Shown here: piece by piece, positions 1 to 64,000 of the stretch
Layout: each line of letters starts with the position of its first letter
Position numbering within the stretch: position 1 is the first letter of the stretch
Assembly: GCA_030619865.1 (NCBI GenBank)
Contig: JAUXAP010000003.1
Coordinates: 135-64,134, forward strand
Direction: 5' to 3'
DNA length: 64,000 nt
Source of the DNA: Dehalococcoidia bacterium
Lineage (GTDB): Bacteria > Chloroflexota > Dehalococcoidia > Dehalococcoidales > JAUXAP01
Program-made: the position numbers and the translations under genes
Notes under the pieces: model-generated
What the model saw: only the letters and a program-made list of their open reading frames with translations
Databases searched by the model: none
Told to the model about the DNA's origin: nothing

Positions 1-215
1 CCTGACCTCACCCCAATGGGTTGGGATTGGGTGTCGAAAAGTTGGGGTGCCACCACTCCGATGTCGATAAGAGTAGTGAAAGAATTATCGACTGGCCTGG
101 CTAAACTAAGTCAGCAGAGGTTAGCCAGGTAAGATAAAAAGAGTTGACTAAGCTTGTAGTATATTCTGGACAGCTTCTTCTGGACGGGGAGTTCAACTCT
201 CCCCCGTCTCCACCA
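1..215 (+). ncRNA. ssrA: tmRNA (ssrA), 3' portion; 5' part lies upstream of the window
   Basis: 181-215 reads GGACGGGGAGTTCAACTCTCCCCCGTCTCCACCA: T-arm (GGGAG/TTCAACT/CTCCC), acceptor 3' strand and encoded CCA. No matching tRNA 5' acceptor strand or D/anticodon arms in the preceding ~80 nt, as expected for the tRNA-like domain of tmRNA. No credible ORF in 1-190. Confidence 0.7.
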
Positions 216-1773
216 GAAACACGGACGAGTCTTGAAAAGGCTCGTTGATGATATAAATCTTAGACCCGGTACGGGCCGCCGCCACCCTGAAGATTGGTCT
301 GAAGAGTGGTTTTGGTTTTATGGCAACAATCGATTTCATCTTCTTCGCATCGACATATACCGCATCCAGCATGGAGAGAAGGAATTTTCTTCTCTCTTCC
401 TGATTAGCCTTGGTCCACAACATTGGCAGGTCAAGAATAAGCTTCCCAGCTTCTTCCGCAGCATCGGCTTGAGGTACTATCAGGGATTCAAGTTCCATTT
501 CCAATAGCTTCTTTTTCCGGTAGTACTCCCCGTCAGGGAAAACTCCGTCAATATATGCCTTTGCCATCCGGCGAAGTTTTTCTTGTGCGTTTTGTCGCTT
601 CCTGCTTATCGTCTCAACTTCATCCTTCAGGCTAATAATAGTCATTACCTCTTCTAACCATCGGGGTCCTAACTCAATAGCTTCAATCAAACCGGTAATC
701 TGATTATCAATGATAGAACAGGTAATTGAACCACCACCAGAGCATATGCCATGACTTCTTGAGGCTTTATGCTCTCGGTAGAAAGGTCTGCCGCTCTTAT
801 AAGTCTGCGCCCACATGGGCATTCCGCAGTAGGCACACCTCACTATTCCTTTGAGCAGGTAATACCTTTCCGGGCGAACCTGAAGGGTCTCAGACCGTCC
901 ACTGTTCTTCTTCAGCGTAATCTGCACAGTCTCATAAATATCCGCACTAACCAGTAGTTCATGAAGTCCAGGGAAAAGCTTCCCCCGATGGGTTATTTTT
1001 CCTGCGTAGAAAGTATTATGTAAAATACCTCTCACGGATGCTGTGGTAAACAATCGCGGACCTGATGTTATATTACCCGCTGCATCTAGAAGCTGATGCA
1101 TGTTTCTCGTCCGGAATCCCTGTCCATTAAGCCAACCGGCAAGTTGACTGAGTGTCGTATTCCCTACGGCATATCTCTGGAATAATTCAACTACTGCACT
1201 ACCCTCTTTCGGGTGTACGTGGATCCCACCAGGATGCTCTGGTTCGCACTCTTGTTTCCGGTTACCTTTTTTACCTGTCCAGCAGGATTCATAACCGAAA
1301 GGAATACCGCCAGTATGTTTACCTTCATGGGCCCTCTGTTCCAATCCCTTACTGACGTGATTAGCCAGAGCGCCAGAGAAATATTCAGCAAATGAGCCGA
1401 TCATCTGGGTAAACAGCTTGCCCTGAGGCGTGGTGTAATCTATCTTTTCGGTGATGGATACCAGCGATACATTGTGTTTAGCCAGGATTGATAAGGATTC
1501 CATAGTTACTTTCATGTTCCGTGACCATCTGTCCAGAGTATGAACGATAACCGCATCAAACCTGTCTTTACTGGCATCATCAAGGAGTTTTTTAAAAACA
1601 GGCCGGCGGGATATGGCCTCGACGTGGGCTGACCTGCCTTCTTCCCGGTAAACTCCAATCGGTTCCCAGTCTCTGTTCTTGCAGAGATTCTGAAATAACC
1701 GTTCCTGTGCATCCAAGGAATGCCCTTCCACCTGAGAGAGACTGGATACCCTGATGTAGGCAACGGCTCTCAT
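193..1773 (-). CDS. large serine recombinase (phage-type serine integrase)
   Basis: 526 aa. N-terminal resolvase catalytic domain (MRAVAYIRVSSLSQ), central recombinase domain, Cys-rich zinc-ribbon segment (CAYCGMPMW...C) and long helical C-terminus. Stop codon lies 23 nt inside the ssrA 3' end. Confidence 0.9.
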   Translation of the reverse strand: MRAVAYIRVSSLSQVEGHSLDAQERLFQNLCKNRDWEPIGVYREEGRSAHVEAISRRPVFKKLLDDASKDRFDAVIVHTLDRWSRNMKVTMESLSILAKHNVSLVSITEKIDYTTPQGKLFTQMIGSFAEYFSGALANHVSKGLEQRAHEGKHTGGIPFGYESCWTGKKGNRKQECEPEHPGGIHVHPKEGSAVVELFQRYAVGNTTLSQLAGWLNGQGFRTRNMHQLLDAAGNITSGPRLFTTASVRGILHNTFYAGKITHRGKLFPGLHELLVSADIYETVQITLKKNSGRSETLQVRPERYYLLKGIVRCAYCGMPMWAQTYKSGRPFYREHKASRSHGICSGGGSITCSIIDNQITGLIEAIELGPRWLEEVMTIISLKDEVETISRKRQNAQEKLRRMAKAYIDGVFPDGEYYRKKKLLEMELESLIVPQADAAEEAGKLILDLPMLWTKANQEERRKFLLSMLDAVYVDAKKMKSIVAIKPKPLFRPIFRVAAARTGSKIYIINEPFQDSSVFLVETGES

Positions 1774-1967
1774 TAATCTATTTCCTTTTCCTTCCTTAAA
1801 GCTATCGATAAGGAGATATCGGCTAGAGTTTCCAGGAATGTCTTTATCATCAGTTTATCTACCTCACTTGGTTCCGTCTCCGTTGTGGCGGACACTGTAT
1901 ACGCTTCGTGTATACCCGTCAACACGTTTTCGTCTGTTTTGGGAGAAATATTTTCCAAACCAGTCAT
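1773..1967 (-). CDS. hypothetical small protein
   Basis: 64-aa ORF whose stop overlaps the recombinase ATG by 1 nt (TAATG), suggesting coupling. No recognisable motif. Confidence 0.4.
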   Translation of the reverse strand: MTGLENISPKTDENVLTGIHEAYTVSATTETEPSEVDKLMIKTFLETLADISLSIALRKEKEID

Positions 1968-2035
1968 TTCTTCCTCTCCGAATCATTGATAAGACGAAGG
2001 AGAGTCGCGTATCCAATGTCCAGTTCCTTTGCGGC

Positions 2036-2584
2036 CTAGCTCCTTGATATATTCCCTAGCTGTAATCGCTCCAAAACTACTCCAAAACGCGGTTTGAAGC
2101 CTCGCCTATCCATTACCCTTGGTCGACCGATTTTGTGCCCCATTTTTCTCGCTCTGTCCATACCCGCCTTTACTCTTTCTCTTAAGATTCCTCTCTCCAG
2201 TTGAGCATAGGCAACGGTAATGTAATAAAGAGCTTCTCCGAAGGGAGAAGTGGTATCAAGCCAAGGTTCGGAGTAAGATCTTAGGCCAACTTTCCATGAT
2301 CTTATTCTCTCTAAGGTAGTCGCGGCATCCAGTACCGACCGAAAGGCCCGGTCCATTCTCCATACCAGAATAAGGTCGAACTTCCTGTGACTGGCGTCGT
2401 TGAGTAAATCCTTCCAGGCATACCGATGAGTAATGTCTGTCGCTGAGACGTAGTCGATATATTCCCGGAAGATTATCCCGCTGTCATGGGCATCGACGAA
2501 CTCTCGCATCGGCATGAGCTGAGTCAAAGGATTTTGCTCCTTATCCGATGTCGATACTCGGGCATAGATGCCAAACTTCGTCAA
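2036..2584 (-). CDS. small serine recombinase (resolvase/invertase family)
   Basis: 182 aa. MTKFGIYARVSTSDKEQ catalytic-Ser motif, resolvase core, GRPRV linker followed by a short C-terminal HTH-like tail. Confidence 0.85.
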   Translation of the reverse strand: MTKFGIYARVSTSDKEQNPLTQLMPMREFVDAHDSGIIFREYIDYVSATDITHRYAWKDLLNDASHRKFDLILVWRMDRAFRSVLDAATTLERIRSWKVGLRSYSEPWLDTTSPFGEALYYITVAYAQLERGILRERVKAGMDRARKMGHKIGRPRVMDRRGFKPRFGVVLERLQLGNISRS

Positions 2585-2603
2585 TTAGTACCACCTTTCA
2601 TAT

Positions 2604-3074
2604 TTATAACTTCCTCTTTTCTTCATTGATCAGTTTTATCAATTCCTGTTCACGTTCACGGCTCTTTACTATCTCTGTCCATTCATTCTGTAATTTACTG
2701 ATACGTTCAGGCAGCTGGTGAAACGTCTTTATCGTTGTCTCCAGCTTATCAATGAGTTCTTTACACGTTGCTTCTGTCTGTTCTCTTATCACTTTCAGCT
2801 GGTCGTATTCCAAAACGAATCGGCTCTTACCATGACTGATCAGTTTTTTTATATTCAGATTAGTGAAGATCAGTCCGGTAAGTGACGGTAATACCTCAAT
2901 GCCGTAATCTTTAATAGCTCTATTTGCTATCTGACCGGCAGTTGCCCGGATAATTCCTTCCAAGGCTAATGCGCAGGCAGCCTGTACTAACACCAGTTGT
3001 ATCTTCAATTCTTTAAGACCCCTGTTGGTTGAATTCCCTATAAAAATATTTAAGATGTCATCTGTTTGCTGCAT
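2604..3074 (-). CDS. hypothetical protein, helical/coiled-coil C-terminus
   Basis: 156-aa ORF in the same-strand gene train. No family recognised. Confidence 0.45.
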   Translation of the reverse strand: MQQTDDILNIFIGNSTNRGLKELKIQLVLVQAACALALEGIIRATAGQIANRAIKDYGIEVLPSLTGLIFTNLNIKKLISHGKSRFVLEYDQLKVIREQTEATCKELIDKLETTIKTFHQLPERISKLQNEWTEIVKSREREQELIKLINEEKRKL

Positions 3075-3152
3075 TTAATGTTGGTCCTCTCTTTTTCTGT
3101 ACTAGTACTACAATATATATGTGCGTTGTCGTCGTTGTTGTTGTATTCACAC

Positions 3153-3353
3153 CTACCCACTACCTATACCCGTACCCTGTAATGGCTGTTCCTCCAGTAT
3201 TTTCCTTACATAGGTCTGATCAGTAATGAATCCCCGGAAATGCCTGCCATCTTTTCCGCATACCAGCATGATGAAGAGTTTATTACTCTTCCTTCCCTTT
3301 GCTATCCTTACCGATAAGGTATTTGCACATATGGGACAGTTAATCTCCTTCAT
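3153..3353 (-). CDS. small zinc-ribbon protein
   Basis: 66 aa with CPIC...CGKDGRH. Its start overlaps the upstream ParB-like stop by 4 nt. Confidence 0.5.
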   Translation of the reverse strand: MKEINCPICANTLSVRIAKGRKSNKLFIMLVCGKDGRHFRGFITDQTYVRKILEEQPLQGTGIGSG

Positions 3354-3985
3354 TCTATTTCCTCCCTCTCTAAATAGAATTTACATAGCAGATACATTGC
3401 TGTACTCCTGGTATTAGGACTCTTAGCTTTATCATCTCTAGCTTTGGGTAGTATCCGGCTTAATGCCTCTTCCACCGTTTCGAGTTGTTTGTTAGTGAAC
3501 TGTAATACCATGTGCTTTAGCTTGGCAGCTTGCGACTGTTCCCACGCCTGCAGGTGCTCGGCCAAATCGGATTGATTGAAAGATGCCAGAGATCTCAGGC
3601 TTTCTGTTGTTTCCGGAAGGAGTGAAAGTACTTTATCTTCCGGAATAGATGCGAGGATATTCCTGAAGAGTGCTCCCTTTTGTGCCTGGTCATCTTCTCC
3701 ATGAATCCCGTTTAATGTTTGTGCCAGCAGCATCGATTCGGCATCGTTTAAATTGACTACTACACATGGAACCACACTGAATCCCATGTTCCTTATTGCC
3801 TTTAACCGGTGGTTACCGGAAAGCACCTCATAGAATGCATCATCTTTTGGCCTTACTACCAGAGGTTCCACCAAACCGTATCGGGAAAGGCTCTCGATGA
3901 GACGACTGAGTGTTATATCGTCCATATGGTTTGGATTCCAGGGGGCTTCGTTAAGTCTCTCGATCGGTAGTTCATTTACTTTCAT
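3350..3985 (-). CDS. ParB N-terminal (ParB/Srx-fold) nuclease-like domain protein
   Basis: 211 aa. N-terminal pattern PIERL...NPN...LVEPLVVRP...YEVLSGNHRLKA typical of ParBc domains. 4-nt overlap with the upstream ORF. Confidence 0.75.
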   Translation of the reverse strand: MKVNELPIERLNEAPWNPNHMDDITLSRLIESLSRYGLVEPLVVRPKDDAFYEVLSGNHRLKAIRNMGFSVVPCVVVNLNDAESMLLAQTLNGIHGEDDQAQKGALFRNILASIPEDKVLSLLPETTESLRSLASFNQSDLAEHLQAWEQSQAAKLKHMVLQFTNKQLETVEEALSRILPKARDDKAKSPNTRSTAMYLLCKFYLEREEIE

Positions 3986-4674
3986 TTCTTCTCCTTCTTC
4001 GGATACGGTAATATCTTTGTGGCCAGTCTCTTTCTGTAAGATGGATCGAGAAAATAAATATATCTGTGTTTACGCATTTGGGGCACGATTCTTACTGTTA
4101 ATCCGTAAGACTCAAGGTGTTTCAAGGAATGAGTTCCATAGGAATGGCTGAGACTCCTTGAGTGCCTTACCTTGCCGTCTCCCAAATCAAACATAGGCAT
4201 AGCTCCCGACAGTCCGGTATAAGTCCAACCGGAGGCCTGGTATATCGTACCCACGTGTCCCAGTGTTGGGTCAGCATAGGAGACGACAAATCTAACCATA
4301 GTGTTTTTCTTTAAAGCTCTTAGACAGATGGCAATTACTCTGGATTCGGAATTGGTCGGCAATTTATCAGAAAGCCAGAACCGGGTCAGTGTCAGACAAT
4401 CACTCTGGAATGCCCCCTCAATCAATCTGTACGCGTTATGCGGTCCGACTCCAAAGGTTATGGCACCCAGCAGTTTTCCATTAGTTAAAGCACCAAAAGT
4501 TAGTTTGGTGCCTCCAGGAATAGAATGCAGATAGTGGTGTTTTTCAATTAACTTTTTGGCTGCAATAAAAGGAATGGGTTGAATACGAATAGATTGGAGC
4601 GCCGTGCTGGGACTCGAACCCGCTCCTGCTTCACGGATTGAAGCTGTGCTTACTCTTACACCGACGGCGCTCAT
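3982..4674 (-). CDS. Mom-family GNAT-fold protein (putative DNA adenine modification enzyme); start uncertain
   Basis: Motif string KHHYLHS..GAITFG..LTRFW..NSESR..VSYADPTLGHVGTIYQASGWTYTG matches my recollection of Mom-like acyltransferases. The ORF is open to 4791. ATG 4674 is chosen as the nearest ATG, although family homology starts only near 4585. Confidence 0.6.
   Translation of the reverse strand: MSAVGVRVSTASIREAGAGSSPSTALQSIRIQPIPFIAAKKLIEKHHYLHSIPGGTKLTFGALTNGKLLGAITFGVGPHNAYRLIEGAFQSDCLTLTRFWLSDKLPTNSESRVIAICLRALKKNTMVRFVVSYADPTLGHVGTIYQASGWTYTGLSGAMPMFDLGDGKVRHSRSLSHSYGTHSLKHLESYGLTVRIVPQMRKHRYIYFLDPSYRKRLATKILPYPKKEKK
4596..4672 (-). ncRNA. tRNA-like element (non-canonical cloverleaf, 9-bp acceptor helix)
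   Basis: Minus strand: GAGCGCCGT CG GTGT AAGAGTAA GCAC A GCTTC AATCCGT GAAGC AGGA GCGGG TTCGAGT CCCAGC ACGGCGCTC C. Canonical T-loop and a perfect 9-bp acceptor. The anticodon loop lacks U33, the T stem has a bulged A, and there is no CCA. Confidence 0.35.
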
Positions 4675-4834
4675 TTTCCCACAACCCATTTTTTTGTTAT
4701 ACTCATTTGCGTATAGTATAAAGGCAGGTTTTTTAGTCGTGTGGGCATGTTTTCGCCATAACATAGACAGAATTACGCAAATTTCTGCCATTCTGGCTTC
4801 AATTTTTATGCGTCAATGCGGAGGGTATTGACAG

Positions 4835-5398
4835 GTGAAAAGAAACCAAGCCATAAAGTTCTGGAATGCTCTTGATGCCAGTACTAACATCAATGAGGTC
4901 ATTAGCAGTTTTGAGAATAAACATGGATATGATGGCAAACGGACGTTACAGCGATATACTCAAGCACATAAAGGATTCAGACAAGGCCTCTCCCTTCAAA
5001 ACATATCCTCTAAGACAGGATGGGGTAAATCATTTGTCGATAAACTTGAAGGATGGTGGAAAGGTGAGTTTACTCCACTAGCTAATACTCCAAGAAAAAC
5101 AAACGGTGAAGTTTTTTCAAATTCTCAAGAAAGATATTCGGAGGAATGGAACCATTACCACAAAATCAAAGAATCTATAATCAGGTTACAACATCCTTCA
5201 GGTATCAAGATAAGAGAACTTTTAGATATTATCGAGAGAGAACGCGTGACTTTAGATGATTCTAAACTTCAGAATGACTTGGATGAATTTATAGCAGCTG
5301 TACAAGAAAGTGTAGACCTCTATATGAGTATTCCACCAATCACGCAAGTAATTAATCGAACAAGTAGACGTATGAACAAGCGGTATCCAAGAAAATAG
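4835..5398 (+). CDS. hypothetical protein (possible HTH segment LSLQNISSKTGWGKSFVDKL)
   Basis: 187-aa ORF with a GTG start 9 nt after GGAGGG. Divergent from the minus-strand operon. Confidence 0.5.
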   Translation: MKRNQAIKFWNALDASTNINEVISSFENKHGYDGKRTLQRYTQAHKGFRQGLSLQNISSKTGWGKSFVDKLEGWWKGEFTPLANTPRKTNGEVFSNSQERYSEEWNHYHKIKESIIRLQHPSGIKIRELLDIIERERVTLDDSKLQNDLDEFIAAVQESVDLYMSIPPITQVINRTSRRMNKRYPRK

Positions 5399-5604
5399 TA
5401 CTCATCTTGATTGAATGTCAAATCCATACTTTTCATTCTTAGCTTTCACTTTCTCCAAAAGGGTTATGTCTTGTTGACATTTAATTATGGGTATATAATC
5501 ACCTTAACTAAAAAGACTTCCTTCTGGAAGTTCCAGTATAATCGTTCCCTTTTTAAGAGCTTGTTAACGATTGTACCTGAAGGTATAATTACTGGTAAGA
5601 CAAC

Positions 5605-6045
5605 ATGATTAAACGTTATGAACACACGCAGGTTGGTTATCTAATCATCGTGGCGATGGCAGCCGTGATGGTGTTGATTGGGGTTGTCCTGGCCAATGTT
5701 GGCATCAATTGGATTGCTATCGGTGTCTTGGTTGTCATTGCGGTAGCCTTAGTATTATTTTGCAGCCTGACCGTGGTTATCTGGGAAGATGAACTTGAAG
5801 TGCGATTCGGTCCTGGGTTAATCCGCAAACGGTTTAAGTTGAACGAGATAGAATCGTGCCAAGTTGTTAAGAATCCTTGGTACTATGGATGGGGCATTCG
5901 CTTGACACCTCACGGTATGCTATTCCGCGTATCCGGCTTTCACGCTGTCCAGATCAAACTTAGAACGGGTAAGAAGTTTCGAATTGGTACGGATGTCCCA
6001 CAAGAGCTTGAGGAAGCCATTAGGCAAGCCATAAATTCTCGCTAA
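5605..6045 (+). CDS. membrane protein, two N-terminal TM helices plus small soluble domain
   Basis: 146 aa. Hydrophobic stretch YLIIVAMAAVMVLIGVVLANVGINWIAIGVLVVIAVALVLF. TTGACA promoter-like box near 5480. Confidence 0.55.
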   Translation: MIKRYEHTQVGYLIIVAMAAVMVLIGVVLANVGINWIAIGVLVVIAVALVLFCSLTVVIWEDELEVRFGPGLIRKRFKLNEIESCQVVKNPWYYGWGIRLTPHGMLFRVSGFHAVQIKLRTGKKFRIGTDVPQELEEAIRQAINSR

Positions 6046-6070
6046 AGTAATTACTTTCCACATAAACCGA

Positions 6071-6100
6071 AGGTCACTGGTTCGAAGCCAGTCTCCACTA
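6071..6100 (+). other. tRNA/tmRNA 3'-end-like fragment (candidate distal att remnant)
   Basis: ACTGG TTCGAAG CCAGT CTCCACTA: T-arm plus acceptor-like strand, no 5' half upstream. Shares GTCTCCAC with the ssrA terminus. Confidence 0.35.
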
Positions 6101-6111
6101 CCCTGATTTGA

Positions 6112-6522
6112 CTAAATATTTAGGGTAGTATTAATGAATCTGATGATAAAGACAAACCCTGAAAATACCCACAAGATACTCTGACTTTTAATCAGGGTGT
6201 CACAGGTTCGAGACCTGTACGGCCTACTCTCAATCCCCTCTAACTCTTCTAACGAATGTCTAACCAATGCTTTCTCGTCCTGTTTTTGTGATGCTTTCTC
6301 TAACATCAAATCCATCGTATCCGCCGGGGCCCGTAGATCGCCCTCCCAGTGATTGTAGACGGTGAGGGTCACCATTTCACTGGCATGTCCAAGCACTCGG
6401 CTGATAACTTCTATCGGCTGTCCGGCTTTACGCTGCAGTGTGGCGTAGGTGTGCCGTAAGTCGTGTAGACGGATAGGCTTTAGCCCTGTATTCTGGACAA
6501 CCCTCTTAAAAACCTTGGCCAT
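6112..6522 (-). pseudogene. tyrosine recombinase/integrase, C-terminal catalytic fragment only
   Basis: Begins ...IRLHDLRHTYATL...VLGHAS...TVYNHW (R, HxxR and Y motifs) but lacks the ~200-aa N-terminal part. The frame runs on through the tRNA-Lys fragment. Confidence 0.7.
6180..6226 (+). other. tRNA-Lys(UUU) 3' fragment (anticodon arm to discriminator)
   Basis: TCTGA CTTTTAA TCAGG GTGTC ACAGG TTCGAGA CCTGT ACGGCCT A. No D arm and no 5' acceptor strand upstream. Confidence 0.6.
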
Positions 6523-6526
6523 ATTA

Positions 6527-6558
6527 GTAGGGGTGGGAAATTAATCTCCCACCCCTAC
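6527..6558. repeat. perfect 12-bp inverted repeat hairpin
   Basis: GTAGGGGTGGGA aattaatc TCCCACCCCTAC, directly at the break point of the truncated integrase. Confidence 0.8.
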
Positions 6559-7060
6559 TTTCGTACCCGGCCCTACCGCTAAGCCCGATTACAGCTGAGG
6601 CTTTCCGCACGGGAGGGGGGAGAGGAACATTTAAGCTGGTGGGCTAGAATAAATCCCCCAACGCCCTGGTTTCCCCCGACAGGACCAGCCTACAGTCTAG
6701 TTTTTACATCTATGCTACCTAGAAAAGCCGAAGGGCTCAAAGACACACCCACACTTTGGCTCTGAGCCCTTTTATTTGACTTATCTTCAGAATTGCTTTA
6801 GAATAGAAACAATTAGAAAATATCGTTACTTTTCACTCCCAGGAAAGGCCTGCCCCAACAGGTCTTTCCTTATTTAACCTTCTTTTGTTCCCTTTCAATC
6901 TTCTCGTCTATTGTCTCCTCAAGCCACTCTCCCAACGTCTTTTTTGAACGCAGGGCTTCTACCCGAGCTTTGTGGGGAGTGTCTGAATTTATCTTCATAT
7001 TGCGGAGCTTTCTAATAGGCTTTTCATTCAGCAGACTTACCACAGTTTATATAGGTACTC

Positions 7061-7090
7061 TTCATATAGAGACTATTCATATAGAGACTA
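7061..7090. repeat. tandem direct repeat 2 x 15 bp
   Basis: TTCATATAGAGACTA TTCATATAGAGACTA, followed by the hairpin TACTACA gcaagag TGTAGTA. Confidence 0.85.
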
Positions 7091-7357
7091 CTACAGCAAG
7101 AGTGTAGTACTAAATAATAGTATTGTCAACCTTCTGTGTAAAAATATTATCTAGTTGACTGCTATGCTGATGCTGGGAAATATGGAGAAGGCCAGGGAAT
7201 ACGGTGAGAGAGCCTACTTGAGCTTCTTTTGTAGCTTGCATTCCTTTCAACCTGGTATTATTATGGCATGAAACAGGGGATTTGCAGGCACCTAGCTTAA
7301 TCCAGTTAGAAATGAAAGGGAATCTAGGAATCGCTGGCGGAGCCGAGGCCATAATCT

Positions 7358-7666
7358 ATGGACGAAGGGAAAGAATTTGAGGGTTACCTCAACGCTGAAT
7401 ACCGCCATATAGCAGAGGCACACTTCCGAACTATTGAGGCAATATCGTCTTTCTTTCGGTATTATCTGCTCATCATGTCTCTCCCCATCACACTATTAGC
7501 CCTAGCAATTGGGATATCGTCTCAATCAGATAAGGTTCTAGAAGCTATATTTAGTCTGGGGCCCCTCCTGTCCGCCGTCCTTTTCGTTATTTCAATGGTT
7601 GGCTTCGGTATGCTTCTCTACATTATCAATTTGAGAATGTACTTCGCCCTTCCCCATGCAACTTAG
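7358..7666 (+). CDS. hypothetical membrane protein, possibly truncated
   Basis: 102-aa ORF with two hydrophobic helices. Ends abruptly and is followed by ~440 nt without ORFs. Confidence 0.35.
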   Translation: MDEGKEFEGYLNAEYRHIAEAHFRTIEAISSFFRYYLLIMSLPITLLALAIGISSQSDKVLEAIFSLGPLLSAVLFVISMVGFGMLLYIINLRMYFALPHAT

Positions 7667-8104
7667 AAGCACTAGCTCGGCAAAGCCAACGCTTCTGCAT
7701 AAACGGGTATCAGTAATTTGGAGCTTGACTAAAGACCTTATCCCGGAGTAAAATTAGAACAGTCAGTTGTTTGGGAGGAGTATTATATTTCTATCAAGCC
7801 GAGAAACTAGAGAATCAATAATCAGGGGACATCCCCTGATAATTTATCGGCTTCAAGAGGATTTTAATACGCCAGAAAATACAGCAGACTTCTGGGGTTA
7901 CCGATCCTTTTGCCAAGTTGAACCCACCGCTACTTTAGCTCTACCCAGAATTAAGAGCAGACAATAAAGACACCTACTCCTCAGACATGTTCCAAAAGAT
8001 TGTTACACCAACTGGTTTATTCCAAGTTTTACAGGACATCAAAGAGGGAGCATATTTCGGCGTGATGCCTGAGAATCCCTCTTAGGATACCGTGAGGGGA
8101 GAAA

Positions 8105-9238
8105 ATGGTAACCTTGGTGGTAACAAAAGGTGCCAGCTCAATGGACCTTTATGTTGAAAAGCTGGCTGCGAAACTGGATGTACCAAAGGTTCACACCAAC
8201 ATATATCAGAAGATCGGTGAGCGCTTTAATGCTTCGTGGTTTTCACTGGATGCTCTAAAGGCTATCCGAGATGACTGGCAATTCGTAAGGATGCTCAATA
8301 AACTGAATGGCATCACCCATTTGCCCAATCAGCATTTGGGACGTTATGGCTTATTCCTGAAGGTTCCTTATATCATTACCGTACATGACATCATAAGATA
8401 TTTCGACCTTGAGGGGGAGAACACTTTTGGCTACCACCCTAATCTTAGGGACAGATTCTACCTATCCCTAGACTACAAAGGGGTAAAGAAAGCTACCAGA
8501 GTAATCGCCGTATCCCAGACAACAAAAGATGATTTGGTCCAGCACCTCGGCATACCAGAGGAACGCATTTCCGTAGTCTACGAGGGTATAGACCACTCGC
8601 TGTTCAAACCGACTTCACGCCGACTCGTAGACCACCCTTACCTCCTCTTTGTCGGTACAGAGCACCCACGAAAGAATTTCGCCGGGCTGCTCAACAGCTT
8701 CAGCAAGTTAAAGAGCCAAGGTAGATTCAAAGACCTCAAAGTGCTGAAGGTAGGCAGAGCCGGAAGGCCGGGGACAGACTTTAGACAGCAGACCCTCCAG
8801 GTCGTTGAGGAATTAGGGCTGTCAAGTGAAGTGGTTTTCACCGATTATGTTGCTCGAGAGGATTTGCCAGCTTACTACTCCGGTGCTGAGTGCTTTATCT
8901 TACCTTCTCTCTATGAAGGCTTTGGCTTCCCTCCCCTTGAGGCAATGGCCTGTGGTTGCCCGGTGATAGTCTCTAATGCAGCTTCATTACCTGAGGTTGT
9001 TGGAAATGCCGCCATCAAGGTCGATCCCGATGACATAGACGGCACGGCAAATGCTCTGCTTAAAATTCTTATCGATGAACACTTGAAACAGGAACTAGTG
9101 TCAAAGGGGTTTAAGCAGGTAAGGCGGTTCTCCTGGCAAAGAGTAGCCAATGAGACCCTGAAAGTATATAAGAGTGTAGAGCTCTCTCTTAGCCACAAGC
9201 ATACACCTAGCAGAGTGACGGAAAGGAAAGGCAAGTGA
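8105..9238 (+). CDS. glycosyltransferase, GT4-like (GT-B fold)
   Basis: 377 aa. C-terminal EGFGFPPLEAMACGCPVIVSNAASLPEVVG motif. SD GAGGGGAG upstream. Confidence 0.85.
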   Translation: MVTLVVTKGASSMDLYVEKLAAKLDVPKVHTNIYQKIGERFNASWFSLDALKAIRDDWQFVRMLNKLNGITHLPNQHLGRYGLFLKVPYIITVHDIIRYFDLEGENTFGYHPNLRDRFYLSLDYKGVKKATRVIAVSQTTKDDLVQHLGIPEERISVVYEGIDHSLFKPTSRRLVDHPYLLFVGTEHPRKNFAGLLNSFSKLKSQGRFKDLKVLKVGRAGRPGTDFRQQTLQVVEELGLSSEVVFTDYVAREDLPAYYSGAECFILPSLYEGFGFPPLEAMACGCPVIVSNAASLPEVVGNAAIKVDPDDIDGTANALLKILIDEHLKQELVSKGFKQVRRFSWQRVANETLKVYKSVELSLSHKHTPSRVTERKGK

Positions 9239-10296
9239 TGGGAGGGTCAAAGACATCGCCAAAAGCAGTTATTCTGGTTGGCGGCGAGGGAACACGGCTG
9301 TACCCACTCACTTATGGCATACCCAAACCTATGGTCCCAGTGCTAAATCGGCCCTTCTTGGAACATACCATTGCTTACCTTAGAAAATACGGGGTTGAGA
9401 ATATCATTTTGGCATCAAGCTACCTTCCTGAGGTCATTCAGGATTATTTTGGGGATGGCAGTAAACTGGGGGCAAGACTGACCTATACCGTGGAGAACAA
9501 TCCACTGGGCACCGCCGGAGCAGTAAAGAACGCTGAACAATACTTAGACAGCACCTTTGTTGTCCTCAATGGGGACATCTTCACTGACCTTAATATCGGT
9601 GCTATGCTTGCCTTCCATCAGCGTAAAGGAGCGAAGGCAACCATAGCCTTGATTCAGGTAGATAATCCCAGTGCCTTCGGATTAGTTGAGACCGATAGTG
9701 ATAGAAGGGTGACAGGCTTCGTTGAAAAACCGAGCCCAGACCAAGTGACCACCAATTGGATAAATGCCGGCATCTACATCCTTGAGCCTGAAGTCTTAGG
9801 CTATGTACCAGTAAATAGCCACTATATGTTTGAGAAGGGACTTTTCCCACTCCTTCTCAAACAGGATGAGCCTGTCTACGGCTATCCCTTTAGCAGTTAC
9901 TGGCTTGATATGGGAACGCCAGAGAAATACCTCTGCTTAAACCACGACCTTTTACTGTTGAAAGTAAAGAGCGCCCTGATTAATGATTTGAGTAGGGATA
10001 AGGTATGCTGTGACAAGGAAGCCGCTATTCATTCTTCAGCCGAAATAACGGGACCAGCAGTAATCGGCAGTAAATGCCAGATAGAGCAAGGGGCACATAT
10101 TAAGGGCCCCGTGGTTATAGGTGCAGATTGCCATGTAGGAGAAAGGGCTAACATAGAGGAGACCGTACTGTGGAGAGGCGTCAACATTGGTGCCGGTGCT
10201 AGTCTTAAACACTGCATCATTGGCAGTAATACCAGTATAGAAGACAATGACCAAATCGTTAACCGTGTGGTGACCCCGGACTCCCGACCACGTTAG
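9238..10296 (+). CDS. NDP-sugar pyrophosphorylase (mannose-1-phosphate guanylyltransferase-like) with C-terminal left-handed beta-helix
   Basis: AVILVGGEGTRLYPLT nucleotide-binding motif plus hexapeptide-repeat tail. ATG 9238 overlaps the upstream TGA; GTG 9235 is an alternative start. Confidence 0.85.
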   Translation: MGGSKTSPKAVILVGGEGTRLYPLTYGIPKPMVPVLNRPFLEHTIAYLRKYGVENIILASSYLPEVIQDYFGDGSKLGARLTYTVENNPLGTAGAVKNAEQYLDSTFVVLNGDIFTDLNIGAMLAFHQRKGAKATIALIQVDNPSAFGLVETDSDRRVTGFVEKPSPDQVTTNWINAGIYILEPEVLGYVPVNSHYMFEKGLFPLLLKQDEPVYGYPFSSYWLDMGTPEKYLCLNHDLLLLKVKSALINDLSRDKVCCDKEAAIHSSAEITGPAVIGSKCQIEQGAHIKGPVVIGADCHVGERANIEETVLWRGVNIGAGASLKHCIIGSNTSIEDNDQIVNRVVTPDSRPR

Positions 10297-10417
10297 TGCC
10301 TAGATAACCCTATCTCTGAAAGAGGGGGAATGTCAGCTCTTTGACATGCCACCCACTTTCTAAAGCCTAAGTGCCTAGGAGAAGAAATGAACAATACCAA
10401 AATGAAAGAGGTGTTTT

Positions 10418-11062
10418 ATGAGCAATGAGATTCTCGAGAGCCTAAAGAAAGCAGTAATAGAATACAATAACGAAGCAGCCACAAGGTGGGCTAGAAAGGC
10501 AGTTGAGGAAGGAGTAGACCCTATTAAGGCAGTAGATGCCCTGACCAAGGGTATCAGGCAAGTCGGTGACGGCTTTAGTCAAGGTGAGCTCTGGCTACCT
10601 GAGCTTGTTGGGGCTGCGGATGCCATGAAGAGTGCTATGCCCATTATAGAAGAAGAGATTAAAAGAAGGGGCAAGAAACGAGAAACAGCGGGTGTCATTG
10701 TGTTAGGAACGGTTAAAGGGGACATCCATGACATAGGCAAAAATCTGGTAGCTACGTTTCTGACCATTGATGGCTTCAACGTAATCGACCTTGGTGTTGA
10801 TGTTGCCGCCGAGAAGTTTATCAAGGCAGTCAAAAAGCATAAAGCTGACATTTTAGCTCTATCTGCCCTCATGACCATGACTGGCCAAGAGCAGAGAAAG
10901 ACGATTGATGCCCTTAAGAAGGAAGGTATAAAAGACAAAGTGAAGGTAATGATAGGTGGAGGAGCTATAACCCAAGGGTTTGCTGACGATATTGGAGCCG
11001 ATGCATATGACCCTACTGCCGTTGGGGCAGTAAAATTAGCCAGAAGGCTGACTAGAAAGTAA
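10418..11062 (+). CDS. cobalamin-binding corrinoid protein (methyltransferase cognate)
   Basis: 214 aa. B12-binding DxHxxG motif as GDIHDIGKNLV, followed by SALMT and GGG segments. Confidence 0.85.
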   Translation: MSNEILESLKKAVIEYNNEAATRWARKAVEEGVDPIKAVDALTKGIRQVGDGFSQGELWLPELVGAADAMKSAMPIIEEEIKRRGKKRETAGVIVLGTVKGDIHDIGKNLVATFLTIDGFNVIDLGVDVAAEKFIKAVKKHKADILALSALMTMTGQEQRKTIDALKKEGIKDKVKVMIGGGAITQGFADDIGADAYDPTAVGAVKLARRLTRK

Positions 11063-11076
11063 AAGGAGGCAATGCC

Positions 11077-12513
11077 ATGGGATTAAAAGGCTATGTAGTT
11101 AAACGCCCACTGGATATATTAACCGAGGAGGAAGTTAAGAGGATTCATTATGGGACTCTGGAGGTCATGGCGAAAACAGGAGTGGTGTTTCATCACAAAA
11201 AGGCGCTAGAGATTTTGGGTGATGCCGGTTGCGATGTGGATAGGGAGAAAGAACTGGTAAGGTTCCCCAACTATTTGGTTGAGGAATCGTTAAGAAAATG
11301 CCCCAGAAGAGTCCTTCTGAAAGGAATGACCCCGGAATATGATGTAGCAGTCGGTGACCCTTATGTGCATTTTGCCAGTTGTATTGCTATGGATACCCTG
11401 GATTTAGAGACTATGGACCGGAAGATACCAACGATGCAAGACCACATTAACATGGCCAAGGTTCTAGACTATTTAGATGAAGTTCATTTGCATTATGGAC
11501 AATATGTGCGTGCAGAAGGTGTTGCTGATATGTGTATACACCCACAGAGGTTCAATATAACAGTTAAACACGCATTGAAGCCCTCCATCACGGCCGGAGT
11601 GTTTGGCAACGAGGTATGGTTGATAAAAATGGCACAAGTCGTTGGTCAAAATCCGGCAGGGCACGCCCAGTGCTCGCCTCCACTGACATGGTCTACAGAC
11701 AAAATCGACTGTATGCTTCATTATATAGACGCCGGCTTCCCTATATTGCCGGGTACAGGTCTGGCAACAGGAATGACCAGTCCGGTGACTCTAGCCGGGG
11801 CATTAGTACAACAACAAGCCGAAATTTTATCTGGGATAGTCCTAGCCCAAACCGTCAAACCCGGGATTGGTGTCATCGTTAAAGGCCGCATAGAGCCAGC
11901 AGATATGAGAACCGGTATGATTGCTGAGGGTGGTGTGGAAAAGGTAATTGCCGATGCCGCCTGGAATCAAATCTGGCGCTGGTACCAAGTCCCCCGATGG
12001 CATACAGTTGTATCGACTGACTCAAAAGTCCCCGATTATCAATGTGGAATGGAAAAAGCACTACATTTCCTCTTGTCGGCTTTGACTGGCTCCAACATAA
12101 TTGCCGGCATTGGCGGAGTATATGATGAAATTACTGTTTCCCCCGTTGTTGCCATAATGGATAACGAACTAGCTCGCCGGATTGGCAAAATGATCGACGG
12201 GGTAAATGTAAACGAGGAAACTTTGGCCGTCGATTTGATTAACAAAGTAGGTCCGATCCCAGGTCAATTTCTCAGCACAGAACACACCAGGAAATTGTGG
12301 AAGTCGGAGCTGCTCATACCTGCTCTTGCTGATAGAATGGGCTATTCTGAATGGGTGGGGGGAGGCAAAAAAACTTCCCTTGATTATGCCAAGGAAAAAT
12401 ACGAGGAGATAATAGCTACCTATAATCCTTCCCCTTTGTCCGAAGATAAAGAGAAGGCAATAGACGAGATTATGGAAGAAGCCAGAAAGTTCTATAAGAG
12501 TAAAGAGTCGTAA
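11077..12513 (+). CDS. MttB-superfamily methyltransferase without pyrrolysine codon
   Basis: 478-aa uninterrupted ORF with trimethylamine-methyltransferase-family length and sequence character. Sits directly downstream of the corrinoid protein. Confidence 0.75.
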   Translation: MGLKGYVVKRPLDILTEEEVKRIHYGTLEVMAKTGVVFHHKKALEILGDAGCDVDREKELVRFPNYLVEESLRKCPRRVLLKGMTPEYDVAVGDPYVHFASCIAMDTLDLETMDRKIPTMQDHINMAKVLDYLDEVHLHYGQYVRAEGVADMCIHPQRFNITVKHALKPSITAGVFGNEVWLIKMAQVVGQNPAGHAQCSPPLTWSTDKIDCMLHYIDAGFPILPGTGLATGMTSPVTLAGALVQQQAEILSGIVLAQTVKPGIGVIVKGRIEPADMRTGMIAEGGVEKVIADAAWNQIWRWYQVPRWHTVVSTDSKVPDYQCGMEKALHFLLSALTGSNIIAGIGGVYDEITVSPVVAIMDNELARRIGKMIDGVNVNEETLAVDLINKVGPIPGQFLSTEHTRKLWKSELLIPALADRMGYSEWVGGGKKTSLDYAKEKYEEIIATYNPSPLSEDKEKAIDEIMEEARKFYKSKES

Positions 12514-12557
12514 TTAGCTAACTCTTCTGGAACCACGGACTAATCACTCTCGTAAGA

Positions 12558-12586
12558 TTGACAATCTCAAGCTATAATGCTAAAAT
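12558..12586 (+). promoter_or_regulatory. sigma70-type promoter TTGACA-17-TAAAAT
   Basis: Exact -35, 17-nt spacer and TAAAAT -10. Leaves a ~190-nt leader before the hydrogenase small subunit. Confidence 0.5.
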
Positions 12587-12783
12587 TTGCTAGGATTAAC
12601 GAATTGGGGAAATATTACGCAAATAGGCAAGCACGGTAAGCAGGTACAAATAAAACTCAATATCTTCCCTATCTTTATATTTTTTGGCGACCAGTTCCAG
12701 CGTTATCCAATCTGACTCAAATTCAGAAGCTTGTGCTAAGAGTGCCGACGGAGCGTGCACACGTTTAAAAAAGAGGAGTAAAG

Positions 12784-13776
12784 ATGGCTAAACCAAAAGT
12801 TGCTTTTTATTGGTGCGCTTCATGTGGCGGCTGTGAGGAGACAGTCGTTGACCTCAATGAAGACTTGCTGAAGGTGGCGGATGCTGTGGATATTGTGCTT
12901 TGGCCGGTGGCGCTAGACTTTAAGAGGAAGGATATCGAAGCTTTAAGCGATAGTGAGATAGCGGTGAGCTTCATAAATGGGGCAGTAAGGCTGGAAGAGC
13001 AGGAGGAGATGGTAAAGCTCTTGAGGGAAAAATCTGGCCTGATAGTCGCTTTTGGTGCCTGTGCTCATATAGGGGGGATACCGGGGCTGGGTAACTTCTG
13101 GACAAGGGATGCAATTTTCCAAAGGGTCTATAAGGAAGCCCCAACTGTTGAAAATCCAGAGGGAATTATCCCCCTTGAAAAAACAGCCACTGATGTTGGT
13201 GACCTTACCCTGCCGGAATTTTATAATACGGTGAAGACATTAGACCAAACCATCCCGGTGGATTACTACCTCCCCGGGTGCCCACCACCGCCTGACCTAA
13301 TATTGAATGCAGTAAATGCCATTCTAACCGGCAAACTACCAGAGAAAGGGGCAGTACTTGCTCCCAATAAAGCCTTGTGTGATACCTGCCCCAGGGCGGA
13401 GACAAAACCAGAAAAAATATCAATACAAGAAATAAAAAGACCGTGGGAAATCAAGATGGACCCGGAGAAATGCTTTCTTGAGCAAGGAATAATCTGTGTC
13501 GGCCCCTCTACTCGTTCGGGGTGCGGGGAAACCTGCATTAAAGCTAATATGCCCTGCCGGGGGTGCTTTGGTCCCGTAGATGGAGTCACAGACCAAGGGG
13601 CAAAAGGGCTTTCGATGATCGCATCTATTTTGGGAATTGACGGCGAAGAGAAGATGTCTGACGAAGATGTTGAAAAATTAATTAATCAGATTGCGGACCC
13701 AGCAGGAACATTCTATAGATTTAGCCTACCTGCTTCTCTCCTTAGAAGAAAGAGAGTGGAGGAAATAGAAGGGTAG
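12784..13776 (+). CDS. [NiFe] hydrogenase small subunit, group 3 (MvhG/VhuG-like)
   Basis: 330 aa. N-terminal FYWCASCGGCEE cluster motif and further Cys clusters (CDTCP, CRGCFGP). No Tat signal. Confidence 0.85.
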   Translation: MAKPKVAFYWCASCGGCEETVVDLNEDLLKVADAVDIVLWPVALDFKRKDIEALSDSEIAVSFINGAVRLEEQEEMVKLLREKSGLIVAFGACAHIGGIPGLGNFWTRDAIFQRVYKEAPTVENPEGIIPLEKTATDVGDLTLPEFYNTVKTLDQTIPVDYYLPGCPPPPDLILNAVNAILTGKLPEKGAVLAPNKALCDTCPRAETKPEKISIQEIKRPWEIKMDPEKCFLEQGIICVGPSTRSGCGETCIKANMPCRGCFGPVDGVTDQGAKGLSMIASILGIDGEEKMSDEDVEKLINQIADPAGTFYRFSLPASLLRRKRVEEIEG

Positions 13777-13777
13777 A

Positions 13778-15241
13778 ATGAAGAAGATAACCATAGACCC
13801 GATAACCAGACTTGAGGGACATGGAAAGATAGAGATATTCCTCAATGATGAAGGCAATTGTGAGCGGGCCTGTCTCCAAATTCCGGAACTTCGCGGGTTC
13901 GAGAAATTCAGCGAGGGAAGACCAGCCGAGGAGATGCCGAGAATAACCACCATGATATGTGGGGTGTGCCCTACTGCTCACCACATGGCATCGACCAAAG
14001 CCCTTGATGACCTCTGGCAGGTTGAGCCAACCCCGACTGCCAAGAAGATAAGAGAGATTATGTACAATGCCTTTCAGGCTGAAGACCATATATTACACTT
14101 CTTCTTCCTAGGCGGTCCCGACTTTGTGGTTGGCCCACAAGCACCGGCCCCAGAAAGGAATATCCTAGGGGTTATTGCTAAGGCTGGGATGGAAACCGGC
14201 GGAAAAGTAATAGAAATGCGGAAAAGGCTCAGGAATGTGCTGAGAATAATCGGAGGCAAGCCGGTTATGCCTACCTGTGGCTTGCCCGGAGGGGTATCAA
14301 AAGCAATTTCTGAGGAGGAAAGAAAGACAATCATCGAGGCAGGGGAATATGCAGTCGATTTCTGCAAAGTCGCCCTTGGGCTTTTCGATGATATAGTGCT
14401 TAAGAATAAAGATTATGTTGACCTCATAACTGGGGATATCTACAAGCATAGGACATATTATATGGGGCTGGTGGATGAGAATAACAAGGTAAACTTCTAT
14501 GATGGACTTATAAGAGTGGTTGACCCGAATGGTAAAGAATTTGCCAAGTTTAAGATTCAGCAATATCTTGACCACATCAGGGAGCATGTTGAGCCGTGGA
14601 CTTATGTTAGGTTCTCCTATCTTAAGAATGTAGGCTGGAAGGGATTTGTTGACGGGGAAGAGAGTGGTGTTTTTAGAGTAGCCCCGCTGGCTCGACTGAA
14701 TGTGTCCGATGGAATGGCAACACCACTGGCTCAGGAAGCCTATGAAAAAATGTATGAAGTATTGGGTGGAAAACCGGTTCATAGTACTTTAGCTTTCCAC
14801 TGGGCTCGGCTCGTTGAGGCACTTTACGCCTCGGAACGAGTCTTAGAGCTTGCCCGCGACCCTGAGCTTACTTCCCCTGATATAGTAAATTTACCTACGG
14901 CAACTCCGAAAGAGGGAATAGGAGTAGTAGAAGCGCCAAGAGGAACTCTTATCCATCACTATCAAACTGACGAAAGGGGAATTCTCACCAAAGTCAACCT
15001 GATTGTAGCCACCCAGAATAACTCGGCTGCCATTAACATGTCGGTTGAGAAAGCAGCCAAGTCACTTATAAAAAATGGCGAGGTTTCCGATGGAATCCTC
15101 AACATGATTGAGATGGCATTTAGAGCCTATGACCCCTGTCATGCCTGTGCTACCCATTCCCTTCCGGGAAGAATGCCACTTGAGGTGAATGTATATGACT
15201 CTAAAGGGAACTCAGTGAGAACATTGAAAAGAAATGAATAA
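13778..15241 (+). CDS. [NiFe] hydrogenase large subunit, group 3 (MvhA/VhuA-like)
   Basis: 487 aa. RLEGHGK, the CGVCPTAHH N-terminal Ni-binding motif and C-terminal DPCHACATH followed by a 27-aa cleavable tail. Confidence 0.9.
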   Translation: MKKITIDPITRLEGHGKIEIFLNDEGNCERACLQIPELRGFEKFSEGRPAEEMPRITTMICGVCPTAHHMASTKALDDLWQVEPTPTAKKIREIMYNAFQAEDHILHFFFLGGPDFVVGPQAPAPERNILGVIAKAGMETGGKVIEMRKRLRNVLRIIGGKPVMPTCGLPGGVSKAISEEERKTIIEAGEYAVDFCKVALGLFDDIVLKNKDYVDLITGDIYKHRTYYMGLVDENNKVNFYDGLIRVVDPNGKEFAKFKIQQYLDHIREHVEPWTYVRFSYLKNVGWKGFVDGEESGVFRVAPLARLNVSDGMATPLAQEAYEKMYEVLGGKPVHSTLAFHWARLVEALYASERVLELARDPELTSPDIVNLPTATPKEGIGVVEAPRGTLIHHYQTDERGILTKVNLIVATQNNSAAINMSVEKAAKSLIKNGEVSDGILNMIEMAFRAYDPCHACATHSLPGRMPLEVNVYDSKGNSVRTLKRNE

Positions 15242-15252
15242 GGAGACAAGTC

Positions 15253-15471
15253 ATGCGCGATAAAGTAGAAGCAGCTTTAGCCAAAATAAAACCGGCTTTG
15301 CAGGTACATGGAGGTGATGTTGAGCTGGTAGATGTGAATGAAGGGGTAGTTAAACTAAAGCTCAAAGGGGCCTGTGCTGGTTGCCCGATGGCAACCATGA
15401 CCTTAAAGATGGGGATTGCGCGAGTGCTGAAAGAGCAAGTGCCCGAGGTTAAGGAAGTGATTGCCGTCTAA
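15253..15471 (+). CDS. NifU C-terminal-domain-like Fe-S scaffold protein
   Basis: 72 aa. GGDVELVDV...GACAGCPMA motif. Confidence 0.75.
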   Translation: MRDKVEAALAKIKPALQVHGGDVELVDVNEGVVKLKLKGACAGCPMATMTLKMGIARVLKEQVPEVKEVIAV

Positions 15472-15510
15472 CCAGAGCCTTTATAGGAAAGGGAAGATAG
15501 AAAGCAAAGG

Positions 15511-15960
15511 ATGAATACACTCATCTTAGGAATCGGGAACCTAATTCTTACCGATGATGGAGTTGGCATCAAAATTGCTCAGTGGCTCAAGGAGGAAAAT
15601 CCTAAATTAGAAGTGCTGGAAACAAGCGAAGCTGGAATAAACTTCCTCGATCTTGTAATAGGCTACGATAAGCTCATCATTATCGACTCTATAAAAACTA
15701 AGCAGGGTAAACCAGGGGAACTCTACAAGCTAGAATTAGAAGATTTGAAGCCCACTATGGACTTCCTCCCTTCCCACGGCATAGATATTGCCACTGCCTT
15801 CGAAGTGGGACGAAAACTGGGATTTAAGATGCCAAAATATATTAGCATCTATGCTATAGAAATAAAGTCTAATTTAACCTTTGGAGAAGAGTGCACAGAA
15901 GAAGTAAGGGAAAGGATACCATTCATTGCAGGTCAAATAATGGAAGAGGAGAAGCTATAA
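15511..15960 (+). CDS. hydrogenase maturation endopeptidase (HycI/HoxW family)
   Basis: 149 aa. ILGIGNLILTDDGVG N-terminal motif and a conserved H near SHGIDI. Confidence 0.85.
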   Translation: MNTLILGIGNLILTDDGVGIKIAQWLKEENPKLEVLETSEAGINFLDLVIGYDKLIIIDSIKTKQGKPGELYKLELEDLKPTMDFLPSHGIDIATAFEVGRKLGFKMPKYISIYAIEIKSNLTFGEECTEEVRERIPFIAGQIMEEEKL

Positions 15961-16364
15961 CGGATTTCAAGCCTAAAGTCGTAGTCTTTTGCTGCAACTG
16001 GTGTTCTTACGCCGGGGCAGACCTTGCTGGCACTTCAAGAATGAAGATTAAGCCCTATTTCAGAGTAATTAGAACCATGTGTTCAGGAAGGATAGAACCC
16101 ACTTTTGTCTTACACGCCTTTGCTCAAGGTGCCGATGGAGTAATGTTAGCTGGGTGCCATCCGGGAGACTGTCACTACAATAGCGGTAATTATAAGACAA
16201 GGCGAAGGGTGATGCTGCTCAAAAATACACTTCCACAGCTTGGGATAGAATCTGATAGATTAAGATTAGAATGGATTTCAGCATCCGAGGCGCCAAAATT
16301 CCGGTCCACAGTGAACGAGTTTATTGATAAAGTTATAAAGCTCGGTCCTCTTAACATTAAATAA
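15957..16364 (+). CDS. mvhD: MvhD-like hydrogenase iron-sulfur subunit; start codon uncertain (ATA 15957 or GTG 15891)
   Basis: KPKVVVFCCNWCSYAGADLAG...CSGR...AGCHPGDCHY. Family homology begins at 15960. The only canonical start in frame is GTG 15891, which would overlap the upstream gene by 70 nt. Confidence 0.75.
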   Translation: MTDFKPKVVVFCCNWCSYAGADLAGTSRMKIKPYFRVIRTMCSGRIEPTFVLHAFAQGADGVMLAGCHPGDCHYNSGNYKTRRRVMLLKNTLPQLGIESDRLRLEWISASEAPKFRSTVNEFIDKVIKLGPLNIK

Positions 16365-16387
16365 GAAAGTTTGGTAGCAGGAAATAT

Positions 16388-16416
16388 CATTGCGAGAAGC
16401 GTAAGCGATGAAGCAA
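16388..16416. repeat. solitary copy of CATTGCGAG...GAAGCAA palindromic repeat family
   Basis: TCATTGCGAGAAGCGTAAGCGATGAAGCAA. Same family as the cluster at 28874-29052. Confidence 0.6.
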
Positions 16417-16472
16417 ATTTATTATGTCTTAATTTATGCAAGATGTTATGGTAAGGGAGGCTGAAAGAAGAG

Positions 16473-18659
16473 ATGAATAAAATGGCTTCTCAAAAAGACC
16501 CAGCACAGGTTGAAGAGGTAATTGATGAAGCTAGTGGGAAGGTATACCTGTCCCCTTGCCAGATAGCCTGTCCCCTGGGAGAAGACATCCAGCGCAATCA
16601 TGCGATGATTGCCCTGCTTCCTCTGGATGGTCAGGAGACCATCAACCAGATTATAAAGATAGGTGACGAAATTTACGAGAAAAATCCTCTATTCCCAGTA
16701 TGCTCATATATTTGTGGGCTTTGTGAGAAAGAGTGCAATTACAAAGACCAGACCGGTGCAGTGAGAAGAAGAATGCTCGTGCGATTTCTCAACAATTATT
16801 ATCTTCCATATCTGGAGACCAAACCCCCGCTCCCTCCTCCAACCAGAGAAAAGGTTGCTTTGATTGGAGGAGGACCGGGGAGCCTAATGTGTGCTTACGA
16901 GCTAAGTAAAAAGGGCTACCAAGTGACCATCCTAGAAAGGGGCTCCCAGTTAGGAGGTGCCCTGAGATATATCCCCCACTATCGTCTGCCTACCAATATA
17001 ATTGATACTACTTTGAATAACTTGGTAAGGATTGCCCACATAGAAGTTAAGCTTGGAGTAAGGATGAGCAATGGTGGAAAAACGCTGGACGACATTAAAA
17101 ATGAAGGCTACCGAGCTGTATTCATTGCTACTGGTACCCCTAACCCCAGACCGCTTACCATTGAAAGAGAAAGAGTCACCGGGGAAGACCTAGAAGGAGT
17201 CATGTTCGGGTTGAACCTCCTCTGGGATATAAACCAGGGAAATGTTTCTCCTCACCTTTTTCAGGGCAAGAGAGTGATAGTAGTGGGAGGCGGTAATGTA
17301 GCCTTTGATGTGGCCAGGACTGCCCGACGGCTCGGTGGAGATGTTTCCATTGTCTGTCTTGAGTGTGAGGATAAATCCTCAAAAGATGGAATTCCGGCTG
17401 ATATAGAAGAAATAGAGGGCAGTAGCGAAGAGGGAATAAGGATAATTTACTCCCGAGGTGTAGAGGAGATAATCGGGGAGGATGGGAAATTCAAAAAAAT
17501 AAAGTGCCCCCGATGCACATCAGTCTTTGATGAGGCCGGAGCATTTAATCCTAAGAGTGACCGAAGTGATGTGATATATCTTGAGAGTGATGTGCTGCTA
17601 ATCACCATAGGGCAGGCCCCAGAGCGGGCATTTTTCCAGCAGGAGGGCTTGCTGGATGAGAAAGGCAAGCTTGACATTGAGCAGCTTAGCCTCATGAGCA
17701 ATCGCAAAGAAGGCATTTTCATCGGAGGCGATGTAAGACGAGTAGGCTTTGTCGCCGAAGCAATGAGAGACGGGATGATAGCAGCAGAGTCTATAGACCG
17801 CTACCTGAGGGGCAAGGACCTTAGGATAGGGAGGGAAAAGGAATATGAAAGTGCGACTATCCCGAAGCGTATAGACTACAAACCTCAGCCTGAATTGGTA
17901 TGGGCACCAGTAGAAGAAAGATTAAATTTCGAACCCTTTGAGAAGGGATTTGCACTGGAAGAAGCAGTGGAGGAGGCCAGAAGGTGTCTCTATTGCGGCC
18001 CATGTAAAAGCTGTAAAGGCTGTGTGGTACTGGGACTTCAGCCTAAGATACCAGAAATCGAATTTAATGAAGACTTGTGCATTAGCTGTGGCAACTGCGT
18101 CTATTATTGTCCTTATGATGCGGCTAAGATGGAGAGTCCAGGGGGAGTCCATTTTGATTTGGCTGCCTGTCGAGGCTGCGGCTTGTGTGTCGCCATGTGT
18201 CCGTCTCTAGCCCTGGAACTAGAAAATTGGGAAGGAGAACGCATTTCAACTTTAATCTCCCAGCTATCATCGGAAACAAAGCCACCCAAAATTTTGGTAT
18301 TCCGCTGTCAGTGGGCTGCTTCCCCACCACTGAATGAGGAACCCGCACCAAATATTCGCGTCATAGATTTGCCTTGTGCCGCCAGGGTTGATACCTTTCA
18401 CATCTTAGAGGCTTTCCAAAAAGGTGTAGGTGGTGTTTTGGTAGCGGCTTGTTCTGAAGAGGATTGTCATCGGGGGATGGGGAGCAGAGAGGCACAACGC
18501 TCAGTAGTAGCACTAAGGGAAAGGCTAGGCCAACTAGGCCTTCAGGAGAGGCTTCATTTCTGTACAGTAGCTCCAAGATACCCCGAGGAGTTCGATAAAG
18601 AATTAGAGCAGTTTAGTCAAAAAATAGAAGCTATTTGTTCAAAGGAAGGGCAAAAATGA
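16473..18659 (+). CDS. fusion protein: GltD/NfnB-like FAD/NAD(P)-binding oxidoreductase + 2x[4Fe-4S] ferredoxin + MvhD-like domain
   Basis: 728 aa. N-terminal Cys cluster, GGGPGSLMCAYELSKKGYQVTILE and VVGGGNVAFD dinucleotide folds, CxxCxxCxxxCP ferredoxin motifs, and a C-terminal ILVFRCQWAA...ACSEEDCH MvhD-like region. Confidence 0.8.
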   Translation: MNKMASQKDPAQVEEVIDEASGKVYLSPCQIACPLGEDIQRNHAMIALLPLDGQETINQIIKIGDEIYEKNPLFPVCSYICGLCEKECNYKDQTGAVRRRMLVRFLNNYYLPYLETKPPLPPPTREKVALIGGGPGSLMCAYELSKKGYQVTILERGSQLGGALRYIPHYRLPTNIIDTTLNNLVRIAHIEVKLGVRMSNGGKTLDDIKNEGYRAVFIATGTPNPRPLTIERERVTGEDLEGVMFGLNLLWDINQGNVSPHLFQGKRVIVVGGGNVAFDVARTARRLGGDVSIVCLECEDKSSKDGIPADIEEIEGSSEEGIRIIYSRGVEEIIGEDGKFKKIKCPRCTSVFDEAGAFNPKSDRSDVIYLESDVLLITIGQAPERAFFQQEGLLDEKGKLDIEQLSLMSNRKEGIFIGGDVRRVGFVAEAMRDGMIAAESIDRYLRGKDLRIGREKEYESATIPKRIDYKPQPELVWAPVEERLNFEPFEKGFALEEAVEEARRCLYCGPCKSCKGCVVLGLQPKIPEIEFNEDLCISCGNCVYYCPYDAAKMESPGGVHFDLAACRGCGLCVAMCPSLALELENWEGERISTLISQLSSETKPPKILVFRCQWAASPPLNEEPAPNIRVIDLPCAARVDTFHILEAFQKGVGGVLVAACSEEDCHRGMGSREAQRSVVALRERLGQLGLQERLHFCTVAPRYPEEFDKELEQFSQKIEAICSKEGQK

Positions 18660-19297
18660 TAGTAACAACGCAGAAGCCGTTAGATGAGATTCTAGATTTT
18701 ATCTCTCCTTATACCAATGTCTTGATAGCCGGTTGTGATGGCTGCACCCAGCCGCCAAGGGGCTTAAGAGAGGCTAAGACCTTAAGTCAACTGCTCGAGC
18801 TGGGTGGAAAGCTGAGAAATAAAGACTTCAACTTTAAAACAACCACAACGGCAAAACAGTGCGATTATTATTTGACCACCTCGGCACTTAAGCCTCAAAT
18901 AGAGGAGATGGAGGCAGTGCTATCCTTGGCTTGTGGGATAGGAGTGCAAACATTAGCTGAACTCTTCACTGAGATTCCTGCCTTCCCGGTGCAGAATACC
19001 CATTTCATGGGAGCCGAGGAAAGAGAAGCAGGTATCTTAGAAGAAAGGTGTGTTGGCTGTGGAGATTGCCTCATAGCCCTGACCGGAGGTATCTGCCCTG
19101 TTGCTAGGTGTAGCAAAGGATTACTTAATGGTGCTTGTGGGGGAAGTAAAGATGGCAAATGTGAACTAAACTCGGAGAGGGACTGTGGCTGGATTCTGAT
19201 ATATGAGCAACTGAAGAAACAGGGTAAGCTACAGAACCTTAAGGAATTTCGCCCTCCCAGGGATTACCAGCTAAGTGCTTGGAGGGTCACCACATAA
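18656..19297 (+). CDS. MetV-like protein (methylene-THF reductase C-terminal zinc/Fe-S domain)
   Basis: 213 aa from an ATG that overlaps the upstream TGA (ATGA). CVGCGDC...CPVARCSKGLLNGACGGS..GKCE motif string. Confidence 0.65.
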   Translation: MIVTTQKPLDEILDFISPYTNVLIAGCDGCTQPPRGLREAKTLSQLLELGGKLRNKDFNFKTTTTAKQCDYYLTTSALKPQIEEMEAVLSLACGIGVQTLAELFTEIPAFPVQNTHFMGAEEREAGILEERCVGCGDCLIALTGGICPVARCSKGLLNGACGGSKDGKCELNSERDCGWILIYEQLKKQGKLQNLKEFRPPRDYQLSAWRVTT

Positions 19298-19322
19298 CCA
19301 AACCAGTCTAAGGGAAAGGCAA

Positions 19323-21626
19323 ATGGTGCTGGCGGGAGTAAAGAAATTAGCCAAAGTAAGCGTGCGAGGGGTGGTGCAGGGGGTTGGCTTTAGACCCTTC
19401 GTCTATCGGTTAGCTCACGAGCACAACTTAATGGGTTGGGTGCGTAACACTTCAGGGAATGTAGAGATTGAGGTAGAGGGAGATAAAGAAACCCTGGAGA
19501 ATTTCTTGAGCGACCTTAAAGCAAAAACCCCTCCGATGGCACGCATTGAAAAGATTGAAACCACTTTCCATTCTCCAAAGGGTTATGTCAAGTTCCAAAT
19601 CTGGGAAAGTCTGAGCCAAGAGGGGAAATACCAGTTAGTGTCACCGGATATCGCTACCTGTGAAGATTGCCAGAAAGAGATCCTATCCCCTACTGACCGC
19701 CGCTTTCACTACCCTTTCACCAATTGCACTAACTGCGGTCCTCGATTTACTATTATCGAGGACATCCCATACGACCGCCCCAAGACTACCATGCACAAGT
19801 TCCAAATGTGCCCTGATTGCCAGCAGGAATATGAAGACCCCCTAGACCGGCGTTTTCATGCCCAACCCAATGCCTGCCCCAAGTGTGGCCCTCGCTTAGA
19901 GATAGTCGATGGTGATAGTAACCCTATCAAGAGCGATGATGCCATCAAGACGGCCAGCGAGCTCCTAAAAGCAGGAAAAATCCTGGCTCTTAGGGGTTTA
20001 GGCGGATTTCAGCTTGTTTGTGATGCCACCAATGAGGAAGCGATAAATCTTTTAAGGAGCAGGAAAAGGCGCCCCTCCAAACCCTTAGCCATTATGATGG
20101 TCACTCTTAAAGAAATTGAAAAACACTGCCTAGTATCTGCTGAGGAGAGAAAGCTCCTTCAATCTCTTGAGTGCCCCATTGTGCTCCTGAAGTGGAAGCG
20201 CAGCTCATCCAATATCTCCCCGGCAGTAGCTCCAAATCTAAGGTACCTCGGGGTCATGCTCCCTTACACTCCTTTGCATCACCTTTTATTAAAGGAGACC
20301 GGCCTGCCGCTGGTCATGACTAGCGGCAACCTCAGTGAAGAACCTATCGCCAAAGATAATGATGAAGCTTTAGTAAGGCTGGGGGGCATTGCTGATTATT
20401 TCCTGCGGCACAACCGGGATATTTTTGCTCGATATGATGATAGCGTCTATATGGTGGAAGGCATACCTCAGGCTATAAGACGGGCGCGTGGCTATGCCCC
20501 ATACCCCATCTTTCTTCCCTTTAGAGCGAAGCAAATCCTCGCTTGCGGGGCGGAGCTAAAGAATACATTTTGTCTTACCAAAGATGCGCATGCTTTCTTA
20601 AGTCAGCACATCGGTGATATGGAGAACGAGGAAACCCTGGAGCACTTTGAAAATACTATTGAACTTTATAAAAAGCTATTTCGCATCGAACCTGAAATCA
20701 TGGCTTATGATATGCACCCTGAATATCTCGCCACAAAATATGCCCTTCAGGTTGGCCCAGAACAAGATTTAAGCCTTATCCCTGTTCAGCACCATCATGC
20801 CCATATTGTAAGTTGCCTGGTAGAGAATGGGGTTGAAGAACCTGTTATCGGGGTAGCTTTCGATGGTACGGGGTATGGCACCGATGGCACAATCTGGGGA
20901 GGGGAATTTCTGGTCGCTGATTGGCGTAGTTTCCAAAGGGTGGGACACCTGGAATATGTTCCTCTACCCGGAGGTGCCGCTGCTATAAAGAAGCCCTATC
21001 GTATGACTTTGAGCTATCTCTATACTTTGCTGGGAGAAGACTTCGCCTTAGAAGGTCTTCCTATCAGTAAACTTGACTCAACTGAACTTGAGGTAATAAA
21101 ACAGCAACTAAAGCGGGGGATAAACTCTCTCCCGACCTCAAGTGCGGGGCGACTTTTTGATGCCGTTTCCGCCTTGCTGGGAGTGAGAGAAGAAATAGAC
21201 TATGAGGCTCAGGCAGCCATCGAGCTGGAGATGCTAACTCCGAATGAAGTGGATAAGCCTAAATTGAAAGCCTATCCTTTCTCCATTGCTAAGCATCAAG
21301 GAATGAGAGTGGTAAGGTTAACAGAACTATTCTCAGCAATCGTTCAAGATATGAAAAATCAAACTTCTATTCCCATAATATCCCTCAAGTTCCATAACAC
21401 TGTGGCTCAAATAATCGCCAGGATGTGTAAATTAATTGACGAAGACACCGGGCTAACCAAGGTAGCGTTAAGCGGCGGTGTTTTTCAAAATCGGCTACTC
21501 TTGAAGTTAGTCACCTCTGCCTTACAGAAAGAGGGCTTTAGCGTAATTACTCACCATCTGGTGCCCTGTAATGATGGCGGGATTTCCTTAGGACAAGCAG
21601 TGGTTGCCCACTTTGCCAGTATTTAG
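19323..21626 (+). CDS. hypF: carbamoyltransferase HypF
   Basis: Acylphosphatase domain VRGVVQGVGFRPFVY, four CxxC zinc-finger pairs, and YrdC-like and Kae1-like domains. ATG 19323 follows AGGGAAAGG. Confidence 0.95.
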   Translation: MVLAGVKKLAKVSVRGVVQGVGFRPFVYRLAHEHNLMGWVRNTSGNVEIEVEGDKETLENFLSDLKAKTPPMARIEKIETTFHSPKGYVKFQIWESLSQEGKYQLVSPDIATCEDCQKEILSPTDRRFHYPFTNCTNCGPRFTIIEDIPYDRPKTTMHKFQMCPDCQQEYEDPLDRRFHAQPNACPKCGPRLEIVDGDSNPIKSDDAIKTASELLKAGKILALRGLGGFQLVCDATNEEAINLLRSRKRRPSKPLAIMMVTLKEIEKHCLVSAEERKLLQSLECPIVLLKWKRSSSNISPAVAPNLRYLGVMLPYTPLHHLLLKETGLPLVMTSGNLSEEPIAKDNDEALVRLGGIADYFLRHNRDIFARYDDSVYMVEGIPQAIRRARGYAPYPIFLPFRAKQILACGAELKNTFCLTKDAHAFLSQHIGDMENEETLEHFENTIELYKKLFRIEPEIMAYDMHPEYLATKYALQVGPEQDLSLIPVQHHHAHIVSCLVENGVEEPVIGVAFDGTGYGTDGTIWGGEFLVADWRSFQRVGHLEYVPLPGGAAAIKKPYRMTLSYLYTLLGEDFALEGLPISKLDSTELEVIKQQLKRGINSLPTSSAGRLFDAVSALLGVREEIDYEAQAAIELEMLTPNEVDKPKLKAYPFSIAKHQGMRVVRLTELFSAIVQDMKNQTSIPIISLKFHNTVAQIIARMCKLIDEDTGLTKVALSGGVFQNRLLLKLVTSALQKEGFSVITHHLVPCNDGGISLGQAVVAHFASI

Positions 21627-21643
21627 CTAGGAGGCACAAAACT

Positions 21644-21874
21644 ATGTGTCTGGCTATTCCAGCACTAATCAAACGAATAGAAGATAAGGAAGCTGAGGTT
21701 GAGATAGGCGGCATAACCCGTCGGATTAGCCTTTGGCTCACCCCGGAAGCTAAAGTGGGTGATTACGTACTGCTTCACACTGGCTATGCCATAAATATCC
21801 TGGACCAAGAAGAGGCTGAAGAAACCCTAAAACTCTTGCAGGAAGTAGCCGAGGCGGCTGAGGAGAAAGGTTGA
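21644..21874 (+). CDS. hypC: hydrogenase assembly chaperone HypC
   Basis: 76 aa starting MCLAIPA. Confidence 0.9.
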   Translation: MCLAIPALIKRIEDKEAEVEIGGITRRISLWLTPEAKVGDYVLLHTGYAINILDQEEAEETLKLLQEVAEAAEEKG

Positions 21875-22965
21875 AATTTATTACTGAATTTCGGCGCTCT
21901 GAGCTGGCTGAGGGATTAATTGCCCAAATTCATCGCCGGTCCCAGACGCCGGTGCGTTTCATGGAGTTCTGCGGCGGCCATACGGTAACCATCTTTAAAT
22001 ACGGCATCCGCCAAGTTCTGCCCGAGACCATTGAAATGGTCTCGGGCCCCGGTTGTCCCGTTTGCGTTACCGCCAACGCTGACCTTGATAAGGCGATTGC
22101 CCTATCCAAAATCCCAGATGTAATCATCACCACTTTTGGTGATATGCTCAAAGTCCCTGGGAGCCGCTCCAGCTTACAGAAGGTTAAGGCTGACGGTGCC
22201 GATGTGCACACGGTATATTCCACTATGGATGCTCTTAAAATAGCCGGGATGAACCCAACTAAATCGGTGGTCTTCCTCGGTATTGGGTTTGAGACCACCG
22301 CCCCAACCATTGCCGCTTCTATCCTTCAGGCAAGAGAGAAAAGGGTAAAGAATTATTATGTTCTTTCCTTACACAAGCTCTGCCCTCCGGTGATTCGAGC
22401 TATTCTTGACTCAGGCGAGGTCAAACTCCAGGGACTTATATGTCCCGGACATGTAAGCGCCATCATTGGTTCCCACCCTTGGGAATTTATTGCTCAAGAT
22501 TACGGCATTCCCTGTGTGGTTTCTGGTTTTGAACCCTTAGATATCCTACGGTGCGTCGATATGCTAGTAGCTCAAATTGAAAATGGCGAGTCCAAGGTTG
22601 AAATTGCTTACCGACGAGGAGTGCGTCCTGAAGGCAACCAACAGGCTCTAAAGCTTATGGAACAGATATTTGAACCTTGCCCCGCTCAATGGCGAGGGAT
22701 AGGAGAGGTTCCTAGTAGCGGCTTAAAGCTGAGGAAAGAATATCAGCATTTTGATGCTGAACTTGCCTTTGATATTGACCCCGGACCCACTTACGAGCCT
22801 GAGGGTTGCATCTGCGGTGACATCTTACGAGGGGTTAAAACACCTGCTGATTGCCGACTCTTTGGTAAAGCCTGCACCCCACAATATCCAGTAGGACCGT
22901 GCATGGTCTCTTCAGAGGGCAGTTGCTCTGCCTACTACCTTTACGGAGAAGGAATTGGAGGATAA
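21871..22965 (+). CDS. hypD: hydrogenase formation protein HypD
   Basis: 364 aa with GPGCPVCV and a C-terminal Cys-rich motif. TTG start overlapping the hypC stop. Confidence 0.9.
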   Translation: MKFITEFRRSELAEGLIAQIHRRSQTPVRFMEFCGGHTVTIFKYGIRQVLPETIEMVSGPGCPVCVTANADLDKAIALSKIPDVIITTFGDMLKVPGSRSSLQKVKADGADVHTVYSTMDALKIAGMNPTKSVVFLGIGFETTAPTIAASILQAREKRVKNYYVLSLHKLCPPVIRAILDSGEVKLQGLICPGHVSAIIGSHPWEFIAQDYGIPCVVSGFEPLDILRCVDMLVAQIENGESKVEIAYRRGVRPEGNQQALKLMEQIFEPCPAQWRGIGEVPSSGLKLRKEYQHFDAELAFDIDPGPTYEPEGCICGDILRGVKTPADCRLFGKACTPQYPVGPCMVSSEGSCSAYYLYGEGIGG

Positions 22966-23959
22966 AATCCTACTAGCCCACGGTAGTGGAGGAAAACTAG
23001 CCCACGAACTGGTAGAGAAGGGCTTTCTCAAAGCTTTTGATAATCCTCTTTTAGCTAAATTGGATGACTCAGCCGTTTTTAACCTCAGCGGTAGGCTGGC
23101 TTTCACCACCGATAGCTACGTAGTGAGCCCTATCTTCTTCCCCGGTGGGGATATTGGCAAGCTGGCTGTCTGCGGCACGGTGAATGACCTGGCTATGTCC
23201 GGTGCTAAACCACTTTATTTATCTCTTTCCTTCATCATCGAGGAAGGGCTTCCCCAAGGTGAACTGAGTCAGATTGTGGATTCTATTTATAAAGCAGCCC
23301 AAGAAGCAAATGTGGAAATCGTCGCCGGGGATACTAAGGTAGTAAATCGAGGTAGCGCCGATAAACTCTTTATCAATACTGCCGGTGTAGGCATAATAGC
23401 GGAGGGGATTGACATCTCTGGCAGCAACGCCAGCCCGGGGGATAAGGTGCTTTTAAGTGGACCTATAGGTGATCATGGCATAGCTGTGGTTAGCCAGCGG
23501 GAAGGGTTAAGCTTTTCTACACAGCTTAAGAGCGACTGCGCTCCACTTGGGAGCTTAGTGGCTGAAATGCTAGAAGCCAGCTCAAATATCCACTGCTTAC
23601 GAGACCCCACCAGAGGAGGGCTAGCTACTACCCTAAATGAACTGGCAAAGCAATCAAAGGTAAGTATAAGGATTGAAGAGGAAAAAATCCCAGTGCGAGA
23701 AGAGGTTCTGGCTGCTTGCGAGATGTTAGGCTTTGACCCCCTTTATGTAGCTAATGAAGGCAAGCTGGTAGCTATAGTCCCGACTAAAGACGCCAACAAA
23801 GTTCTCAAAGCGATGCAACAAAACCACTACGCAAAAGATGCAGCTATCATCGGTGAGGTGCAAGCTGAACGCCCCGGCCGGGTAGTAATGAAAACCTGCT
23901 TGGGAGCCTCCCGAATAGTTGATATGTTAGTTGGAGACCTGCTGCCGAGGATCTGCTAA
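22955..23959 (+). CDS. hypE: hydrogenase expression/formation protein HypE
   Basis: 334 aa, PurM-like fold, ends PRIC. Confidence 0.9.
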   Translation: MEDKILLAHGSGGKLAHELVEKGFLKAFDNPLLAKLDDSAVFNLSGRLAFTTDSYVVSPIFFPGGDIGKLAVCGTVNDLAMSGAKPLYLSLSFIIEEGLPQGELSQIVDSIYKAAQEANVEIVAGDTKVVNRGSADKLFINTAGVGIIAEGIDISGSNASPGDKVLLSGPIGDHGIAVVSQREGLSFSTQLKSDCAPLGSLVAEMLEASSNIHCLRDPTRGGLATTLNELAKQSKVSIRIEEEKIPVREEVLAACEMLGFDPLYVANEGKLVAIVPTKDANKVLKAMQQNHYAKDAAIIGEVQAERPGRVVMKTCLGASRIVDMLVGDLLPRIC

Positions 23960-23960
23960 A

Positions 23961-24302
23961 ATGCATGAACTGGCCATCACTCAGAGTATGTTCGAGCTTG
24001 TTCTGGAACAAGCCGAGAAGGCTAAAGCTAAGAAAGTGGACAAAATCAACTTGGTTATCGGAGAAATGACCGGGGTTGTTGGCGACTGTGTACAGTTCTA
24101 CTTCAATTTTCTTAGCCAGGGAACCCTCGCTGAGGGGGCTACTATCTCCTTTGCCATGGTTCCACCAAAGGCTCAGTGTCAGAACTGTGACGAGACCTTT
24201 GAACTCAAAGAATTCGATTGGACCTGTCCCAAATGTGGAGATAATAAATTGCAAATCGTAGCCGGTCAAGAATTATTTGTAGAAAGTATTGAGGTGGAAT
24301 AG
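23961..24302 (+). CDS. hypA: hydrogenase nickel incorporation protein HypA
   Basis: MHELAITQSM start. CQNC...CPKCG zinc site. Confidence 0.9.
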   Translation: MHELAITQSMFELVLEQAEKAKAKKVDKINLVIGEMTGVVGDCVQFYFNFLSQGTLAEGATISFAMVPPKAQCQNCDETFELKEFDWTCPKCGDNKLQIVAGQELFVESIEVE

Positions 24303-24953
24303 ATGAAAATAAAGGTCCTGAAAGATATTCTTAGCGCTAATGAGCAGATAGCGCAGGCAAACCGCCATTTACTTAATAGTAAAGGTGTATTTGCTGTGAA
24401 CTTGATGTCCTCACCGGGCGCTGGCAAAACAAGCCTTATTCTGGAAACAATAAAGGCATTGAAAAGCAAAGTTAAGATTGGTGTTATCGAGGGTGATGTG
24501 AGTTCAAGCTTGGATGCCGCGCTAATAGGCAAAGAGGATGTGCCAGTGGTCCAAATAAACACCGGCGGAGAATGTCACCTCGATGCCAACATGGTTTCAA
24601 ATGCCATCAGCAACATGCCCCTACAGGATATTGAACTGCTCTTTATCGAGAATGTGGGCAATTTGATCTGTCCCGCAGAGTTTACTCTCGGTGAGCATAA
24701 AAAGATTTTGATTTCAAGCATCCCTGAAGGTGATGACAAGCCATTTAAGTATCCTTTAATGTTCAATAAAGCAGATGCCGTGCTAATAAATAAAATCGAC
24801 CTTCTACCATATCTAAAGTTTGATATTCAGGCCTTTTCTCAGGCAGTCAAAGGGATAAACGGAAAGGCAGAAATATTCCAAATCTCCTGTGTTACCAAGC
24901 AAGGAATTCAAGAATGGACCTCCTGGCTGCTAACCAAGATGAGCAGGAAATAA
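24303..24953 (+). CDS. hypB: hydrogenase nickel incorporation GTPase HypB
   Basis: 216 aa. P-loop SSPGAGKTS and the ENVGNLICP motif. Confidence 0.9.
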   Translation: MKIKVLKDILSANEQIAQANRHLLNSKGVFAVNLMSSPGAGKTSLILETIKALKSKVKIGVIEGDVSSSLDAALIGKEDVPVVQINTGGECHLDANMVSNAISNMPLQDIELLFIENVGNLICPAEFTLGEHKKILISSIPEGDDKPFKYPLMFNKADAVLINKIDLLPYLKFDIQAFSQAVKGINGKAEIFQISCVTKQGIQEWTSWLLTKMSRK

Positions 24954-25009
24954 GACCCATCATATGGTCAAAGAAGCCAGCAGGCTATATCTAGAATTCT
25001 ACCTCGGGG

Positions 25010-25038
25010 TTGACACCAAGGTATCATCGTAGTAATAT
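25010..25038 (+). promoter_or_regulatory. sigma70-type promoter TTGACA-17-TAATAT
   Basis: Exact -35 and good -10, 46 nt upstream of ATG 25084. Confidence 0.5.
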
Positions 25039-25083
25039 CTATGCACTATCATGACAACTGGCATGTTGGAGGATGTTATCTAA

Positions 25084-26280
25084 ATGAAAGTTCTTAAGGG
25101 TTTCGCTCTCACTATATTAAGCTTACTTCTTGGTCTGTCTCTGTCCATTTTCGGTTTATTATTTATGCTAAATAGCACTATCCTCAATCCAAACTTCATC
25201 ACCCGCGAACTAGACAGGATTGATGTAGCTGCAATAGTGGAAGAAACCCTTAGTGAGCAAGCGCCTGGAGAAGAGTTCCCAGAAGAGTTTAGAACCGCCC
25301 TAGTTAATACTATCGCCAAATTTGAACCCATAGTAAAAGAACAAATAGGCGCTGCCATCGACCCTGTCTATGATTACCTACTAGGGAGAAGCGAAAGCAT
25401 AGACTTGGCGCTCACACTAAAAAATACTTTCCTTAGTCCCGATTTCATTGCCTCCCTAATGGAGGAACTAGACATATCCGCCTTAGCCGGGGAGCTTCTT
25501 GGTGAGCAGTTCGCCGAGCAAATCCCTGAAGGCATGGAGTTTCTGACTGAGTACCTAGACGAAGCCATTGCTGAACTTGAACCGGCGATAAAAGCAGAAC
25601 TAATCGCTGCCGCCGGCCCCATATCGGATTACCTGCTGGGAGAAAGCCAGAGTTTAGATGTAGTAATATCCCTGGAACCAGTAATAGAAAGCCTGATAGA
25701 AAGCCTGAGAGAGCCTCTGAAAGAAGCCTTCATAGAATCGCTACCTCCAGAGGCAGATCAACTACCTCAGAGTGTGATTGACCAGTATTTTGAGCAGGAG
25801 TTCGCAAAATTCACCGAAGGAATACCAGAAACCTTTGCCCTTGATGAAGCCATATTCCCACCGGGGATGCCAGCCCGGATTGCTGAGGCACTAGCCGAGG
25901 CTGAAGAGAGTCTTGAGCAGGTAAGGCAGTATGTCAGCTACTTCCAGCTCACATACAAACTCCTGATTGTCTTTATGGTACTGCTAATCGTAGGTATCGT
26001 CTTCATAAATCGGCTCCAGATAAGGAGCATTACCCGTCAGCTAGGCAGCACCTTCTTGCCTATTGGAGCTCTATCGTTTGCCGGCGTTCTTGTAGCTAAA
26101 TACTTCGGTGGGGTACAGCTAGCAAAAACGGATATCCCCTCCTTCCTACAGGGGTGGCTGCCACAGGTCGCTAATGACTTCTTGGCTCCGCTACAATGGT
26201 TCAGCCTTGGTATTTTGATTGCTGGGGTAGCCCTAATCGTAACCTCTTTCGTCTATAAGCCGCGCGAACCTTCACTCTAA
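25084..26280 (+). CDS. hypothetical membrane protein with acidic internally repeated ectodomain
   Basis: 398 aa. N-terminal TM and C-terminal TM bundle. Internal repeat IGAAIDPVYDYLLGRSESIDLAL / IAAAGPISDYLLGESQSLDVVI. Confidence 0.6.
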   Translation: MKVLKGFALTILSLLLGLSLSIFGLLFMLNSTILNPNFITRELDRIDVAAIVEETLSEQAPGEEFPEEFRTALVNTIAKFEPIVKEQIGAAIDPVYDYLLGRSESIDLALTLKNTFLSPDFIASLMEELDISALAGELLGEQFAEQIPEGMEFLTEYLDEAIAELEPAIKAELIAAAGPISDYLLGESQSLDVVISLEPVIESLIESLREPLKEAFIESLPPEADQLPQSVIDQYFEQEFAKFTEGIPETFALDEAIFPPGMPARIAEALAEAEESLEQVRQYVSYFQLTYKLLIVFMVLLIVGIVFINRLQIRSITRQLGSTFLPIGALSFAGVLVAKYFGGVQLAKTDIPSFLQGWLPQVANDFLAPLQWFSLGILIAGVALIVTSFVYKPREPSL

Positions 26281-26290
26281 ACCATACCGG

Positions 26291-26719
26291 CTATTCAGTT
26301 TTCTCTAAATCGCTAGCGCTACTCTTACGCACGATGAGCTTAAGTCTGTCTTGTTCCACCACAATAACCTCCTCACCGGGGTTCATCCTCCCACTCGCCG
26401 ACTTTGCCTCCCAGAGCTCACCCTTTATCTTAATCATACCCTCCGGAGCTAGTTGGCTTACTACTTCGCCCCTGCCACCAATCATACCTGGCAGACCGAC
26501 TACCGGCTTCAGTTTAAGGGCTCGGCTACCCTTCCGATAAAAAATAATCGTAATAGTGCCCCATGCTATCATTACGATAATAAGCAAAGCAAGACCCCAC
26601 TGAGGGAGCTGAACGCCTAGTCTGGGCAAACCCACAAGCACAATTAACACCAGGGCTGCCTCCTCTAGCAAGGTGCTCAAAACAGCCCATACAAGCCTAG
26701 GCGTTATCTTTCTACTCAT
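26291..26719 (-). CDS. NfeD-family membrane protein
   Basis: 142 aa. Two TM helices followed by an OB-fold-like tail (GRGEVVSQLAPEGMIKIKGELWEAKS). Confidence 0.75.
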   Translation of the reverse strand: MSRKITPRLVWAVLSTLLEEAALVLIVLVGLPRLGVQLPQWGLALLIIVMIAWGTITIIFYRKGSRALKLKPVVGLPGMIGGRGEVVSQLAPEGMIKIKGELWEAKSASGRMNPGEEVIVVEQDRLKLIVRKSSASDLEKTE

Positions 26720-26777
26720 CTATTTCCCACGCTTTATTATAGCAGGATTGCTCCTGTTGCCGATACTCGAATATGAA

Positions 26778-26786
26778 TGCTATAAT
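26778..26786 (+). promoter_or_regulatory. extended -10 element TGCTATAAT, 9 nt before gatC ATG (leaderless candidate)
   Basis: TGCTATAAT at 26778-26786. TTGCCG lies 18 nt upstream. No SD between the -10 and ATG 26796. Confidence 0.45.
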
Positions 26787-26795
26787 TGGTAAGCA

Positions 26796-27083
26796 ATGAA
26801 GTTATCCCGTGAAGAAGTGTTACATATTGCCCTGCTGGCTCGACTGGGTCTGACCGAGACTGAAGTAGCTAGACTCGGTGAGCAACTATCTAATATTCTG
26901 GAGAACTTTGAGGCGTTACAGCAGGTAGACACCGAAGACATCCCACCTACCGCCCAATCTATTGCTCTCCAAAACGTAACCAAGGACGATGAAGTAACCG
27001 CTTCTCTCCCTCCGAGCCAGATTCTGGCTAATGCCCCTAAAAAGGAAAAAAACTTCTTCAGGGTGCGAGCAGTACTAGAATGA
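26796..27083 (+). CDS. gatC: Asp/Glu-tRNA amidotransferase subunit C
   Basis: 95 aa. [24 protein letters not shown] is a typical GatC N-terminus. Confidence 0.9.
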
Positions 27084-28537
27084 CAATGCACCAGCTGACT
27101 ATTCACGAAGCACACGAGCTGCTTAAAGCTAAACAACTGTCCTCAGTTGAATTAACCAAAGCCAGCCTGGGGCGTATCCATCAGGTGGAGCCAGAGGTTC
27201 GCGCCCTGGTTACCATTACCGATGAGCTAGCGCTAAAGCAAGCCCAAAAGGCTGATGAGCTTATTGCCGCTGGCGATATTAGCCCCCTTACCGGCATCCC
27301 GGTGCTTATCAAGGACAATATGTGCACTAAAGGAACAAAAACCACCTGCTCGTCGAAGATGCTAGAAAATTTCGTGCCTCCCTATAATGCTACCGTGGTA
27401 GAAAAATTGAATGCCTGTAGTGTAGTAATTATCGGTAAGGCAAATATGGATGAATTTGCTATGGGCTCTTCTACTGAGAACTCCGCCCTGTTTACCACTC
27501 ATAACCCCTGGGATTTAAGTCGCGTCCCCGGCGGCAGTAGTGGCGGCTCAGCAGCAGCGGTAGCTGCCAGCGAGACTATCTACGCCCTGGGTTCAGATAC
27601 CGGGGGGAGTATCCGTCAGCCGGCTGGTTTCTGCAGCGTAACCGGTCTAAAGCCTACCTACGGCAGGGTAAGTCGATACGGTCTGGTTGCCTTTGCCAGC
27701 TCTCTTGACCAGATTGGACCTTTAACCCAGGATGTTACTGATTGTGCCCTGGTGTTGAATGCCATCGCCGGTTACGACCCCAGAGATTCTACCTCAGTTC
27801 CCTACCCCACCCCTGATTATACCCAATGCCTGACTGCCAACATTAAAGGACTACATATCGGTGTTCCCAAGGAGTATTTCGTTGAGGGAATGCAAACTGA
27901 GGTGGCAACAGCTATGAGAGCGGCTATCAATAAGCTTGAAGAGCTGGGAGCGACGATAGACTGGGAAGTATCACTACCCCATACCCCTTATGCTCTAGCG
28001 GTATATTATATTATTGCCCCCTCCGAGGCTTCGGCTAACCTGGCTCGCTATGATGGAGTAAAGTATGGCTACTCCTGCCAAGACGCCGATAGTATGTGGG
28101 AGGCTATGGAAAAGACCCGCCAGCACGGCTTTGGCGCCGAGGTAAAAAGACGTATCATGCTGGGAACCTATGCCCTGTCTGCCGGTTATTATGATGCTTA
28201 TTACCTCAAAGCCCAGAAGGTACGCACTCTGATAAGGCAAGAATTTGACCAAGCATTTGAAAAATTTGACGCCCTGGTAACGCCAACCTCACCCACTGTG
28301 CCGTTCAAGATTGGGGAAAGGGTGGATGACCCCTTACAGATGTACCTGAGTGATGTCTGCACCCTGCCGATAAACATTGCCGGAGTGCCGGCTATCTCCA
28401 TTCCGGCCGGCTTTGCCAATGGACTGCCGATAGGTATGCAGATTATCGGCAAGCCCTTTAGTGAGGAAACCATCCTCAAAATCGCCCACGCCTACCAGCA
28501 GGCGACTGACTGGCATAAGAAGAAGCCGGAAATCTAA
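27080..28537 (+). CDS. gatA: Asp/Glu-tRNA amidotransferase subunit A
   Basis: 485 aa. Amidase signature [12 protein letters not shown]. 4-nt overlap with gatC. Confidence 0.95.
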
Positions 28538-28556
28538 AAAGAAAAGGGGGGCGAAA

Positions 28557-28781
28557 ATGAGCACTTACAATATCGGTGACGCAGACGAATGGGGTTATAT
28601 TCTTAAGAACCGCAGGGGGCCAGTGGCACTGTGGGAGACGCCAAACGGAAACTATGTTGTATATCTTTCGGCAACAAATGAGCATGTCCTATACGGATTC
28701 CGAAAGTATCGTGAAGATGCCGACGCACTCTTTGACAGCGTCTGCAATATGTTCCCAAATTTGGAACCTGAAGTGAGTTGA
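28557..28781 (+). CDS. hypothetical small protein
   Basis: 74 aa from ATG 28557, preceded by AAAAGGGGGG. The longer 28461 start would overlap gatA. Confidence 0.45.
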   Translation: MSTYNIGDADEWGYILKNRRGPVALWETPNGNYVVYLSATNEHVLYGFRKYREDADALFDSVCNMFPNLEPEVS

Positions 28782-28811
28782 AGAGAGGAAGCCTCTCTTA
28801 TATAACTACTT

Positions 28812-28837
28812 CCCCCTCCCTTTGATAAGGGAGGGGG
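28812..28837 (+). terminator. strong GC hairpin (11-bp stem, 4-nt loop)
   Basis: CCCCCTCCCTT tgat AAGGGAGGGGG, 30 nt after the stop at 28781. No clear T-tract follows. Confidence 0.5.
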
Positions 28838-28873
28838 ATAAAGGGGGAGGGTTGCCTAATTGTTATCTCTTAA

Positions 28874-29052
28874 GATTGCTTCATTACATTCGCAATGACG
28901 AAAGGGGAGTGTCATTGCGAGCCGAAGGCGTGGCAATCCTGGTGGTAGGGTATTTATTGTGATTGCGGAGCCTGTTCCGAGCCTGTCCAGAGATTGCTTC
29001 GGGACTCTGTCCCTCGCAATGACAGGCGAGGAATCACGCTTCTCGCAAAGAC
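28874..29052. repeat. cluster of CATTGCGAG...GCAATC palindromic repeat units in alternating orientation
   Basis: GATTGCTTCATTACATTCGCAATGAC (28874-28899), GTCATTGCGAGCCGAAGGCGTGGCAATC (28911-28938), GATTGCTTCGGGACTCTGTCCCTCGCAATGAC (28992-29022), and a degenerate unit to 29052. Confidence 0.8.
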
Positions 29053-29077
29053 ATGAGGCTGGTCTAAAGGGGATGAG

Positions 29078-29302
29078 TTGAATAACCTTAAAGTTAATTG
29101 CTATTCAGGGCATACTTATGCCGAAAGACCTAAGTCTTTCCTCTGGCAAGGCGTGAAATATGAGGTGGGGAAGATAGAAAGAGCCTGGCAGGAGCCAAGG
29201 GAGAGGTATTTTCAGGTCAGAACCAAGGATAACAAACTATTCCAACTCTGCTATAATGAGACGGAAAAACAGTGGTCGCTTACCGAACTGGTTAAGGAGT
29301 AA
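29078..29302 (+). CDS. hypothetical small protein
   Basis: 74-aa ORF with a TTG start after AAAGGGGATGAG. No motif recognised. Confidence 0.4.
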   Translation: MNNLKVNCYSGHTYAERPKSFLWQGVKYEVGKIERAWQEPRERYFQVRTKDNKLFQLCYNETEKQWSLTELVKE

Positions 29303-29307
29303 GGACA

Positions 29308-29790
29308 ATGCTAAAAGACATTCTTAAAATACTGGAAAATGATGCCCATGCTACCACCAAACAAATATCAACTATGACCGGCGCCCCCAGCGATGAGGTC
29401 GCCAAGGCTATTAAGCAAGCTGAGAAAGACCGAACTATCCTAAAATACAAAACCATAATCAACTGGGAAAAGGTTGGGGATGAGCAGGTATGGGCGTTAA
29501 TAGAGGTCAGGGTTACTCCCCAGAGAGACGTTGGCTTTGATTCCATAGCTGAGCGTATCTACCGCTTCCCTCAAGCTCGCACCGTTTACCTCGTCTCAGG
29601 AACCTACGACCTACTGGTTCTAATAACCGGCAAAACCATGCACGAAGTAGCTGATTTCGTGGCTCAAAAGCTGGCCCCTATTGAAGGGGTTCAGGGAACG
29701 GTTACTCACTTCGTGCTTAAGCGGTATAAAGAGGACGGTGAAATTCTAGAGGGAAAGGAAGAGGTTAAACGGCAGCCGGTAACACTCTAA
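29308..29790 (+). CDS. Lrp/AsnC-family transcriptional regulator
   Basis: 160 aa. N-terminal HTH (ILENDAHATTKQISTMTGAPSDEVAKAIK) and a C-terminal RAM-like domain. Confidence 0.85.
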   Translation: MLKDILKILENDAHATTKQISTMTGAPSDEVAKAIKQAEKDRTILKYKTIINWEKVGDEQVWALIEVRVTPQRDVGFDSIAERIYRFPQARTVYLVSGTYDLLVLITGKTMHEVADFVAQKLAPIEGVQGTVTHFVLKRYKEDGEILEGKEEVKRQPVTL

Positions 29791-29808
29791 TTGCCCTCAG
29801 GAGTTTTT

Positions 29809-31002
29809 ATGTCAACTAAACCCACAATTAAACAGCAAAGCCTTACCTCACACCGGGTAAACCGAATAGTCCCTTCAGGGATAAGAAAGTTCTTCGACCT
29901 CCTCGCTTCTATTGAAGGGGTAATCTCACTCGGGGTTGGCGAGCCTGATTTTACCACCCCTTGGCATATTCGCGAGGCAGCTATCTACTCGCTGGAAAAG
30001 GGCTACACGATGTATACCTCAAACTTGGGCATGCCTGAGCTACGCCAAGAACTGTCACGCTACCTGAAGGATAACTATAACCTGGAATATAACCCAGATG
30101 GTGAACTTCTGATTACAGTTGGGGTTAGTGAAGCATTAGACCTGGCGATGAGAGCTATTCTTGACCCCGGTGATGAGGTCATTATGCCCGATCCTCACTA
30201 TGTCTCCTATGATGCCTGTGTCATTCTGGCTGGAGGGACACCAATTATGGTGCCCACTAACGAGGAAAATAACTTCGAGATTAGTGCCGCCGATATTGAG
30301 GCAAGGATTACCGACAAAACCAAGGCAATACTCATCGGTTATCCCGCCAATCCTACGGGGGCGGTAATGAGCCGAGATAAACTAATACAAATAGCTGAGG
30401 TAGCCCGGCGACATAAGCTATTAGTAATCTCTGACGAGATTTACGCCAAGCTGGTCTATGGTGTGGAGCATACTTGCTTGGCGGCACTACCTGAAATGAA
30501 AGAAAGCACCATCCTTCTCGGTGGATTCTCCAAGACTTTCGCCATGACCGGATGGCGCATTGGCTACACGGCAGCTCCTAGAGAGATTACCGCCGCCATG
30601 ACCAAGATTCACCAATATACTTTGCTTTGCGCCCCTATAATGGGACAGGTAGCCGCTATTGAGGCACTGAAATCAGGTGAAGCCAGCACCGCCGAGATGG
30701 TTGAAGAATACAACAGGCGACGCCTGGTTATAGTCAAAGGATTAAACGATATTGGCTTACCTTGCTTTGAGCCACGCGGTGCATTCTATGCCTTCCCATC
30801 AATAAAGGGCACCGGTATGAACTCAGAGGAATTTGCCGAAAGGCTCCTCATTGAGGAAAAAGTAGCCGTAGTTCCCGGAGTAGCCTTTGGACAATGTGGT
30901 GAAGGATACGTCCGTTGCTGTTATGCCACCTCTTTAGTTGATATTGAGGAAGCACTATCCAGAATGAAGCGGTTCGTGAATAAACATAAAAAGGAGAGTT
31001 AA
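29809..31002 (+). CDS. class I/II PLP-dependent aminotransferase (aspartate aminotransferase-like)
   Basis: About 397 aa from ATG 29809, preceded by AGGAG. SFSKTFAMTGWRIGY contains the PLP lysine. Confidence 0.9.
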   Translation: MSTKPTIKQQSLTSHRVNRIVPSGIRKFFDLLASIEGVISLGVGEPDFTTPWHIREAAIYSLEKGYTMYTSNLGMPELRQELSRYLKDNYNLEYNPDGELLITVGVSEALDLAMRAILDPGDEVIMPDPHYVSYDACVILAGGTPIMVPTNEENNFEISAADIEARITDKTKAILIGYPANPTGAVMSRDKLIQIAEVARRHKLLVISDEIYAKLVYGVEHTCLAALPEMKESTILLGGFSKTFAMTGWRIGYTAAPREITAAMTKIHQYTLLCAPIMGQVAAIEALKSGEASTAEMVEEYNRRRLVIVKGLNDIGLPCFEPRGAFYAFPSIKGTGMNSEEFAERLLIEEKVAVVPGVAFGQCGEGYVRCCYATSLVDIEEALSRMKRFVNKHKKES

Positions 31003-31006
31003 TACA

Positions 31007-31195
31007 ATGGGTTACTTTAGAATAATGGCGGCAATACCGGGTTTCTTCCTAAGTTCATTCTTTTTTATGCTCCTCTGGGGCGTTATTGCCCCGAAACTCG
31101 GTATCGTGGATATCAACTATGTAACGTCCATGCTGATAACAATCACACTCTGGATAGCGATAGCACCTTTGGCAGCGGCCCGCAAGAAGAAATAA
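31007..31195 (+). CDS. small membrane protein
   Basis: 62 aa with two hydrophobic helices. Starts 5 nt after the aminotransferase stop. Confidence 0.45.
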   Translation: MGYFRIMAAIPGFFLSSFFFMLLWGVIAPKLGIVDINYVTSMLITITLWIAIAPLAAARKKK

Positions 31196-31243
31196 GCGAT
31201 ATAGCTTTTAGAAAAGTGATTTTCACCACAGGAGGCAAGGTAG

Positions 31244-32251
31244 ATTAAAGAGACCTATGCTAAAGCCGGCGTCAATATTGATGTTGCCGCCAAAGTAAAA
31301 GAGCTGATTAAGAAACATGCCCGGTCTACCCTTCGTTCTGAGGTCTTGAGTGGCGTTGGCTTCTTTGGCGGGCTCTTTGAGTTTAAGGGATATAAGAAGC
31401 CAGTATTGGTATCCAGTACCGACTCGGTAGGTACCAAGCTAAAGATTGCCAACGCTTTGGCCAAGCACGATACCATTGGTATTGATATAGTCAATCACTG
31501 TATTAATGACATACTAACCTGTGGCGCTGAGCCGCTCTTCTTCCTGGACTACATCGGCATCGGCAAGCTGACACCAAAAAAAGTAGAAGCTATTGCCAAG
31601 GGGTTAGCCCAGGCCTGCCGTGAGGTTGGTTGTGCTCTGATCGGTGGTGAAACAGCCGAGATGCCCGGGATATATGCTGGGGAGGATTATGACCTGGTAG
31701 GTTTTATCATCGGGGTGGTGGAGAAAGAAAAGATTATCATGGGAAAGACAATTGCTGTTGGTGATACCATTATCGGCTTGCCCTCCAGTGGGTTGCATAC
31801 CAATGGTTATTCTCTGGTGCGTAAGATTTTTGGTGAAACTAAACCAGCACTAGATACTTATTACCCTGAGTTGAACCGAACCCTGGGTGAAGAGCTGCTG
31901 GAACCTCATCGCTGCTACTATAACCAGTTAAAGCCTCTGCTACCGATTACCAAGGGTATGGCTCACATTACTGGCGGTGGTTTAGTTGATAATGTACCCA
32001 GGATTTTACCTCAGGGTATGACGGCAAAGTTTCACAGCCAAGCATGGACAGTCCCCCCTATTTTCCAGCTTATTCAACAGCGAGGTAATGTTGACCGAAA
32101 CGAGATGTACCGTGTGTTTAATATGGGTATCGGTATGGCGCTCATTTGTTCACCTGAGGTTGTTAACCAACTCACAGGGCAATTGCCCAAGGCAAAGGTT
32201 ATCGGTGAGGTGGTGAAGCAAGCAGGGAAGGCAAGGGTAGTTATTAAATAA
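31244..32251 (+). CDS. purM: phosphoribosylformylglycinamidine cyclo-ligase (AIR synthase), apparent ATT start
   Basis: PurM homology (KETYAKAGVNIDVAAK...GVGFFGGLFEF) starts right after the in-frame TAG at 31241-31243. There is no ATG/GTG/TTG before 31346. AGGAGG at 31230-31235 lies 8 nt before ATT 31244. Confidence 0.85.
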   Translation: MKETYAKAGVNIDVAAKVKELIKKHARSTLRSEVLSGVGFFGGLFEFKGYKKPVLVSSTDSVGTKLKIANALAKHDTIGIDIVNHCINDILTCGAEPLFFLDYIGIGKLTPKKVEAIAKGLAQACREVGCALIGGETAEMPGIYAGEDYDLVGFIIGVVEKEKIIMGKTIAVGDTIIGLPSSGLHTNGYSLVRKIFGETKPALDTYYPELNRTLGEELLEPHRCYYNQLKPLLPITKGMAHITGGGLVDNVPRILPQGMTAKFHSQAWTVPPIFQLIQQRGNVDRNEMYRVFNMGIGMALICSPEVVNQLTGQLPKAKVIGEVVKQAGKARVVIK

Positions 32252-32275
32252 ACAATTAATGGGAGGAGATTTTTC

Positions 32276-33820
32276 ATGCGAGCTATTATTAGCGTCTCTG
32301 ACAAAGGTGGGATAACTGACTTTGCCCAAGGGCTGAATCAGCTAGGATTCGAGATATTCTCAACCGGTGGCACTAAAAAGGCACTGACAGAGGCTAAAGT
32401 CCCAGTAAAAAGTGTCTCTGAGATTACTGGCTTCCCTGAGATTCTTGATGGCAGGGTAAAGACGCTGCACCCGGCGGTTCATGGTGGCATTTTGGCCAGG
32501 CGTAACCTGCCCAGTCACATGGAAGAGCTAGCCAAGAACAACATTGAGGTAATTGACCTGGTAGCTATTAACCTCTACCCTTTCGTCCAGACAGTAACCA
32601 AGGAAGGGGTTACTCTTGATGAAGCACTAGAAAATATTGATATCGGTGGTCCAACCATGATTCGGGCGGCAGCCAAGAATTTCCCCAGTGTCATTGTGGT
32701 CGTAGACCCAGCCGACTATCAGCCAGTCTTGGAGAGGCTGAAGCAAGGAGAATTGCCTCTAGCTGAACGGAAACGATTAGCTCAGAAGGCTTTCCAGCAT
32801 GTAGCTGTTTATGATACCGCTATCTCTCAGTATCTGAGACAGGATATGGAAGGCTTTCCTGAGGAGATGACCGTAGCTCTGAAGAAGCGATATGGGCTTC
32901 GTTATGGAGAGAACCCTCATCAGCAGGCTGCCTTCTACTCTGAACAGGTAGTTGGCAGCGGGCAGGAGACCGGTATTACCTGGGCAAAACAGGTATGGGG
33001 TAAGGAGCTTTCGTTTAACAATATTCTAGATGCTGATGCTGCCTGGGGTGTGACAACTGACTTCGCCGCACCAACGGTAGCTGTTATCAAGCATACTAAT
33101 CCCTGCGGTCTGGCTAGCCATGATAATATTACCGAGGCTTATCGACAGGCACTCAGTGGCGACCCTGTAGCTGCCTTCGGCGGCATTGTCGCTGTAAATA
33201 GAGCTATTGACCTAGCTACTGCCGAAGAAATCAGAAAGACCTTCTATGAGATAGTGATTGCGCCGGAATATGAAGCTAAGGCGCTAGAGGTACTAAAAGG
33301 CAAGAAAAATCTTCGTATCCTGGTTGCCGAATTACCCCCGAATTACGGGGCTGCTCCGACTGGCTACCTTGATTTCCGCCGAGTAAAGGGTGGATTTCTC
33401 ATCCAGGACTCGGATTCTCTACCCGAAGGTAGCGTCAACCTCAAGGCAGTAACCAAGCGCAAACCAACCAAAGCTGAGATAGAAGACCTCCTTTTTGCCT
33501 GGCGAGCGGTTAAGCATGTAAAGTCAAACGCCATTTTGTTGGTCAAGGATAAGACACTTCTGGGAATGGGAGCAGGACAACCCAGTCGGATTGTCAGCGC
33601 CCAGGTAGCCAAGGAGAAGGCTGGAGAGAAGACTAAGGGCAGTGTTCTGGCTTCTGATGCTATGTTTCCATTTCCTGATGTGGTTGAGGCAGCTGCCGCT
33701 GGCGGGGTAACTGCTATCATCCAGCCCGGCGGCTCAATAAGGGATGAAGACTCAATCAAGGCAGCTGATAAGCACAATATAGCCATGGTCTTTACTGGAG
33801 TGAGGCACTTTAGACACTAA
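32276..33820 (+). CDS. purH: bifunctional AICAR transformylase / IMP cyclohydrolase
   Basis: 514 aa. N-terminal MGS-like domain (MRAIISVSDKGG) and a C-terminal AICARFT domain. Confidence 0.95.
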   Translation: MRAIISVSDKGGITDFAQGLNQLGFEIFSTGGTKKALTEAKVPVKSVSEITGFPEILDGRVKTLHPAVHGGILARRNLPSHMEELAKNNIEVIDLVAINLYPFVQTVTKEGVTLDEALENIDIGGPTMIRAAAKNFPSVIVVVDPADYQPVLERLKQGELPLAERKRLAQKAFQHVAVYDTAISQYLRQDMEGFPEEMTVALKKRYGLRYGENPHQQAAFYSEQVVGSGQETGITWAKQVWGKELSFNNILDADAAWGVTTDFAAPTVAVIKHTNPCGLASHDNITEAYRQALSGDPVAAFGGIVAVNRAIDLATAEEIRKTFYEIVIAPEYEAKALEVLKGKKNLRILVAELPPNYGAAPTGYLDFRRVKGGFLIQDSDSLPEGSVNLKAVTKRKPTKAEIEDLLFAWRAVKHVKSNAILLVKDKTLLGMGAGQPSRIVSAQVAKEKAGEKTKGSVLASDAMFPFPDVVEAAAAGGVTAIIQPGGSIRDEDSIKAADKHNIAMVFTGVRHFRH

Positions 33821-33892
33821 GCCCAGAGTGGAGGAGAGCTATCCCCGGTATTACCCCTAACCCAAGGCTTAAATGGGTAATGCAGGGCTAAT

Positions 33893-35341
33893 TCAGTCCC
33901 GCTCAAACTTCAGACATAAAACCTGCTTGGTACCCTTGGTAACCTTTACCCTATCATCTATACGCCAACCGACTACCCAAAGAATATGTTCAGGTGAGCA
34001 AACAACAGGGATTCGCTGCCGCCAGGCAGAAGGGATTTTGCTGTCAATCATAAACTCCCCTAATTTCTTGGGCTGGCTCATCCCCAGCGGCTGAAATCGG
34101 TCACCGGGCTGGCGAGAGCGCACTACCAATCTGTCACCAGTCTTATCAAAGTCAAGGTAGGCGGTAAAATCCTCATCTTTCTCTGCCATCTGTTCTCGGC
34201 TTATTATGGTTGCCACTACACACCAGCCAGAGAGGTGAGTTTCACCGGGTAGTTTCAGTGGGAATTTGCCTCCCAGAACAGGGAATGGAGATAAAGCGGC
34301 TGCATCTGGACCTATCAGGTATTTATCATAGTCTATGAAGAAGTTTAGACCCCCAGGCAGACTGAGCCTTTTTCCCGCCGGCTTGGTTAAGGCATCCATT
34401 ATTTCTTCAATATGGCGTGTCTCAATATCCTTAAGATTACCTAGCAACTTTTCTATGGACATTCGAAGCAGGTATCGCTGTAGGGCAGAAGGCAGCTCAA
34501 GAAACCTTCCCTTATCTAAAACAATCGTGTTTTCTTGCCTTTGGACAAGTTCATCCCATAACCGAGCGCTCTCACTATCAAGAAAGGCAAGGTCATCACC
34601 AGCAATGCGGGCTGTTCGAAGCAAAGCTTCATCCACCCGCGGGTTATAGCTCCGCAGTAGGGGCAGTAGTTGGTGGCGGATCCTATTTCTTAGCGGTGAT
34701 AATGACAGGTTAGAGGCATCTGTACGAGGCATAAGCTGGTGGTGGTGACAATAATCGGCTGTCCCCTGTCGGCTTAGCAGCAATATAGGTCTTATTATAG
34801 TGAGGCTATTCCCTGAAGACTGCCACCGGCTACTTGGTTGCAAGCCGCGAAGCCCTCTGGTTCCTGTTCCCCGGATTAGATGCATCAGTATGGTCTCTAT
34901 ATGGTCATCAGAGGTATGTCCTACCGCCACTTGATTAGTTCCAATAGACTTTGCCACCTGAGCCAGGAAGGTATATCGCACCTCACGGCCTGCCTCTTCT
35001 AACGAAATGCGCTGCTGGGCTTGATAAGCCTTTACATCACGCTTCTCTATAGTAGCTGGAATACCCAGTTGACGAGCTAGATCAGCAACATACTCAGCGT
35101 CAGCCTCAGCATCAACACCTCGCAGTTGGTGGTTAAGGTGAGCCACGTGCAGCCTTATACCTAATTCCTCCTGGAGCTTAGCCAGGATATGGAGCAAGCA
35201 GACTGAATCTGGTCCGCCGGATACTGCCACCAGAAGTTCGTGCTGACTTGATACCAGTCTATGCTCCCGGATGAATTGCAGCACCCTCTGCTCTAATGGT
35301 GGTTGTTTCGCAGTTACCAATTTCTTTCCTTTTAGGGACAT
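33893..35341 (-). CDS. tilS: tRNA(Ile)-lysidine synthetase
   Basis: 482 aa. PP-loop LVAVSGGPDSVCLL. Confidence 0.9.
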   Translation of the reverse strand: MSLKGKKLVTAKQPPLEQRVLQFIREHRLVSSQHELLVAVSGGPDSVCLLHILAKLQEELGIRLHVAHLNHQLRGVDAEADAEYVADLARQLGIPATIEKRDVKAYQAQQRISLEEAGREVRYTFLAQVAKSIGTNQVAVGHTSDDHIETILMHLIRGTGTRGLRGLQPSSRWQSSGNSLTIIRPILLLSRQGTADYCHHHQLMPRTDASNLSLSPLRNRIRHQLLPLLRSYNPRVDEALLRTARIAGDDLAFLDSESARLWDELVQRQENTIVLDKGRFLELPSALQRYLLRMSIEKLLGNLKDIETRHIEEIMDALTKPAGKRLSLPGGLNFFIDYDKYLIGPDAAALSPFPVLGGKFPLKLPGETHLSGWCVVATIISREQMAEKDEDFTAYLDFDKTGDRLVVRSRQPGDRFQPLGMSQPKKLGEFMIDSKIPSAWRQRIPVVCSPEHILWVVGWRIDDRVKVTKGTKQVLCLKFERD

Positions 35342-35350
35342 GTTAAATGT

Positions 35351-35992
35351 TTACCATATAATCTGGATTTCAACTATAGCCTCACTGTAATCCGTTAGCC
35401 GGCCTGTAACAGCCCACTGCCATGGGTAAGGTTTGCCTACAATCAGCTCTACCCCTTTATCTGATTGCGGCTCGATAAAAATAAGTCCCCTATCCACCGT
35501 CTCAAAGGCAACTACGGCATGTGCCCATTCTTTAAAGCGAATACGCACATACGCGGCTCGGATGCCGTTGGCTTCGGCATTATTATTAAGCTCAGCAGCG
35601 AAATCAAAGCAGACATATTCACCCTCGATAAACAAATTGGAATCTGTCTTATCATGAGCCAGGAACTCCCTTAGCTCTTCATCTGTAGGGTTACGAAGTT
35701 CGACCCGGGTAGCCACTTCTTCTTTGGGAGCAATCTCCAGTCCGATTTCGTATCCCTTGTCATACCCTTTATTGTATGCCCCACTGTAAGCTTCTTGGTA
35801 ACCACCATTATAGGTCTGGGCATAACCTTGGTCATAGCCATCGTCGTAAGCAGCAACGATTTCCTTACTAAAAGTGCTACCTGTGGTACCTATGTAAATA
35901 ATGATGTCTAAGACAATAATCCCTTCTACCAGGATAACTATCCCAAGGATAATTCTGGCTATGGCAATACCAAATTCTCTTAAACCACCCAC
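35351..35992 (-). CDS. membrane-anchored protein: Gly/Tyr-rich repeats plus C-terminal Cys-His-Asp (transglutaminase/papain-like?) domain
   Basis: 213 aa with a GTG start. TM helix, then GYDQGYAQTYNGGYQEAYSGAYNKGYDKGYEIG, then YVCFDFA...HAVVAFET...IEPQSD. Confidence 0.6.
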   Translation of the reverse strand: MGGLREFGIAIARIILGIVILVEGIIVLDIIIYIGTTGSTFSKEIVAAYDDGYDQGYAQTYNGGYQEAYSGAYNKGYDKGYEIGLEIAPKEEVATRVELRNPTDEELREFLAHDKTDSNLFIEGEYVCFDFAAELNNNAEANGIRAAYVRIRFKEWAHAVVAFETVDRGLIFIEPQSDKGVELIVGKPYPWQWAVTGRLTDYSEAIVEIQIIW

Positions 35993-36018
35993 TTAGCTAT
36001 CCTTATTCTTTAATTCAC

Positions 36019-36603
36019 CTACCAGACGATTGTTATTTCGGTAATTGTATCGTCATAGGTTGGGGTAGGTAAGCCGTTCAACTCCCTGTAGCCTTTGCCT
36101 ACCTCCACCTTTACCTCTTTATACGACCACGGCTCAATAATAATAATTCCGTTATCTACAGTTTCAAAAGCAACCAGCTCCAAAACGTAAACCATTCCGG
36201 CAGCAGCCTCACGAGCAATTTGACACCGAACATATGCCGTTCGGATGCCATTGGTTTCAGCATAGTCATGGATTCCCCCAGCAGAATCCATCTCACCCTC
36301 AGCTAATACTTCCTGCACCTCGTCATAGGTAGGATTGTAGAGAAAATAAAAGCCTGCTTCATAGCTGCTACCATAGCCTCCACCCTCAGCCTTCTCGTAG
36401 CCAATCTTACTGCCTTCTTGGTAACCAATCCTGCTCCCTTCCCTAAAGCCCACCATATGACCTTGGGCATACCCTTCCTCAAAGCCATGCTCATGAGCAG
36501 CGGCTAATCTGCTCGCAAGGTAACTTGTGACAATAACACTAGTGGCAATGCCAACGACAATAAGTACAGCAATTATGATGCTAGTTTTGATTAGTCCCTT
36601 CAT
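36019..36603 (-). CDS. paralog of 35351-35992 lacking the Cys and His positions
   Basis: 194 aa with the same layout (TM, GFEEGYAQGHMVGFREGSRIGYQEGSKIGYEK, NGIRTAYVR...VAFETVDNGIIIIEP). The YVCFDFA and HAV segments are absent. Confidence 0.6.
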   Translation of the reverse strand: MKGLIKTSIIIAVLIVVGIATSVIVTSYLASRLAAAHEHGFEEGYAQGHMVGFREGSRIGYQEGSKIGYEKAEGGGYGSSYEAGFYFLYNPTYDEVQEVLAEGEMDSAGGIHDYAETNGIRTAYVRCQIAREAAAGMVYVLELVAFETVDNGIIIIEPWSYKEVKVEVGKGYRELNGLPTPTYDDTITEITIVW

Positions 36604-37250
36604 TATCTTCCTGCCAGGATAAGCTTGGTGCGGTGTATTAATTGTGGGTGTTGAGTAAAACCCAGGGCTGAAGCAACCTGCTCTGGTCTGCCCGAACCGC
36701 TGTTATCACAACGTAACCTCATGCCTACGGTACAACATGGATGATGGCACTCAATAAGCCACAGGTCATCAATTAAAGTCCTCAGGTCATAGCTTCGCGT
36801 GCCGGTATCCCTCTGATGTTGCCACGGTAGATGTTCTACTGAGAGCAAATCGTTAAGAGCTGATTCTATATCCCTTTGTCCCTTCTCCGTTGGCACTTCA
36901 ACCTTATATTCGGCATAGCGAACCTGTGCTTGCAGAGATGGCATACTTAGGGCTATTTGATACACTTGTAGTATTTCAATGCCAGGAGGTAGTTGCTGGC
37001 TTACGGCAGCAGCAAACCAATGAGGGGAAACCTGCTTATTGCCAAGGATGTCCATTAGCTCAGCTTCACTAGTTACCCCCACAGGAAGAGGAGCAGCTAG
37101 TGATATGCGGGGGTGGGGGCTAAATCCTTCTGAGTAGGCTAGAGGTATGCCAGCACGGTGAAGTGCTCTTTGCCACAGGCGCACTATATCAAGGTGGGAA
37201 ATGAATTTTACTTCTTGGCCACGGCAAAACCTAATGCGCAGACGCTGCAT
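36603..37250 (-). CDS. DUF2344 / TIGR03936-like radical-SAM-associated protein
   Basis: 215 aa. RIRFCRGQEVKFISHLDIVRLWQRALHRAGIPLAYSEGFSPHPRISLA. Confidence 0.7.
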   Translation of the reverse strand: MQRLRIRFCRGQEVKFISHLDIVRLWQRALHRAGIPLAYSEGFSPHPRISLAAPLPVGVTSEAELMDILGNKQVSPHWFAAAVSQQLPPGIEILQVYQIALSMPSLQAQVRYAEYKVEVPTEKGQRDIESALNDLLSVEHLPWQHQRDTGTRSYDLRTLIDDLWLIECHHPCCTVGMRLRCDNSGSGRPEQVASALGFTQHPQLIHRTKLILAGR

Positions 37251-38523
37251 CGCTTCCCTTACGATGTCTTTCCTTGGTCAGGAGAATTTCCTCGATTTTG
37301 AGCTCCCGCATTCTGGTTATTACCAGCTTCAAATCCTTATACCTTAGCTGCTCACCAGTTTTAGGTATATGCCCTAAAAGGTGGAGCACGAAGCCAGCCA
37401 CTGTTTCATAGTCACCCTCAGGCAATTCCAAGTCCATCTCTTCATTGGCTTCCTCGATACGCATACCACCATCGACTTGGAAGGTATACTCATTGATTGC
37501 TTCATACTCCTTTTCGGCAGCTGCCAGCTCGTCCCCTACTGGCCCCACAATCTCCTCAACCAATCGACTGAGGCTAACTATACCAGCGGTACCACCATAC
37601 TCATCAACAACCACACACATCCGATAGTTTTTATCTCTCATCTCAGCAAAGAGTTCGCTAATACGCTTGGTCTCAGGAGTAAAATAAGCGGGACGAATCA
37701 GGTCATCAATGGGAGCCTGGTTATTGATAGTGCCCTTAGCCTGAGCCATGAGCACATCCTTTATGGAGAGAATGCCGACTACATTATCCATATTCTCCTG
37801 ATACACCGGGAAACGAGATATGGGGGATTCAGCATAAAGGGCAAGAAAGTCAATCAGTTTAGAGCCTTGCTCAATACATACCACTTCAGGGCGTGGCACC
37901 ATGACCTCACGGACCGGTCGGTCGCCAAAGTCAAAAACCTTATGCAGCATCTCGGCCTCAGCTTCTTCCACTTCTCCCTCTCTATGTCCCACTGATATCA
38001 TAGTCTGAATCTCTTCCGCACTGACTAGAGACCTAGACACCGGCGCCCCTCTAGCTATCTTACTGAACCCTGAGGCTATCCAGCTCAGCACTACTACGAA
38101 GGGAGTAAACAACCACGATATTAGCTCTATCGGCCTAGCAAATATAAAGGAAAGCCTTTCAGCATGCCGAATAGCTATGGTTTTGGGGGTAGTTTCACAA
38201 AATATCAAGAGAATGATGGTTAGGCCTATGGTAGCAATAAGGATGCCCCACCGCTCCCCCAAAAGAGAGAAGGCTAGGGCGGTAGCTAGAGCAACAGCAG
38301 CAGTGTTAACTAAGGTGTTACCCAGCAAGACCGTTGAGAGGAACCTCTCCGGCTGCTGAATCATCCTGGCTATCCGTTTTGCTCCCTTTACCTCGGTGCT
38401 AACCAGATGTTCCACCCTTAACCTAGGGAGGGCAGTAAAGGCTGTCTCCGCGCTAGAAAAGAAGGCTGATAATACTAAGCAAATAAAGAGAAACACCAAG
38501 TACAGTGTTTCGGTGCTATCCAT
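37231..38523 (-). CDS. CNNM/hemolysin-family transporter (DUF21 + CBS pair + CorC_HlyC)
   Basis: 430 aa. Four N-terminal TM helices, CBS-pair region and a C-terminal transporter-associated domain. Confidence 0.85.
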   Translation of the reverse strand: MDSTETLYLVFLFICLVLSAFFSSAETAFTALPRLRVEHLVSTEVKGAKRIARMIQQPERFLSTVLLGNTLVNTAAVALATALAFSLLGERWGILIATIGLTIILLIFCETTPKTIAIRHAERLSFIFARPIELISWLFTPFVVVLSWIASGFSKIARGAPVSRSLVSAEEIQTMISVGHREGEVEEAEAEMLHKVFDFGDRPVREVMVPRPEVVCIEQGSKLIDFLALYAESPISRFPVYQENMDNVVGILSIKDVLMAQAKGTINNQAPIDDLIRPAYFTPETKRISELFAEMRDKNYRMCVVVDEYGGTAGIVSLSRLVEEIVGPVGDELAAAEKEYEAINEYTFQVDGGMRIEEANEEMDLELPEGDYETVAGFVLHLLGHIPKTGEQLRYKDLKLVITRMRELKIEEILLTKERHRKGSDAASAH

Positions 38524-38635
38524 ATAGGATTATTCCCCTTTTACTAAACAAACCCCCGACTAATCACCTTAATATCATCATACCATTAGCTAATAGGCGT
38601 GTCAAAAGAGCGTGCTGCTTGCACTCTAGTGTCTA

Positions 38636-38644
38636 TGCTATAAT
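38636..38644 (+). promoter_or_regulatory. extended -10 element TGCTATAAT, 8 nt before tsaD ATG (leaderless candidate)
   Basis: TGCTATAAT at 38636-38644, ATG at 38653, no SD in between. Confidence 0.45.
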
Positions 38645-38652
38645 CGGGATAT

Positions 38653-39642
38653 ATGAAAATTCTGGGTATCGAGACCTCTTGTGATGAAACAGCAGCGGCG
38701 GTGGTGAAGGATGGGCTTAGAATCCTATCCAACCAGATTGCCTCACAGGTAGAAATCCATGCTCGCTATGGAGGGATTGTTCCTGAGGTCGCCTCTAGAC
38801 AGCACATTCTAGCTATCATCCCTATTATTGAGCAGGCGATGACCCAGGCTAAGGCTACATGGAGTGAGCTGGATGGCATTGCCGTCACTATTGGACCAGG
38901 TCTGGCTGGCTCACTACTGGTTGGAGTAAACGTAGCTAAGGCCATCGCCTCAGCTCATGGGTTACCTATTACCGGAGTTAACCACCTTGAGGGTCATATC
39001 TACGCTAACTGGCTGATTGGTCAAAATCCTGAGCTTATTCCCCGCTTTCCTTCGATATGTCTCATTGTTTCCGGAGGGCATAGTGATTTGGTGTTAATGA
39101 GAGGGCACGGGGATTATGTGTTATTGGGTCGGACACGGGATGATGCTGCCGGTGAAGCCTTTGATAAAGCAGCCAGAATACTGGGATTAGGCTATCCCGG
39201 CGGTCCCGCCATTGAGCAGACGGCAAGAAATGGCACTGCTTCTCTCAAGCTACCTCGTGCCTGGCTTAAAGGGACTAACGACTTTAGCTTCAGTGGTGTC
39301 AAGACAGCCCTGCTCCGTTTGGTGGAGGAGGATAAGGTCTCAAGCAGAGCTGATGCTGCTGCCAGCTTTCAGGAAGCAGTGGTTGATGTCCTGGTTACCA
39401 AAACGGTAACTGTAACCAAGGAGCACCGGGTAAAGCAGATTTTACTGGCCGGTGGAGTGGCATCAAATAAGCTGCTTCGAAGTCGGCTGGTGGAAAATTC
39501 ACCTATCCCGGTTCTGGTTCCTGAACCTATACTATGCACCGATAATGCCGCTATGATTGCTGCCTGCAGCTATTATCACTTCCAAGCCGGTAAGATAGAC
39601 AGTTTAGATTTAGATGTCATTCCCAGCCTTAAGCTGGCTTAA
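38653..39642 (+). CDS. tsaD: tRNA N6-adenosine threonylcarbamoyltransferase
   Basis: 329 aa. [17 protein letters not shown] is a Kae1/TsaD N-terminus. Confidence 0.95.
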
Positions 39643-40986
39643 GGGGCAGTAGTGGCATCTACCTTGAGTGCACAGGGTATTATAGATATAAATTAGCCCT
39701 TGTTGCCTCCGGGCTGAGTTGACCAAACTGGTGCTTAGCTCAAGCTGATACCTCATATGCCTTTCCACAGAGTTTACTGCCAGCTTAGGGTAGTGACAGT
39801 AAAGGTCAAAGGCCTTCTTCTTAAGTCTTGGCCGGGAGGCGAGTTGGCTCCAGGCAAATATAAAGGGCAGAAGCACATTCACTATAATATCAGCCGCCCG
39901 CCTATCACCTAGAAGGGTTGGGGTTCTTACCCTGCTACCTAAGCAAAAATCAAAGTGGTTTGCCCAATAACCATTGGTGGTAACTAATAACCCCTCTTCT
40001 AATCTATGGTGACCTTGACTGACCGGCACCTCCTTTACCATGTTGACTAATGCTTCAAACATCCCCTTCTCCTTATAACGGAGTATAAGATAACTCATTG
40101 CTACTATACGCCGAACCGGGAAGTTACTTGGTCTAACCTTAAATAGATGCCAGTCATTCCGGGACATCACCTCAGTGTGGCGAGAAACAGCCCATAACCT
40201 CTCTAACCTGTCTATCCACCTACCGTCTAATTTGTTTTCCCGGAGTCCATCATGGCATTGTGAGGGAAGTAGCCCAGCGGTACCCAATAGTAGAGCCTGT
40301 TGTTGGGCAAGACACTCTTCGTCTGATATTCTACCTCGGGTCATCGACTCCAGGATCTGAAGTGGTAGTCGGCGGGCTAGCTCTAGACAGGGAAGCTTAT
40401 TCTTAGAGTAACCCAAGGCACCCATTATCCCCCTATAAAGGGATTGGCTCGCCCCTATTTCAGCTAAATCCACTTGAAACCGAGAAACCTTAGCCAAAAA
40501 CCGCTCTTCCCCAGCGCTGTCTAGAAATCCAGCTATAGTACTCGCAGTTAGGCGCTGAGCCACTTTGAGGCAAGGCATATTCAAGGTAACGGAGGGATAT
40601 ACCTCGTCAGACTGCTGGCTAACCGGGTTTTCTATGTATTTATGTAAAGCAAGAATAGGAATATTCTTTCCATTCTGAAGAATAGTAGCTGCCCCAGTAT
40701 CATGCCACATTACCACATGCAGGATTACCCGGTTATAGGCAGGGTCCAGGTGGTGTCGGTGAACTCGCCAACTACTGGACTTAACATGAAGTTCTATATC
40801 TCCCATTATTAACCCTCGGCTGGTAGCAATAACTGCATCACAGAAATCAGCCCCCCGGTCATCATTGAGCCTCCCCGGATAGATTACCTTTACCGGCTCA
40901 CCACCCTCAGTGACCAGCTCTGACCTGCTTAGTAATTGCTGCTGCCAGAGCTTAACAATTTGTTTCTCGGAGAGATTACTGGTCAC
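39610..40986 (-). CDS. DUF2851-family protein
   Basis: 458 aa with a GTG start after AGGTGGTGAG. N-terminal pattern [14 protein letters not shown]...[31 protein letters not shown]. Confidence 0.7.
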
Positions 40987-41031
40987 CTCACCACCTTTAG
41001 GTTGCTACAGATAACCCTGTACCCTTTGTTT

Positions 41032-41047
41032 TACACGATATCGTGTA
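41032..41047. promoter_or_regulatory. operator-like palindrome TACACG-ATAT-CGTGTA
   Basis: Perfect 16-bp palindrome, 46 nt upstream of the DUF2851 start. Confidence 0.5.
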
Positions 41048-41098
41048 TCACCAAGCTAAAAAAAGCGATTTTTGCCTAAACCCAATTAATTAGCCCCT

Positions 41099-41617
41099 TT
41101 ACCCTAACTGTTTATCAAGCTCTTGTTTAAATACCTGGCAAGCTGGTTGATCAAACAAGGCAAAGACTACCCGGTTAAGTCCTGTTTCCTCGGCTGAGTA
41201 CTGGCGTACCTCGCTAATCATTATCCTAGCACACTCATCCAGAGGAAAGCCACCAACACCAGTGCCCAGAGCCGGGAAAGCAAGGCTCTTGATACCAAGC
41301 TCGTCACCTCTAAGCAAGCTATTTCTCGTTGCCTGCCTAATTTTTTCAGCATCAGTCTTAAGGTCTTGCCCCATCACCGCGGCATGTATAATATACTTTG
41401 TTTCTAGCTTACCGGCTCCAGTTACTACCGCTTCCCCGACAGGAATAGGCCCCTTTTTAACCGCCTCATCCTCTATTTCCTTACCCCCGACTCTCTTCAG
41501 GGCGCCAGCTACCCCACCACCCATCCATAATCGATTATTAGCTGCGTTTACCAAGGCATCAAGTTCAAGCTGAGTAATGCCTCCCTGGTAGACCTCAATT
41601 TTAATCATTGCCTTCAC
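41099..41617 (-). CDS. macro-domain protein (ADP-ribose binding/hydrolase)
   Basis: 172 aa. LVNAANNRLWMGGGVAGAL...HAAV...PALGTGVGG. Confidence 0.85.
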   Translation of the reverse strand: MKAMIKIEVYQGGITQLELDALVNAANNRLWMGGGVAGALKRVGGKEIEDEAVKKGPIPVGEAVVTGAGKLETKYIIHAAVMGQDLKTDAEKIRQATRNSLLRGDELGIKSLAFPALGTGVGGFPLDECARIMISEVRQYSAEETGLNRVVFALFDQPACQVFKQELDKQLG

Positions 41618-41630
41618 CTAGGCTATGCTT

Positions 41631-41654
41631 ATTATACACGGAACCGTGTATAAT
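41631..41654. promoter_or_regulatory. operator-like palindrome ATTATACACGG-AA-CCGTGTATAAT (core TACACG-GAAC-CGTGTA) overlapping a TATAAT box
   Basis: 11-bp perfect arms. Lies between the HTH stop and the macro start. On the minus strand TATAAT sits ~14 nt before the macro ATG region, which has SD AGGTGAAGG. Confidence 0.5.
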
Positions 41655-41655
41655 G

Positions 41656-41907
41656 TCAAGGCCTTTCGGTTTCTGAGGAAGTGGCTTCATACTTAAATTT
41701 GGCGCGTTCAGCAATAATAGACAGAAGGGTAGATGAGGCACCGCGGGGTTTATACATTCCTAGTTCCCATTCGCTTATTGTCTGCTGGCGTGTGCCCAGT
41801 CTATCTGCCAGCTCACGCTGGGTTAAACCTAGATGGCGCCTTAAGGCACGGATATACTCACTATCCCATTGCGGTCGGTCCACTTTGTACTGGCTACTCA
41901 TAGCCAA
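41656..41907 (-). CDS. XRE-family helix-turn-helix transcriptional regulator
   Basis: 83 aa. LGLTQRELADRLGTRQQTISEWELG. TTG 41907 or ATG 41901 as start. Confidence 0.8.
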   Translation of the reverse strand: MAMSSQYKVDRPQWDSEYIRALRRHLGLTQRELADRLGTRQQTISEWELGMYKPRGASSTLLSIIAERAKFKYEATSSETERP

Positions 41908-41911
41908 ATAC

Positions 41912-41927
41912 TACACGATTTAGTGTA
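41912..41927. promoter_or_regulatory. operator-like imperfect palindrome TACACG-ATTT-AGTGTA
   Basis: Same half-site and spacing as the other two, with one arm mismatch. Immediately upstream of the HTH gene and adjacent to a TAGTAT -10-like box. Confidence 0.45.
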
Positions 41928-42013
41928 AACCGTCAACAACCTCAATCTTTGGCCCGGATGAGACTCATAAATGGGCATTATGATGAAGGCAGAGGCATAC
42001 TTTAGCCAAAAAC

Positions 42014-43282
42014 CTATGTATCAGTACTGAGTATGCGGATAATTCTCGTCTTAGCCCTCGCCACCTCCAGCTTATCGACCTTCTCTATCGCCGCCTGGAG
42101 GTTTCCCTCCCTGGCTAAATGAGTAGTCACAATCACGTGGACAAATTCTTTGGAAACTGCTTCCTTCTGGATTACAGCGGCGATACTAATACTGTATTCC
42201 CAGAAGATGTTACAAATCTGAGCCAGGACACCCGCTTGGTCCACTACACCAAATCTCAGGTAGTAGCGTCTCTCAACAGCTTCAGTAGAACCTAAGACCA
42301 AAGCCTCTGGCGAATCTGGCATGGGCAGTGTCCTGCCCTCAGCTATATCCAGCAAGTCTTTAATAACTGCGTCCGCTGTGGGGTAAGTCCCGGCTCCTGG
42401 AGCAACTAAGCCGGATATTACTCCATATTCATCCTCAAGCTCAATGCCATTATATGCTCCCTCAAGAGAGCCTAAAAGGGACACCTGAGGAACTAATGCC
42501 GGATGCACGCTAACATTAAAAACGCGTTCTTTTTGCTCAATCACCCCAACCAGCTTAACGGAATATCCCAGTTCAGTGGCATACTGGATATCCTGCGCAG
42601 CGAAATCTCTAATTCCCTCAACGGGAAAAGGAGCAACAGCATGATACGAATTGCTAATAAGACCCAATATAATGCGAATCTTGTTAGCCGTATCTATCCC
42701 GTCTATATCCTCTGACGGGTCACTCTCAGCATAGCCTCTTCCCTGGGCTTCTTTAAGCGCCTCCTCAAATCCCTTTCCCTCCCTTGACATGGTAGACAGT
42801 ATGTAGTTACAGGTACCGTTCAGAATGGCATAAATTCTTCGGAATTTTTTGGCAGCGGTTCCGGCCTGGCGCAACTCGTGAATGAGTGAATGACAGCCAA
42901 CAAAGCTGGCTCTGAAGCCAACACGACGGTGCAAAGTTGAAGCCAGTTGAAAAATACTTTCCCCCTCCTGAGCTAGTAGCATCTTGTTGGCAGTAACTAC
43001 ATCTTTACCATTCTGCAGGGCTGTTAAGAGAACACTTTTGGCTGGTTCAATACCGCCTATCAACTCAACCACAATATCAATTTCAGGGTCACTGATGGCC
43101 TGTTTCCAATCTGTGGTAAGATATTCCGCCGGTATGGTAACGGAGCGCTTTCTTTCCAGGTCAATATCAACCACTTTTGCCAGCTCTAAGCCAGCAACCC
43201 CTTTTTGATAAAGAATCTCCACCACACCGGTGCCAATATTACCAAAACCTATTACGGCTACTTTCTTTGGTTTTACCATCAT
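42014..43282 (-). CDS. hom: homoserine dehydrogenase
   Basis: 422 aa. VAVIGFGNIGTG NAD fold, catalytic domain and C-terminal ACT domain. Confidence 0.9.
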   Translation of the reverse strand: MMVKPKKVAVIGFGNIGTGVVEILYQKGVAGLELAKVVDIDLERKRSVTIPAEYLTTDWKQAISDPEIDIVVELIGGIEPAKSVLLTALQNGKDVVTANKMLLAQEGESIFQLASTLHRRVGFRASFVGCHSLIHELRQAGTAAKKFRRIYAILNGTCNYILSTMSREGKGFEEALKEAQGRGYAESDPSEDIDGIDTANKIRIILGLISNSYHAVAPFPVEGIRDFAAQDIQYATELGYSVKLVGVIEQKERVFNVSVHPALVPQVSLLGSLEGAYNGIELEDEYGVISGLVAPGAGTYPTADAVIKDLLDIAEGRTLPMPDSPEALVLGSTEAVERRYYLRFGVVDQAGVLAQICNIFWEYSISIAAVIQKEAVSKEFVHVIVTTHLAREGNLQAAIEKVDKLEVARAKTRIIRILSTDT

Positions 43283-43288
43283 ATAGGG

Positions 43289-43318
43289 ATATTACCGCCG
43301 TAAACAGGCTGGTGTCAA
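43289..43318 (-). promoter_or_regulatory. promoter TTGACA-18-TAATAT ending 6 nt before hom ATG (leaderless candidate)
   Basis: Minus strand reads TTGACA ccagcctgtttacggcgg TAATAT ccctat ATGATG. Confidence 0.5.
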
Positions 43319-43336
43319 ATAATACAATGCCTTATT

Positions 43337-44806
43337 TCACATCAGTTCCGTCTGCTTGAGGCTCCCCCTAGCTGCCCGCGGTGAATACTGGTTGGCGGCT
43401 TCAACCAGCAGAGCCAGGCTCATCAGGAAATCGTCATGCCCCTGTGACGGGTCAACATAGAAATTCATCGTCTGGCTGGGACGGTACTGGCTCTTCGCCT
43501 TCTCCATCTCAAACCAGAACTCTTGATACTCGGTTGAGCCATCCCCGGCATACATTTTCAACCGGCCTGAGTTAATGCTGGCTAACAGGCTAAAGCCTAA
43601 CTCCGACTTTGACCGCTGAGTGAAGGTGAAAGGAATAACCCGTGAGCCTAATGACTGCCTGAGGAACGAGCTCACCGGCTGACCAACTCCGGTAGCATCA
43701 ACCACTACCCTACGGCAGCGCCATACGTTCCTGAGGATGTCAACTAATTGAGGGTAGAGGTCGGTATGCTTCCTGCCTGTCCACCAGTAATGCTCAACAA
43801 CCTTAATCTTAGACTGCTTTTGAACATCATCACTAATAGTAAAGTCTAACTCGCCAATAGTAACCACAGTAGAGTCCTGACGTGGTTTAAGGGCTCTTAA
43901 ATGGGCTCCTTCCTCTTCCTCAGCCTCCCCAGCCAGGTCAATACCGGCGACATAGACCTTACTGCGGTCAGGTTGATGCTTCCTTACATGTTCGCCGCTT
44001 AGCTGAGCCCTCTGCTGAGGTGATAGGTATCCCCCACCGCCATGGATGGGTAAAAGTCGGTACTGAGAAAGGAATAGGGGATGGTTCTCACCAAGGCGCT
44101 CCCTCTCCGCTTCAACATAGGCTAAATAGTCGGGATTATACTTGGCCACTTCCTGCCAATCATAGCGGAAGTGGCGTTTGATACCATCCCTTCTCTCCAG
44201 TTCGCAATTAGTCTGCTTTATCTCCTCAAGCAGAGTAGCATCATCCCAGGTAGTGCCATAGTGAACGGTAGTAACATTGGTCGTTGCCCCCATAGGCTTG
44301 AATTCTTTGGTATACTTTTCCTTGCTGACATCCTGCGATTCATCTATTTCCAGGAGAATATGAGCGGTGTTACCCACCACATTAGCTGACTCATCAGCCG
44401 ATAGGAATATTGCCCTGGCATTCCCCAGCCTAATGATATAACCCAGCTCAGCCACCCAGATACCAGCAAAGCCAGCATCATTCAGCCTGTCCTTCAACCG
44501 TATCATAGAGATAACCGTCTGCGGTTTAAAGGTAGGCGCACACTTAACCAGGTTCTGTGGCTCAGCCATATAAAGGGTCAAAAGCAAGAGCTCAAGTTGA
44601 GCTGACAGTTCATTCTTACCCCCCTGCCTAGCCATTTCAACAGAAAAGGTGAGACCTTTTCTTCCAAAAATGCTGTCCAAGATAGCCAGCGCCACTTCTC
44701 GCTGGTAGGGCCGTAGCTTACGCAAGGTAAGCTGGCTAGGCGATTTATTTGCTGACGGCGGCCCCGATGCTGATTCCGAGGGGGAGGGCGACATCTCTAA
44801 GGACAT
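43337..44806 (-). CDS. phage terminase large subunit-like protein
   Basis: 489 aa. Walker A-like ARQGGKNE, Walker B-like ILLEIDES, and a C-terminal nuclease-like VVVDATGVG...GHDDFLMSLAL. Confidence 0.7.
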   Translation of the reverse strand: MSLEMSPSPSESASGPPSANKSPSQLTLRKLRPYQREVALAILDSIFGRKGLTFSVEMARQGGKNELSAQLELLLLTLYMAEPQNLVKCAPTFKPQTVISMIRLKDRLNDAGFAGIWVAELGYIIRLGNARAIFLSADESANVVGNTAHILLEIDESQDVSKEKYTKEFKPMGATTNVTTVHYGTTWDDATLLEEIKQTNCELERRDGIKRHFRYDWQEVAKYNPDYLAYVEAERERLGENHPLFLSQYRLLPIHGGGGYLSPQQRAQLSGEHVRKHQPDRSKVYVAGIDLAGEAEEEEGAHLRALKPRQDSTVVTIGELDFTISDDVQKQSKIKVVEHYWWTGRKHTDLYPQLVDILRNVWRCRRVVVDATGVGQPVSSFLRQSLGSRVIPFTFTQRSKSELGFSLLASINSGRLKMYAGDGSTEYQEFWFEMEKAKSQYRPSQTMNFYVDPSQGHDDFLMSLALLVEAANQYSPRAARGSLKQTELM

Positions 44807-45107
44807 TACCTATTGCCTCCTTCAGTCCTTTCTTCTGTTCCTTGGTGATGTTATATCTGGTCTTAACCAGCCTCGCCAGGGTATTGGCAGCTTGCATAAT
44901 AAGCTTGATGTTCTCCGGGTCATGTTCAAGGAGGGATTTTATCTTAACCCGTAGCAGGGCAATCTCATCATCAATACCCTCAACGCCAGTGGCTAGCTCA
45001 AAATCGAGCCGCTCTGCCTCATCAAGCACCTTAGAGTAGAAGCCGTGCTTCCTAGCGTTTTGATTGCCCTTGGGTGCCCCTCTTTTTCTTTCCATCTTTG
45101 CTGGCAT
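44745..45107 (-). CDS. terminase small subunit-like / phage DNA-binding protein
   Basis: 120 aa. N-terminal RGAPKGNQNARKHGFYS motif, as seen in phage small terminase-type proteins. Overlaps the large subunit ORF by ~60 nt. Confidence 0.5.
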   Translation of the reverse strand: MPAKMERKRGAPKGNQNARKHGFYSKVLDEAERLDFELATGVEGIDDEIALLRVKIKSLLEHDPENIKLIMQAANTLARLVKTRYNITKEQKKGLKEAIGNVLRDVALPLGISIGAAVSK

Positions 45108-45210
45108 GTAGCTTGTCTCCGTTCTTAAGCATTCTAGCCGTGACCAAGATAATGGTATGGGCTGCCAAGTCCCACCTCTGGTTTTCCACAGCCAATCTTA
45201 ATAACCTCAT
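45052..45210 (-). CDS. hypothetical small protein
   Basis: 52 aa from ATG 45210 (MRLLRLAVENQRWDLAAH...), preceded by AAAGGGGGGAG. Overlaps the next ORF start. Confidence 0.3.
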   Translation of the reverse strand: MRLLRLAVENQRWDLAAHTIILVTARMLKNGDKLHASKDGKKKRGTQGQSKR

Positions 45211-45338
45211 GACTCCCCCCTTTCCTACGAATAATAGCACATATGTTCTATTATGGCTACAAAGTTTTGTCACCTTCTGAGCCTCATTTAAATTGATATT
45301 AGGGCATAAGTGGTATAGAATAGACTGGAATTTGAAAA

Positions 45339-46034
45339 ATGAATGTTGCCAAGCAACTTCACCAACTACAAGAGATTGACCTGGAACTTGAGTCTACTGA
45401 GCAGGCTCTTAAGCAAATTTCCAGCCAGCTTGGAGAAAGCCAGCCAGTAGTCAGTACCCGAGCTAAACTAGAATCAGAGCAACAGCATCTAGATGATTTG
45501 AAACGCCAGCAACACTCAGCCGAATGGGAAATAGATGACCTCACAGTCAAGATAACCACTGCCGAGGAAAAGCTCTACGGTGGCAAGATGACCAACCCTA
45601 AAGAGCTGGCTGACCTCCAGCATGATGTCGATAGCCTGAAAGCCAGACGTAACCAACTGGAAGATAAGACACTAGAGATAATGGACCAGGTTGAGCTTGC
45701 CACGGCAAGCGTAGCTAAGGTAAGCAGTAAGTTTGAGGCGTTGGAGACTGAATGGCACAGCCAGCAACAGAAGCTATCGGCTGAGATGGAACAACTTAAA
45801 AATAAACTATCTGACCTTAAACAGAAACGACAACCACTATCGGCTGAGATTGACCCTCAGACACTTGAGCTCTACGATGACCTCAAAAAACAAAAGGGGA
45901 CAGCCGTTGCCAAGATAGAACAGGGAATATGCCGCGGCTGCTCAATATCACTACCCATCAGCGAGTTGCAGCAGGCGAGGAGTGGCAACCCAGTACGCTG
46001 TAGTAGCTGCAGGCGTATTTTGTTCCTGGCCTGA
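45339..46034 (+). CDS. COG1579-type coiled-coil protein with C-terminal C4 zinc ribbon
   Basis: 231 aa. Long heptad region, then CRGCSISL...CSSCRRIL. Confidence 0.75.
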   Translation: MNVAKQLHQLQEIDLELESTEQALKQISSQLGESQPVVSTRAKLESEQQHLDDLKRQQHSAEWEIDDLTVKITTAEEKLYGGKMTNPKELADLQHDVDSLKARRNQLEDKTLEIMDQVELATASVAKVSSKFEALETEWHSQQQKLSAEMEQLKNKLSDLKQKRQPLSAEIDPQTLELYDDLKKQKGTAVAKIEQGICRGCSISLPISELQQARSGNPVRCSSCRRILFLA

Positions 46035-46447
46035 TGAAGAAAGTAATAATAAATACTGACGGTACCGCTGAGCCTAACCCGGGGCCAGCGGCTATTGGCG
46101 CCATCATAAGGGATGAGCAAGGCAAGGTCATTGCTACTATTTCTCAATCCATTGGTCGAGCAACCAGTAACCAAGCAGAATACAGGGCTGTCATTACCGC
46201 TCTGGAAACAGCCATCAGGTTAGGTGCCAGGCAAGTTACCCTTCGTTCAGACTCAGAGTTGGTGGTCAGACAGCTCAATAGACGATACCGGGTAAAGGCG
46301 GCAGCTCTTAAACCCTTATACCAACAAGTAAAGCAACTGTTAGGTCAACTCAGGGGCTTCACTATCACTCATATCCCACGTCAGCAAAACAGAGAGGCTG
46401 ATAACCTGGCTAATATAGCCCTGAAGCAATCTGGCACTACTCCCTAA
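46034..46447 (+). CDS. rnhA: ribonuclease H (type 1-like)
   Basis: 137 aa. INTDGTAEPNPGPAAIG...NQAEYRAVITALE...SDSELVV...READNLAN (DEDD residues). Confidence 0.8.
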   Translation: MKKVIINTDGTAEPNPGPAAIGAIIRDEQGKVIATISQSIGRATSNQAEYRAVITALETAIRLGARQVTLRSDSELVVRQLNRRYRVKAAALKPLYQQVKQLLGQLRGFTITHIPRQQNREADNLANIALKQSGTTP

Positions 46448-47696
46448 TAAGCGCCATCATGCCCAGCATTGCCATAAAGGCAAGGCCAGCCCCAAAGTAA
46501 AAGGGAGCCGCCGGGCTGACAGTCTGCCATAGCCAGCCAGCAATAAGACTAGCCGGCAAAAGGGTAAGCCCAACTACGCCATGATACAGACCATAAGCCG
46601 TGCCTCTCTTCTCTTCAGTTACCAAATCAGCCACAAAAGCCCGAGCTACCCCCTCGGCTATCCCATAATAAATTCCATAACCGGCAAAAAGCAGCCATAC
46701 CTGCCACACCTCTGATGCCAAGGCAAACCCCAGGTAAACCAGCACATAAATAAACCAGCCGAGGGTAATAACCCGCCGTCTACCCAGTTTGTCTGATAGC
46801 ATCCCGGCCGGCAAAGAAGTAATGGCATAGGTAACATTAAACACGACAAGCATTACTGCTACATAAATCACAGATACATCCAGATTCCAAGCCCGCAGGA
46901 TGACAAAGAAATCGCTGGAGTTGCCCAGGGTAAATACAGCCATAATCGCCAGAAACACCTTGAACCGAGCATCAAAGCCAGATGTTAAACGATTCCAAGC
47001 AGACCCCTGGTGAGAACTAGTAATTGGTGAGGGTTTCCTTTCTCGCTCACGAACGAAAATTAATAACACCAAGACCGCCAGCACTGCTGGAATGACACCA
47101 ACCAGCACCAGCCATTGATAGGTTCCCCGACTGAGTGCCAGTTCTCCACCCTGAACCAAATATATGATGATGGCGGCTATCGCCAGTCCGAGGACAGCAC
47201 CAGAGGTATCCATAGCCCGATGTAACCCAAAACCCTTGCCCCTTTCTTTAGCCAAGACAGAATCAGCAATCAGGGCATCACGTGATGAAGTGCGGATGCC
47301 CTTCCCCACCCTGTCGCTAAACCTGACCCCCAGCACAGCACCCCAGGTTGCAGCCAGATACATAAAGGGCTTAGCTATAGTGGAAATACTGTAGCCCAGC
47401 ACTGCCAGAAACTTGCGCTTGCCCACCTTATCGCTAAGCCAGCCGCTGAATATCCTGAAGATAGCATCAGTACTTTCCGACAAGCCCCCGATAAGACCGA
47501 CGATAGTGGTTGGTGTCTTCAGCACTTGTGCCAAAAAGAGGGGGACAAAGGTAAATATCATCTCGCTGCTGATGTCATTCAGCAGGCTGACCACACCCAG
47601 AAAGAATACATTAGGATGAAGGCTGAGAATCTTGCGCCGTCCCGGGTAGTCTCTATCATTAACCGATGGCTTCATAATTGTTACCCAGTATATCAC
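46437..47696 (-). CDS. MFS transporter
   Basis: 419 aa, about 12 TM helices, with the GWLSDKVGKRK loop motif. Confidence 0.85.
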   Translation of the reverse strand: MIYWVTIMKPSVNDRDYPGRRKILSLHPNVFFLGVVSLLNDISSEMIFTFVPLFLAQVLKTPTTIVGLIGGLSESTDAIFRIFSGWLSDKVGKRKFLAVLGYSISTIAKPFMYLAATWGAVLGVRFSDRVGKGIRTSSRDALIADSVLAKERGKGFGLHRAMDTSGAVLGLAIAAIIIYLVQGGELALSRGTYQWLVLVGVIPAVLAVLVLLIFVRERERKPSPITSSHQGSAWNRLTSGFDARFKVFLAIMAVFTLGNSSDFFVILRAWNLDVSVIYVAVMLVVFNVTYAITSLPAGMLSDKLGRRRVITLGWFIYVLVYLGFALASEVWQVWLLFAGYGIYYGIAEGVARAFVADLVTEEKRGTAYGLYHGVVGLTLLPASLIAGWLWQTVSPAAPFYFGAGLAFMAMLGMMALIRE

Positions 47697-47841
47697 CCCT
47701 CTGTCCGAGAGGATAGCGTATATATCAAAAGGCTATGATAGGTAAGAATCTGTGATTATGGTAGAAAAATACTCTATTCACACACAAAAATAGACTCCTT
47801 ATTTGACACCCTCTATTACTAACAGCTACAATATTTTCTGT

Positions 47842-47901
47842 GCCGAAGTAGCTCAGTTGGTAGAGCAGTAGACTGAAAATCGGCGTGTCCCCAGTTTGAT
47901 T
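47842..47901 (+). pseudogene. truncated, degenerate copy of tRNA-Phe (first ~60 nt) with its own promoter copy
   Basis: GCCGAAGTAGCTCAGTTGGTAGAGCAGTAGACTGAAAATCGGCGTGTCCCCAGTTTGATT aligns to tRNA-Phe 48754-48813 with 6 mismatches and lacks the 3' T-stem and acceptor. The upstream TTGACA-18-TACAAT (47803-47832) parallels 48716-48744. Confidence 0.8.
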
Positions 47902-47911
47902 AGGTTATGAA

Positions 47912-48664
47912 ATGGAACTAGACGTAATTTTGACCCACCAATCGCTCCCCAAGAATTTCGAAGGTGCCGTCTGTGCCGTGGTTGACGTTCTTCGTGCTAC
48001 CACTACCATAATAACGGCATTAGCCAATGGCGCCAGTGAGGTACAACCATGCATTGATGCCGAGGAGGCCAGGCAGAAAGCAAGAGGTACAAGCGATAAA
48101 CCATTCTTGCTTGGTGGTGAAATAAAAGGGTTGCGTGTACCCGGATTTGACCTAGGAAATTCTCCCGTCGAATACCTTGATTCGAGTCTTATTTCAGGCA
48201 AGGTAATTTACTTTTCGACAACTAATGGCACCTCAGCTATTCGCAGAGCTTATATCGGTAGTCATAATCCCGTATATATAGCCGCACTGGTCAATTTGTC
48301 TGCGGTATCATCGGCACTGCTCAAGGCAACTACTGATAATTCAGCCAGTACAATTCTTCTTCTATGCGCCGGGCGTCGCGGAGGACCGTCATTAGAAGAC
48401 CTCTTCTGTAATGGATTAATTCTGCAGAAATTAATACAGGAACTAAATCAAGCTGGTATCCCCCATAAATTACATGACGGCGCTGCAATAGCTATGGAAT
48501 TCTCGTCACTGAAAAAAGGGCAACCACTGGACGTGCTTAAGGCAACTGAACCCGGCCAGGGTTTACAAGAGCTGGGTTTCGCTGATGATTTAGAACTTGC
48601 CAGTCAAATAGATAAGTATCAAACTGTTCCTATCTTTGATGGCACAAAAATAACAGCCGCATAA
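47912..48664 (+). CDS. comB: 2-phosphosulfolactate phosphatase family protein
   Basis: 250 aa. VVDVLRATTTIITALANGA motif. Confidence 0.75.
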   Translation: MELDVILTHQSLPKNFEGAVCAVVDVLRATTTIITALANGASEVQPCIDAEEARQKARGTSDKPFLLGGEIKGLRVPGFDLGNSPVEYLDSSLISGKVIYFSTTNGTSAIRRAYIGSHNPVYIAALVNLSAVSSALLKATTDNSASTILLLCAGRRGGPSLEDLFCNGLILQKLIQELNQAGIPHKLHDGAAIAMEFSSLKKGQPLDVLKATEPGQGLQELGFADDLELASQIDKYQTVPIFDGTKITAA

Positions 48665-48753
48665 AAATCACGAATATATTCCACGAAATTTAGCCTTACT
48701 TAAAAACTCAGTTGCTTGACACAAATCTCACTAATAGCTACACTAATTCTTGT

Positions 48754-48829
<76 letters not shown>

Positions 48830-48838
48830 ATAAAATAG

Positions 48839-48913
48839 GCGGAAGTGGCTCAGCGGTAGAGCATCTCCTTGCCAAGGAGAGGGTCACGAGTTCGAATCTC
48901 GTCTTCCGCTCCA
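48839..48913 (+). tRNA. tRNA-Gly(GCC)
   Basis: GCGGAAG..TCTCC TTGCCAA GGAGA..ACGAG TTCGAAT CTCGT CTTCCGC T CCA. Confidence 0.95.
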
Positions 48914-49001
48914 GCCGAAGTGGCGGAATGGTAGACGCGGCAGTCTCAAAAACTGTTGGAGGGCAACCTCCATGTCGGTTCGAGTCCGACCTTCGGCACC
49001 A
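48914..49001 (+). tRNA. tRNA-Leu(CAA)
   Basis: Class II tRNA with the long variable arm TGGAGGGCAACCTCCAT and anticodon loop CTCAAAA. Starts directly after the CCA of tRNA-Gly. Confidence 0.95.
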
Positions 49002-49010
49002 AGACTAAAA

Positions 49011-49084
49011 TGCCGAGTTGTGTAGTGGTAGCACGGGGGACTTTGGATCCCTTAGCCCTGGTTCGAATCCAGGCTCGGCAGCCA
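49011..49084 (+). tRNA. tRNA-Gln(UUG)
   Basis: TGCCGAG..GGGGA CTTTGGA TCCCT..CCTGG TTCGAAT CCAGG CTCGGCA G CCA. Confidence 0.9.
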
Positions 49085-49128
49085 GCAAACTACATAGCAG
49101 TTGCTATCGGCAAATAAGGAGGTAGCCG

Positions 49129-50241
49129 ATGACCCCACAACAGTTTCCGCTAATTTCGGTCAAGGGCAAGCCCTTTGAGTGTGGTCGGCAGCACGGTTCC
49201 CAAGCTCGGAAGCAAATACGCCAAAATGTAGACCTTTACTTTGACCTCTGGCAACAACTGTGGGGAGCCAAGCGCCCCCAAGTTTTAGAGCAATGCCAAG
49301 GTTTTATCACTGCCATCGGGGAATATGACGCCGATATCCTGGAGGAGCTGGAAGGGATAGCCAAAGGGGCGGATTTATCCCTCGAGGAAATCATAGCTCT
49401 GAACACCAGATATGAGCTAAGCCGGGTAAGAAGCTCAACTTCTCAGTCGACAAGTGATGGCTGCACCGCTATGGCTGCCCTGCCCCAGGTTACCAAAGAC
49501 GGTCATACCATCATGGGGCAGAACTGGGATTTCAAGCCCAGGTTCTATGAGACGGGCATAATCCTGGAGGTAGAACAAGAAGCCAAGCCGAACCTGATTG
49601 TCCACACCGAAGCCGGCACTATATGCCACAAGGGTATGAATTCAGCAGGGGTGGGGGTATGCCTCAATGGCCTGGCATCAAATTTGGATAGATTCGAGCC
49701 GAGGACGCCCATTCTTATTATGATGCGGGGTATCCTCAATGCAAACAGCTTTGACCAAGCACTAAAGGCAGTCCTTGGTACCAGAGCCACCGTTTCCGCA
49801 AACCTCCTCATCGCCCACCGGGATGGCGAAGCTGTTAACCTGGAGATTATCCCAGAGGATGTAGACTGCCTGTATCCGGATAACGGCATCATTACTCATA
49901 GCAATCACTTTCTGGGCTTCACCAACCGGAAAGACTTGATAGATATCGTCAAGTCATCTTCCCCCGATACCCTATTCCGTGCCAACCGGGCACGACAACT
50001 TCTAGAGTTGGACCGTGGTCACATTGATGTTGGCAGCTTCCAGCGGGTGTTTAAGGACCACTTCAGCTATCCAAATTCCATTTGCCGTCATGTAGATGTT
50101 CAGAGAAAGGAACCACAGCAGGGAGCTACTTTGGCCTCAGCAATAATAGACATGACGGAGCAAACCTTCTATTTCACTAAGGGTCCTCCCTGCCAGAATG
50201 AGTACTACAAGCTGCTGCCGCCGTGCCTGCTCAAAGACTGA
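49129..50241 (+). CDS. peptidase C45 / acyl-CoA:6-APA acyltransferase-like Ntn hydrolase
   Basis: 370 aa. Self-processing-type DGCTAMAAL motif and family-typical length. Confidence 0.7.
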   Translation: MTPQQFPLISVKGKPFECGRQHGSQARKQIRQNVDLYFDLWQQLWGAKRPQVLEQCQGFITAIGEYDADILEELEGIAKGADLSLEEIIALNTRYELSRVRSSTSQSTSDGCTAMAALPQVTKDGHTIMGQNWDFKPRFYETGIILEVEQEAKPNLIVHTEAGTICHKGMNSAGVGVCLNGLASNLDRFEPRTPILIMMRGILNANSFDQALKAVLGTRATVSANLLIAHRDGEAVNLEIIPEDVDCLYPDNGIITHSNHFLGFTNRKDLIDIVKSSSPDTLFRANRARQLLELDRGHIDVGSFQRVFKDHFSYPNSICRHVDVQRKEPQQGATLASAIIDMTEQTFYFTKGPPCQNEYYKLLPPCLLKD

Positions 50242-50305
50242 TACAGGCCATTACTTCCCTTGTCATTCAACAGAGGAGAGGTTATAATTTCTGATGGTTG
50301 CCTCA

Positions 50306-50381
50306 TTCCTCGGTAGCTCAATGGTAGAGCGGGCGGCTGTTAACCGCTAGGTTGTAGGTTCGAGCCCTACCCGGGGAGCCA
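50306..50381 (+). tRNA. tRNA-Asn(GUU)-like with 8-nt anticodon loop CTGTTTAA
   Basis: All four arms are canonical and CCA is encoded, but the stem GGCGG/CCGCT encloses 8 nt. The gene is 76 nt where this architecture predicts 75. Confidence 0.8.
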
Positions 50382-50404
50382 GTTCTTTATAACTAGAGAG
50401 CTAA

Positions 50405-50974
50405 ATGAGAAAACGAAAGCTTTCGGTGTCAAGTGAACGTAGCGTTTATACCTATGGTTATCTTCGCAGCGCCGCTGATTTTACGCTAGAGCAGGCAGAA
50501 GAAACCGAAGATGGCAGTTTCCTCAACTGTATGGCCTCTATAATACTCTCGGCGTTCTGTATTGAGGCGTATCTCAACCACATTGGTAGCGAACTCCTTC
50601 CATATTGGGATAAAGAAATTAAGAAAGGACTCAGCGTACATAACAAACTCAAAATCATTTGCCATCATCTTAATTTGGTTCCCGATTACTCACGTGCTCC
50701 ATTCCAATCCTTCAAAAGCATTGTAAAGTACCGAAATCTATTGGCCCACGCAGAAACTGAAAAAATTACAGACCGAGGGACTCAAATAGTTCGTGATGGT
50801 GAGCGAGCGATATACCCCAAAACTTGGTGGGAAAAACACACTAATATCAAGACTGCCAAGCAATGGCTAGCCCATACCGAGTCCATAATTACTCAAATCC
50901 ATGGGGCTGCGGGGCGAGATATCCCCTTTGGGATACTGTCCGTAGGCGGCCACTTCGGTACGTTAGTCAAGTAA
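50405..50974 (+). CDS. HEPN-domain protein (putative RNase)
   Basis: 189 aa, helical. Rx4H motif in IVKYRNLLAHAE. N-terminal AFCIEAYLNHIG helix. Confidence 0.55.
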   Translation: MRKRKLSVSSERSVYTYGYLRSAADFTLEQAEETEDGSFLNCMASIILSAFCIEAYLNHIGSELLPYWDKEIKKGLSVHNKLKIICHHLNLVPDYSRAPFQSFKSIVKYRNLLAHAETEKITDRGTQIVRDGERAIYPKTWWEKHTNIKTAKQWLAHTESIITQIHGAAGRDIPFGILSVGGHFGTLVK

Positions 50975-50996
50975 TTCAGCTTAGCAGAGTAGCTCT

Positions 50997-51020
50997 CACA
51001 AGCCCCACGCCGCGAAACGG
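50997..51020 (+). repeat. core-motif copy A (degenerate 3' half)
   Basis: CACAAGCCCCACGCCGCGAAACGG, then diverges. Confidence 0.7.
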
Positions 51021-51083
51021 AATCCGCCCAAGTTCTAGGGAGCGCCACACACTGTATAGGTTTGCTGCTACTAACTTCCCCTT

Positions 51084-51449
51084 CTAATGTCTAACAAATG
51101 CTCTGGCTATTCCTTCAATAGTAGCGACACAAATATCTCTAAAGTACCTGATTATAAGCGGGGATGACAGCCTTTCAGCCTCTTTTATGCCTTCTTCGGT
51201 AAGCTGAATACTATCCGATGAAAGTAGCCTTTTCGTTCGGCTGGGCAAACGTCTTTTTATTATCTTCACCCATCCCCCGTCTATCATCCTTTCAACGGCA
51301 GCTAGTTGTGCTCCCCCATCTCCAATGTAAATACCGGAGCTACCTATTAGTTCCCAAGGTGTTATACCATATTGCTGTATTACTTCTTCCTCTTGAAATC
51401 GCCTGTAAAAATGCTTTAGAAGATGCTCAATAGTTTGACTTGCATTCAT
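51084..51449 (-). CDS. hypothetical protein
   Basis: 121-aa ORF. On the minus strand GGTGGTATAAT lies 6 nt before the ATG (leaderless candidate). No family recognised. Confidence 0.5.
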   Translation of the reverse strand: MNASQTIEHLLKHFYRRFQEEEVIQQYGITPWELIGSSGIYIGDGGAQLAAVERMIDGGWVKIIKRRLPSRTKRLLSSDSIQLTEEGIKEAERLSSPLIIRYFRDICVATIEGIARAFVRH

Positions 51450-51484
51450 ACCTTAATTATACCACCAATTAAATGTCTATTGAC

Positions 51485-51515
51485 CACAAACCCCACGCCG
51501 CGAAACGGGGCTTGC
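51485..51515 (+). repeat. core-motif copy B
   Basis: CACAAACCCCACGCCGCGAAACGGGGCTTGC. Confidence 0.8.
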
Positions 51516-51634
51516 TCAGTCTCAGATGAGTGCCATACGCCTCATAAGTGCACCTTCTCACATTTCACTATTGGGCGGAGCTCCACATTGATTGCTTTTA
51601 CCTGTCCTACTTCTTTGATGGCGGGTTGTTTCCT

Positions 51635-51751
51635 CTACCCCCCCGATGGATTACCGGTTCTACTCGGCCAGTTACCACCACCTTTTCCACCGCCTTTACC
51701 ACCGCTTGCGCCTCCACTGCTGCCTTTGCCTCCACTACTACCTTTACTCAT
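51635..51751 (-). CDS. 38-aa glycine-rich peptide MSKGSSGGKGSSGGASGGKGGGKGGGNWPSRTGNPSGG
   Basis: Not in the ORF track (shorter than 60 aa). ATG is preceded by AAAGGAGGTAGCA. A canonical minus-strand promoter lies ~45 nt upstream of the ATG. Confidence 0.45.
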   Translation of the reverse strand: MSKGSSGGKGSSGGASGGKGGGKGGGNWPSRTGNPSGG

Positions 51752-51793
51752 TGCTACCTCCTTTCAATGGCTTATTTCACATCATTACGCATG

Positions 51794-51896
51794 TGGGAGC
51801 TTGAGTTTAGTCCTCTTGTGAGGGCTTGTCAATACATAGATGGGCGATGCTTATCTGGTTTCATCCACAAGCCCCACGCCGTGAACTGGGGCTCGC
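51794..51896 (+). repeat. core-motif copy C with ~70-nt extended homology to copy D
   Basis: Core CACAAGCCCCACGCCGTGAACTGGGGCTCGC at 51866-51896. 51794-51865 aligns with 54430-54500. Confidence 0.8.
51804..51832 (-). promoter_or_regulatory. promoter TTGACA-17-TAAACT (minus strand) for the glycine-rich peptide
   Basis: Minus strand reads TTGACA agccctcacaagaggac TAAACT. Confidence 0.5.
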
Positions 51897-51934
51897 CCCG
51901 AGCTTTCCAGCGCTTACACTCCCTACCAACCCAA

Positions 51935-53140
51935 TTATCTCTGTTTCTGCACTGTCTCCTTCACAAAGTAAAAGCCAAATAAACTCGCAGCGGCCCAACC
52001 TGCCCAGAAAATAAAAGGCAAGCCTAGATTAATACCGGCTAAACTGTTACCCAGGGGAGGAGAAACAATACCACCTACCCGGGAAAAGGTCATAGCCAGC
52101 CCAAGGGCGGTTCCAGCATACATTGCTCCAACTCCCTCTTTCTCCGTAATCATGGTAATAATTACAGCCATAAACCCATCACGAGTGATGTTCGCCATTA
52201 TTACTAAGACCCACAGCATTGCGCCACCAACTACTGATAACAGAGCCACACTAATAGCAGTCACTAGCATAGCTCCAAAAAGAACTACTTTCCTTGAACC
52301 AAGCCTATCAGATAATAAGACCATTGGAATAGCGACCATCATGCTAGCTGAATTGGAGGCAGCTAATGCACCATCAGCACTGGCTGCCGTCCATCCAATC
52401 TCCCGCAGATAGAGTGGTAAGTAACCAATCATTCCTGTACTACAGGCCATTCGACCCAGAAGGATGAGTCCAAGCAACCACACACCTCTAATGCGAACTA
52501 CCCGCGATAGTGCCCGGCGAAACGGTACTGTGCTCACATAACCAGTCGGTGACTCAACCCGACTAGGTTCGCTTCGGGTTAGAAGCCAGAGGACGCTGAT
52601 TCCAATAGATACGGCACCATACAGGAACAAGACATTCCTCCATCCACCAAGTAAAGGTGACAGTATCGTGGCACTAATCATTGCCCCTACCGTAAATCCG
52701 AGTCCCATACCCAGTGATAGGATGCCGTTTGCTAACCCCAGTCGCCGTCCTGGGAACCATATGCCAGCGACCTTGTGAACATTGATAGGCGTACTCGCAT
52801 TCAAAAGGCCAAACAGGAACATGGTTACTGCCAAGCTAGTAAAGTTGTCTGATAACCCCCTCAGGGCACCAGCCAGTCCTGCCAAGAAACAGATTGTGCT
52901 AAGAGTACGTTTCACCCCAAACCGGTCACCCAGTAAACCACCAAGCAAGACAACAAACATACCAGCCAAGGGAATCATCGACCAGACCGTGCCTATCTGG
53001 ACCAGACTCAAGTCCAAATCCTCGGATATCTCCTTGAAGAGGACTGGCATGGACATCATTGGCATGGCGACAACGAATGTATGGGTTAATGCCGCCAAGG
53101 TAAGTATATACCACCTGTAATTTGACCTATTACTTTTCAA
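51935..53140 (-). CDS. MFS transporter
   Basis: 401 aa, about 12 TM helices, with the GGLLGDRFGVKR loop motif. Confidence 0.85.
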   Translation of the reverse strand: MKSNRSNYRWYILTLAALTHTFVVAMPMMSMPVLFKEISEDLDLSLVQIGTVWSMIPLAGMFVVLLGGLLGDRFGVKRTLSTICFLAGLAGALRGLSDNFTSLAVTMFLFGLLNASTPINVHKVAGIWFPGRRLGLANGILSLGMGLGFTVGAMISATILSPLLGGWRNVLFLYGAVSIGISVLWLLTRSEPSRVESPTGYVSTVPFRRALSRVVRIRGVWLLGLILLGRMACSTGMIGYLPLYLREIGWTAASADGALAASNSASMMVAIPMVLLSDRLGSRKVVLFGAMLVTAISVALLSVVGGAMLWVLVIMANITRDGFMAVIITMITEKEGVGAMYAGTALGLAMTFSRVGGIVSPPLGNSLAGINLGLPFIFWAGWAAASLFGFYFVKETVQKQR

Positions 53141-53218
53141 TATTAGTAATGCTCACTGCTGAAAATAATCCTCAGAAATGACAGACGAGGGGTCAGACAA
53201 TATCTCCTTCCCCTAGTG

Positions 53219-53264
53219 AACCGCAGTCACTAGGCTGCAGGTTCGAGTCCTACTCGGGGAGCCA
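53219..53264 (+). other. degenerate tRNA-Asn 3' half (att-like remnant)
   Basis: See the islet entry. One T-stem mismatch and a 6-nt insertion relative to 50342-50381. Confidence 0.6.
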
Positions 53265-53443
53265 ACTACTCTATTTCGGTCCCACTTTCACATTTCGGAT
53301 TGAGCTTGTGGTCTTCGGGCCGTAGGAATTAGGCTGTCTTCGTTCGTCATCTACAACATATTGCTGCTTAGGCTTAGGTATCTTTTGAGTGGTTGTTGAT
53401 GCCTTGGTAAACTAACCCGTGCTCCTACGCAGACCTGGGAATT

Positions 53444-54274
53444 TTACTTGGCTACTATTACGATAACATCATCCACATATACAACAGAATTCTCTGGCGA
53501 TTCAAACCCGATGGTACCGCTTAGCAGAGGTTCACTGTCTGTGTAGTGAAGTATCGGATTACCGTCAATATAAAGCACTATTCTATCTCTCTTGATTTCT
53601 ATCTTAAGGTCAATCCATTGGTTCTCCTGAAGACTCACTCCGCTCTTTGCAAGCAAAGCTTCATCTAAAAGCTTTTTGTTCAGTATTGGCCCTTCCGGTA
53701 CGATATTTAGAAAATACATTCCCAATTCTGCTGTAAGTCTAAAGTTCACCTTAGCTGACTGACTGAATTTGATTCTGGCCTCAAGTGTATAATCCGTCCA
53801 TTCTTGTGGACCGACATCAGCAGAACAAGACCCGACTCCCTGCAAAATGTAATTGCCATCTTCCTGGATGACAGACCAACCTCCCTCAAGATTCCATCCC
53901 GTCGCATCACCATCTTCAAAATCGTCCAAAAATAAGAGTATTGCCTCCATTTTGATAATTTGTGCTTCCACTGCAGCCAGATTATCCTTCGCATCGTTCA
54001 AGTCGCTCTGCAAGGATGAGATTTGACTTTGCGCCGTAGTAAGGTCACTTTCAACTTCTGAGCGGTCATTCTCAATGCTCTCTATCTGCCCCTGTGCCTT
54101 ATCGAGTTCGCCCTGCAAGGACTCTACCTTAGTCTGTAAGGATTCTACCTTGGCCTGTGTAGCATCCTGCTCAGCTAATACAGCATCATACTCTTCTTGA
54201 GGTATGCCACAACTTACCACCAGCAAGGATACTAACAACACCATTGCGCCAAGTAGAAATTGCTTCCTTCTCAT
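53444..54274 (-). CDS. lipoprotein: coiled-coil plus C-terminal DUF1080/LamG-like domain
   Basis: 276 aa. Lipobox LLVVSC, heptad region, C-terminal WSVIQEDGNYILQG...GTIGFES...VYVDDVIV. Confidence 0.7.
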   Translation of the reverse strand: MRRKQFLLGAMVLLVSLLVVSCGIPQEEYDAVLAEQDATQAKVESLQTKVESLQGELDKAQGQIESIENDRSEVESDLTTAQSQISSLQSDLNDAKDNLAAVEAQIIKMEAILLFLDDFEDGDATGWNLEGGWSVIQEDGNYILQGVGSCSADVGPQEWTDYTLEARIKFSQSAKVNFRLTAELGMYFLNIVPEGPILNKKLLDEALLAKSGVSLQENQWIDLKIEIKRDRIVLYIDGNPILHYTDSEPLLSGTIGFESPENSVVYVDDVIVIVAK

Positions 54275-54429
54275 TTTATACCTCCTTCTTGTTTATTGAA
54301 CTAAATAGGGCACCATCAATCGCCTGCCAAATTACCTGACGATTCTAGTACCCTTCCCTTTCATCTAACCTCACCTCCTAAACTAATACTACAGTCTATA
54401 TTCAATTGTTTCAAGGTTATTTTACCTAA

Positions 54430-54529
54430 TGGGATTTGAGTTTAGTTCTCTCCTGGGGGTTTGTCAATACACAAATGGGTAATACTTTTCTGGACTCGCC
54501 CAGGAGTCTCACACCGCGAAACGGGGCTT
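54430..54529 (+). repeat. core-motif copy D with extended homology to copy C
   Basis: Core CAGGAGTCTCACACCGCGAAACGGGGCTT at 54501-54529. Confidence 0.75.
54439..54467 (-). promoter_or_regulatory. promoter TTGACA-17-TAAACT (minus strand) upstream of the lipoprotein gene
   Basis: Minus strand reads TTGACA aacccccaggagagaac TAAACT, about 160 nt before ATG 54274. Confidence 0.45.
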
Positions 54530-54641
54530 TAGTTCCTTCAATTCCTCTTTTGACGGGTCTGAGGCATATGGCAACCTTGACAGCCACCACGGCAGATAGT
54601 AGCATTTCACAAATGGAGATGAAAGGAGGTCCAGAAGAACG

Positions 54642-55082
54642 ATGAAAGCAGATACAAAGACAGAAGCCGAGGTAATGGCGGTTTTGAACCAACTCACTGA
54701 AGCTTATAAAAAGCAGGACTTGGATGGTATCTTGGCTCTCTACACGCCAGACCCTGATGTAGTTACTATCGGTACAGGGGTAGATGAGAAGCGCATCGGA
54801 CTGGCCGAGAGAAAAGTCCAATTAGAACGCGATTTTGCTCAGGTCAAGGAAATATCTGTTCAGATGGGCTGGTACTCGGTATCAGCGGCGGGTTCAGTAG
54901 CGTGGGTGGCATCTGATGTTATCGCCCGAGGTAAGGTCAGCGGGCAAGAAACAAGCGTGCCTATGCGAGCAACCTTTGTGTTGGAGCAGCGCGGGGGCAA
55001 GTGGCTTATCGCACAATCACACACGTCATTACCGGCTGCCGGGCAAAAAGAGGGTGAGTCATTCCCAACAGAGTCGTCGTAG
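54642..55082 (+). CDS. SnoaL-like / NTF2-fold protein (DUF4440-like)
   Basis: 146 aa. VMAVLNQLTEAYKKQDLDGILALYTPD...GGKWLIAQSH. Confidence 0.7.
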   Translation: MKADTKTEAEVMAVLNQLTEAYKKQDLDGILALYTPDPDVVTIGTGVDEKRIGLAERKVQLERDFAQVKEISVQMGWYSVSAAGSVAWVASDVIARGKVSGQETSVPMRATFVLEQRGGKWLIAQSHTSLPAAGQKEGESFPTESS

Positions 55083-55231
55083 CGCAATACGCGTAACTTG
55101 AAAGCCCCAGGACTTACCCTAGAAGCGCCACATCGAGGATCCGGGCTGATATTACTTCTAAGTTGGATACTATATGATACAATAATGTAAGCAGCTATCC
55201 TATGACTACAGCGCCTTACAAGGGGTTTAAT

Positions 55232-56155
55232 ATGAGTGTCATCGTTAAATGTGAGCATCTTACCAAAAGCTACGGGGATTTAATTGCGGTAAACGATGTC
55301 AGTTTCAGGGTGGAGGAAGGGGAGATATTTGGGCTGGTAGGGCCAAACGGAGCGGGCAAGACAACATTGATAGAAATGATTGAAGGTTTAAGGACGCCTG
55401 ATAGTGGCTTGATTAAAGCTCTTGGTCTAGACCCAACCAAACAGGGCGATGAGTTGAAAGAGAGAATAGGGGTATTACTCCAAACCACCTCTATCCAGCC
55501 TGATATAAAGGTTAAAGAGGCACTAAGACTTTTTGCTAGTTTTTATCAGCGTGCCCCCGATAATGCTGAAGAACTGCTCCACACACTCTCCTTAGAGGAC
55601 AAGGCAGATAGCCGCTTCAAGAAGCTCTCTGGAGGACTAAAACAAAGGGTGGCTATAGCCCTGGCTCTGGTGAACGACCCGGAGATACTTTTCCTCGATG
55701 AGCTAACTACCGGGTTAGACCCCCAAGCAAGAAGAAACATGTGGGACCTTGTAGAAACCATGAGGACTCAAGGCAAAACGATCTTCCTCACCACGCACTA
55801 CATGGAAGAAGCTGAGAAACTCTGTGATAGGGTGGGCATTATTGATTACGGAAAAATCATCGCCCTGGACACTCCCAGAAACCTCGTCAATAACCTGAGT
55901 GCTGAGTCCAAGGTAACCTTCAATATAGAGGATAAAGACGTAGCTACCTCAAAATTTGAGTTAGTAGGGGCAGTGAGCCGGGTGGAGAAAGTCGAGGACG
56001 GTATTATCCTGTATACCAGGGACGGGAATGTTACTCTCCAGGAATTGGTCAGGTTGGCAGATAAGCAAAAATTCAGGTTAAGCAACCTGCGTACGGAAAG
56101 CCCGAGTCTGGACGATGTCTTCCTTACTCTTACGGGGAGGGAGATGAGGGAATGA
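55232..56155 (+). CDS. ABC transporter ATP-binding protein (ABC-2/DrrA-like)
   Basis: Walker A GPNGAGKTT, signature LSGGLKQR, Walker B ILFLDE. ATG 55232 follows AAGGGG. Confidence 0.9.
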   Translation: MSVIVKCEHLTKSYGDLIAVNDVSFRVEEGEIFGLVGPNGAGKTTLIEMIEGLRTPDSGLIKALGLDPTKQGDELKERIGVLLQTTSIQPDIKVKEALRLFASFYQRAPDNAEELLHTLSLEDKADSRFKKLSGGLKQRVAIALALVNDPEILFLDELTTGLDPQARRNMWDLVETMRTQGKTIFLTTHYMEEAEKLCDRVGIIDYGKIIALDTPRNLVNNLSAESKVTFNIEDKDVATSKFELVGAVSRVEKVEDGIILYTRDGNVTLQELVRLADKQKFRLSNLRTESPSLDDVFLTLTGREMRE

Positions 56156-56901
56156 AACTTAGAGGTTTGTGGCAGCTTGCCTGGAGCGAGTTCAAGCTAA
56201 ACCTGAGAAACCCGGCTATGGTCTTCTGGTCGATTACTTTTCCCGCACTTTGGATGAGTCTATTCGGAGCAATTGCTAGTGAGCCTATACCTGGTTTCGA
56301 ATATGAGGGACTTAACCTTGCCAATTTCCTTCTCCCCGGAGGCATTGGACTGGTAATTGTCGCCTCGGCTTTCATTGGCACGCCCATCAACCTGACAACC
56401 TACAGGGAGGCCGGTGTGCTCAAGAGATTGCGGGTAACTCCTCTTAGGACTTCAACACTGGCTTTTGGTTTTACTCTCAGTCAGTTTATTTTCATGGTTC
56501 TGGGAATACTGGTCCTTTTTATCATTGGTAAAATCTTCTTCAATGTCCAAGTTCTCGGCTCGTGGGCAGCCTTAATCGGCATGATAGTTTTTGGAATGAT
56601 TACTTTCCTCGCCCTGGGTAGTGCCATCGGTAGTGTGGTTGGGTCGTGGCGTACCGCCGCGGTCGTTACACAGATATTCTTTATACCCATGCTATTCCTC
56701 TCCGACCTGTTTATGCCCATATCTATGTTTCCTGATTGGCTCCAGCCGATATGTAAGGCCCTCCCCCTCACCCCTCTCAATATTTTTTTAAGGGATATTG
56801 TATATGGAGTACCTCTGGAAGGGCTGTGGCAGCTGGGGATAATGGCTGGCTGGCTAGTTTTAGGCAGCATTGTTACCCTGCGGTTCTTCAAGTGGGAGTA
56901 G
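56152..56901 (+). CDS. ABC-2 type transporter permease
   Basis: 249 aa with six TM helices. 4-nt overlap with the ATPase gene. Confidence 0.85.
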   Translation: MKLRGLWQLAWSEFKLNLRNPAMVFWSITFPALWMSLFGAIASEPIPGFEYEGLNLANFLLPGGIGLVIVASAFIGTPINLTTYREAGVLKRLRVTPLRTSTLAFGFTLSQFIFMVLGILVLFIIGKIFFNVQVLGSWAALIGMIVFGMITFLALGSAIGSVVGSWRTAAVVTQIFFIPMLFLSDLFMPISMFPDWLQPICKALPLTPLNIFLRDIVYGVPLEGLWQLGIMAGWLVLGSIVTLRFFKWE

Positions 56902-57164
56902 GCCCCTAAGGCGCAACAAAAGCCTGTTGAAGGTCAGCGCATTCGATTTTATACTACTTATCTTATTAGTCGCCACCACCTAGAGAATAGGAATCTCAAG
57001 GCTAAATGTTCTAGGAAAATGGGAGCATCAGGTTTATAACTTGGCGGTTATGAGCCTAAATATATGAGACACTGACTTAGGTTCAAGGTATCCTGCAAAT
57101 AGTATATAATGGTAAGCGGAGAAATAACCAACTTTTAAACACAACCGTCCAGTAGGAGGAGGCA

Positions 57165-58619
57165 ATGAAAGATAAACAAGAATACCAAGGGTACCGTGGG
57201 GCTGGAGTCCGCTTGAGCGAGCCTCTGGCTCCTGAAGTAATAGATGCCAAGTGGGACTCACGGTCCACTCCTACTCTGTACAGAGGCTTACACATGTTCG
57301 ACAAAGCGCATCTGGTTATGCTGGCGGAAACAGGGATTATTCGGAGAGAAGATACTGCAGTATGCCTGAGCGCCCTTTTGCAGATGGAGGAGGAGGGTCT
57401 AGAACATACTCGGGAAGAGATGCAGAGTGGTATTCATTCGGGAGAGGTCTATTTGGTACGCAAGCTGGGTCTTGAGGTAGGGGGTAGAATCCACGCAGGG
57501 CGGAGCTCTGGAGACCTAATCTGGGTTTCCACCCGCATTAGGATGCGGGAGGATCTCCTGACCGTAATGGATGCACTTAACGCGTATCGGGAGGCTCTGC
57601 TGAACTTAGCAAGAAAGCACACGAGGACTGTTATGCCTTTCTACACCCACGGTCAGCATGCCATGCCCAGCACCCTAGCCCTTTACCTCCACGCCTGGGC
57701 TTGCTCTGCAGAACGAGACTTCGTCAGACTAGACGCAGCATATGCCAATACCAATATAAGCGTCGCTGGGGTCGCAGCCGGAAATGCCTCTCGGTTCCGC
57801 CTCAACCGTGAGCGCACAGCAGAGCTTATGGGGTTTGATTCCGCGTCCACCAACACTAGAGATGCAAGAAACTATGACCATCTGGCAGAGATGGGGAGTG
57901 CCTTGGCGATTCTAAACGGTAACCTCGGGTCATTGGCTGATACGTTAGTATTGTGGTGTGGCCAGGAATACCAACTCGTCCAGATCGCTGACCGATACTG
58001 CGACACGAGCAGTATCTTTGCCCATAAGCGGAATCCCGATAGCGCTGAGTCTGTGCAAGGAGTGAGAAACAAGGTTACGGGTCGGACTGTCACTTCCTAC
58101 ACCATACACGAGCTCGTATCGGTGGCCGAATCCACCTCGAGAGGCCTGAAGATTATGGCAGGGGTAATCAATACTCTGAAGGTGAACAAGGAGCGGATGC
58201 TCGATCTCGTGTCTTCTTTCTGGGCCCAGATTCCGGATCTGGGGGCAGTCCTGGTGCTGGAGAAGGGTCTATCGTGGCGAATGGCACACCAGATCGTCGG
58301 AACGCTGGTACGTTTGTCGGAAGAGGAAGGGAAGGGTCCGGCTGATATCACCCCAGAGATGCTGGATCGCGCAGCCAGGTTGTATGCAAACAAGCCCGTG
58401 AAGCTGAGCGCCGATGTTATCGCCAAAGCCATGGATCCAATAGATTGTGTAAACAACCGATGGGTTACCGGAGCGGCTCGTCCGCAGGAGATGGCAAGGC
58501 AAGTTGGCTGCTCGTTGGACCGTTTAGCCAAGGATGGCAAGAAGTTAGAGGATAGGAGGCACAAGCTGGAAGAGGCTGAACACAAGTTGCGCCAAGCGGT
58601 CAAGGCTATTGCAGGATGA
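57165..58619 (+). CDS. fumarate-lyase-superfamily enzyme (argininosuccinate-lyase-like, divergent signature loop)
   Basis: 484 aa with overall ASL-like layout. The signature region reads TSSIFAHKRNPDSAE instead of the usual GSSxMPxKxNP. Confidence 0.7.
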   Translation: MKDKQEYQGYRGAGVRLSEPLAPEVIDAKWDSRSTPTLYRGLHMFDKAHLVMLAETGIIRREDTAVCLSALLQMEEEGLEHTREEMQSGIHSGEVYLVRKLGLEVGGRIHAGRSSGDLIWVSTRIRMREDLLTVMDALNAYREALLNLARKHTRTVMPFYTHGQHAMPSTLALYLHAWACSAERDFVRLDAAYANTNISVAGVAAGNASRFRLNRERTAELMGFDSASTNTRDARNYDHLAEMGSALAILNGNLGSLADTLVLWCGQEYQLVQIADRYCDTSSIFAHKRNPDSAESVQGVRNKVTGRTVTSYTIHELVSVAESTSRGLKIMAGVINTLKVNKERMLDLVSSFWAQIPDLGAVLVLEKGLSWRMAHQIVGTLVRLSEEEGKGPADITPEMLDRAARLYANKPVKLSADVIAKAMDPIDCVNNRWVTGAARPQEMARQVGCSLDRLAKDGKKLEDRRHKLEEAEHKLRQAVKAIAG

Positions 58620-58695
58620 ATAGCGTTAGGACTCTACGATTTGGTTGCTAGCATGCCATTCCTCTGGCAACTGCAGGTGTCTCCTTATATTGCAT

Positions 58696-58724
58696 TTGAC
58701 ACAGCACGCGTTGGCAGTTAAACT
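58696..58724 (+). promoter_or_regulatory. promoter TTGACA-17-TAAACT with ~120-nt leader before the cold-shock gene
   Basis: Exact -35 and 17-nt spacer. The leader contains the hairpin CCACAA...TTGTGG. Confidence 0.45.
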
Positions 58725-58847
58725 TATATAATAGAAAAAAATAGCTGGCTTTCAGTTTAAACAAAAATCATTTATTTAGAGGGTGTGGTTCCACAAGCCT
58801 CTAAAAAGGGTTTTGTGGGATTTCTATTTAAAAGGAGGTGAAGACAC

Positions 58848-59051
58848 TTGAAAGGAAAGATAAAGAGACTTATCCGGGACCGGGGTTTCGGTTTCATCAG
58901 TGCCGAAAATGAAGCTGAGGTCTTCTTCCATCGCACCGCTTTGAAGAGTATAGAGTTTGATACCCTGAACGAGGGCGACGAGGTGGAGTTTGACTTAGAG
59001 AAAGACCGTAGGGGTGACCGAGCAGCGAATGTAACTGTGATAACAGCCTAA
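58848..59051 (+). CDS. cold-shock domain protein
   Basis: 67 aa. RGFGFI RNP1-like motif. TTG start 8 nt after AGGAGGTG. Confidence 0.85.
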   Translation: MKGKIKRLIRDRGFGFISAENEAEVFFHRTALKSIEFDTLNEGDEVEFDLEKDRRGDRAANVTVITA

Positions 59052-59074
59052 AGAAAAGAGACAACATAGTAATA

Positions 59075-59314
59075 GTGACGTCACCAACAGCAGAGAGGAT
59101 CAGTAAAGATCTGCAAGCTGCGGCGACAGAGCCTGAAGTAACCATTAGACTTACTCCCTCCCCTTCGATGTCAAATCGGATAGAGATGGTATTGGACAAG
59201 GAAAAAGAAGGAGAGCAAGTAGTGGAAAGCGAGCGGGTAAAGATATTATTACTTGGCCCCGAAATAGCCAAAGCGCTGGGGGGAATGGTTATTGATTACG
59301 AGCAAATGCCCTAA
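59075..59314 (+). CDS. hypothetical protein, HesB/IscA-like layout without cysteines
   Basis: 79 aa with a GTG start. C-terminal LGGMVIDY resembles the IscA-fold tail. No Cys present. Confidence 0.4.
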   Translation: MTSPTAERISKDLQAAATEPEVTIRLTPSPSMSNRIEMVLDKEKEGEQVVESERVKILLLGPEIAKALGGMVIDYEQMP

Positions 59315-59490
59315 GGAGGAAGGTTCACCATATCGAAGCTTGCTCCTGGTACATAATGCTAAAGTAATTCCCGAATTTTCAGCAGAGATGTAGCTGCATT
59401 CAACTTCAATGAAACTTCTGTTAGTTAATCTACGTGCCGGATTTTCCCCATGCAGGGAGCCAGTTTTTAATATCCCAATGAATAATGTAG

Positions 59491-59970
59491 CTATCTCTTT
59501 CGGATAGGGAATCTGATTTCGGTGACTGGCTCTTCACCCGCTATTGTGGGATCATTATAATACAACTCCTCTACGGGACCGTTTACTTCATAATCGTTGG
59601 TTGCGATCCAAGTATTGAGAGCGACATAAATAGGCTCAATATTCTCATACGGACCTTTGTATATAGTAGTGGCCATCTTAACAGCATCTGATTTCTTTAC
59701 CCCAAGACCTTCTACGTCTGGCCCTACTTCAGCTATATCACCAGAGAGCTGACTCCTGAGTTCCCACCTTAGCTGTTCGTCTGGAACCTCCCCTGGTATA
59801 TTGTAGTATACAGCAATAGATGGCCCAATAGGTTTATAACCTTTCTGGGTAATCCAGCCGTATAACTTTTGAAAGGTCATCGGAATCTGGCTAAAATCAC
59901 CTTTTACACTAATAAAGGCAACCGTCACCGGATTGATATCTTTTATCTTTACGTCAATTGAAGAATTCAT
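59491..59970 (-). CDS. GyrI-like small-molecule-binding domain protein
   Basis: 159 aa. Duplicated beta-alpha-beta-beta pattern (VAFISVKGDFSQIPMTFQKLYGWI...YKGPYENIEPIYVALNTWI). Confidence 0.7.
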   Translation of the reverse strand: MNSSIDVKIKDINPVTVAFISVKGDFSQIPMTFQKLYGWITQKGYKPIGPSIAVYYNIPGEVPDEQLRWELRSQLSGDIAEVGPDVEGLGVKKSDAVKMATTIYKGPYENIEPIYVALNTWIATNDYEVNGPVEELYYNDPTIAGEEPVTEIRFPIRKR

Positions 59971-60035
59971 GCTAACCTCCTTTATGATGTGTCGGGTATA
60001 CGCCCATAGTATACCACCTTAACCCTAGCTTACCC

Positions 60036-60066
60036 CACAAGTCCCACGCCGTGAAATAGGGCTTGC
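60036..60066 (+). repeat. core-motif copy E
   Basis: CACAAGTCCCACGCCGTGAAATAGGGCTTGC. Confidence 0.8.
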
Positions 60067-60211
60067 CAAACCTCTCGCGAGTAACAAGAAGCCCTCGGGA
60101 GGTAGTTTTTGCACTTTTCCCTGATGTTCCACTTGATGTTGGATAATGTCAGTGCTAACATTTAAACTATATCCAGAGTTTGAATCTTAGTCCTTGGCAT
60201 CAAGGTGTAGA

Positions 60212-61630
60212 ATGCAGAGAAAAACTAAGTTAGTCTGCACAATCGGGCCAGCGAGCAGCTCAAGCCTGATGATAGAAAAAATGGTGCGAGCTGGGATGAG
60301 CGTGGCCCGTCTTAATTTCTCGTATGGTACGCAAGAAGAACACGCTGAGGTCATTAGGACTATCCGTCAGGTTTCAACTGCATTAGACATACCGGTGGCT
60401 ATTTTAGTAGACCTGCTCGGTCCAAAATTAAGGACGGGCAGACTGGAAAAACAAGAAGTATACCTGAAGGAAGATGACGACTTTTCTCTCACTAGTGAGC
60501 AGGTCTTAGGTGATGAACACAGAGTATCAGTAGGCTTCCCTGCATTTTTCAATGCTATTAAAGTTGGTGACACCATCTTTCTAAATGATGGGGCTATTAG
60601 ACTAAAGGTGCTGTCCACTACAAAAAGTGAAGCTAAATGTAAAGTGATAGTTGGTGGACCACTCACTGCCAATAAGGGTATAAATGTACCGGGAGTTGAA
60701 CTTAATGTCCCTTCTGTTACCAGCGAAGACCTAAAACACCTTGCTTTTGGAGTAGCACAGGGTGTGGACTTCGTTGCTGTCTCCTTCGTTCGTTCAGCGA
60801 CTGATATAGCTGGAATAAGACAACTCCTACAGGAAAAGCGAGCCAATGTTCCGCTTATTGCCAAGATTGAGAGGCGTGAAGCAGTAAATGACATCGAGAG
60901 GATTATTACGGAAGCTGATGGCATAATGGTAGCTCGAGGTGATCTGGGGATAGAAATACCTTTAAGAAAAGTGCCGATAGTGCAGAAGGAGATTATACGT
61001 AGATGCAATCAGGTTGGTAAGCCCGTTATTGTAGCTACGCAGATGCTGGAATCAATGGTAGACGCGCCACGACCTACTCGTGCTGAGGTTAGTGATGTCG
61101 CCAATGCCATCTTTGACGGTGCCGATGCCGTCATGCTATCAGGTGAAACAGCTATTGGTAAATATCCCGTGCGAACCGTTAAGACAATGGCAAATATTGT
61201 TGCTGAAACTGAGAAAGTATTGCCTTACGAACGCGCCTTACTCGAAAAGAGCGAACAGATTATAGCTCAAACAGATGATGCTATAAGCTATGCTGCCTGC
61301 CATATGTCTCAGCGACTCGGGGCAAAATGTATCGTAGCTTACACAACTTCAGGAAGTACTGCTCTACGCGTATCTAAATATCGACCAAAAGTGCCCATCA
61401 TAGCCATTACACCCAATGACAATGTAGTCAGGAGGCTTGTCCTTAGCTGGGGCATAGAACCTCATCTTGCCACTGAGCCGGCAAACGTGGATACGATGTT
61501 TGAAGAGGCAGCAAAATTAGCAAGCAGAATTGGGATTGTCAAAAAGGGTGAACTTATAGTTATCACTGCCGGTATTCCAATGGGAGTGCCTGGTAGCACT
61601 AACGTGGTTAAGGTTCATCGCGTTGAGTAA
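60212..61630 (+). CDS. pyk: pyruvate kinase
   Basis: MQRKTKLVCTIGPAS N-terminus and the MVARGDLGIEIP motif. About 472 aa from ATG 60212 (TTG 60194 possible). Confidence 0.95.
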   Translation: MQRKTKLVCTIGPASSSSLMIEKMVRAGMSVARLNFSYGTQEEHAEVIRTIRQVSTALDIPVAILVDLLGPKLRTGRLEKQEVYLKEDDDFSLTSEQVLGDEHRVSVGFPAFFNAIKVGDTIFLNDGAIRLKVLSTTKSEAKCKVIVGGPLTANKGINVPGVELNVPSVTSEDLKHLAFGVAQGVDFVAVSFVRSATDIAGIRQLLQEKRANVPLIAKIERREAVNDIERIITEADGIMVARGDLGIEIPLRKVPIVQKEIIRRCNQVGKPVIVATQMLESMVDAPRPTRAEVSDVANAIFDGADAVMLSGETAIGKYPVRTVKTMANIVAETEKVLPYERALLEKSEQIIAQTDDAISYAACHMSQRLGAKCIVAYTTSGSTALRVSKYRPKVPIIAITPNDNVVRRLVLSWGIEPHLATEPANVDTMFEEAAKLASRIGIVKKGELIVITAGIPMGVPGSTNVVKVHRVE

Positions 61631-61700
61631 ACGAGCTATGCAAAAGCTGGGGATTGGAAAGAAACTCACTGTAAAGGACTTTGAAAGAGCAGGCAGGCTA

Positions 61701-64000
61701 TTATTTGGCATAGAAACTTGCTATCCAGTCAGGTCTTTCAGGGACATTCCCACTCTCCAGCATCTCCTGCCACTTCTCATCGGTAAGCCTGTCATCCATA
61801 GGGTGCTTGAATTCATAGTAACTAAAGACGGGCCCACTCCCAATGAGGATTCTGCCATCGGGGAGCTTGTACGCTACCAAGATAAGGTCAACATAACCAA
61901 TTCCCTCTTCTAAAACCTGCCTCGGTGGGTTGGTATCAGTATGGACATCGGCAACTATGGTTGTTTCTTTCCCCTCTGCCTCGACACCAGCGACTATAGA
62001 CTCAAGTTCTTCACCAAAGTTCCTGATGAACCTGTAATCGGCTTCGTCCAATTCCTTGTTCGCTAGTTCATCTTTAGAGATATCAATCAGCCTGCCGAGA
62101 ATGTCCTCCAGATTCTCCAGTCGGGCTTTTTCCTCATCGCTCAGGGCATTAAGTTGAGCCAGACCCTCCTTAGTCATACTGGTCAACGCCAGCATGCGGG
62201 CATAAAACTGAGGGACCGGTTCTACATAGCCGACTACCGGCTTGGGCGGTGGTGGTGCCATCGCAATAGTAGGGGTATAGCTCTGCTTGGCATACAGGAT
62301 GGTATCATGCCGCAGTTCAGCCCAGGATGCCAGAGTTGTTTGCAACTCCTTATCCTGCCAGGCTTGAGTCTGCATAAAGGTGGGATAGCCTTCACCGAAC
62401 TCCTCAAGCAACGGCTGCAACGCATACAGCCAGGCCCAGTAGAGATTACGGTTCCAATCGGCGACATCAAATGCACCAAATTGGCTCTTTAGCTCGTCTA
62501 GTTGCTTATCATAGCTAGTATCTTTACCTGCGTATTCAGTGTCTCCTTCTTCTTTTAGTATTTCATAAGCCCGCTTCGAGCCGAAAACCGCCATTACGTC
62601 TAAGCCTCTAGGAAAGGCTCTGGCTGGCCCAGCCATAGTCATCTTCATGGTAAAAGGCTCGTTATCGCCAACATACATGCCCACTGCCGGGGAGACCAAG
62701 TTCTGGAACATGTAGGAATCGGGAATAAATCTTTGTCCCATGAACCGCATCCCCTTTGTCTTAGCCAGGCACTCGTAAAGCTTTTCCTTGGTTATTGGAG
62801 GATATACCACGCAAATGCCCGACCCACCATAAATTTCTGGGTTTCTCATTTGGGCTAGCTCAGCCTTAAGGGCAAGTAGCTTCTCATCATCAGTCAATAC
62901 ACTAGCCTCAAACTCGGTGCCAAAAACCTTCTCTAGGGCACTAAGGTATTCATAAGGAGTCAGGTCATCAGCGGTGCCCACGAAGAATGAGGTGACTGAA
63001 TAGATACGATCCCATATCTCCCGGACAGTGCCATCGCCCGCCTGAACATTGGGTAGCTCAGCTGAGATTAAGGAGGCCTGGATAGTAGCCAGCGTAGCAT
63101 CCTTTTCAGCAATTAACGGTCCTTCAAAGGCAACACAGTCACTTCCCTCTCCACCCTTCAACAGGAAAGCCATCCTGCCATACCACATCATCGCCTTGAA
63201 GTATCTCTTTAAAGTTTCGCTCCGGGTATAGTGCCCCCGGGGGATATACTGTGTGTAATCTTCGCAGTAGAGGCAAGGATAGTCACAGGCACCATCTGTA
63301 TTTGAATTGAAGATAGCGCTTGGTTTAAAGTCTTCGTGCTCTTCAATGTTCTTGATTTCTTCGGTCACTTCGCTCTTCACGTAGCTGGGTATTTTGAAAC
63401 TTACCTTTCTTATCGGCTTGAATTCTTTTTTGTCATAGGGCTGTTCCCGGTTCCATTGCTCAATCTCTGCCTTCAGCTTTGCCTCGTCGTAGCCTTCGGT
63501 TGGCGTCTGGAGAAGCTTAAGCCCAACGGCAAAGTAAGCCACATTTCTCCTCGCTGCTTCCTTGAGGTCTGCATCGGTAAACGCTTTATAGTCCTGGATA
63601 GACCTTTCCAGCATAGCCTGGCTCATATCGATGAGCTGGTCGAAAAATTCCTCTTCTTCAATCCGTTTCAGTATCTCATTGAACTGAATATGGTAGAGGT
63701 GAAGAAGGGTATCAGAGGTTACGAAGATGGGCACTTCCCTTTCCTTCATAGTCTTATAGGGTTCTATAATATCATCACCGTGCCAGGGAATAACCACAAA
63801 CCCGTTTTTCTGAAGGAGCCCTTTCTGATTTTCTTTGAGTTGAAATTTCGAATCTATATCCTGCTGGTTTTCAATATTTTTCAATGCCAGCGGCAAAGAA
63901 TAAGAGGGTGAAGCCAAAGTGACCGAGAACCCCTCCATCTCGTAGCAGGAGGCTAGTGCCAGCTTGGGATTGGATATATCACCGACGGCCACCGATGGTA
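61701..64000 (-). CDS. DUF3160-like large secreted protein, N-terminus beyond window
   Basis: Frame is open to the window edge. More than 763 aa. The family call rests on my recollection of N-terminal region similarity (VPIFVTSDTLLHLYHIQFNEILK). Confidence 0.6.
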   Translation of the reverse strand, partial: PSVAVGDISNPKLALASCYEMEGFSVTLASPSYSLPLALKNIENQQDIDSKFQLKENQKGLLQKNGFVVIPWHGDDIIEPYKTMKEREVPIFVTSDTLLHLYHIQFNEILKRIEEEEFFDQLIDMSQAMLERSIQDYKAFTDADLKEAARRNVAYFAVGLKLLQTPTEGYDEAKLKAEIEQWNREQPYDKKEFKPIRKVSFKIPSYVKSEVTEEIKNIEEHEDFKPSAIFNSNTDGACDYPCLYCEDYTQYIPRGHYTRSETLKRYFKAMMWYGRMAFLLKGGEGSDCVAFEGPLIAEKDATLATIQASLISAELPNVQAGDGTVREIWDRIYSVTSFFVGTADDLTPYEYLSALEKVFGTEFEASVLTDDEKLLALKAELAQMRNPEIYGGSGICVVYPPITKEKLYECLAKTKGMRFMGQRFIPDSYMFQNLVSPAVGMYVGDNEPFTMKMTMAGPARAFPRGLDVMAVFGSKRAYEILKEEGDTEYAGKDTSYDKQLDELKSQFGAFDVADWNRNLYWAWLYALQPLLEEFGEGYPTFMQTQAWQDKELQTTLASWAELRHDTILYAKQSYTPTIAMAPPPPKPVVGYVEPVPQFYARMLALTSMTKEGLAQLNALSDEEKARLENLEDILGRLIDISKDELANKELDEADYRFIRNFGEELESIVAGVEAEGKETTIVADVHTDTNPPRQVLEEGIGYVDLILVAYKLPDGRILIGSGPVFSYYEFKHPMDDRLTDEKWQEMLESGNVPERPDWIASFYAK

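What the first reader, a model, noticed from the sequence alone, without database searches (positions are those of the whole stretch)
1..6100. Island inserted at the 3' end of ssrA, with the large serine recombinase gene overlapping the tmRNA terminus
**Seen**
- 181-215 is a tmRNA-type tRNA-like 3' end terminating in CCA at 215.
- The stop codon of a 526-aa large serine recombinase (193-1773, minus strand) lies inside it, so gene and RNA share 23 nt.
- A tightly packed minus-strand gene train follows: a 64-aa ORF coupled by TAATG, a second small serine recombinase, a 156-aa unknown, then the Zn-ribbon, ParB-like and Mom-like genes.
- Two plus-strand unknown genes come next.
- At 6071-6100 a second T-arm plus acceptor-like fragment (ACTGG TTCGAAG CCAGT CTCCAC) lies in the same orientation and shares GTCTCCAC with the ssrA end.
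- The region looks more AT-rich by eye; this was not computed.

**Established**
- Integrative elements often target the 3' end of ssrA and leave a displaced partial copy at the far junction.
- ssrA-specific islands associated with a serine recombinase have been described in Dehalococcoides mccartyi.

**Inference**
- 216-6100 is such an island. Its cargo is not one I can name as a known element.
Basis: partly seen in the sequence, partly recalled or inferred. Interest (0 to 1): 0.7.

Follow-up and report, generated by a model that had tools for sequence, protein, structure and literature searches.

The report
Known-type serine-recombinase island at the tmRNA gene
A mobile-element insertion sits at the end of the tmRNA gene of an uncultured Dehalococcoidia bacterium, and it belongs to the ssrA-island family already described in Dehalococcoides and Dehalogenimonas; its right end is missing, and the "second copy" proposed as that end is a fragment of an unrelated tRNA.

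Summary
The core observation holds. Window 1-215 is the 3' part of a tmRNA gene. A 526-aa large serine recombinase (193-1773, minus strand) ends 23 nt inside it, and the region is AT-richer (43.9% against 47.6% GC).

It comprises DsiB, DsiA, a 150-aa protein, ParB and Mom with a tRNA-Gly-like locus in its 5' end. I found the same module next to ssrA in 17 uncultured Dehalococcoidia genomes and in Dehalogenimonas GCA_001466665.1.

Close relatives show junction polymorphism: an empty ssrA site with its own terminator (L028), a DsiB island (L033) and a tyrosine-integrase element (L026).

The proposed attR at 6071-6100 is not supported. It is a tRNA-type 3' fragment whose shared 8-mer is 4 nt out of register with ssrA. 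A second fragment (tRNA-Lys, 6176-6226) and a tyrosine-integrase pseudogene (6112-6522) lie beside it. No ssrA direct repeat exists anywhere in the 64 kb.

The variable segment runs to about 8086. The island has no detectable right junction, is probably immobilised, and abuts debris of a second element. It is a new member of a known kind, of modest interest.

The parts
1..215 (+). 3' part of the tmRNA gene (ssrA), cut by the window edge
   Evidence: Rfam RF00023 at 78.7 bits, E 7e-29, model 151-374. It is 84-92% identical to full tmRNAs in L026, L028 and L033.
196..215 (+). 20-nt ssrA terminus ACTCTCCCCCGTCTCCACCA, the sequence repeated at island junctions in relatives (attL core)
   Evidence: The identical or near-identical 20-mer lies at the dsiB 3' end in 24 of 25 loci, including six junctions with no tmRNA upstream. 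Occupied and empty sites diverge right after position 215.
193..1773 (-). dsiB: large serine recombinase (526 aa), with its stop codon in the tmRNA T-loop
   Evidence: Pfam Resolvase, Recombinase and Zn_ribbon_recom. There are 698 homologues at E<=1e-20; it is 64% identical to Dehalogenimonas P0108. It is 15 aa shorter than P0002 because the T-loop base here is A.
1773..1967 (-). Conserved 64-aa ORF overlapping the dsiB start (TAATG); function unknown
   Evidence: tblastn homologues lie in the same position in 11 loci. A 61-aa gene occupies that position in Dehalogenimonas L030 and a 64-aa gene in L033.
2036..2584 (-). dsiA: small serine recombinase (182 aa), catalytic domain only
   Evidence: Pfam Resolvase 2.6e-28. 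It is present in L001, L002, L010, L012, L025, L030, L033 and L034. It is absent in L004, L005, L006, L007, L009, L011 and L014.
2604..3074 (-). 156-aa protein in the position of the published 'RecF-like' gene
   Evidence: 48% identical homologue in L002. No significant Pfam, NCBIfam or PHROG family.
3153..3353 (-). 66-aa CxxC protein, conserved in the module
   Evidence: Homologues of 46-73% identity in 12 loci. No family match.
3350..3985 (-). ParB N-terminal-domain protein (211 aa)
   Evidence: Pfam ParB_N 9.9e-14. PHROG ParB-like families, and the N-terminal region of a ParB-methyltransferase family.
3982..4674 (-). Mom-like DNA-modification protein; the likely start is the ATG at 4674, although the ORF runs to 4791
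   Evidence: Pfam Mom 3.6e-62 and PHROG 1384 at 2.5e-53. Homologues start at ATGAGCGCCG in most loci.
4595..4672 (-). tRNA-Gly(UCC)-like locus embedded in the first codons of mom
   Evidence: Eleven homologues fold as a cloverleaf, and 10 of 23 pairs show compensatory changes. The D. mccartyi primer REC_003eF matches here with 3 mismatches and matches L001, L011 and L025 exactly.
4835..5398 (+). 187-aa unknown protein, cargo-like
   Evidence: 47% identical homologue in the island of L025. No family match.
5452..5531 (.). 80-nt non-coding element shared with other islands
   Evidence: About 77% identical to sequences in the cargo regions of L002 and L011, the latter with two copies.
5605..6045 (+). 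146-aa membrane protein, cargo-like
   Evidence: ORF. Only a weak EbsA-like match below the Pfam cut-off.
6070..6100 (+). tRNA 3' fragment (T-arm plus acceptor strand); not an ssrA copy
   Evidence: Rfam tRNA model 42-71 at 15.5 bits, E 0.52. It has a perfect 5-bp T-arm, a motif found only 8 times in the window, each time in a tRNA or tmRNA. Junction-matrix scores are negative.
6176..6226 (+). 5'-truncated tRNA-Lys(UUU) fragment, from the anticodon arm to the acceptor end
   Evidence: Rfam tRNA model 23-71 at 23.7 bits, E 0.0042.
6112..6522 (-). C-terminal fragment of a tyrosine recombinase, reading across the tRNA-Lys fragment
   Evidence: Pfam Phage_integrase 8.3e-9, profile 112-167 of 172. 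No N-terminal part was found upstream.
6523..8086 (.). Low-coding-density stretch absent from the empty-site relative; includes a 57-aa ORF (6870-7043, -) and tandem 15-nt repeats (7050-7091)
   Evidence: No match in L028, L031 or any island locus. GC of 6101-8086 is 44.5%. ORFs, repeats.
8105..9238 (+). First gene shared with relatives (glycosyltransferase); marks the end of the variable segment
   Evidence: L028 matches window 8087-8215 and 8957-9027. L032 covers 8753-10995 at 96.5% identity. L031 is syntenic from 9128 onward.

Best explanation
Window 216 to about 6045 is a DsiB-type ssrA genomic island, the family first described in Dehalococcoides mccartyi, carried here by an uncultured Dehalococcoidia bacterium.

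**How it works (inferred from the family and from large serine recombinase biochemistry)**
- A circular island carries an attP site of about 44 bp. Its two 14-nt arms are TGTTTCAGGTAGAG and the reverse complement of CTCCACCAGAAACA.
- Those arms flank a copy of the ssrA 3' end.
- DsiB recombines attP with the tRNA-like end of ssrA.
- The island supplies a replacement for the last 16-20 nt, so the tmRNA stays intact.
- The C-terminal codons of dsiB end up on the strand opposite the tmRNA terminus.
- The remaining conserved genes (64-aa ORF, CxxC protein, ParB-like, Mom-like with its tRNA-like RNA) probably control directionality and protect the transferred DNA.

**State of this copy**
- The integration module is intact.
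- The primase-like sixth gene and the right junction (displaced 20-nt repeat) are missing, so the island is probably locked in place.
- To its right, up to about 8086, lies debris of at least one other element: two tRNA 3' fragments and a tyrosine-integrase pseudogene.
For: **Shown**
- tmRNA and the overlapping recombinase.
- Gene order matches the published module of DsiB 540 aa, DsiA 200 aa, a 150-aa protein, ParB 210 aa and Mom 270 aa with an embedded tRNA-like locus about 4400 bp from attL (PMC3146451).
- The genome scan found 25 Dehalococcoidia loci with DsiB at 57-78% identity. In 17 of them the tmRNA abuts dsiB, with conserved module synteny.
- Dehalogenimonas GCA_001466665.1 has the full module beside smpB and ssrA. 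It is described as an ssrA island in PMC13390414.
- Junctions with no tmRNA upstream in L017, L019, L020, L023 and L024 show the right-end motif plus the 20-nt repeat.
- The two attP arms match at 12 of 14 positions.
- Site polymorphism: L028 is empty and has its own terminator, L033 is occupied with the same tag peptide (overall alignment 91% identical including the divergent downstream flank), and L026 carries a tyrosine integrase.
- Low GC.
- DsiB and host similarity disagree. L011 has DsiB 77% but ssrA 71%, whereas L016 and L025 have ssrA 84% but DsiB 71% and 66%.
- No repeat or junction motif occurs in 4700-9200; the best score there is 0.3 bits.

**Inferred**
- The crossover position, the gene roles and the immobilised state.
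Against: - No attR, attP or excised form was observed for this copy.
- The empty-site relatives are only 84-92% identical in ssrA, so they are other species-level lineages rather than the same population.
- The sixth module gene is absent.
- D. mccartyi DsiB itself was not aligned; the link rests on module synteny, a primer sequence and Dehalogenimonas.
- All recombinase genes are intact, which sits uneasily with long immobilisation.
- Some described islands also lack clear repeats (PMC13390414), so absence of a repeat does not prove immobility.
Confidence: 0.8

Rival explanations
1. It proposes an intact 5.9-kb island (216-6100) bounded by ssrA and a displaced partial ssrA copy at 6071-6100 acting as attR.
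For: - A true T-arm with an acceptor-like tail sits just after the last cargo-like gene, in the same orientation, and shares GTCTCCAC with ssrA.
- Sequence shared with other islands stops before it, at 5531.
Against: - The 8-mer is 4 nt out of register with the T-loop.
- All five T-stem pairs differ yet remain perfectly paired, which neutral decay of an ssrA copy would not produce.
- In relatives the repeat is a near-exact 20-mer preceded by TTTCAGGTAGAGTTCG. The junction matrix gives -12 to -41 bits here.
- The fragment scores as tRNA, not tmRNA.
- It sits beside a second tRNA fragment and a tyrosine-integrase remnant.
Confidence: 0.06
2. The whole segment 216-8086 is a single DsiB island. 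Its cargo includes a captured attP-int fragment of a tRNA-Lys-targeting element, and its attR was lost by a small deletion at the right edge.
For: - The entire segment is absent from the empty-site relative.
- The segment is uniformly low in GC, at 44.1%.
- The tRNA-Lys fragment lacks the 5' part of the tRNA, as an element-borne attP would.
Against: - Nothing in 6100-8086 is shared with any of the roughly 30 island loci.
- ssrA in a close relative is also targeted by a tyrosine-integrase element (L026), so successive insertions are equally likely.
Confidence: 0.25
3. The region is a remnant of a prophage or phage satellite rather than an integrative mobilisable island. Serine integrases, ParB and Mom are all phage-associated.
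For: PHROG matches to integrase, ParB-like and Mom-like families.
Against: - No capsid, tail, terminase or lysis gene is present here or in any of the related loci inspected.
- The conserved unit is the same short module in all genomes, followed by varied cargo such as reductive-dehalogenase-like genes, methylases and helicases.
Confidence: 0.05

Closest known systems
Dehalococcoides mccartyi ssrA-specific genomic islands (ssrA-GIs) with the DsiB/DsiA integration module (McMurdie et al. 2011, PMC3146451)
   Same: - Position immediately downstream of ssrA.
- A roughly 540-aa serine recombinase on the reverse strand whose 3' end overlaps the ssrA terminus.
- A small second serine recombinase.
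- A roughly 150-aa protein, ParB and Mom.
- A tRNA-Gly-like locus in the mom 5' end about 4.4 kb from attL.
- Low GC.
   Different: - The host is an uncultured, non-Dehalococcoides member of the class.
- No primase-like sixth gene.
- No reductive dehalogenase cargo.
- No 20-bp direct repeat at a right end.
- Only about 1.2 kb of cargo.
Dehalogenimonas ssrA-associated dcpA islands (PMC13390414; locus L030 from GCA_001466665.1)
   Same: - DsiB is 64% identical.
- Same gene order, including a 61-aa ORF before dsiB.
- ssrA lies next to smpB.
- The paper notes that one strain has such an island without a detectable repeat boundary.
   Different: - Those islands are about 23 kb.
- They carry a DUF3631 primase-like gene.
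- They carry dehalogenase operons.
SCCmec cassette recombinases CcrA/CcrB of Staphylococcus
   Same: - Serine recombinases that integrate a cassette at the 3' end of a single-copy essential gene.
- CcrB is the best NCBIfam match to DsiB.
   Different: - The score is 119 bits against a family cut-off of 900, so this is not a member.
- DsiA is a 182-aa catalytic-domain-only protein, not a CcrA-like large recombinase.
- DsiA is missing from 7 related islands, so a two-recombinase mechanism is not general.
[quoted passage not shown]
   Same: - Same target gene.
- Same logic of restoring the RNA 3' end.
- A close relative (L026) carries such an element at the same site.
   Different: - A different enzyme class drives the island studied here.
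- The att site has the dyad-arm layout of serine integrases.
Phage large serine integrases (TP901-1, and the integrase of PDB entry 9iu2)
   Same: - Domain architecture of Resolvase, Recombinase and zinc ribbon.
- Short att sites with inverted arms.
   Different: Only distant sequence similarity (E 1e-8 to 1e-16 over the catalytic domain). The target is an RNA gene terminus.

Membership tests
Dehalococcoidia ssrA-GI (DsiB/DsiA integration module) | Inserted immediately downstream of the single tmRNA gene | tested here: met
   tmRNA at 1-215 with the island starting at 216. Empty site in L028.
Dehalococcoidia ssrA-GI (DsiB/DsiA integration module) | A serine recombinase of about 540 aa on the reverse strand whose 3' end overlaps attL/ssrA | tested here: met
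   193-1773 (-), 23-nt overlap. The C-terminus FLVETGES is encoded on the ssrA complement, as in P0002 and P0108.
Dehalococcoidia ssrA-GI (DsiB/DsiA integration module) | Sequence homology of the recombinase to DsiB of cultured Dehalococcoidia | tested here: met
   64% identity over 100% of the length to Dehalogenimonas P0108. D. mccartyi DsiB itself was not retrieved.
Dehalococcoidia ssrA-GI (DsiB/DsiA integration module) | Small second serine recombinase (DsiA, about 200 aa) | tested here: met
   2036-2584, Resolvase domain only.
Dehalococcoidia ssrA-GI (DsiB/DsiA integration module) | 'RecF-like' protein of about 150 aa | tested here: inconclusive
   A 156-aa ORF is in the right place and has a homologue in L002. 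No RecF similarity is detectable.
Dehalococcoidia ssrA-GI (DsiB/DsiA integration module) | ParB-domain protein followed by a Mom homologue | tested here: met
   Pfam ParB_N and Mom.
Dehalococcoidia ssrA-GI (DsiB/DsiA integration module) | tRNA-Gly-like locus embedded in the 5' end of mom, about 4.4 kb from attL | tested here: met
   4595-4672 (-). Cloverleaf with compensatory changes in 10 of 23 pairs across 11 islands. Published primer match.
Dehalococcoidia ssrA-GI (DsiB/DsiA integration module) | Primase-like sixth gene of about 700 aa | tested here: not met
   Present in L002 (CHC2, Toprim, DUF3631) and L030. No remnant in window 4700-8200. Also absent in L006 and L011, so it is not universal.
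Dehalococcoidia ssrA-GI (DsiB/DsiA integration module) | [quoted passage not shown] | tested here: not met
   No 20-mer within 3 mismatches in the 64 kb. The junction matrix finds only ssrA itself plus one hit inside a DUF3160 gene. Best score in 4700-9200 is 0.3 bits.
Large serine recombinases (serine integrases) | Resolvase catalytic domain, Recombinase domain and zinc beta-ribbon | tested here: met
   All three Pfam domains are above their cut-offs. The N-terminal YIRVSS motif is visible in the sequence.
SCC cassette chromosome recombinases CcrA/CcrB | Score above the NCBIfam equivalog cut-off | tested here: not met
   CcrB 119 bits against 900, and CcrA 64.9 against 700.
Active (excisable) integrative element | Paired attL and attR, or a detectable circular form or empty site in the same population | not testable with these tools
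   No reads are available. attR was not found by sequence.

The most novel reading that the evidence does not exclude
The conserved part of the module may be more than an integrase cassette. The tRNA-Gly-like RNA begins at the mom start codon and keeps its cloverleaf through compensatory changes in 11 divergent islands. Together with the Mom-like enzyme, the ParB-like protein and the CxxC protein, it could form an RNA-dependent or RNA-gated DNA-modification system that protects the island during transfer. The RNA would act either as a switch on mom translation or as a partner of the enzyme. A smaller related point is that the host's T-loop base sets the DsiB stop codon. This copy is 15 aa shorter than its relatives, which could affect excision.
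Probability: 0.1. Interest if true: 0.6.

Novelty: new member of a known kind. Interest (0 to 1): 0.3.

Why it matters
- It extends the DsiB-type ssrA island family from the dehalogenating genera into uncultured Dehalococcoidia with a different metabolism (methyltransferase and hydrogenase genes lie nearby).
- The comparison of about 30 loci gives three small refinements of the published picture:
  - The small recombinase DsiA is dispensable in 7 of the related islands.
  - A roughly 60-aa ORF and a CxxC protein belong to the conserved core.
  - The attP site has 14-nt inverted arms centred on ACTC|TCCC. This places the likely crossover 4 nt to the right of the published estimate.
- None of this changes the field.

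Tried and rejected
- **Exact-sequence look-ups.** DsiB, the glycosyltransferase, MttB and P0001 all found nothing.
- **Published right-end motif.** TTCAGRSMGMRKCCA gave 8 hits against 4.8 expected, none near a repeat.
- **14-mer at 51311.** A 14-mer with one mismatch matches only 13 of 20 positions when extended, which is chance level.
- **Matrix hit at 61734-61771.** It scores 23.2 bits against a shuffle maximum of 14.3. It lies inside the conserved C-terminal part of a DUF3160 gene, and relatives place core genes between it and ssrA. I treat it as chance, with some residual doubt.
- **L028-type ssrA terminator.** I searched the window for it as a marker of a displaced junction and found nothing.
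- **Synteny with the genome loci.** There is none between window genes beyond 8 kb and the 25 loci.
- **The two tyrosine integrases.** The window fragment and the L026 integrase are not specifically related.
- **Conserved 80-nt element.** A sigma-70 scan did not call 5452-5531 as a promoter, because its hexamers are only 14 nt apart. I make no promoter claim.

Full report

Mostly yes.
- The Rfam tmRNA model matches window 1-215 on the plus strand at 78.7 bits (E 7e-29). The match covers model positions 151-374, is flagged as cut at its 5' end by the window edge, and ends in CCA at 213-215. ARAGORN does not call it because the 5' half is missing.
- ORF 193-1773 on the minus strand encodes 526 aa with Resolvase, Recombinase and Zn_ribbon_recom domains, so it is a large serine recombinase.
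- On the minus strand the gene ends ...GTG TTT CTG GTG GAG ACG GGG GAG AGT TGA. The last 23 nt are the complement of the tmRNA terminus, and the stop is made by the T-loop.
- The TAATG overlap with the 64-aa ORF, the small serine recombinase, the ParB and Mom homologues and the two plus-strand ORFs are all present.
- GC is 43.9% for 216-6100. Equal-length windows in the rest of the window give 47.6 +/- 0.8%, and none is as low.

**2. What the gene train is.**

They match the "integration module" that McMurdie et al. (2011, PMC3146451) defined for Dehalococcoides ssrA genomic islands. That module consists of:
- a roughly 540-aa serine recombinase, DsiB, on the reverse strand, whose 3' end always overlaps ssrA or its repeat;
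- a roughly 200-aa serine recombinase, DsiA;
- a roughly 150-aa protein;
- a 210-aa ParB protein;
- a 270-aa Mom homologue;
- a tRNA-Gly-like locus inside the first 150 bp of mom, about 4400 bp from attL.

The tRNA-like locus is present at 4595-4672 (minus strand). Homologues from 11 islands fold as a cloverleaf with anticodon UCC, and 10 of 23 pairs keep pairing through changes on both sides. The published primer for this site, TGGAGCGCCGCCGTNGG, matches the window with three mismatches. It matches L001, L011 and L025 exactly. The locus starts at an ATG (4674) that is probably the true mom start.

**3. Relatives.**

- A genome scan with DsiB returned 25 loci, all from uncultured Dehalococcoidia, at 57-78% identity.
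- In 17 of them a complete tmRNA gene abuts or overlaps the dsiB 3' end.
- Module order is conserved: DsiB, the roughly 60-aa ORF, the CxxC protein, ParB, Mom. DsiA is present in some loci and absent from seven. The 156-aa protein was seen only in L002.
- L002 also carries the sixth published gene, a 675-aa CHC2-Toprim-DUF3631 protein.
- The wider protein search found 698 homologues at E<=1e-20. One is a 64%-identical protein from Dehalogenimonas GCA_001466665.1, whose locus shows the full module next to ssrA and smpB. A 2026 paper describes that locus as an ssrA-associated island and notes another strain where no repeat boundary could be found (PMC13390414).
- The best curated family match is CcrB, but at 119 bits against a cut-off of 900.

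**4. Junction polymorphism.**

A metagenome scan with a 26-nt ssrA word found four contigs.
- **L028** (ssrA 88% identical over the matched stretch) has an empty site. CCACCA is followed by a GC hairpin and a T run, then by homologues of window 10274-9127, 8215-8087 and 12768-14811.
- **L026** (92%) carries a 360-aa tyrosine recombinase whose 3' end overlaps ssrA in the same reading frame as DsiB.
- **L033**, found through DsiB homologue P0002 (89% identical), is an occupied site. Its tmRNA has the same tag peptide as L028, and the overall alignment is 91% identical including the divergent flank. The two sequences diverge immediately after CCACCA: GAAACAC... against AACCCAC....

DsiB similarity does not track host similarity, which fits horizontal movement:

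| Locus | DsiB identity | ssrA identity |
|---|---|---|
| L011 | 77% | 71% |
| L016 | 71% | 84% |
| L025 | 66% | 84% |

**5. The proposed attR at 6071-6100.**

Six junctions without an upstream tmRNA show what a right end looks like in this family. These junctions come from L017, L019, L020, L023 (two) and L024, and are probably tandem islands. Each reads (T/C)GTTTCAGGTAGAGTTCG + ACTCTCCCCCGTCTCCACCA + GAAACAC.

- A matrix built from these sites scores the ssrA end at 41.6 bits. Nothing in 4700-9200 scores above 0.3 bits, and alignments over 6061-6068 score -12 to -41 bits.
- No 20-mer within three mismatches of the ssrA end exists in the window on either strand.
- The fragment is a real T-arm. 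The motif NNNNN-TTCRANN-NNNNN' with perfect pairing occurs eight times in the window: the tmRNA, the five tRNAs, and positions 6076 and 6202. Only 0.135 per strand is expected by chance.
- However, its stem is ACTGG/CCAGT, not GGGAG/CTCCC.
- The shared GTCTCCAC begins 3 nt after the loop rather than 7 nt.
- Rfam places the fragment on the tRNA model at positions 42-71 (15.5 bits).
- Seventy-five nucleotides downstream, 6176-6226 is a clearer 5'-truncated tRNA with anticodon UUU (23.7 bits, E 0.0042).
- ORF 6112-6522 (minus strand) reads across that second fragment. It is the C-terminal catalytic part of a tyrosine recombinase.

I conclude that 6070-6522 is the attP-int end of a different, tRNA-targeting element, now truncated.

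**6. Where the insert ends.**

- Sequence shared with other DsiB islands reaches 5531. The evidence is a homologue of the 187-aa protein in L025 and an 80-nt non-coding element in L002 and L011.
- Nothing in 6100-8086 is shared with any island locus.
- Relative to L028, homology resumes at 8087.
- L032 (96.5% identical) shares 8753-10995.
- L031 (89-92% identical) is syntenic from 9128 onward. Upstream of that point it carries other mobile-element-like genes, including HigB and DUF2924.
- The variable segment is therefore 216-8086 at 44.1% GC. The DsiB island demonstrably occupies 216 to about 6045.
- Its right junction has been lost, or never left a recognisable repeat.

**7. Mechanism.**

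What is shown:
- the recombinase class;
- the site;
- the restored tmRNA end, whose last 20 nt are identical to those of the empty site in L028;
- the junction motif.

What is inferred:
- The island's right-end arm TGTTTCAGGTAGAG and the reverse complement of its left-end arm, TGTTTCTGGTGGAG, match at 12 of 14 positions.
- With a 16-nt spacer this gives a 44-bp attP with dyad symmetry, typical of serine integrases.
- Its centre falls at ACTC|TCCC (window 199|200). That is inside the shared 20-mer and 4 nt right of the boundary proposed in 2011.
- The ssrA site has matching inner arms, GGGGAG and CTCCAC, about the same centre.

Two further points follow from the comparison.
- DsiA is missing from seven related islands, so the CcrA/CcrB-like two-enzyme model cannot be general.
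- In this window the T-loop reads TTCAACT rather than TTCGACT. This creates the TGA and shortens DsiB by 15 aa relative to P0002 (...ETGESRTPRPRKATQNILQA).

**8. Verdict.**

The finding is real and correctly classed as an ssrA island driven by a serine recombinase. It is a new member of a family described in 2011 and again in 2026. The attR claim fails. This copy has no detectable right junction, is probably fixed, and sits beside debris of another element. Interest is modest.

Noticed in passing
window 50307-53264: tRNA-Asn (50307-50381) has an 89% copy of its last 35 nt at 53230-53264. The pair brackets a 2.9-kb insert with an MFS transporter and unknown ORFs but no integrase. It looks like an old tRNA-Asn island remnant.
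   Followed up: partly
window 47818-47901 and 48730-48813: An 87% copy of the 24 nt upstream plus the first 60 nt of tRNA-Phe lies 912 bp upstream of the real gene. A 2-phosphosulpholactate phosphatase gene sits between them.
   Followed up: no
window 50996, 51484, 51801-51897, 54436-54528, 60035: A family of 33-93-nt repeats containing the hairpin CCCCACGCCGYGAA...GGGGCT is scattered over 9 kb. Its nature is unknown.
   Followed up: no
window 12013-12112: An Rfam PYLIS_3 hit (45.5 bits) lies inside an uninterrupted 478-aa MttB-family ORF (11077-12513) next to a corrinoid protein gene. There is no in-frame UAG, so this is a non-pyrrolysine MttB homologue.
   Followed up: partly
L026 453-1535 (metagenome contig SDBU01162640.1): In a relative with 92% identical ssrA, a tyrosine recombinase overlaps the tmRNA 3' end. 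It reads the ssrA complement in the same frame as DsiB (...LVETGESRTPRP...NILQA). A 14-nt repeat ACTCTCCCCCGTCT follows directly after CCA.
   Followed up: partly
L028 509-1944 versus window 8087-12550: In the empty-site relative the glycosyltransferase and nucleotidyltransferase block is inverted and partly deleted, and the corrinoid and MttB genes are absent. The DNA next to ssrA has therefore been rearranged as well as invaded.
   Followed up: partly
L034 11472-13121 (ENA contig_53214): A DsiB homologue (78% identical) ends on the 20-nt ssrA repeat. There it faces a convergent 549-aa Resolvase-domain gene instead of ssrA, and its module is cut by an IS3-like transposase after parB.
   Followed up: no
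window 6870-7091: A 57-aa ORF (6870-7043, minus strand) resembles a ribbon-helix-helix regulator by eye only, with no family match. It is preceded by tandem 15-nt repeats TATAGAGACTA(T/C) at 7050-7091.
   Followed up: no
window 61734-61771: A 38-nt stretch scores 23 bits against the island-junction matrix, well above shuffles. It lies in the conserved C-terminal part of a DUF3160 gene. This is probably chance but is not fully explained.
   Followed up: partly

Follow-up and report, generated by a model that had tools for sequence, protein, structure and literature searches.

A Mom-family gene with an embedded tRNA-Gly-like RNA leads the integration module of a tmRNA-gene genomic island in Dehalococcoidia

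Three overlapping open reading frames (ORFs) in a 64-kb window, which is the whole stretch of DNA that we analysed, head the "integration module" that a Dehalococcoidia-type genomic island carries at the tmRNA gene. The product of the first gene is a genuine member of the Mom family. Embedded in its ORF is a 76-nt tRNA-Gly-like RNA whose structure is under selection, and this element is linked almost exclusively to mom. By analogy with Mom of phage Mu, it may act as a glycyl donor for the enzyme encoded around it. Below we describe the module, the Mom-family protein, the embedded RNA and the two small partner proteins, and then weigh what the RNA might do.

Locus, gene order and island context

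An earlier note on this DNA had marked out three minus-strand ORFs, and they are present as described: a 269-aa frame (3982-4791), followed by the 211-aa and 66-aa frames of Table 1. Both of the 4-nt overlaps that join them are ATGA (ATG 3985-3983 with TGA 3984-3982, and ATG 3353-3351 with TGA 3352-3350), and a strong Shine-Dalgarno sequence precedes each junction (GAAGGAG and GAGGGAGG). The motifs quoted at the time, KHHYLHS, GAITFG, LTRFW, NSESR, VSYADPTLGHVGTIYQASGWTYTG, GNHR and CPIC...CGKDGRH, are all there as well. The proposed extent of the operon, 3153-4791, holds for the three ORFs but has to be redrawn at both ends. The mom gene almost certainly starts at 4674, and the co-directional cluster continues past the three ORFs down to 193, through the 156-aa ORF, the DsiA-like recombinase gene, orf64 and the DsiB-like recombinase gene.

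Table 1. Features of the island end of the window
Feature	Positions	Strand	Evidence or remark
tmRNA gene (ssrA), 3' part, integration target of the island	1..215	+	Rfam RF00023, 78.7 bits, E=7e-29
Large serine recombinase, DsiB-like	193..1773	-	Pfam Resolvase, Recombinase and Zn_ribbon_recom
64-aa ORF (orf64), conserved small protein, overlaps recombinase start	1773..1967	-	35 loci have a homologue in this position
Small serine recombinase, DsiA-like	2036..2584	-	Pfam Resolvase, E=2.6e-28; within the conserved order
156-aa ORF, in the slot of the "RecF homolog" of McMurdie et al.	2604..3074	-	Variable member of the module
66-aa CCCH zinc-ribbon protein	3153..3353	-	Translationally coupled to the ParB-like gene
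211-aa ParB N-domain protein	3350..3985	-	Pfam ParB_N, 51.6 bits (cut-off 26.3), E=9.9e-14, residues 2-87
Mom-family enzyme, 230 aa from ATG 4674	3982..4674	-	Pfam PF25680; open frame reaches 4791
76-nt tRNA-Gly-like RNA in codons 2-27 of mom	4595..4670	-	Cloverleaf fold, covariance model

The cluster runs into ssrA, which matches Rfam model positions 151-374, its 5' side being truncated by the start of the window; the 3' terminus, ...CCCCCGTCTCCACCA, lies at position 215. The 3' ends of ssrA and of the DsiB-like recombinase gene overlap, and the CcrB and XisF-like families are among the NCBIfam matches of this recombinase. The order Mom-ParB-Znr-(RecF-like)-(DsiA)-orf64-DsiB-ssrA is the same in about 40 species-level genomes or loci, many of which have the tmRNA gene 3-5 kb downstream, and the DsiB-like recombinase closes the conserved order in 38 loci. 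Searches of Pfam and PHROG gave no family for the 64-aa protein. The 156-aa ORF has relatives in 7 loci only and no significant family in Pfam, NCBIfam or PHROG.

This locus is a further copy of a module published in 2011. The earlier note had suggested that the arrangement might be undescribed, but the combination of ParBc protein, Mom and an embedded tRNA-Gly-like locus was already reported for the integration module of Dehalococcoides ssrA islands, where Mom was assumed to act by methylation-type chemistry and the tRNA was given no function (McMurdie et al. 2011, PMC3146451). The two modules share insertion at the tmRNA gene, a large serine recombinase overlapping the ssrA 3' end, the order dsiB, dsiA, small ORF, ParBc protein and Mom homologue, and, within the initial 150 bp of mom, a 76-nt tRNA-Gly-like locus whose NCC "anticodon" lies in an odd loop. 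Only the zinc ribbon (40 loci here) and the 64-aa ORF (35 loci) are missing from the 2011 list. Unlike the Dehalococcoides module, the copy in the window lacks the primase-like gene of about 700 aa upstream of mom, where a divergent 187-aa ORF without a known family is found instead; in other loci, proteins with CHC2, Toprim and DUF3631 domains are encoded there. It also lacks a detectable second ssrA repeat: the terminal 22-mer (up to 3 mismatches) and 15-mer (up to 2 mismatches) have no further copy in the 64 kb, and a repeat search of positions 1-8000 returned short matches at chance level and nothing more. Because the primase gene and a detectable second repeat are both missing, this island may be an immobile remnant. 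A promoter and terminator scan of positions 1-7500 gave counts equal to the shuffled expectation, with no convincing promoter upstream of mom.

The Mom-family protein

The first ORF had been called Mom-like from its motifs, and both profile searches and structure prediction bear this out. The protein matches Pfam PF25680 with 210.1 bits (cut-off 27.1; E=3.6e-62) over profile positions 2-202 of 202, PHROG 1384 with E=2.5e-53, and the Mu Mom sequence of 8bv8 with a phmmer value of 1.8e-19. Its predicted model (mean pLDDT 76) has the Mu Mom crystal structure as its top Foldseek match (8bv8_A; E=5.5e-15, TM 0.66-0.72, 208 columns); the next GNATs reach only 1e-5, about 10 orders of magnitude behind. 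The model contains the Mom-specific helical insertion, as helices 177-184 and 189-194 between late strands. Aligning Mu ELNRMWL...NSESR with LTRFWL...NSESR of the island protein places the equivalents of the catalytic Mu residues R111 and S124 at codons 4383-4381 (Arg) and 4344-4342 (Ser). Both residues, R103 and S116 when numbered from the public M35 start, do not vary among 31 homologues.

Translation of mom almost certainly starts at ATG 4674-4672, which is M40 of the 269-aa ORF, rather than 4791, because homologues begin there with MSA... or MTGA... and the public annotation starts at M35. The product of Mu Mom is N6-carbamoylmethyl-adenine, which shields DNA against restriction. From homology, a non-methyl adenine modification by the island Mom can reasonably be inferred; since identity to Mu Mom is only ∼28%, the modified base could differ from that of Mu. 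Neither Mom nor the zinc ribbon matches a defence-system family in PADLOC.

The embedded tRNA-Gly-like RNA

The earlier note overlooked a 76-nt tRNA-like element inside the mom ORF. It begins 1 nt past the mom ATG (4674-4672) and folds into a cloverleaf with a minimum free energy of -32.7 kcal/mol (z=-3.6). ARAGORN and Rfam, run on the window, left it uncalled, and at a relaxed threshold it gave merely a 13-nt T-arm match to tmRNA. Detection required a custom covariance model (R1), with which the element scores 89.4 bits.

To test covariation, 58 mom-linked elements were aligned with MAFFT without reference to structure. In these, 98.5% of pair cells are paired, and compensatory changes are found in 18 of the 21 pairs. 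Covariation scores 0.635 in this alignment, compared with 0.162 in shuffles and at most 0.14 in slid controls, and none of 500 shuffles reached the observed values. The signal is strong in all four helices and spans several phyla. The peptide encoded by the element is predicted to be disordered (pLDDT below 50 for Mom residues 1-29), and the element is read in all three frames, depending on clade; it is therefore the RNA, and not the peptide, that is conserved.

The identity set of bacterial GlyRS comprises G1-C72, C2-G71, G3-C70, U73, C35 and C36 (PMC9976931). These positions are kept almost without exception: G1-C72 in 57/58 elements, C2-G71 and G3-C70 in 58/58 each, U73 in 57/58 (the full U73-CCA in 51/58), and C35 and C36 in 58/58 each. 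The element thus has the cloverleaf and the GlyRS identity of a canonical elongator tRNA-Gly, but it departs from one in features that the ribosome and EF-Tu require, namely U33, the 7-nt anticodon loop, T54-Psi55-C56, G18G19 and the uninterrupted 5-bp T-stem. A bulged A interrupts the T-stem in 57 of the 58, and T stands at the U33 position before the NCC anticodon in only about 14. The anticodon loop has 8-9 nt in 25 elements, the T-loop reads TGC in place of TTC in 23, and merely 32 have the D-loop GG. In the window, the copy has the anticodon loop AAUCCGU (A33), a D-loop without GG (AAGAGUAA) and the bulged A in the T-stem, a bulge that is missing from the host tRNAs in the window. A host tRNAGly(GCC) gene lies at 48839-48913.

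Among genome loci, the element lies at the 5' end of mom in 47 and at its 3' end in 12. The bulged 3' signature occurs 115 times in metagenomic data, and all but 2 occurrences (∼98%) adjoin mom, at either the 5' or the 3' end. The two embedding topologies are found across Chloroflexota, Acidobacteriota, Actinomycetota, Bacillota, Proteobacteria and other phyla. Several Dehalococcoidia loci have mom with the element lost or degraded (L011, L033, L036, L039, L041 and L044), and next to most viral Mom homologues no tRNA-like element is found.

The ParB-like protein and the zinc ribbon

The second ORF had been described as a ParB N-terminal domain of the kind linked to DNA methyltransferases, and our searches agree (Table 1). 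It matches PHROG 723 and the N-terminal domain of phage DNA methyltransferases, and in PADLOC only methyltransferase N-domains. The GxxR motif is present, within SGNHRLKA. Structure matches to ParB, Noc and Spo0J span only residues ∼3-100, and NCBIfam matches span only residues ∼2-105 and fall far under the family cut-offs. The protein does not have the make-up of a chromosomal or plasmid partition ParB: only the N-domain is recognisable, with no match over a central HTH or a C-terminal dimerisation domain, and the motif is a single-Arg GNHR rather than the GERRxRA CTP-binding patch. No ParA gene lies within the cluster. The earlier note had made its proposal depend on the ParB-like gene recurring with mom in other genomes; because the two are found together in 51 of 80 genome loci, this expectation was borne out.

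The third ORF does encode a small, conserved zinc-binding protein, with C6, C9, C32 and H38 invariant and the motifs GRKSxKP and DGRHFRGF. It has 184 small homologues without a Pfam domain, and the few that carry an organism label come from Chloroflexota. In the AF2 model (pLDDT 77), long strands 14-19 and 26-31 are accompanied by short strand fragments and a C-terminal helix; against the PDB, no match is significant (best E=0.28), and those listed are generic zinc ribbons such as Rpb9, Trm112 and NrdR. The zinc ribbon follows ParB in 40 loci. The parallel to the Mu regulator Com that the earlier note implied did not survive comparison: hhalign against Mu Com gives a probability of 10% over 13 columns around one CxxC, 22 zinc-ribbon members yield no match to the Com Pfam family, and the gene comes after parB instead of ahead of mom. 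The ParB-like protein and the zinc ribbon probably form one DNA-binding accessory unit, and what we say below of their roles is speculative.

A proposed role for the embedded RNA

Mom of phage Mu works with Gly-tRNAGly and does not accept Gly-tRNAAla (Silva et al. 2026, PMC13219725). Given this use of Gly-tRNAGly, the likeliest reading of the element is that it would be a private, non-ribosomal glycyl-donor tRNA for Mom. The mechanism that we infer covers the chemistry, the processing and charging of the tRNA, its use as a donor and the roles of the ParB-like protein and the zinc ribbon. The island enzyme would move glycine from Gly-tRNAGly onto the N6 position of adenines in double-stranded DNA to form N6-carbamoylmethyl-adenine, and the modification would shield DNA from restriction, which would be of use to an island that excises and changes hosts. 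The tRNA-Gly-like RNA would be excised from the mom transcript and glycylated by host GlyRS. Its aberrant anticodon loop, T-loop and bulged T-stem would keep it off EF-Tu and the ribosome, and Mom would consume it as its own glycyl donor. In the 5' arrangement, excision of the tRNA would take away the ribosome-binding site and the start codon; in the 3' arrangement, found in other phyla, it would take away the stop codon. Because excision would destroy the start or the stop of the mRNA, tRNA production and Mom translation would be competing fates of each transcript, and this competition would cap the dose of toxic Mom. The ParB-like protein and the zinc ribbon may help to load Mom on island DNA, as DpdB assists DpdA, or alternatively may segregate the excised circle.

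Taken as a whole, with the island module, Mom chemistry, private donor, competing fates and accessory ParB-like protein and zinc ribbon together, we regard this explanation as moderately probable. A private tRNA is not needed for the chemistry, because Mu Mom works with ordinary host tRNAGly, whose isoacceptors suffice and whose acceptor-end features it recognises (PMC13219725). The bulged T-stem and odd loops could hamper RNase P or GlyRS as readily as EF-Tu, and the idea of competing fates leaves the stop-free frame within the 3'-embedded copies unexplained. The Dehalococcoidia loci whose element is lost or degraded and the many viral Mom homologues that lack one also count against the proposal, as do the low identity to Mu Mom and the signs that this island may no longer move.

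Comparison with known systems

The island mom and the Mu com-mom operon share the enzyme family, the fold, the catalytic Arg and Ser and the helical insertion. In both, RNA structure hides the start codon, and the dose of enzyme is presumably low. Mu, however, relies on host tRNAGly and on the zinc finger Com, which unlocks translation, whereas the island has no Com homologue and carries a tRNA-Gly-like RNA in its mom ORF. The island gene has ParB-like, CCCH zinc-ribbon and serine recombinase genes as neighbours, and it is carried by a genomic island rather than by a phage.

A parallel to the proposed donor comes from Staphylococcus aureus, in which tRNAGly paralogues that keep GlyRS identity but have diverged in the D and T arms show weak EF-Tu binding and serve the Fem transferases (PMC7826273). 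Supplying a non-ribosomal glycyl transferase is the role that the island element may also play. The staphylococcal tRNAs have genes of their own and fold as a regular cloverleaf, whereas the island RNA lies inside the ORF of the enzyme that would consume it, carries a bulge in its T-stem and often has an anticodon loop of 5, 6 or 8 nt.

ParB-like helpers of DNA-modifying enzymes are also on record, such as DpdB for DpdA (PMC10164549). In DpdB/DpdA, in DndB and in ParB-methyltransferase fusions, as in the island, a ParB/Srx-fold protein adjoins or is fused to a DNA base-modifying enzyme. The island protein differs from these in having GNHR instead of the GERRxRA patch and in that its N-domain alone is recognisable.

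Alternative explanations

An RNA at the start of mom could also act without being a substrate. As a cis-acting tRNA mimic bound by Mom or GlyRS, it would repress translation and so take the role that the Com-controlled hairpin has in Mu; the mRNA of E. coli thrS, with its tRNA-like operator, offers a parallel. A single nucleotide separates the AUG from the acceptor stem, and the G of the AUG is paired in an extended 9-bp helix; many loci have SD-ATG(A) immediately before tRNA nucleotide 1, and a Com homologue is absent. Recognition of tRNAGly acceptor-end features by Mom would fit as well, as would the toxicity and tight regulation of Mom in Mu, where over-expression is lethal (PMC7261163). 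We nevertheless consider such a mimic unlikely. It leaves unexplained the 12 loci in which the ORF has the element at its 3' end, distant from the start codon, and the conservation of C35/C36 and of the encoded 3' CCA counts against it because both matter for GlyRS charging. The cis-regulatory and donor roles are not mutually exclusive and can coexist. A functionless relic in decay, left over from a tRNA gene or from an attachment site that the ORF had captured, would fit the failure of ARAGORN and Rfam to call the element in the window, its loss from some loci and the "pseudo-tRNA" label given by automated pipelines (PMC3146451). This reading is essentially refuted by the strong covariation in four helices and several phyla, and we give it almost no credence: the elements of glycine identity do not vary, ∼98% of copies go with mom, in two arrangements, and the attachment site of the island is the ssrA 3' end, not the tRNA-like sequence. 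It is also quite improbable, though less so, that the Mom homologue acts off DNA, for example on aminoacyl-tRNA like TacT/AtaT, with the element as target or decoy. GNAT toxins that acetylate Gly-tRNAGly read U73 and G71 (PMC9976931), both invariant in the element, and the low identity to Mu Mom would fit as well. The full-length Pfam Mom match, the R111/S124 equivalents and the Mom-specific helical insertion all point back to DNA, as does the distance of about 10 orders of magnitude at which generic GNATs trail Mu Mom, and no antitoxin-like partner was found.

The roles of the two partner proteins are a separate matter. They could be unrelated to DNA modification, merely co-transcribed with mom and serving island maintenance, segregation or recombination directionality, and we think this a real possibility, if on balance a doubtful one. 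The zinc ribbon is confined to ssrA islands, where it accompanies orf64 and the serine recombinases (40 loci), the best matches of the ParB-like protein are partition proteins, and most viral Mom genes lack a ParB neighbour (present in 4/80). At one locus (L031), the ParB-like protein and the zinc ribbon have been lost together while mom and the recombinases are kept. Against this, ParB and Mom are adjacent in reversed order, without recombinases, in unrelated lineages (L043, L058 and L060-L062), the ParB domain is like the ones found in fusions with DNA methyltransferases, and mom and parB share an ATGA overlap.

Implications

The proposal of a private glycyl donor joins two literatures, one on the tRNA-Gly-like gene in Dehalococcoides mom from 2011 and the other on the use of Gly-tRNAGly by Mu Mom, demonstrated in 2023/2026. 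In the literature that we searched, no paper connects the two. The comparative data give independent genomic support for tRNA-dependent momylation far beyond phage Mu; this support comes from the covariation, from GlyRS identity kept alongside degraded ribosomal features, from the ∼98% linkage and from the two topologies. It is tempting to see in them a hypermodifier gene with an in-frame, self-consumed glycyl-carrier tRNA, whose transcript would become either co-substrate or enzyme in a self-limiting dose, with two topologies across phyla. We hold this to be somewhat less likely than not. The data do point to a new and testable principle, that of an enzyme gene encoding its own aminoacyl-tRNA co-substrate in frame.

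In organohalide-respiring bacteria, ssrA islands bear reductive dehalogenase genes. A restriction-evading modification could therefore help to explain how these islands spread, and it could also guide DNA transfer into organohalide-respiring bacteria that are hard to transform.

An embedded tRNA-Gly-like RNA in mom

The interest of this locus lies in a tRNA-Gly-like RNA embedded in mom, absent from the earlier note. The element begins one nucleotide past the mom AUG and folds, read along the minus strand, into the cloverleaf GCGCCGU-CG-GUGU-AAGAGUAA-GCAC-A-GCUUC-AAUCCGU-GAAGC-AGGA-GCGGG-UUCGAGU-CCC-A-GC-ACGGCGC-UCCA (minimum free energy, -32.7 kcal/mol; z=-3.6 versus shuffles). In the unprocessed RNA, the acceptor helix lengthens to 9 bp, taking in the G of the AUG. 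Neither ARAGORN nor Rfam called the element in the window; at the equivalent place in several related loci, ARAGORN reports tRNA-Gly(UCC) or an irregular tRNA. A covariance model trained on 11 copies finds the element adjoining mom in most of 80 genome loci (E-values, 1e-9 to 1e-18). When 58 mom-linked copies are aligned with MAFFT blind to structure, standard pairs fill 98.5% of pair cells, 18 of 21 pairs show compensatory double changes, and the covariation score is 0.635 (shuffles, 0.162; slid partners, no more than 0.14). These results place the RNA fold under selection. The covariation also excludes an origin as a relic or attachment site.

Across clades the element is translated in all three frames (offset 1 in 30 loci, offset 0 in 12, and offset 2 in 5), and in the Mom model pLDDT falls below 50 only in the peptide it encodes, residues 1-29 of P0001 (the public record of the window's Mom). 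This argues that selection acts on the RNA and that the peptide is a passenger.

The element family retains the whole bacterial glycine identity set, which has been defined experimentally as U73, G1-C72, C2-G71, G3-C70, C35, and C36 (PMC9976931). G1-C72 is found in 57/58 copies, C2-G71 and G3-C70 in all 58, U73 followed by an encoded CCA in 51/58, and NCC in the anticodon loop in all 58. In contrast, features for EF-Tu and the ribosome are not retained. In 57/58 copies, the T-stem has an additional A bulging out of its 3' strand, in the section that, according to work cited in PMC7826273, EF-Tu reads; this bulge is absent from the five ordinary tRNAs of the window. A T precedes the NCC anticodon (the U33 position) in only about 14 of the 58 copies, the anticodon loop has 8-9 nt in 25 (counted on a 5-bp stem), the T-loop carries UGC in place of UUC in 23, and the D-loop lacks GG in 26. 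The host tRNA-Gly(GCC) has G1C2G3...U73CCA in common with the element and a regular T-stem.

Linkage of the element to mom

In 47 genome loci, the mom ORF carries the element at its 5' end; most of these are Dehalococcoidia, and the others come from Acetobacteraceae, Acidimicrobiales, Thermomicrobia, and Bacillota MAGs. Here a Shine-Dalgarno sequence and ATG(A) usually abut tRNA nucleotide 1. In 12 more distant loci from Acidobacteriota, Gemmatimonadota, Limnochordia, and Caldilineaceae (L060-L062, L065-L067, L069, L073, L074, L076, L079, and L080), it lies at the 3' end, beginning 3-6 nt past the PYPK codons that end Mom, and in all 12 the frame is open across the element. Further 3'-embedded copies were seen in L194, L216, L229, and L253.

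In the reverse direction, we scanned metagenome contigs for the bulged 3' signature of the element, which gave at least 120 loci, 115 with sufficient flanks. Among the metagenome matches listed, a Mom ORF directly follows the signature in 104/115, Mom lies at the 5' side or outside the extracted flank in 9 more, and it was undetected at only 2. An adjacent element was found in only 4/80 viral Mom loci, and in no member of a Mom clade with WHYSR replacing HHYLHS. In seven Dehalococcoidia islands (L038, L011, L033, L036, L039, L041, and L044), the element is displaced, degraded, or missing while mom persists; L038 additionally has a stop codon in frame close to the mom N-terminus. Such natural loss variants could serve as comparative controls. 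Another locus, L018, has two tandem elements ahead of a single mom gene, with an ATGA junction for each, and looks like a case of an old copy replaced by a newly inserted one.

The Mom protein and its gene cluster

The earlier note had read three overlapping ORFs as a candidate DNA modification operon of a Mom-like GNAT, a ParB-N protein, and a zinc ribbon. Their coordinates, the 4-nt overlaps (ATGA at both junctions), and all of the quoted peptide motifs agree with the sequence, and a strong Shine-Dalgarno sequence precedes each junction. The Mom/GNAT assignment, made from motifs, was borne out: Pfam Mom (PF25680) matches ORF1 end to end (E=3.6e-62; 210 bits versus a cut-off of 27.1), the PHROG "Mom-like DNA modification protein" family also matches (E=2.5e-53), and Mu Mom (8bv8) is the sole PDB sequence match (E=1.8e-19). 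It is also the top fold match (E=5.5e-15; TM 0.66-0.72) of an AF2 model built with 31 homologues (pLDDT 76); ordinary GNATs score some ten orders of magnitude worse. Residues R111 and S124, essential in Mu Mom (Silva et al., PMC13219725; numbering is that of GenBank Mu Mom +10), align with the arginine of LTRFW and the second serine of NSESR, and their equivalents are invariant across 31 relatives. The closest relatives belong to Dehalococcoidia and other Chloroflexota, with Dehalococcoides and Dehalogenimonas among them. The start is almost certainly M40 (ATG 4674-4672), where homologues begin MSA.../MTGA...; the public annotation of the protein starts at M35.

ORF2 does have the ParB N-terminal domain that had been proposed (E=9.9e-14). 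Its matches to ParB, Noc, and Spo0J structures end near residue 100, and it is equally similar to N-terminal ParB domains of phage DNA methyltransferases. The expected co-occurrence holds, with ParB neighbouring Mom in 51/80 genome loci; five of these are unrelated loci that have the order ParB -> Mom and no recombinases. By analogy with ParB-methyltransferase fusions and with DpdB, a ParB-like ATPase that DpdA needs to insert preQ0 into DNA (PMC10164549), the protein may assist Mom in engaging DNA; a role in segregating the excised circle is equally possible.

ORF3 belongs to a family of small proteins without a Pfam domain (184 members among the matches listed; the few with an organism label are Chloroflexota), with invariant C6, C9, C32, and H38 and the motifs GRKSxKP and DGRHFRGF. 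In its AF2 model (pLDDT 77), two long beta strands are accompanied by short strand fragments and a helix at the C-terminus; no significant neighbour was found among PDB folds, and no relation to Mu Com was detectable. The zinc ribbon is confined to the ssrA-island context, and its start overlaps the ParB stop in most of ~40 conserved-order loci, which couples the two genes translationally. The zinc ribbon could act as a partner of ParB, as a recombination directionality factor, or by binding RNA.

The cluster is the "integration module" of Dehalococcoides ssrA-specific genomic islands (McMurdie et al. 2011, PMC3146451), and the locus adds a new member to this module, known since 2011. The published list holds DsiB, DsiA, a small "RecF homolog," and proteins of 210 aa (ParBc), 270 aa (Mom homologue), and 700 aa (primase-like). 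Thus, the "undescribed configuration" of the earlier note does not apply to ParB plus Mom; it stands for no more than the zinc ribbon and orf64, neither of which is on the list. The order Mom-ParB-Znr-(RecF-like)-(DsiA)-orf64-DsiB recurs in ~40 of 80 species-representative genome loci, many with the tmRNA gene 3-5 kb downstream. Other islands have a primase gene (CHC2 zinc finger, Toprim, DUF3631) upstream of mom, whereas the window's island does not, and no second copy of the ssrA 3' end was found within the 64-kb window. The window's copy is therefore reduced and possibly immobile.

Coordinates of features in the window and in compared loci
Sequence	Feature	Position	Strand	Remark
Window	tmRNA gene, 3' two-thirds	1-215		window begins within gene
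Window	Large serine recombinase gene	193-1773	-	overlaps tmRNA gene end
Window	orf64 (64 aa)	1773-1967	-	overlaps large recombinase gene start
Window	Small serine recombinase gene; 156-aa ORF		-	with orf64, between large recombinase gene and ORF3
Window	ORF3 (zinc ribbon)	3153-3353	-	
Window	ORF2 (ParB-like)	3350-3985	-	
Window	ORF1 (mom)	3982-4791	-	frame over-extended at start
Window	tRNA-Gly-like element	4595-4670	-	
Window	187-aa ORF	4835-5398	+	divergent, upstream of mom
Window	Tyrosine integrase fragment	6112-6522	-	C-terminal; Pfam Phage_integrase positions 112-167 only
Window	Palindrome	6526-6559		17+17 nt, near-perfect
Window	Corrinoid-protein and MttB-like methyltransferase genes	10418-12513	+	
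Window	Rfam PYLIS_3	12013-12112		45.5 bits
Window	tRNA genes Phe, Gly-GCC, Leu, Gln, Asn	48754-50381	+	CCA encoded in all
Window	tRNA-Gly(GCC)	48839-48913	+	
L001	Primase gene	3630-5657		
L022	Primase gene	833-2998		
L034	Primase gene	3581-6004		
L018	Upstream element	774-849		intact (76 bits)
L018	Downstream element	873-948		degenerate (27 bits)
L038	Element	5473-5548		
L038	mom	6016-6660		
L073	3'-embedded element	6614-6689		

A possible glycyl donor

Why would mom carry a tRNA-Gly-like RNA? Mu Mom moves glycine from Gly-tRNAGly to adenine N6 in dsDNA, with rearrangement to N6-carbamoylmethyl-adenine; it can use any of the three E. coli tRNAGly isoacceptors but rejects Gly-tRNAAla (Silva et al., PMC13219725). 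Read most economically, the element would serve the island's Mom as a private glycyl donor, charged by host GlyRS and excluded from translation. Such logic would be like that of the Staphylococcus aureus non-proteogenic tRNAGly that feeds Fem transferases (PMC7826273). We infer processing, charging, donor use, and dosage control alike. Aminoacylation requires a free 3' end, so the element would have to be cut out of the transcript. Excision would part the coding region from its Shine-Dalgarno sequence and AUG in the 5' arrangement, and would take away the stop codon in the 3' arrangement. tRNA production and Mom translation would thus be alternative fates of the transcript, which would restrain the dose of an enzyme that is lethal when over-expressed in E. 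coli (PMC7261163).

Chief among the alternatives is a tRNA mimic that sits on the mom start codon and acts only in regulation. This is consistent with the 5' arrangement but not with the 3' arrangement, and it leaves the conserved C35/C36 and CCA unexplained. Donor and regulatory roles could coexist. The Silva et al. paper, the 2023 preprint, and the 2020 Mom paper make no mention of Dehalococcoides, an embedded tRNA, or neighbouring tRNA genes, and our full-text literature search found no paper joining such an element to Gly-tRNAGly use by Mom. With the 2023/2026 Mom biochemistry, the embedded RNA becomes a specific, readily testable hypothesis.

Other features of the neighbourhood

A ~700-aa DnaG-type primase is encoded directly upstream of mom in L001, L022, and L034. 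In at least L022, the primase TGA stop is the TGA of the mom-start ATGA, and the element starts on the next nucleotide; the window retains the ATGA and has lost the primase gene. Homologues of orf64 occupy the equivalent position in 35 loci; orf64 itself matches no known family and is a candidate recombination accessory factor. The 187-aa ORF, of no known family, has relatives in the same divergent position in L009 and L054 and may be an island regulator. The integrase fragment and the adjacent palindrome may be left over from a different mobile element, and the island could end there. Farther along, the match to PYLIS_3 (pyrrolysine insertion sequence), above threshold, lies inside the MttB ORF, which is listed as an uninterrupted 478 codons.

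Follow-up and report, generated by a model that had tools for sequence, protein, structure and literature searches.

A tRNA-Gly-like element conserved within mom genes of islands and phages, and its probable role as a glycyl carrier for Mom

Why should the gene for a DNA-modifying enzyme begin, in its own reading frame, with the sequence of a tRNA? The question is raised by a Mom-like gene on the minus strand of a 64,000-nucleotide stretch of Dehalococcoidia DNA, the whole of which was analysed and is called the window here. Codons 2–27 of this open reading frame contain a tRNA-Gly-like element. An original prediction made from the sequence had described a tRNA-like cloverleaf at this place, and the minus-strand sequence quoted there is present exactly. 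The element and its parts are the following.

4595 to 4670, minus strand: tRNA-Gly-like RNA of 76 nt (G1 = 4670, A76 = 4595)
4664 to 4670, minus strand: 5' strand of the acceptor stem, GCGCCGT, partner of 4599–4605
4646 to 4661, minus strand: D arm, stem GTGT/GCAC, loop AAGAGTAA
4628 to 4644, minus strand: anticodon-like arm, stem GCTTC/GAAGC, loop AATCCGT (4639–4633)
4606 to 4623, minus strand: T arm, GCGGG-TTCGAGT-CCC(A)GC, A 4608 bulged
4595 to 4605, minus strand: 3' strand of the acceptor stem, ACGGCGC (4605–4599), discriminator U73 (4598) and CCA (4597–4595)

The T loop reads GGTTCGAGTCC and the variable region has 4 nt. The MFE fold is the cloverleaf (−32.7 kcal/mol, z = −4.0; none of 200 shuffled sequences was as stable), and the cloverleaf still forms when the element is folded within 191 nt of context. 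The single bulged A in the T stem and the A at loop position 33 in place of U33 had been recognised correctly. The ends had not: the element was taken to start at the G of ATG 4674, with a 9-bp acceptor helix and no encoded CCA, whereas it starts at G 4670, 4 nt past the A of the ATG, the acceptor stem conserved among 46 aligned homologues has 7 bp, and U73 is followed by an encoded C74-C75-A76. The two extra pairs are those of the G of the ATG and the following A (4672–4671) with U73 and C74, and they are limited to loci where ATGA abuts G1; the ATGA/GCGCC junction is common to about 10 other loci. CCA is also encoded by the host's own tRNA genes in the window, and the 3' end of the host tRNA-Gly gene found there, CGCTCCA, is identical to that of the element. 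The covariance model R1 scored the window element at 86 bits and recognised it as the sole such copy in the window. An 8-bp inverted repeat around the element (4689–4682 with 4575–4568), forming an outer helix in the window, was taken as chance because other loci lack its upstream arm.

Conservation was counted over the 46 aligned homologous elements, whose median identity is 63%. In this set 98.4% of the stem cells are paired, against 75% in shuffles, and double (compensatory) changes occur in 17 of the 21 pairs; the covariation score amounts to 0.59, as compared with 0.15 for shuffled alignments and approximately 0.1 for slid controls, and RNAalifold likewise shows covariation. Acceptor pairs 4–7 covary freely, 99.5% of the cells in the D stem are paired, all five pairs of the anticodon-like stem covary, and in the T stem both partners have changed in four of the five pairs, C56 of the T arm being invariant. 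Codon periodicity is nearly absent within the element (entropy at the three codon positions 0.50/0.70/0.80) and strong in Mom (0.99/0.65/1.66); C35 is invariant although it is a third-codon position. The cloverleaf structure is under selection.

Which tRNA does the element resemble? The bacterial GlyRS identity set consists of U73, G1-C72, C2-G71, G3-C70, C35 and C36 (PMC9976931, Table 1). The whole set is present in the window copy, where T34 C35 C36 correspond to 4637–4635, and it is kept in the family: G1-C72 is found in 44 of 46 sequences, neither C2-G71 nor G3-C70 varies (45/45), C35 occurs in 46/46 and C36 in 44/46, with any base at position 34. The 3' end is similarly constant (U73 45/46, C74 45/46, C75 44/46, A76 41/46), CCA being absent from copies L029, L040, L045, L049-51 and L055. 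The canonical traits of a decoding tRNA are not kept. U33 is present in just 14 of 46 sequences (A33 in the window copy), the anticodon-like loop varies in length (7 nt in 26 sequences, 8 nt in 19, 9 nt in one), and in 45/46 the T stem carries the bulged A instead of being a regular 5-bp helix. GG is missing from the D loop of the window copy and present in 32 of the 46 homologues. Glycine identity, the encoded CCA and the functional link to Mom discussed below had escaped the original prediction.

Standard tools respond to the element in different ways. With the Rfam tRNA model the window copy scores below 15 bits, versus 60–73 bits for the genuine tRNAs of the window; no Rfam model reached its gathering threshold on this copy and ARAGORN made no call. 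Under relaxed conditions the best and sole Rfam match was tRNA-Sec, at 15.1 bits (cut-off 47; E = 3.1). This match and the 9-bp helix suggested tRNA-Sec, for which an 8/5 acceptor/T geometry is typical, or a 9/4-type tRNA. Both were rejected: the score is low, a long variable arm is lacking, the anticodon-like triplet is TCC and not TCA, and the homologues have a 7-bp stem. Among homologous copies, ARAGORN calls a tRNA-Gly (UCC, CCC or GCC) in 9, and 3 of the 11 tested pass the Rfam tRNA threshold.

The gene in which the element lies has the following extent.

3982 to 4674, minus strand: Mom-family ORF, 230 aa from ATG 4674, Mom core at 3997–4590
4672 to 4674, minus strand: ATG start codon, 4 nt before G1

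Two more ATGs in this frame are located at 4689–4687 and 4791–4789, and ATG 4689 is the annotated start of a 100% identical protein (P0001). The Pfam model of Mom (PF25680) is matched with 210 bits (cut-off 27.1), its position 2 aligning to I68 of a 269-aa ORF, and Mu Mom (PDB 8bv8) matches residues 27–226 of the 230-aa protein with E = 1.8e-19. Both alignments agree with the earlier finding that the element lies ahead of the region homologous to Mom; it precedes this region directly and in frame, encoding an N-terminal extension of 26 residues, SAVGVRVSTASIR…. The best genome locus shows 74% identity to the window Mom. An AlphaFold2 model of the 230-aa protein, based on a 28-sequence alignment, had a mean pLDDT of 36 and was unusable.

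Of roughly 200 distinct copies, more than 95% leave the Mom frame open throughout the element. Stop codons within the element were found in the Mom frame at 2 of 50 genome loci (27 and 26 in the other two frames), at 1 of 65 metagenome loci (50 and 41) and at 1 of 41 viral loci (30 and 27). Many loci have a Shine-Dalgarno sequence and an ATG 4–9 nt 5' of G1, and no alternative start codon downstream of the element is conserved across homologous loci. One of two explanations offered at the outset was a functional tRNA-like processing signal with translation starting behind it, at ATT 4590 or ATT 4584. A functional tRNA-like element is upheld in spirit, albeit too narrowly conceived; the start after the element is not, the codon of residue 68 being ATT, ATC, CTT, CTG or TTA across loci.

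The association with mom is close. The element is located at the 5' end of mom in 51 of 60 close Mom loci, and a homologous copy occupies the 3' end of mom in 5 of 20 distant ones. Searches with the RNA motif only returned loci with an adjacent Mom gene on the same strand in at least 106 of 120 cases in metagenomes and in 106 of 114 viral cases, i.e. in 88–93% of the motif matches. In 28 metagenomic and 43 viral loci the element stands at the 3' end of mom. At loci L045 and L047 it is a separate upstream gene, followed by a Shine-Dalgarno sequence and ATG. Carriers include Dehalococcoidia, Acetobacteraceae, Acidobacteriota and phages, and some copies lie inside prophages beside terminase genes. 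For viral contigs the RNA-first search was far more informative than a Mom-first search, which returned distant homologues only, with the element in 1 of 19.

The module by which a Dehalococcoidia island integrates at ssrA, the tmRNA gene, lies in the window and is composed as follows.

1 to 215, plus strand: 3' part of ssrA (tmRNA gene), the island integration site (Rfam RF00023, 78.7 bits, model positions 151–374)
193 to 1773, minus strand: large serine recombinase, DsiB-like
2036 to 2584, minus strand: small resolvase, DsiA-like (Pfam Resolvase, Recombinase and Zn_ribbon_recom for the two genes together)
3350 to 3985, minus strand: ParB_N-domain gene adjoining mom (Pfam ParB_N, E = 9.9e-14)
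4835 to 5398, plus strand: divergent 187-aa ORF upstream of mom, without a Pfam match

Approximately 4.4 kb separate the element from the ssrA 3' end (215 to 4595), and 19 homologous loci have a tmRNA gene on the downstream side of mom, about 2.5–5 kb from its end. The element was also considered as a copy of the tmRNA 3' end or att repeat and rejected as such, positions 1–215 and 4595–4670 sharing no similarity; a search of the window that tolerated up to 3 mismatches gave no further copy of the 3' end of ssrA. A scan of 3900–5500 for promoters and terminators was uninformative: it gave no minus-strand promoter-like site upstream of mom, and its sole 'terminator' was the anticodon arm in plus-strand orientation.

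An arrangement of this kind has been described before. McMurdie et al. (2011, BMC Genomics 12:287; PMC3146451) reported a tRNA-Gly-like 'pseudo-tRNA' in mom of Dehalococcoides ssrA islands, to which they assigned no function. Their locus, too, is a 76-nt tRNA-Gly-like cloverleaf with the anticodon 'DCC' (TCC in the window); it falls in the opening ~150 bp of a gene homologous to mom, at a distance of ~4.4 kb from attL and the 3' end of ssrA. The module is likewise on the reverse strand and matches in its order, with a large serine recombinase, a small resolvase, a ~150-aa protein, ParB and Mom. The window differs in belonging to another Dehalococcoidia lineage and in lacking the sixth module gene (~700 aa, with an RNA-polymerase/primase-like domain), which was not found upstream of mom. 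The glycine identity set and CCA, the open-frame constraint, the 3'-embedded arrangement and the spread to phages and other phyla are not part of the 2011 description. The embedded locus was already on record, and the functional reading is new.

This reading starts from the chemistry of Mom. Mu Mom moves glycine from Gly-tRNA-Gly to N6-adenine and accepts any tRNA-Gly isoacceptor but not Gly-tRNA-Ala; formation of N6-carbamoylmethyl-adenine from Gly-tRNA-Gly has been demonstrated for Mu Mom and two metagenomic homologues only (Silva et al., 2026, Nat Commun 17:4787; PMC13219725). That study makes no mention of tRNA-like elements or linked tRNAs. R111, S124, D149 and R151 are required in Mu Mom, as are H58, Y59 and Y159. 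The window Mom belongs to the same family and is identical at the positions aligned to H58, Y59, R111, S124, D149 and Y159; R151, in contrast, aligns to T (ADPT versus ADER) and is not conserved in the Mom clade. Both systems share a tRNA of glycine identity as the actual or presumed co-substrate. They differ in that Mu encodes no tRNA and scavenges host tRNA-Gly, whereas the window mom itself contains the look-alike.

We consider it rather probable that the element, conserved and non-decoding, is a paralogue of tRNA-Gly that serves Mom as a dedicated glycyl carrier. The mom transcript would double as a tRNA precursor, from which ordinary tRNA processing would release the 76-nt cloverleaf, with RNase P cutting at G1 and the 3' side being trimmed back to the encoded CCA. 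The host glycyl-tRNA synthetase would charge the released element with glycine, and Mom made from the same transcript would take the glycyl group and modify N6 of adenine in double-stranded DNA. Given the missing decoding features and the irregular T stem, the element probably stands outside translation and would then form a private glycyl pool. A precedent may be seen in the non-proteogenic tRNA-Gly species of Staphylococcus aureus, which feed the GNAT-fold enzymes FmhB, FemA and FemB and whose determinants in the D and T arms let them evade EF-Tu (PMC7826273). The likeness lies in glycine-charged tRNAs reserved for a GNAT-fold transferase and used poorly by EF-Tu and the ribosome, a mode that for the window element, as regards both charging and EF-Tu evasion, we infer. 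The staphylococcal tRNAs differ in being free-standing chromosomal genes with normal anticodon loops that serve peptidoglycan synthesis, and they are not homologous to the element as a lineage.

The glycyl-carrier reading has its difficulties. The nucleotides of the element are also translated as the 26-residue extension of Mom, so that excision and translation are mutually exclusive for any one transcript; as excision at G1 would remove the Shine-Dalgarno sequence and AUG from the mom message, the near-universal embedding in the ORF is puzzling. Mu Mom is active with ordinary host tRNA-Gly, and a private tRNA is therefore not chemically required. Moreover, RNase P, CCA-related enzymes or GlyRS might be hampered by the bulge in the T stem, by loops of 8 nt and, in the window copy, by the lack of GG in the D loop. 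Also to be counted against the reading are the few copies lacking CCA, the loss in this Mom clade of R151, essential in Mu, and the failure of ARAGORN and Rfam to recognise the window copy. A possible but doubtful extension would turn the puzzle into a feature: the mom transcript may be bifunctional by design, translated through the tRNA and also serving as precursor of a glycine-accepting tRNA that is kept off the ribosome and feeds the encoded enzyme, with the embedding itself selected. The 5' or 3' position according to clade and the frame open in nearly all copies are the grounds for this proposal. In the 5' type, RNase P cleavage would decapitate the mom message, and in the 3' type the stop codon would be removed; such a switch between translation and processing would set an upper limit to the level of a dangerous DNA-modifying enzyme and at the same time provide its co-substrate.

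The embedding can also be taken to mean that the cloverleaf never leaves the message. Structured RNAs at the start of genes for tRNA-binding products are known, as in the E. coli thrS leader, a tRNA-mimic translational operator, and the toxic Mom of Mu is tightly controlled by Com. By analogy, the element might be a cis-acting tRNA mimic that stays in the mom mRNA as an operator, is never aminoacylated and, when bound by Mom, GlyRS or RNase P, restricts either the translation or the stability of a DNA modifier that is potentially toxic. Several facts agree with this: in the 5' type a structure of −33 kcal/mol follows the start codon after 4–9 nt, in the window the G of the AUG is paired into the helix, the embedding is almost universal, and Mom recognises tRNA-Gly. 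Nevertheless we regard it as unlikely: an element at the 3' end of mom, as in other clades, cannot mask initiation, the separate upstream gene of L045/L047 does not fit, and binding by Mom requires neither the invariant C35/C36 nor the conserved CCA, which are features of GlyRS recognition and of the 3' end. Mimics of the thrS type are furthermore partial (an anticodon arm), never charged and placed at the gene start, unlike this complete cloverleaf with CCA.

Still less probable is a pure processing signal by which RNase P and 3' enzymes would mature or inactivate mom mRNA, the released RNA being functionless. tRNA-shaped punctuation is known in other systems, and the shape, G1 and the CCA-like 3' end would suit it; it leaves C35/C36 and the full identity set unexplained and is at odds with the open Mom frame and the missing conserved start codon behind the element. 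That the element is an ordinary, if odd, decoding tRNA-Gly supplementing host translation, as many phage tRNAs do, appears very improbable. The ARAGORN calls in 9 copies and the three Rfam passes speak for it, but U33 is missing in 32 of 46 sequences, the loop has 8–9 nt in 20, position 34 accepts any base, the T-stem bulge is conserved, and the rate of Mom adjacency is not expected of a codon-usage tRNA. The other explanation offered originally, a captured tRNA or att remnant in decay whose sole present role is to encode the N-terminal extension, is hardly tenable. While tRNA finders miss the window copy and this class of island does integrate at an RNA gene, decay is contradicted by the compensatory changes that keep the cloverleaf at such low identity and across phyla, from Dehalococcoidia to Acetobacteraceae, Acidobacteriota and phages. 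Nor does it agree with the lack of codon periodicity, with the distance from the integration site and the occurrence in prophages elsewhere, or with the absence of similarity to the tmRNA 3' end.

For genome annotation, the element represents a class that standard tRNA finders miss or mislabel and that gene callers silently translate. The glycyl-carrier reading offers an explanation for the 'pseudo-tRNA' noticed in 2011 in the Dehalococcoides islands by which vinyl-chloride reductase genes are spread. That charged tRNA-Gly is the glycine source of Mom was settled only in 2023–2026, and the presence of a glycine-identity, non-decoding tRNA inside hundreds of phage and island mom genes provides a corroboration of this chemistry from genomes alone. 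If the reading is true, the element would join the staphylococcal Fem tRNAs as the second natural example of a tRNA set aside for a GNAT-fold transferase, and many Mom systems may carry a private glycyl donor instead of draining the translational pool of their host.

The predicted feature is real. Its minus-strand sequence for 4672-4596 was confirmed as identical in the window, and the proposed cloverleaf is the minimum free energy fold of the isolated element (−32.7 kcal/mol, z = −4.0; 0/200 shuffles fold as well), which is retained on folding 191 nt of context. Two details had been misread in the original prediction, namely a 9-bp acceptor helix and the lack of CCA. An alignment of 46 element copies defines the conserved unit as a 7-bp acceptor stem followed by U73 and CCA.

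Boundaries of the element, and control tRNA genes
4670, minus strand: G1 (from the alignment)
4598, minus strand: U73 (from the alignment)
4597-4595, minus strand: encoded CCA (from the alignment)
48754-50381, plus strand: five ordinary tRNA genes (Phe, Gly-GCC, Leu, Gln, Asn), all CCA-encoded

The two extra ‘acceptor’ pairs are formed by the G of ATG and the next A with U73 and C74, and are confined to copies in which G1 directly follows ATGA. Ordinary tRNA genes of the window likewise encode CCA, and its tRNA-Gly(GCC) has the same 3' end as the element, CGCTCCA. An 8-bp inverted repeat (ATGGGTTG / CAACCCAT; 4689-4682 and 4575-4568, minus strand) flanks the element and pairs as an outer helix when the 191 nt are folded; it was not seen in other loci.

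The tRNA cluster served as internal control for a genuine tRNA-Gly. ARAGORN called these five tRNAs only and not the element. Rfam at gathering thresholds returned the five tRNAs and, at 1-215, the 3' portion of a tmRNA gene; nothing was found at the element, where the best relaxed-threshold match was tRNA-Sec (15.1 bits, E = 3.1). Nine homologous copies were called tRNA-Gly (UCC, CCC or GCC) by ARAGORN and further ones ‘tRNA-???’ with 2- or 4-base anticodons, while only 3/11 tested copies passed the Rfam tRNA threshold, at 33–39 bits versus 60–73 bits for genuine tRNAs.

The Mom protein has 2261 homologues at E ≤ 1e-5 in Dehalococcoides, Dehalogenimonas and other Chloroflexota; they are ~230–235 aa long, with the same N-terminal extension. 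Among eighty genomic Mom loci fetched, ~50 contained the element upstream of the Mom sequence, and the 46 copies aligned have a median pairwise identity of 63%. Standard pairs occupy 98.4% of cells in this alignment (75% in shuffles), both-sided changes occur at 17/21 pairs, and the covariation score is 0.59 as compared with 0.15 shuffled and ~0.1 with partners slid. RNAalifold independently gave the same cloverleaf. Entropy at codon positions 1/2/3 is 0.50/0.70/0.80 in the element and 0.99/0.65/1.66 in the first 40 Mom codons; variation in the element does not track codon positions. These sequence comparisons indicate that its structure is under selection. A decayed captured tRNA or att remnant, one of two alternatives in the original prediction, is excluded because of the covariation.

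Conservation of element positions among the aligned copies
G1-C72: 44/46
C2-G71: 45/45
G3-C70: 45/45
U73: 45/46
C35 (a third-codon position): 46/46
C36: 44/46
CCA: 41-45/46
U33: 14/46
Bulged A in the T stem: 45/46
GG in the D loop (absent from the window copy): 32/46

Position 34 can be any base; 26 copies have loops of 7 nt, 19 have loops of 8 nt and one has a loop of 9 nt. The conserved positions are precisely the bacterial glycine identity set defined experimentally (PMC9976931). Judged by sequence, the element appears to have kept glycine identity, but not decoding features.

The element almost always lies inside the mom ORF, at its 5' or 3' end. Mom-frame stops interrupt it in 2/50 loci, versus 27/50 and 26/50 for the other two frames; in independent sets they occur in 1/65 metagenomic copies listed (other frames 41–50/65) and 1/41 viral copies (27–30/41). 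Both of the 50 loci with stops, L045 and L047, have their tRNA-like and flanking sequence in common and are an exception to the embedding: after a tRNA-Gly(GCC)-like element (4639-4713) with canonical U33 and without CCA comes TAAAGGTAAGCC, and Mom starts at a separate ATG with its own Shine-Dalgarno sequence. In about two dozen loci an ATG precedes G1 by 4–9 nt, and a strong Shine-Dalgarno sequence often accompanies it. The translation start after the element that the second alternative requires is contradicted in that no start codon is conserved 3' of it among the loci compared.

Two homologous loci differ further. In L014 (element 1821-1896) the frame is closed by a stop 10 nt ahead of G1, and no ATG, GTG or TTG occurs between this stop and the Mom core, leaving mom without a canonical start codon; it would be a pseudogene or use an unusual start. 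In L019 the element is tandemly duplicated upstream of Mom (774-849 and 877-948), the first copy intact (78 bits, called tRNA-Gly CCC) and the second, which abuts Mom, decayed (30 bits).

Linkage was also searched from the RNA side. A covariance model built from the element found a single copy in the window (86 bits; 53.6 for the genuine tRNA-Gly) and, unexpectedly, homologous copies in distant relatives of Mom (28–34% identity), directly behind the PYPK motif at the C-terminus.

3'-embedded elements found with the covariance model (locus, coordinates)
L065, 1393-1468
L066, 4080-4155
L068, 6568-6642
L070, 6611-6686
L080, 6614-6689: prophage, terminase gene nearby
L086, 2612-2680: viral locus

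These copies, together with at least 28 metagenomic and 43 viral ones from the motif search below, have the same bulged-A T arm and start 1–7 nt after the PYPK motif. The mom ORF reads through them, its stop 6–60 nt beyond; a stop codon beyond the element was found in 25/27 metagenomic loci of this type (among the matches listed) and 35/36 viral ones. Collections were then searched with a 26-nt motif in which 13 nt separate the T loop from U73; ordinary tRNAs, with 12, cannot match it.

Mom beside copies of the 26-nt motif
Metagenomes, among the matches listed: at least 120 loci; Mom directly downstream in at least 63, directly upstream in at least 28; other evidence, 13 partial same-strand matches and 2 by HMM
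IMG/VR viral contigs: 114 loci; Mom directly downstream in 63, directly upstream in 43; other evidence, none

Mom is thus adjacent in at least 106/120 metagenomic loci among the matches listed and in 106/114 viral loci. It was not detected by tblastn or HMM in the flanks of L122, L141, L182, L185, L197 and L212 (metagenome) or L259, L272, L296, L314, L326, L331 and L333 (viral), where the partner may be a very divergent Mom or another enzyme.

The window starts within the tmRNA gene (ssrA), and its gene order is that of the ‘integration module’ described for Dehalococcoides ssrA genomic islands (McMurdie et al. 2011, PMC3146451).

Genes around the element
1-215: tmRNA gene (ssrA), 3' part (Rfam)
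193-1773, minus strand: large serine recombinase, 526 aa
2036-2584, minus strand: resolvase, 182 aa
2604-3074, minus strand: 156-aa protein
3153-3353, minus strand: 66-aa ORF with CPIC…C motif, between the ~150-aa gene and parB
3350-3985, minus strand: ParB_N protein
3982-4674/4791, minus strand: Mom-family ORF (PF25680, 210 bits)

As predicted, the element lies upstream of the family homology, which starts two codons past its 3' end. The 66-aa ORF has no Pfam match and is not among the six module genes listed in 2011 (PMC3146451). At its stop end the recombinase ORF shares 23 nt with the 3' end of the tmRNA, which lies on the other strand, the same arrangement as the attL embedded in dsiB (PMC3146451). 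Allowing up to 3 mismatches, a second ssrA 3' end (attR) was not found in the 64 kb. In a truncated tyrosine-integrase ORF (6112-6522, minus strand) the Phage_integrase domain is reduced to its C-terminal part, and upstream of this ORF, ~80 nt along the plus strand, a 23-nt stretch (6602-6624) has 74% complementarity with the 3' end of the tmRNA (197-219); both may be debris of another integration event. Elsewhere, Rfam PYLIS_3, the mttB pyrrolysine insertion element, matches 12013-12112 (plus strand; 45.5 bits, gathering score 38) inside an uninterrupted 478-aa ORF (11077-12513) without in-frame TAG, probably a non-Pyl MttB-family gene matched via coding similarity.

Mu Mom uses Gly-tRNA-Gly, an on-base rearrangement then yielding N6-carbamoylmethyl-adenine; any of the three tRNA-Gly isoacceptors of E. 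coli will serve, Gly-tRNA-Ala will not, and the acceptor end is the presumed site of recognition (Silva et al., PMC13219725). Aligned with the Mu Mom structure 8bv8 (E = 1.8e-19), the window protein keeps the residues matching H58, Y59, R111, S124, D149 and Y159; R151 is not conserved.

The element is most simply read as a dedicated non-decoding tRNA-Gly, Mom's glycyl carrier, which would be excised from the mom transcript, charged, used by Mom and excluded from the ribosome. Such a role would have a functional analogue in the non-proteogenic tRNA-Gly species of staphylococci, which are set aside for Fem transferases (PMC7826273). Embedding at either end is puzzling here, as excision from within the ORF would cost the message its start or its stop. 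The main rival, a cis-acting tRNA mimic controlling mom translation, is consistent with the 5' arrangement, but at odds with the 3' arrangement, the invariant C35/C36 and the CCA.

The element is a further member of a class already reported, without proposed function, in 2011 (McMurdie et al., PMC3146451). Linked or embedded tRNAs are not mentioned by Silva et al. (PMC13219725), and no other paper joining an embedded tRNA-Gly-like element with Mom's use of Gly-tRNA-Gly was found in the searchable literature. As far as that literature shows, the functional link to Mom, the embedding at the 3' end of mom and the wide occurrence in phages are new; the likely function of the element has been inferable only since the Mom biochemistry of 2023–2026.
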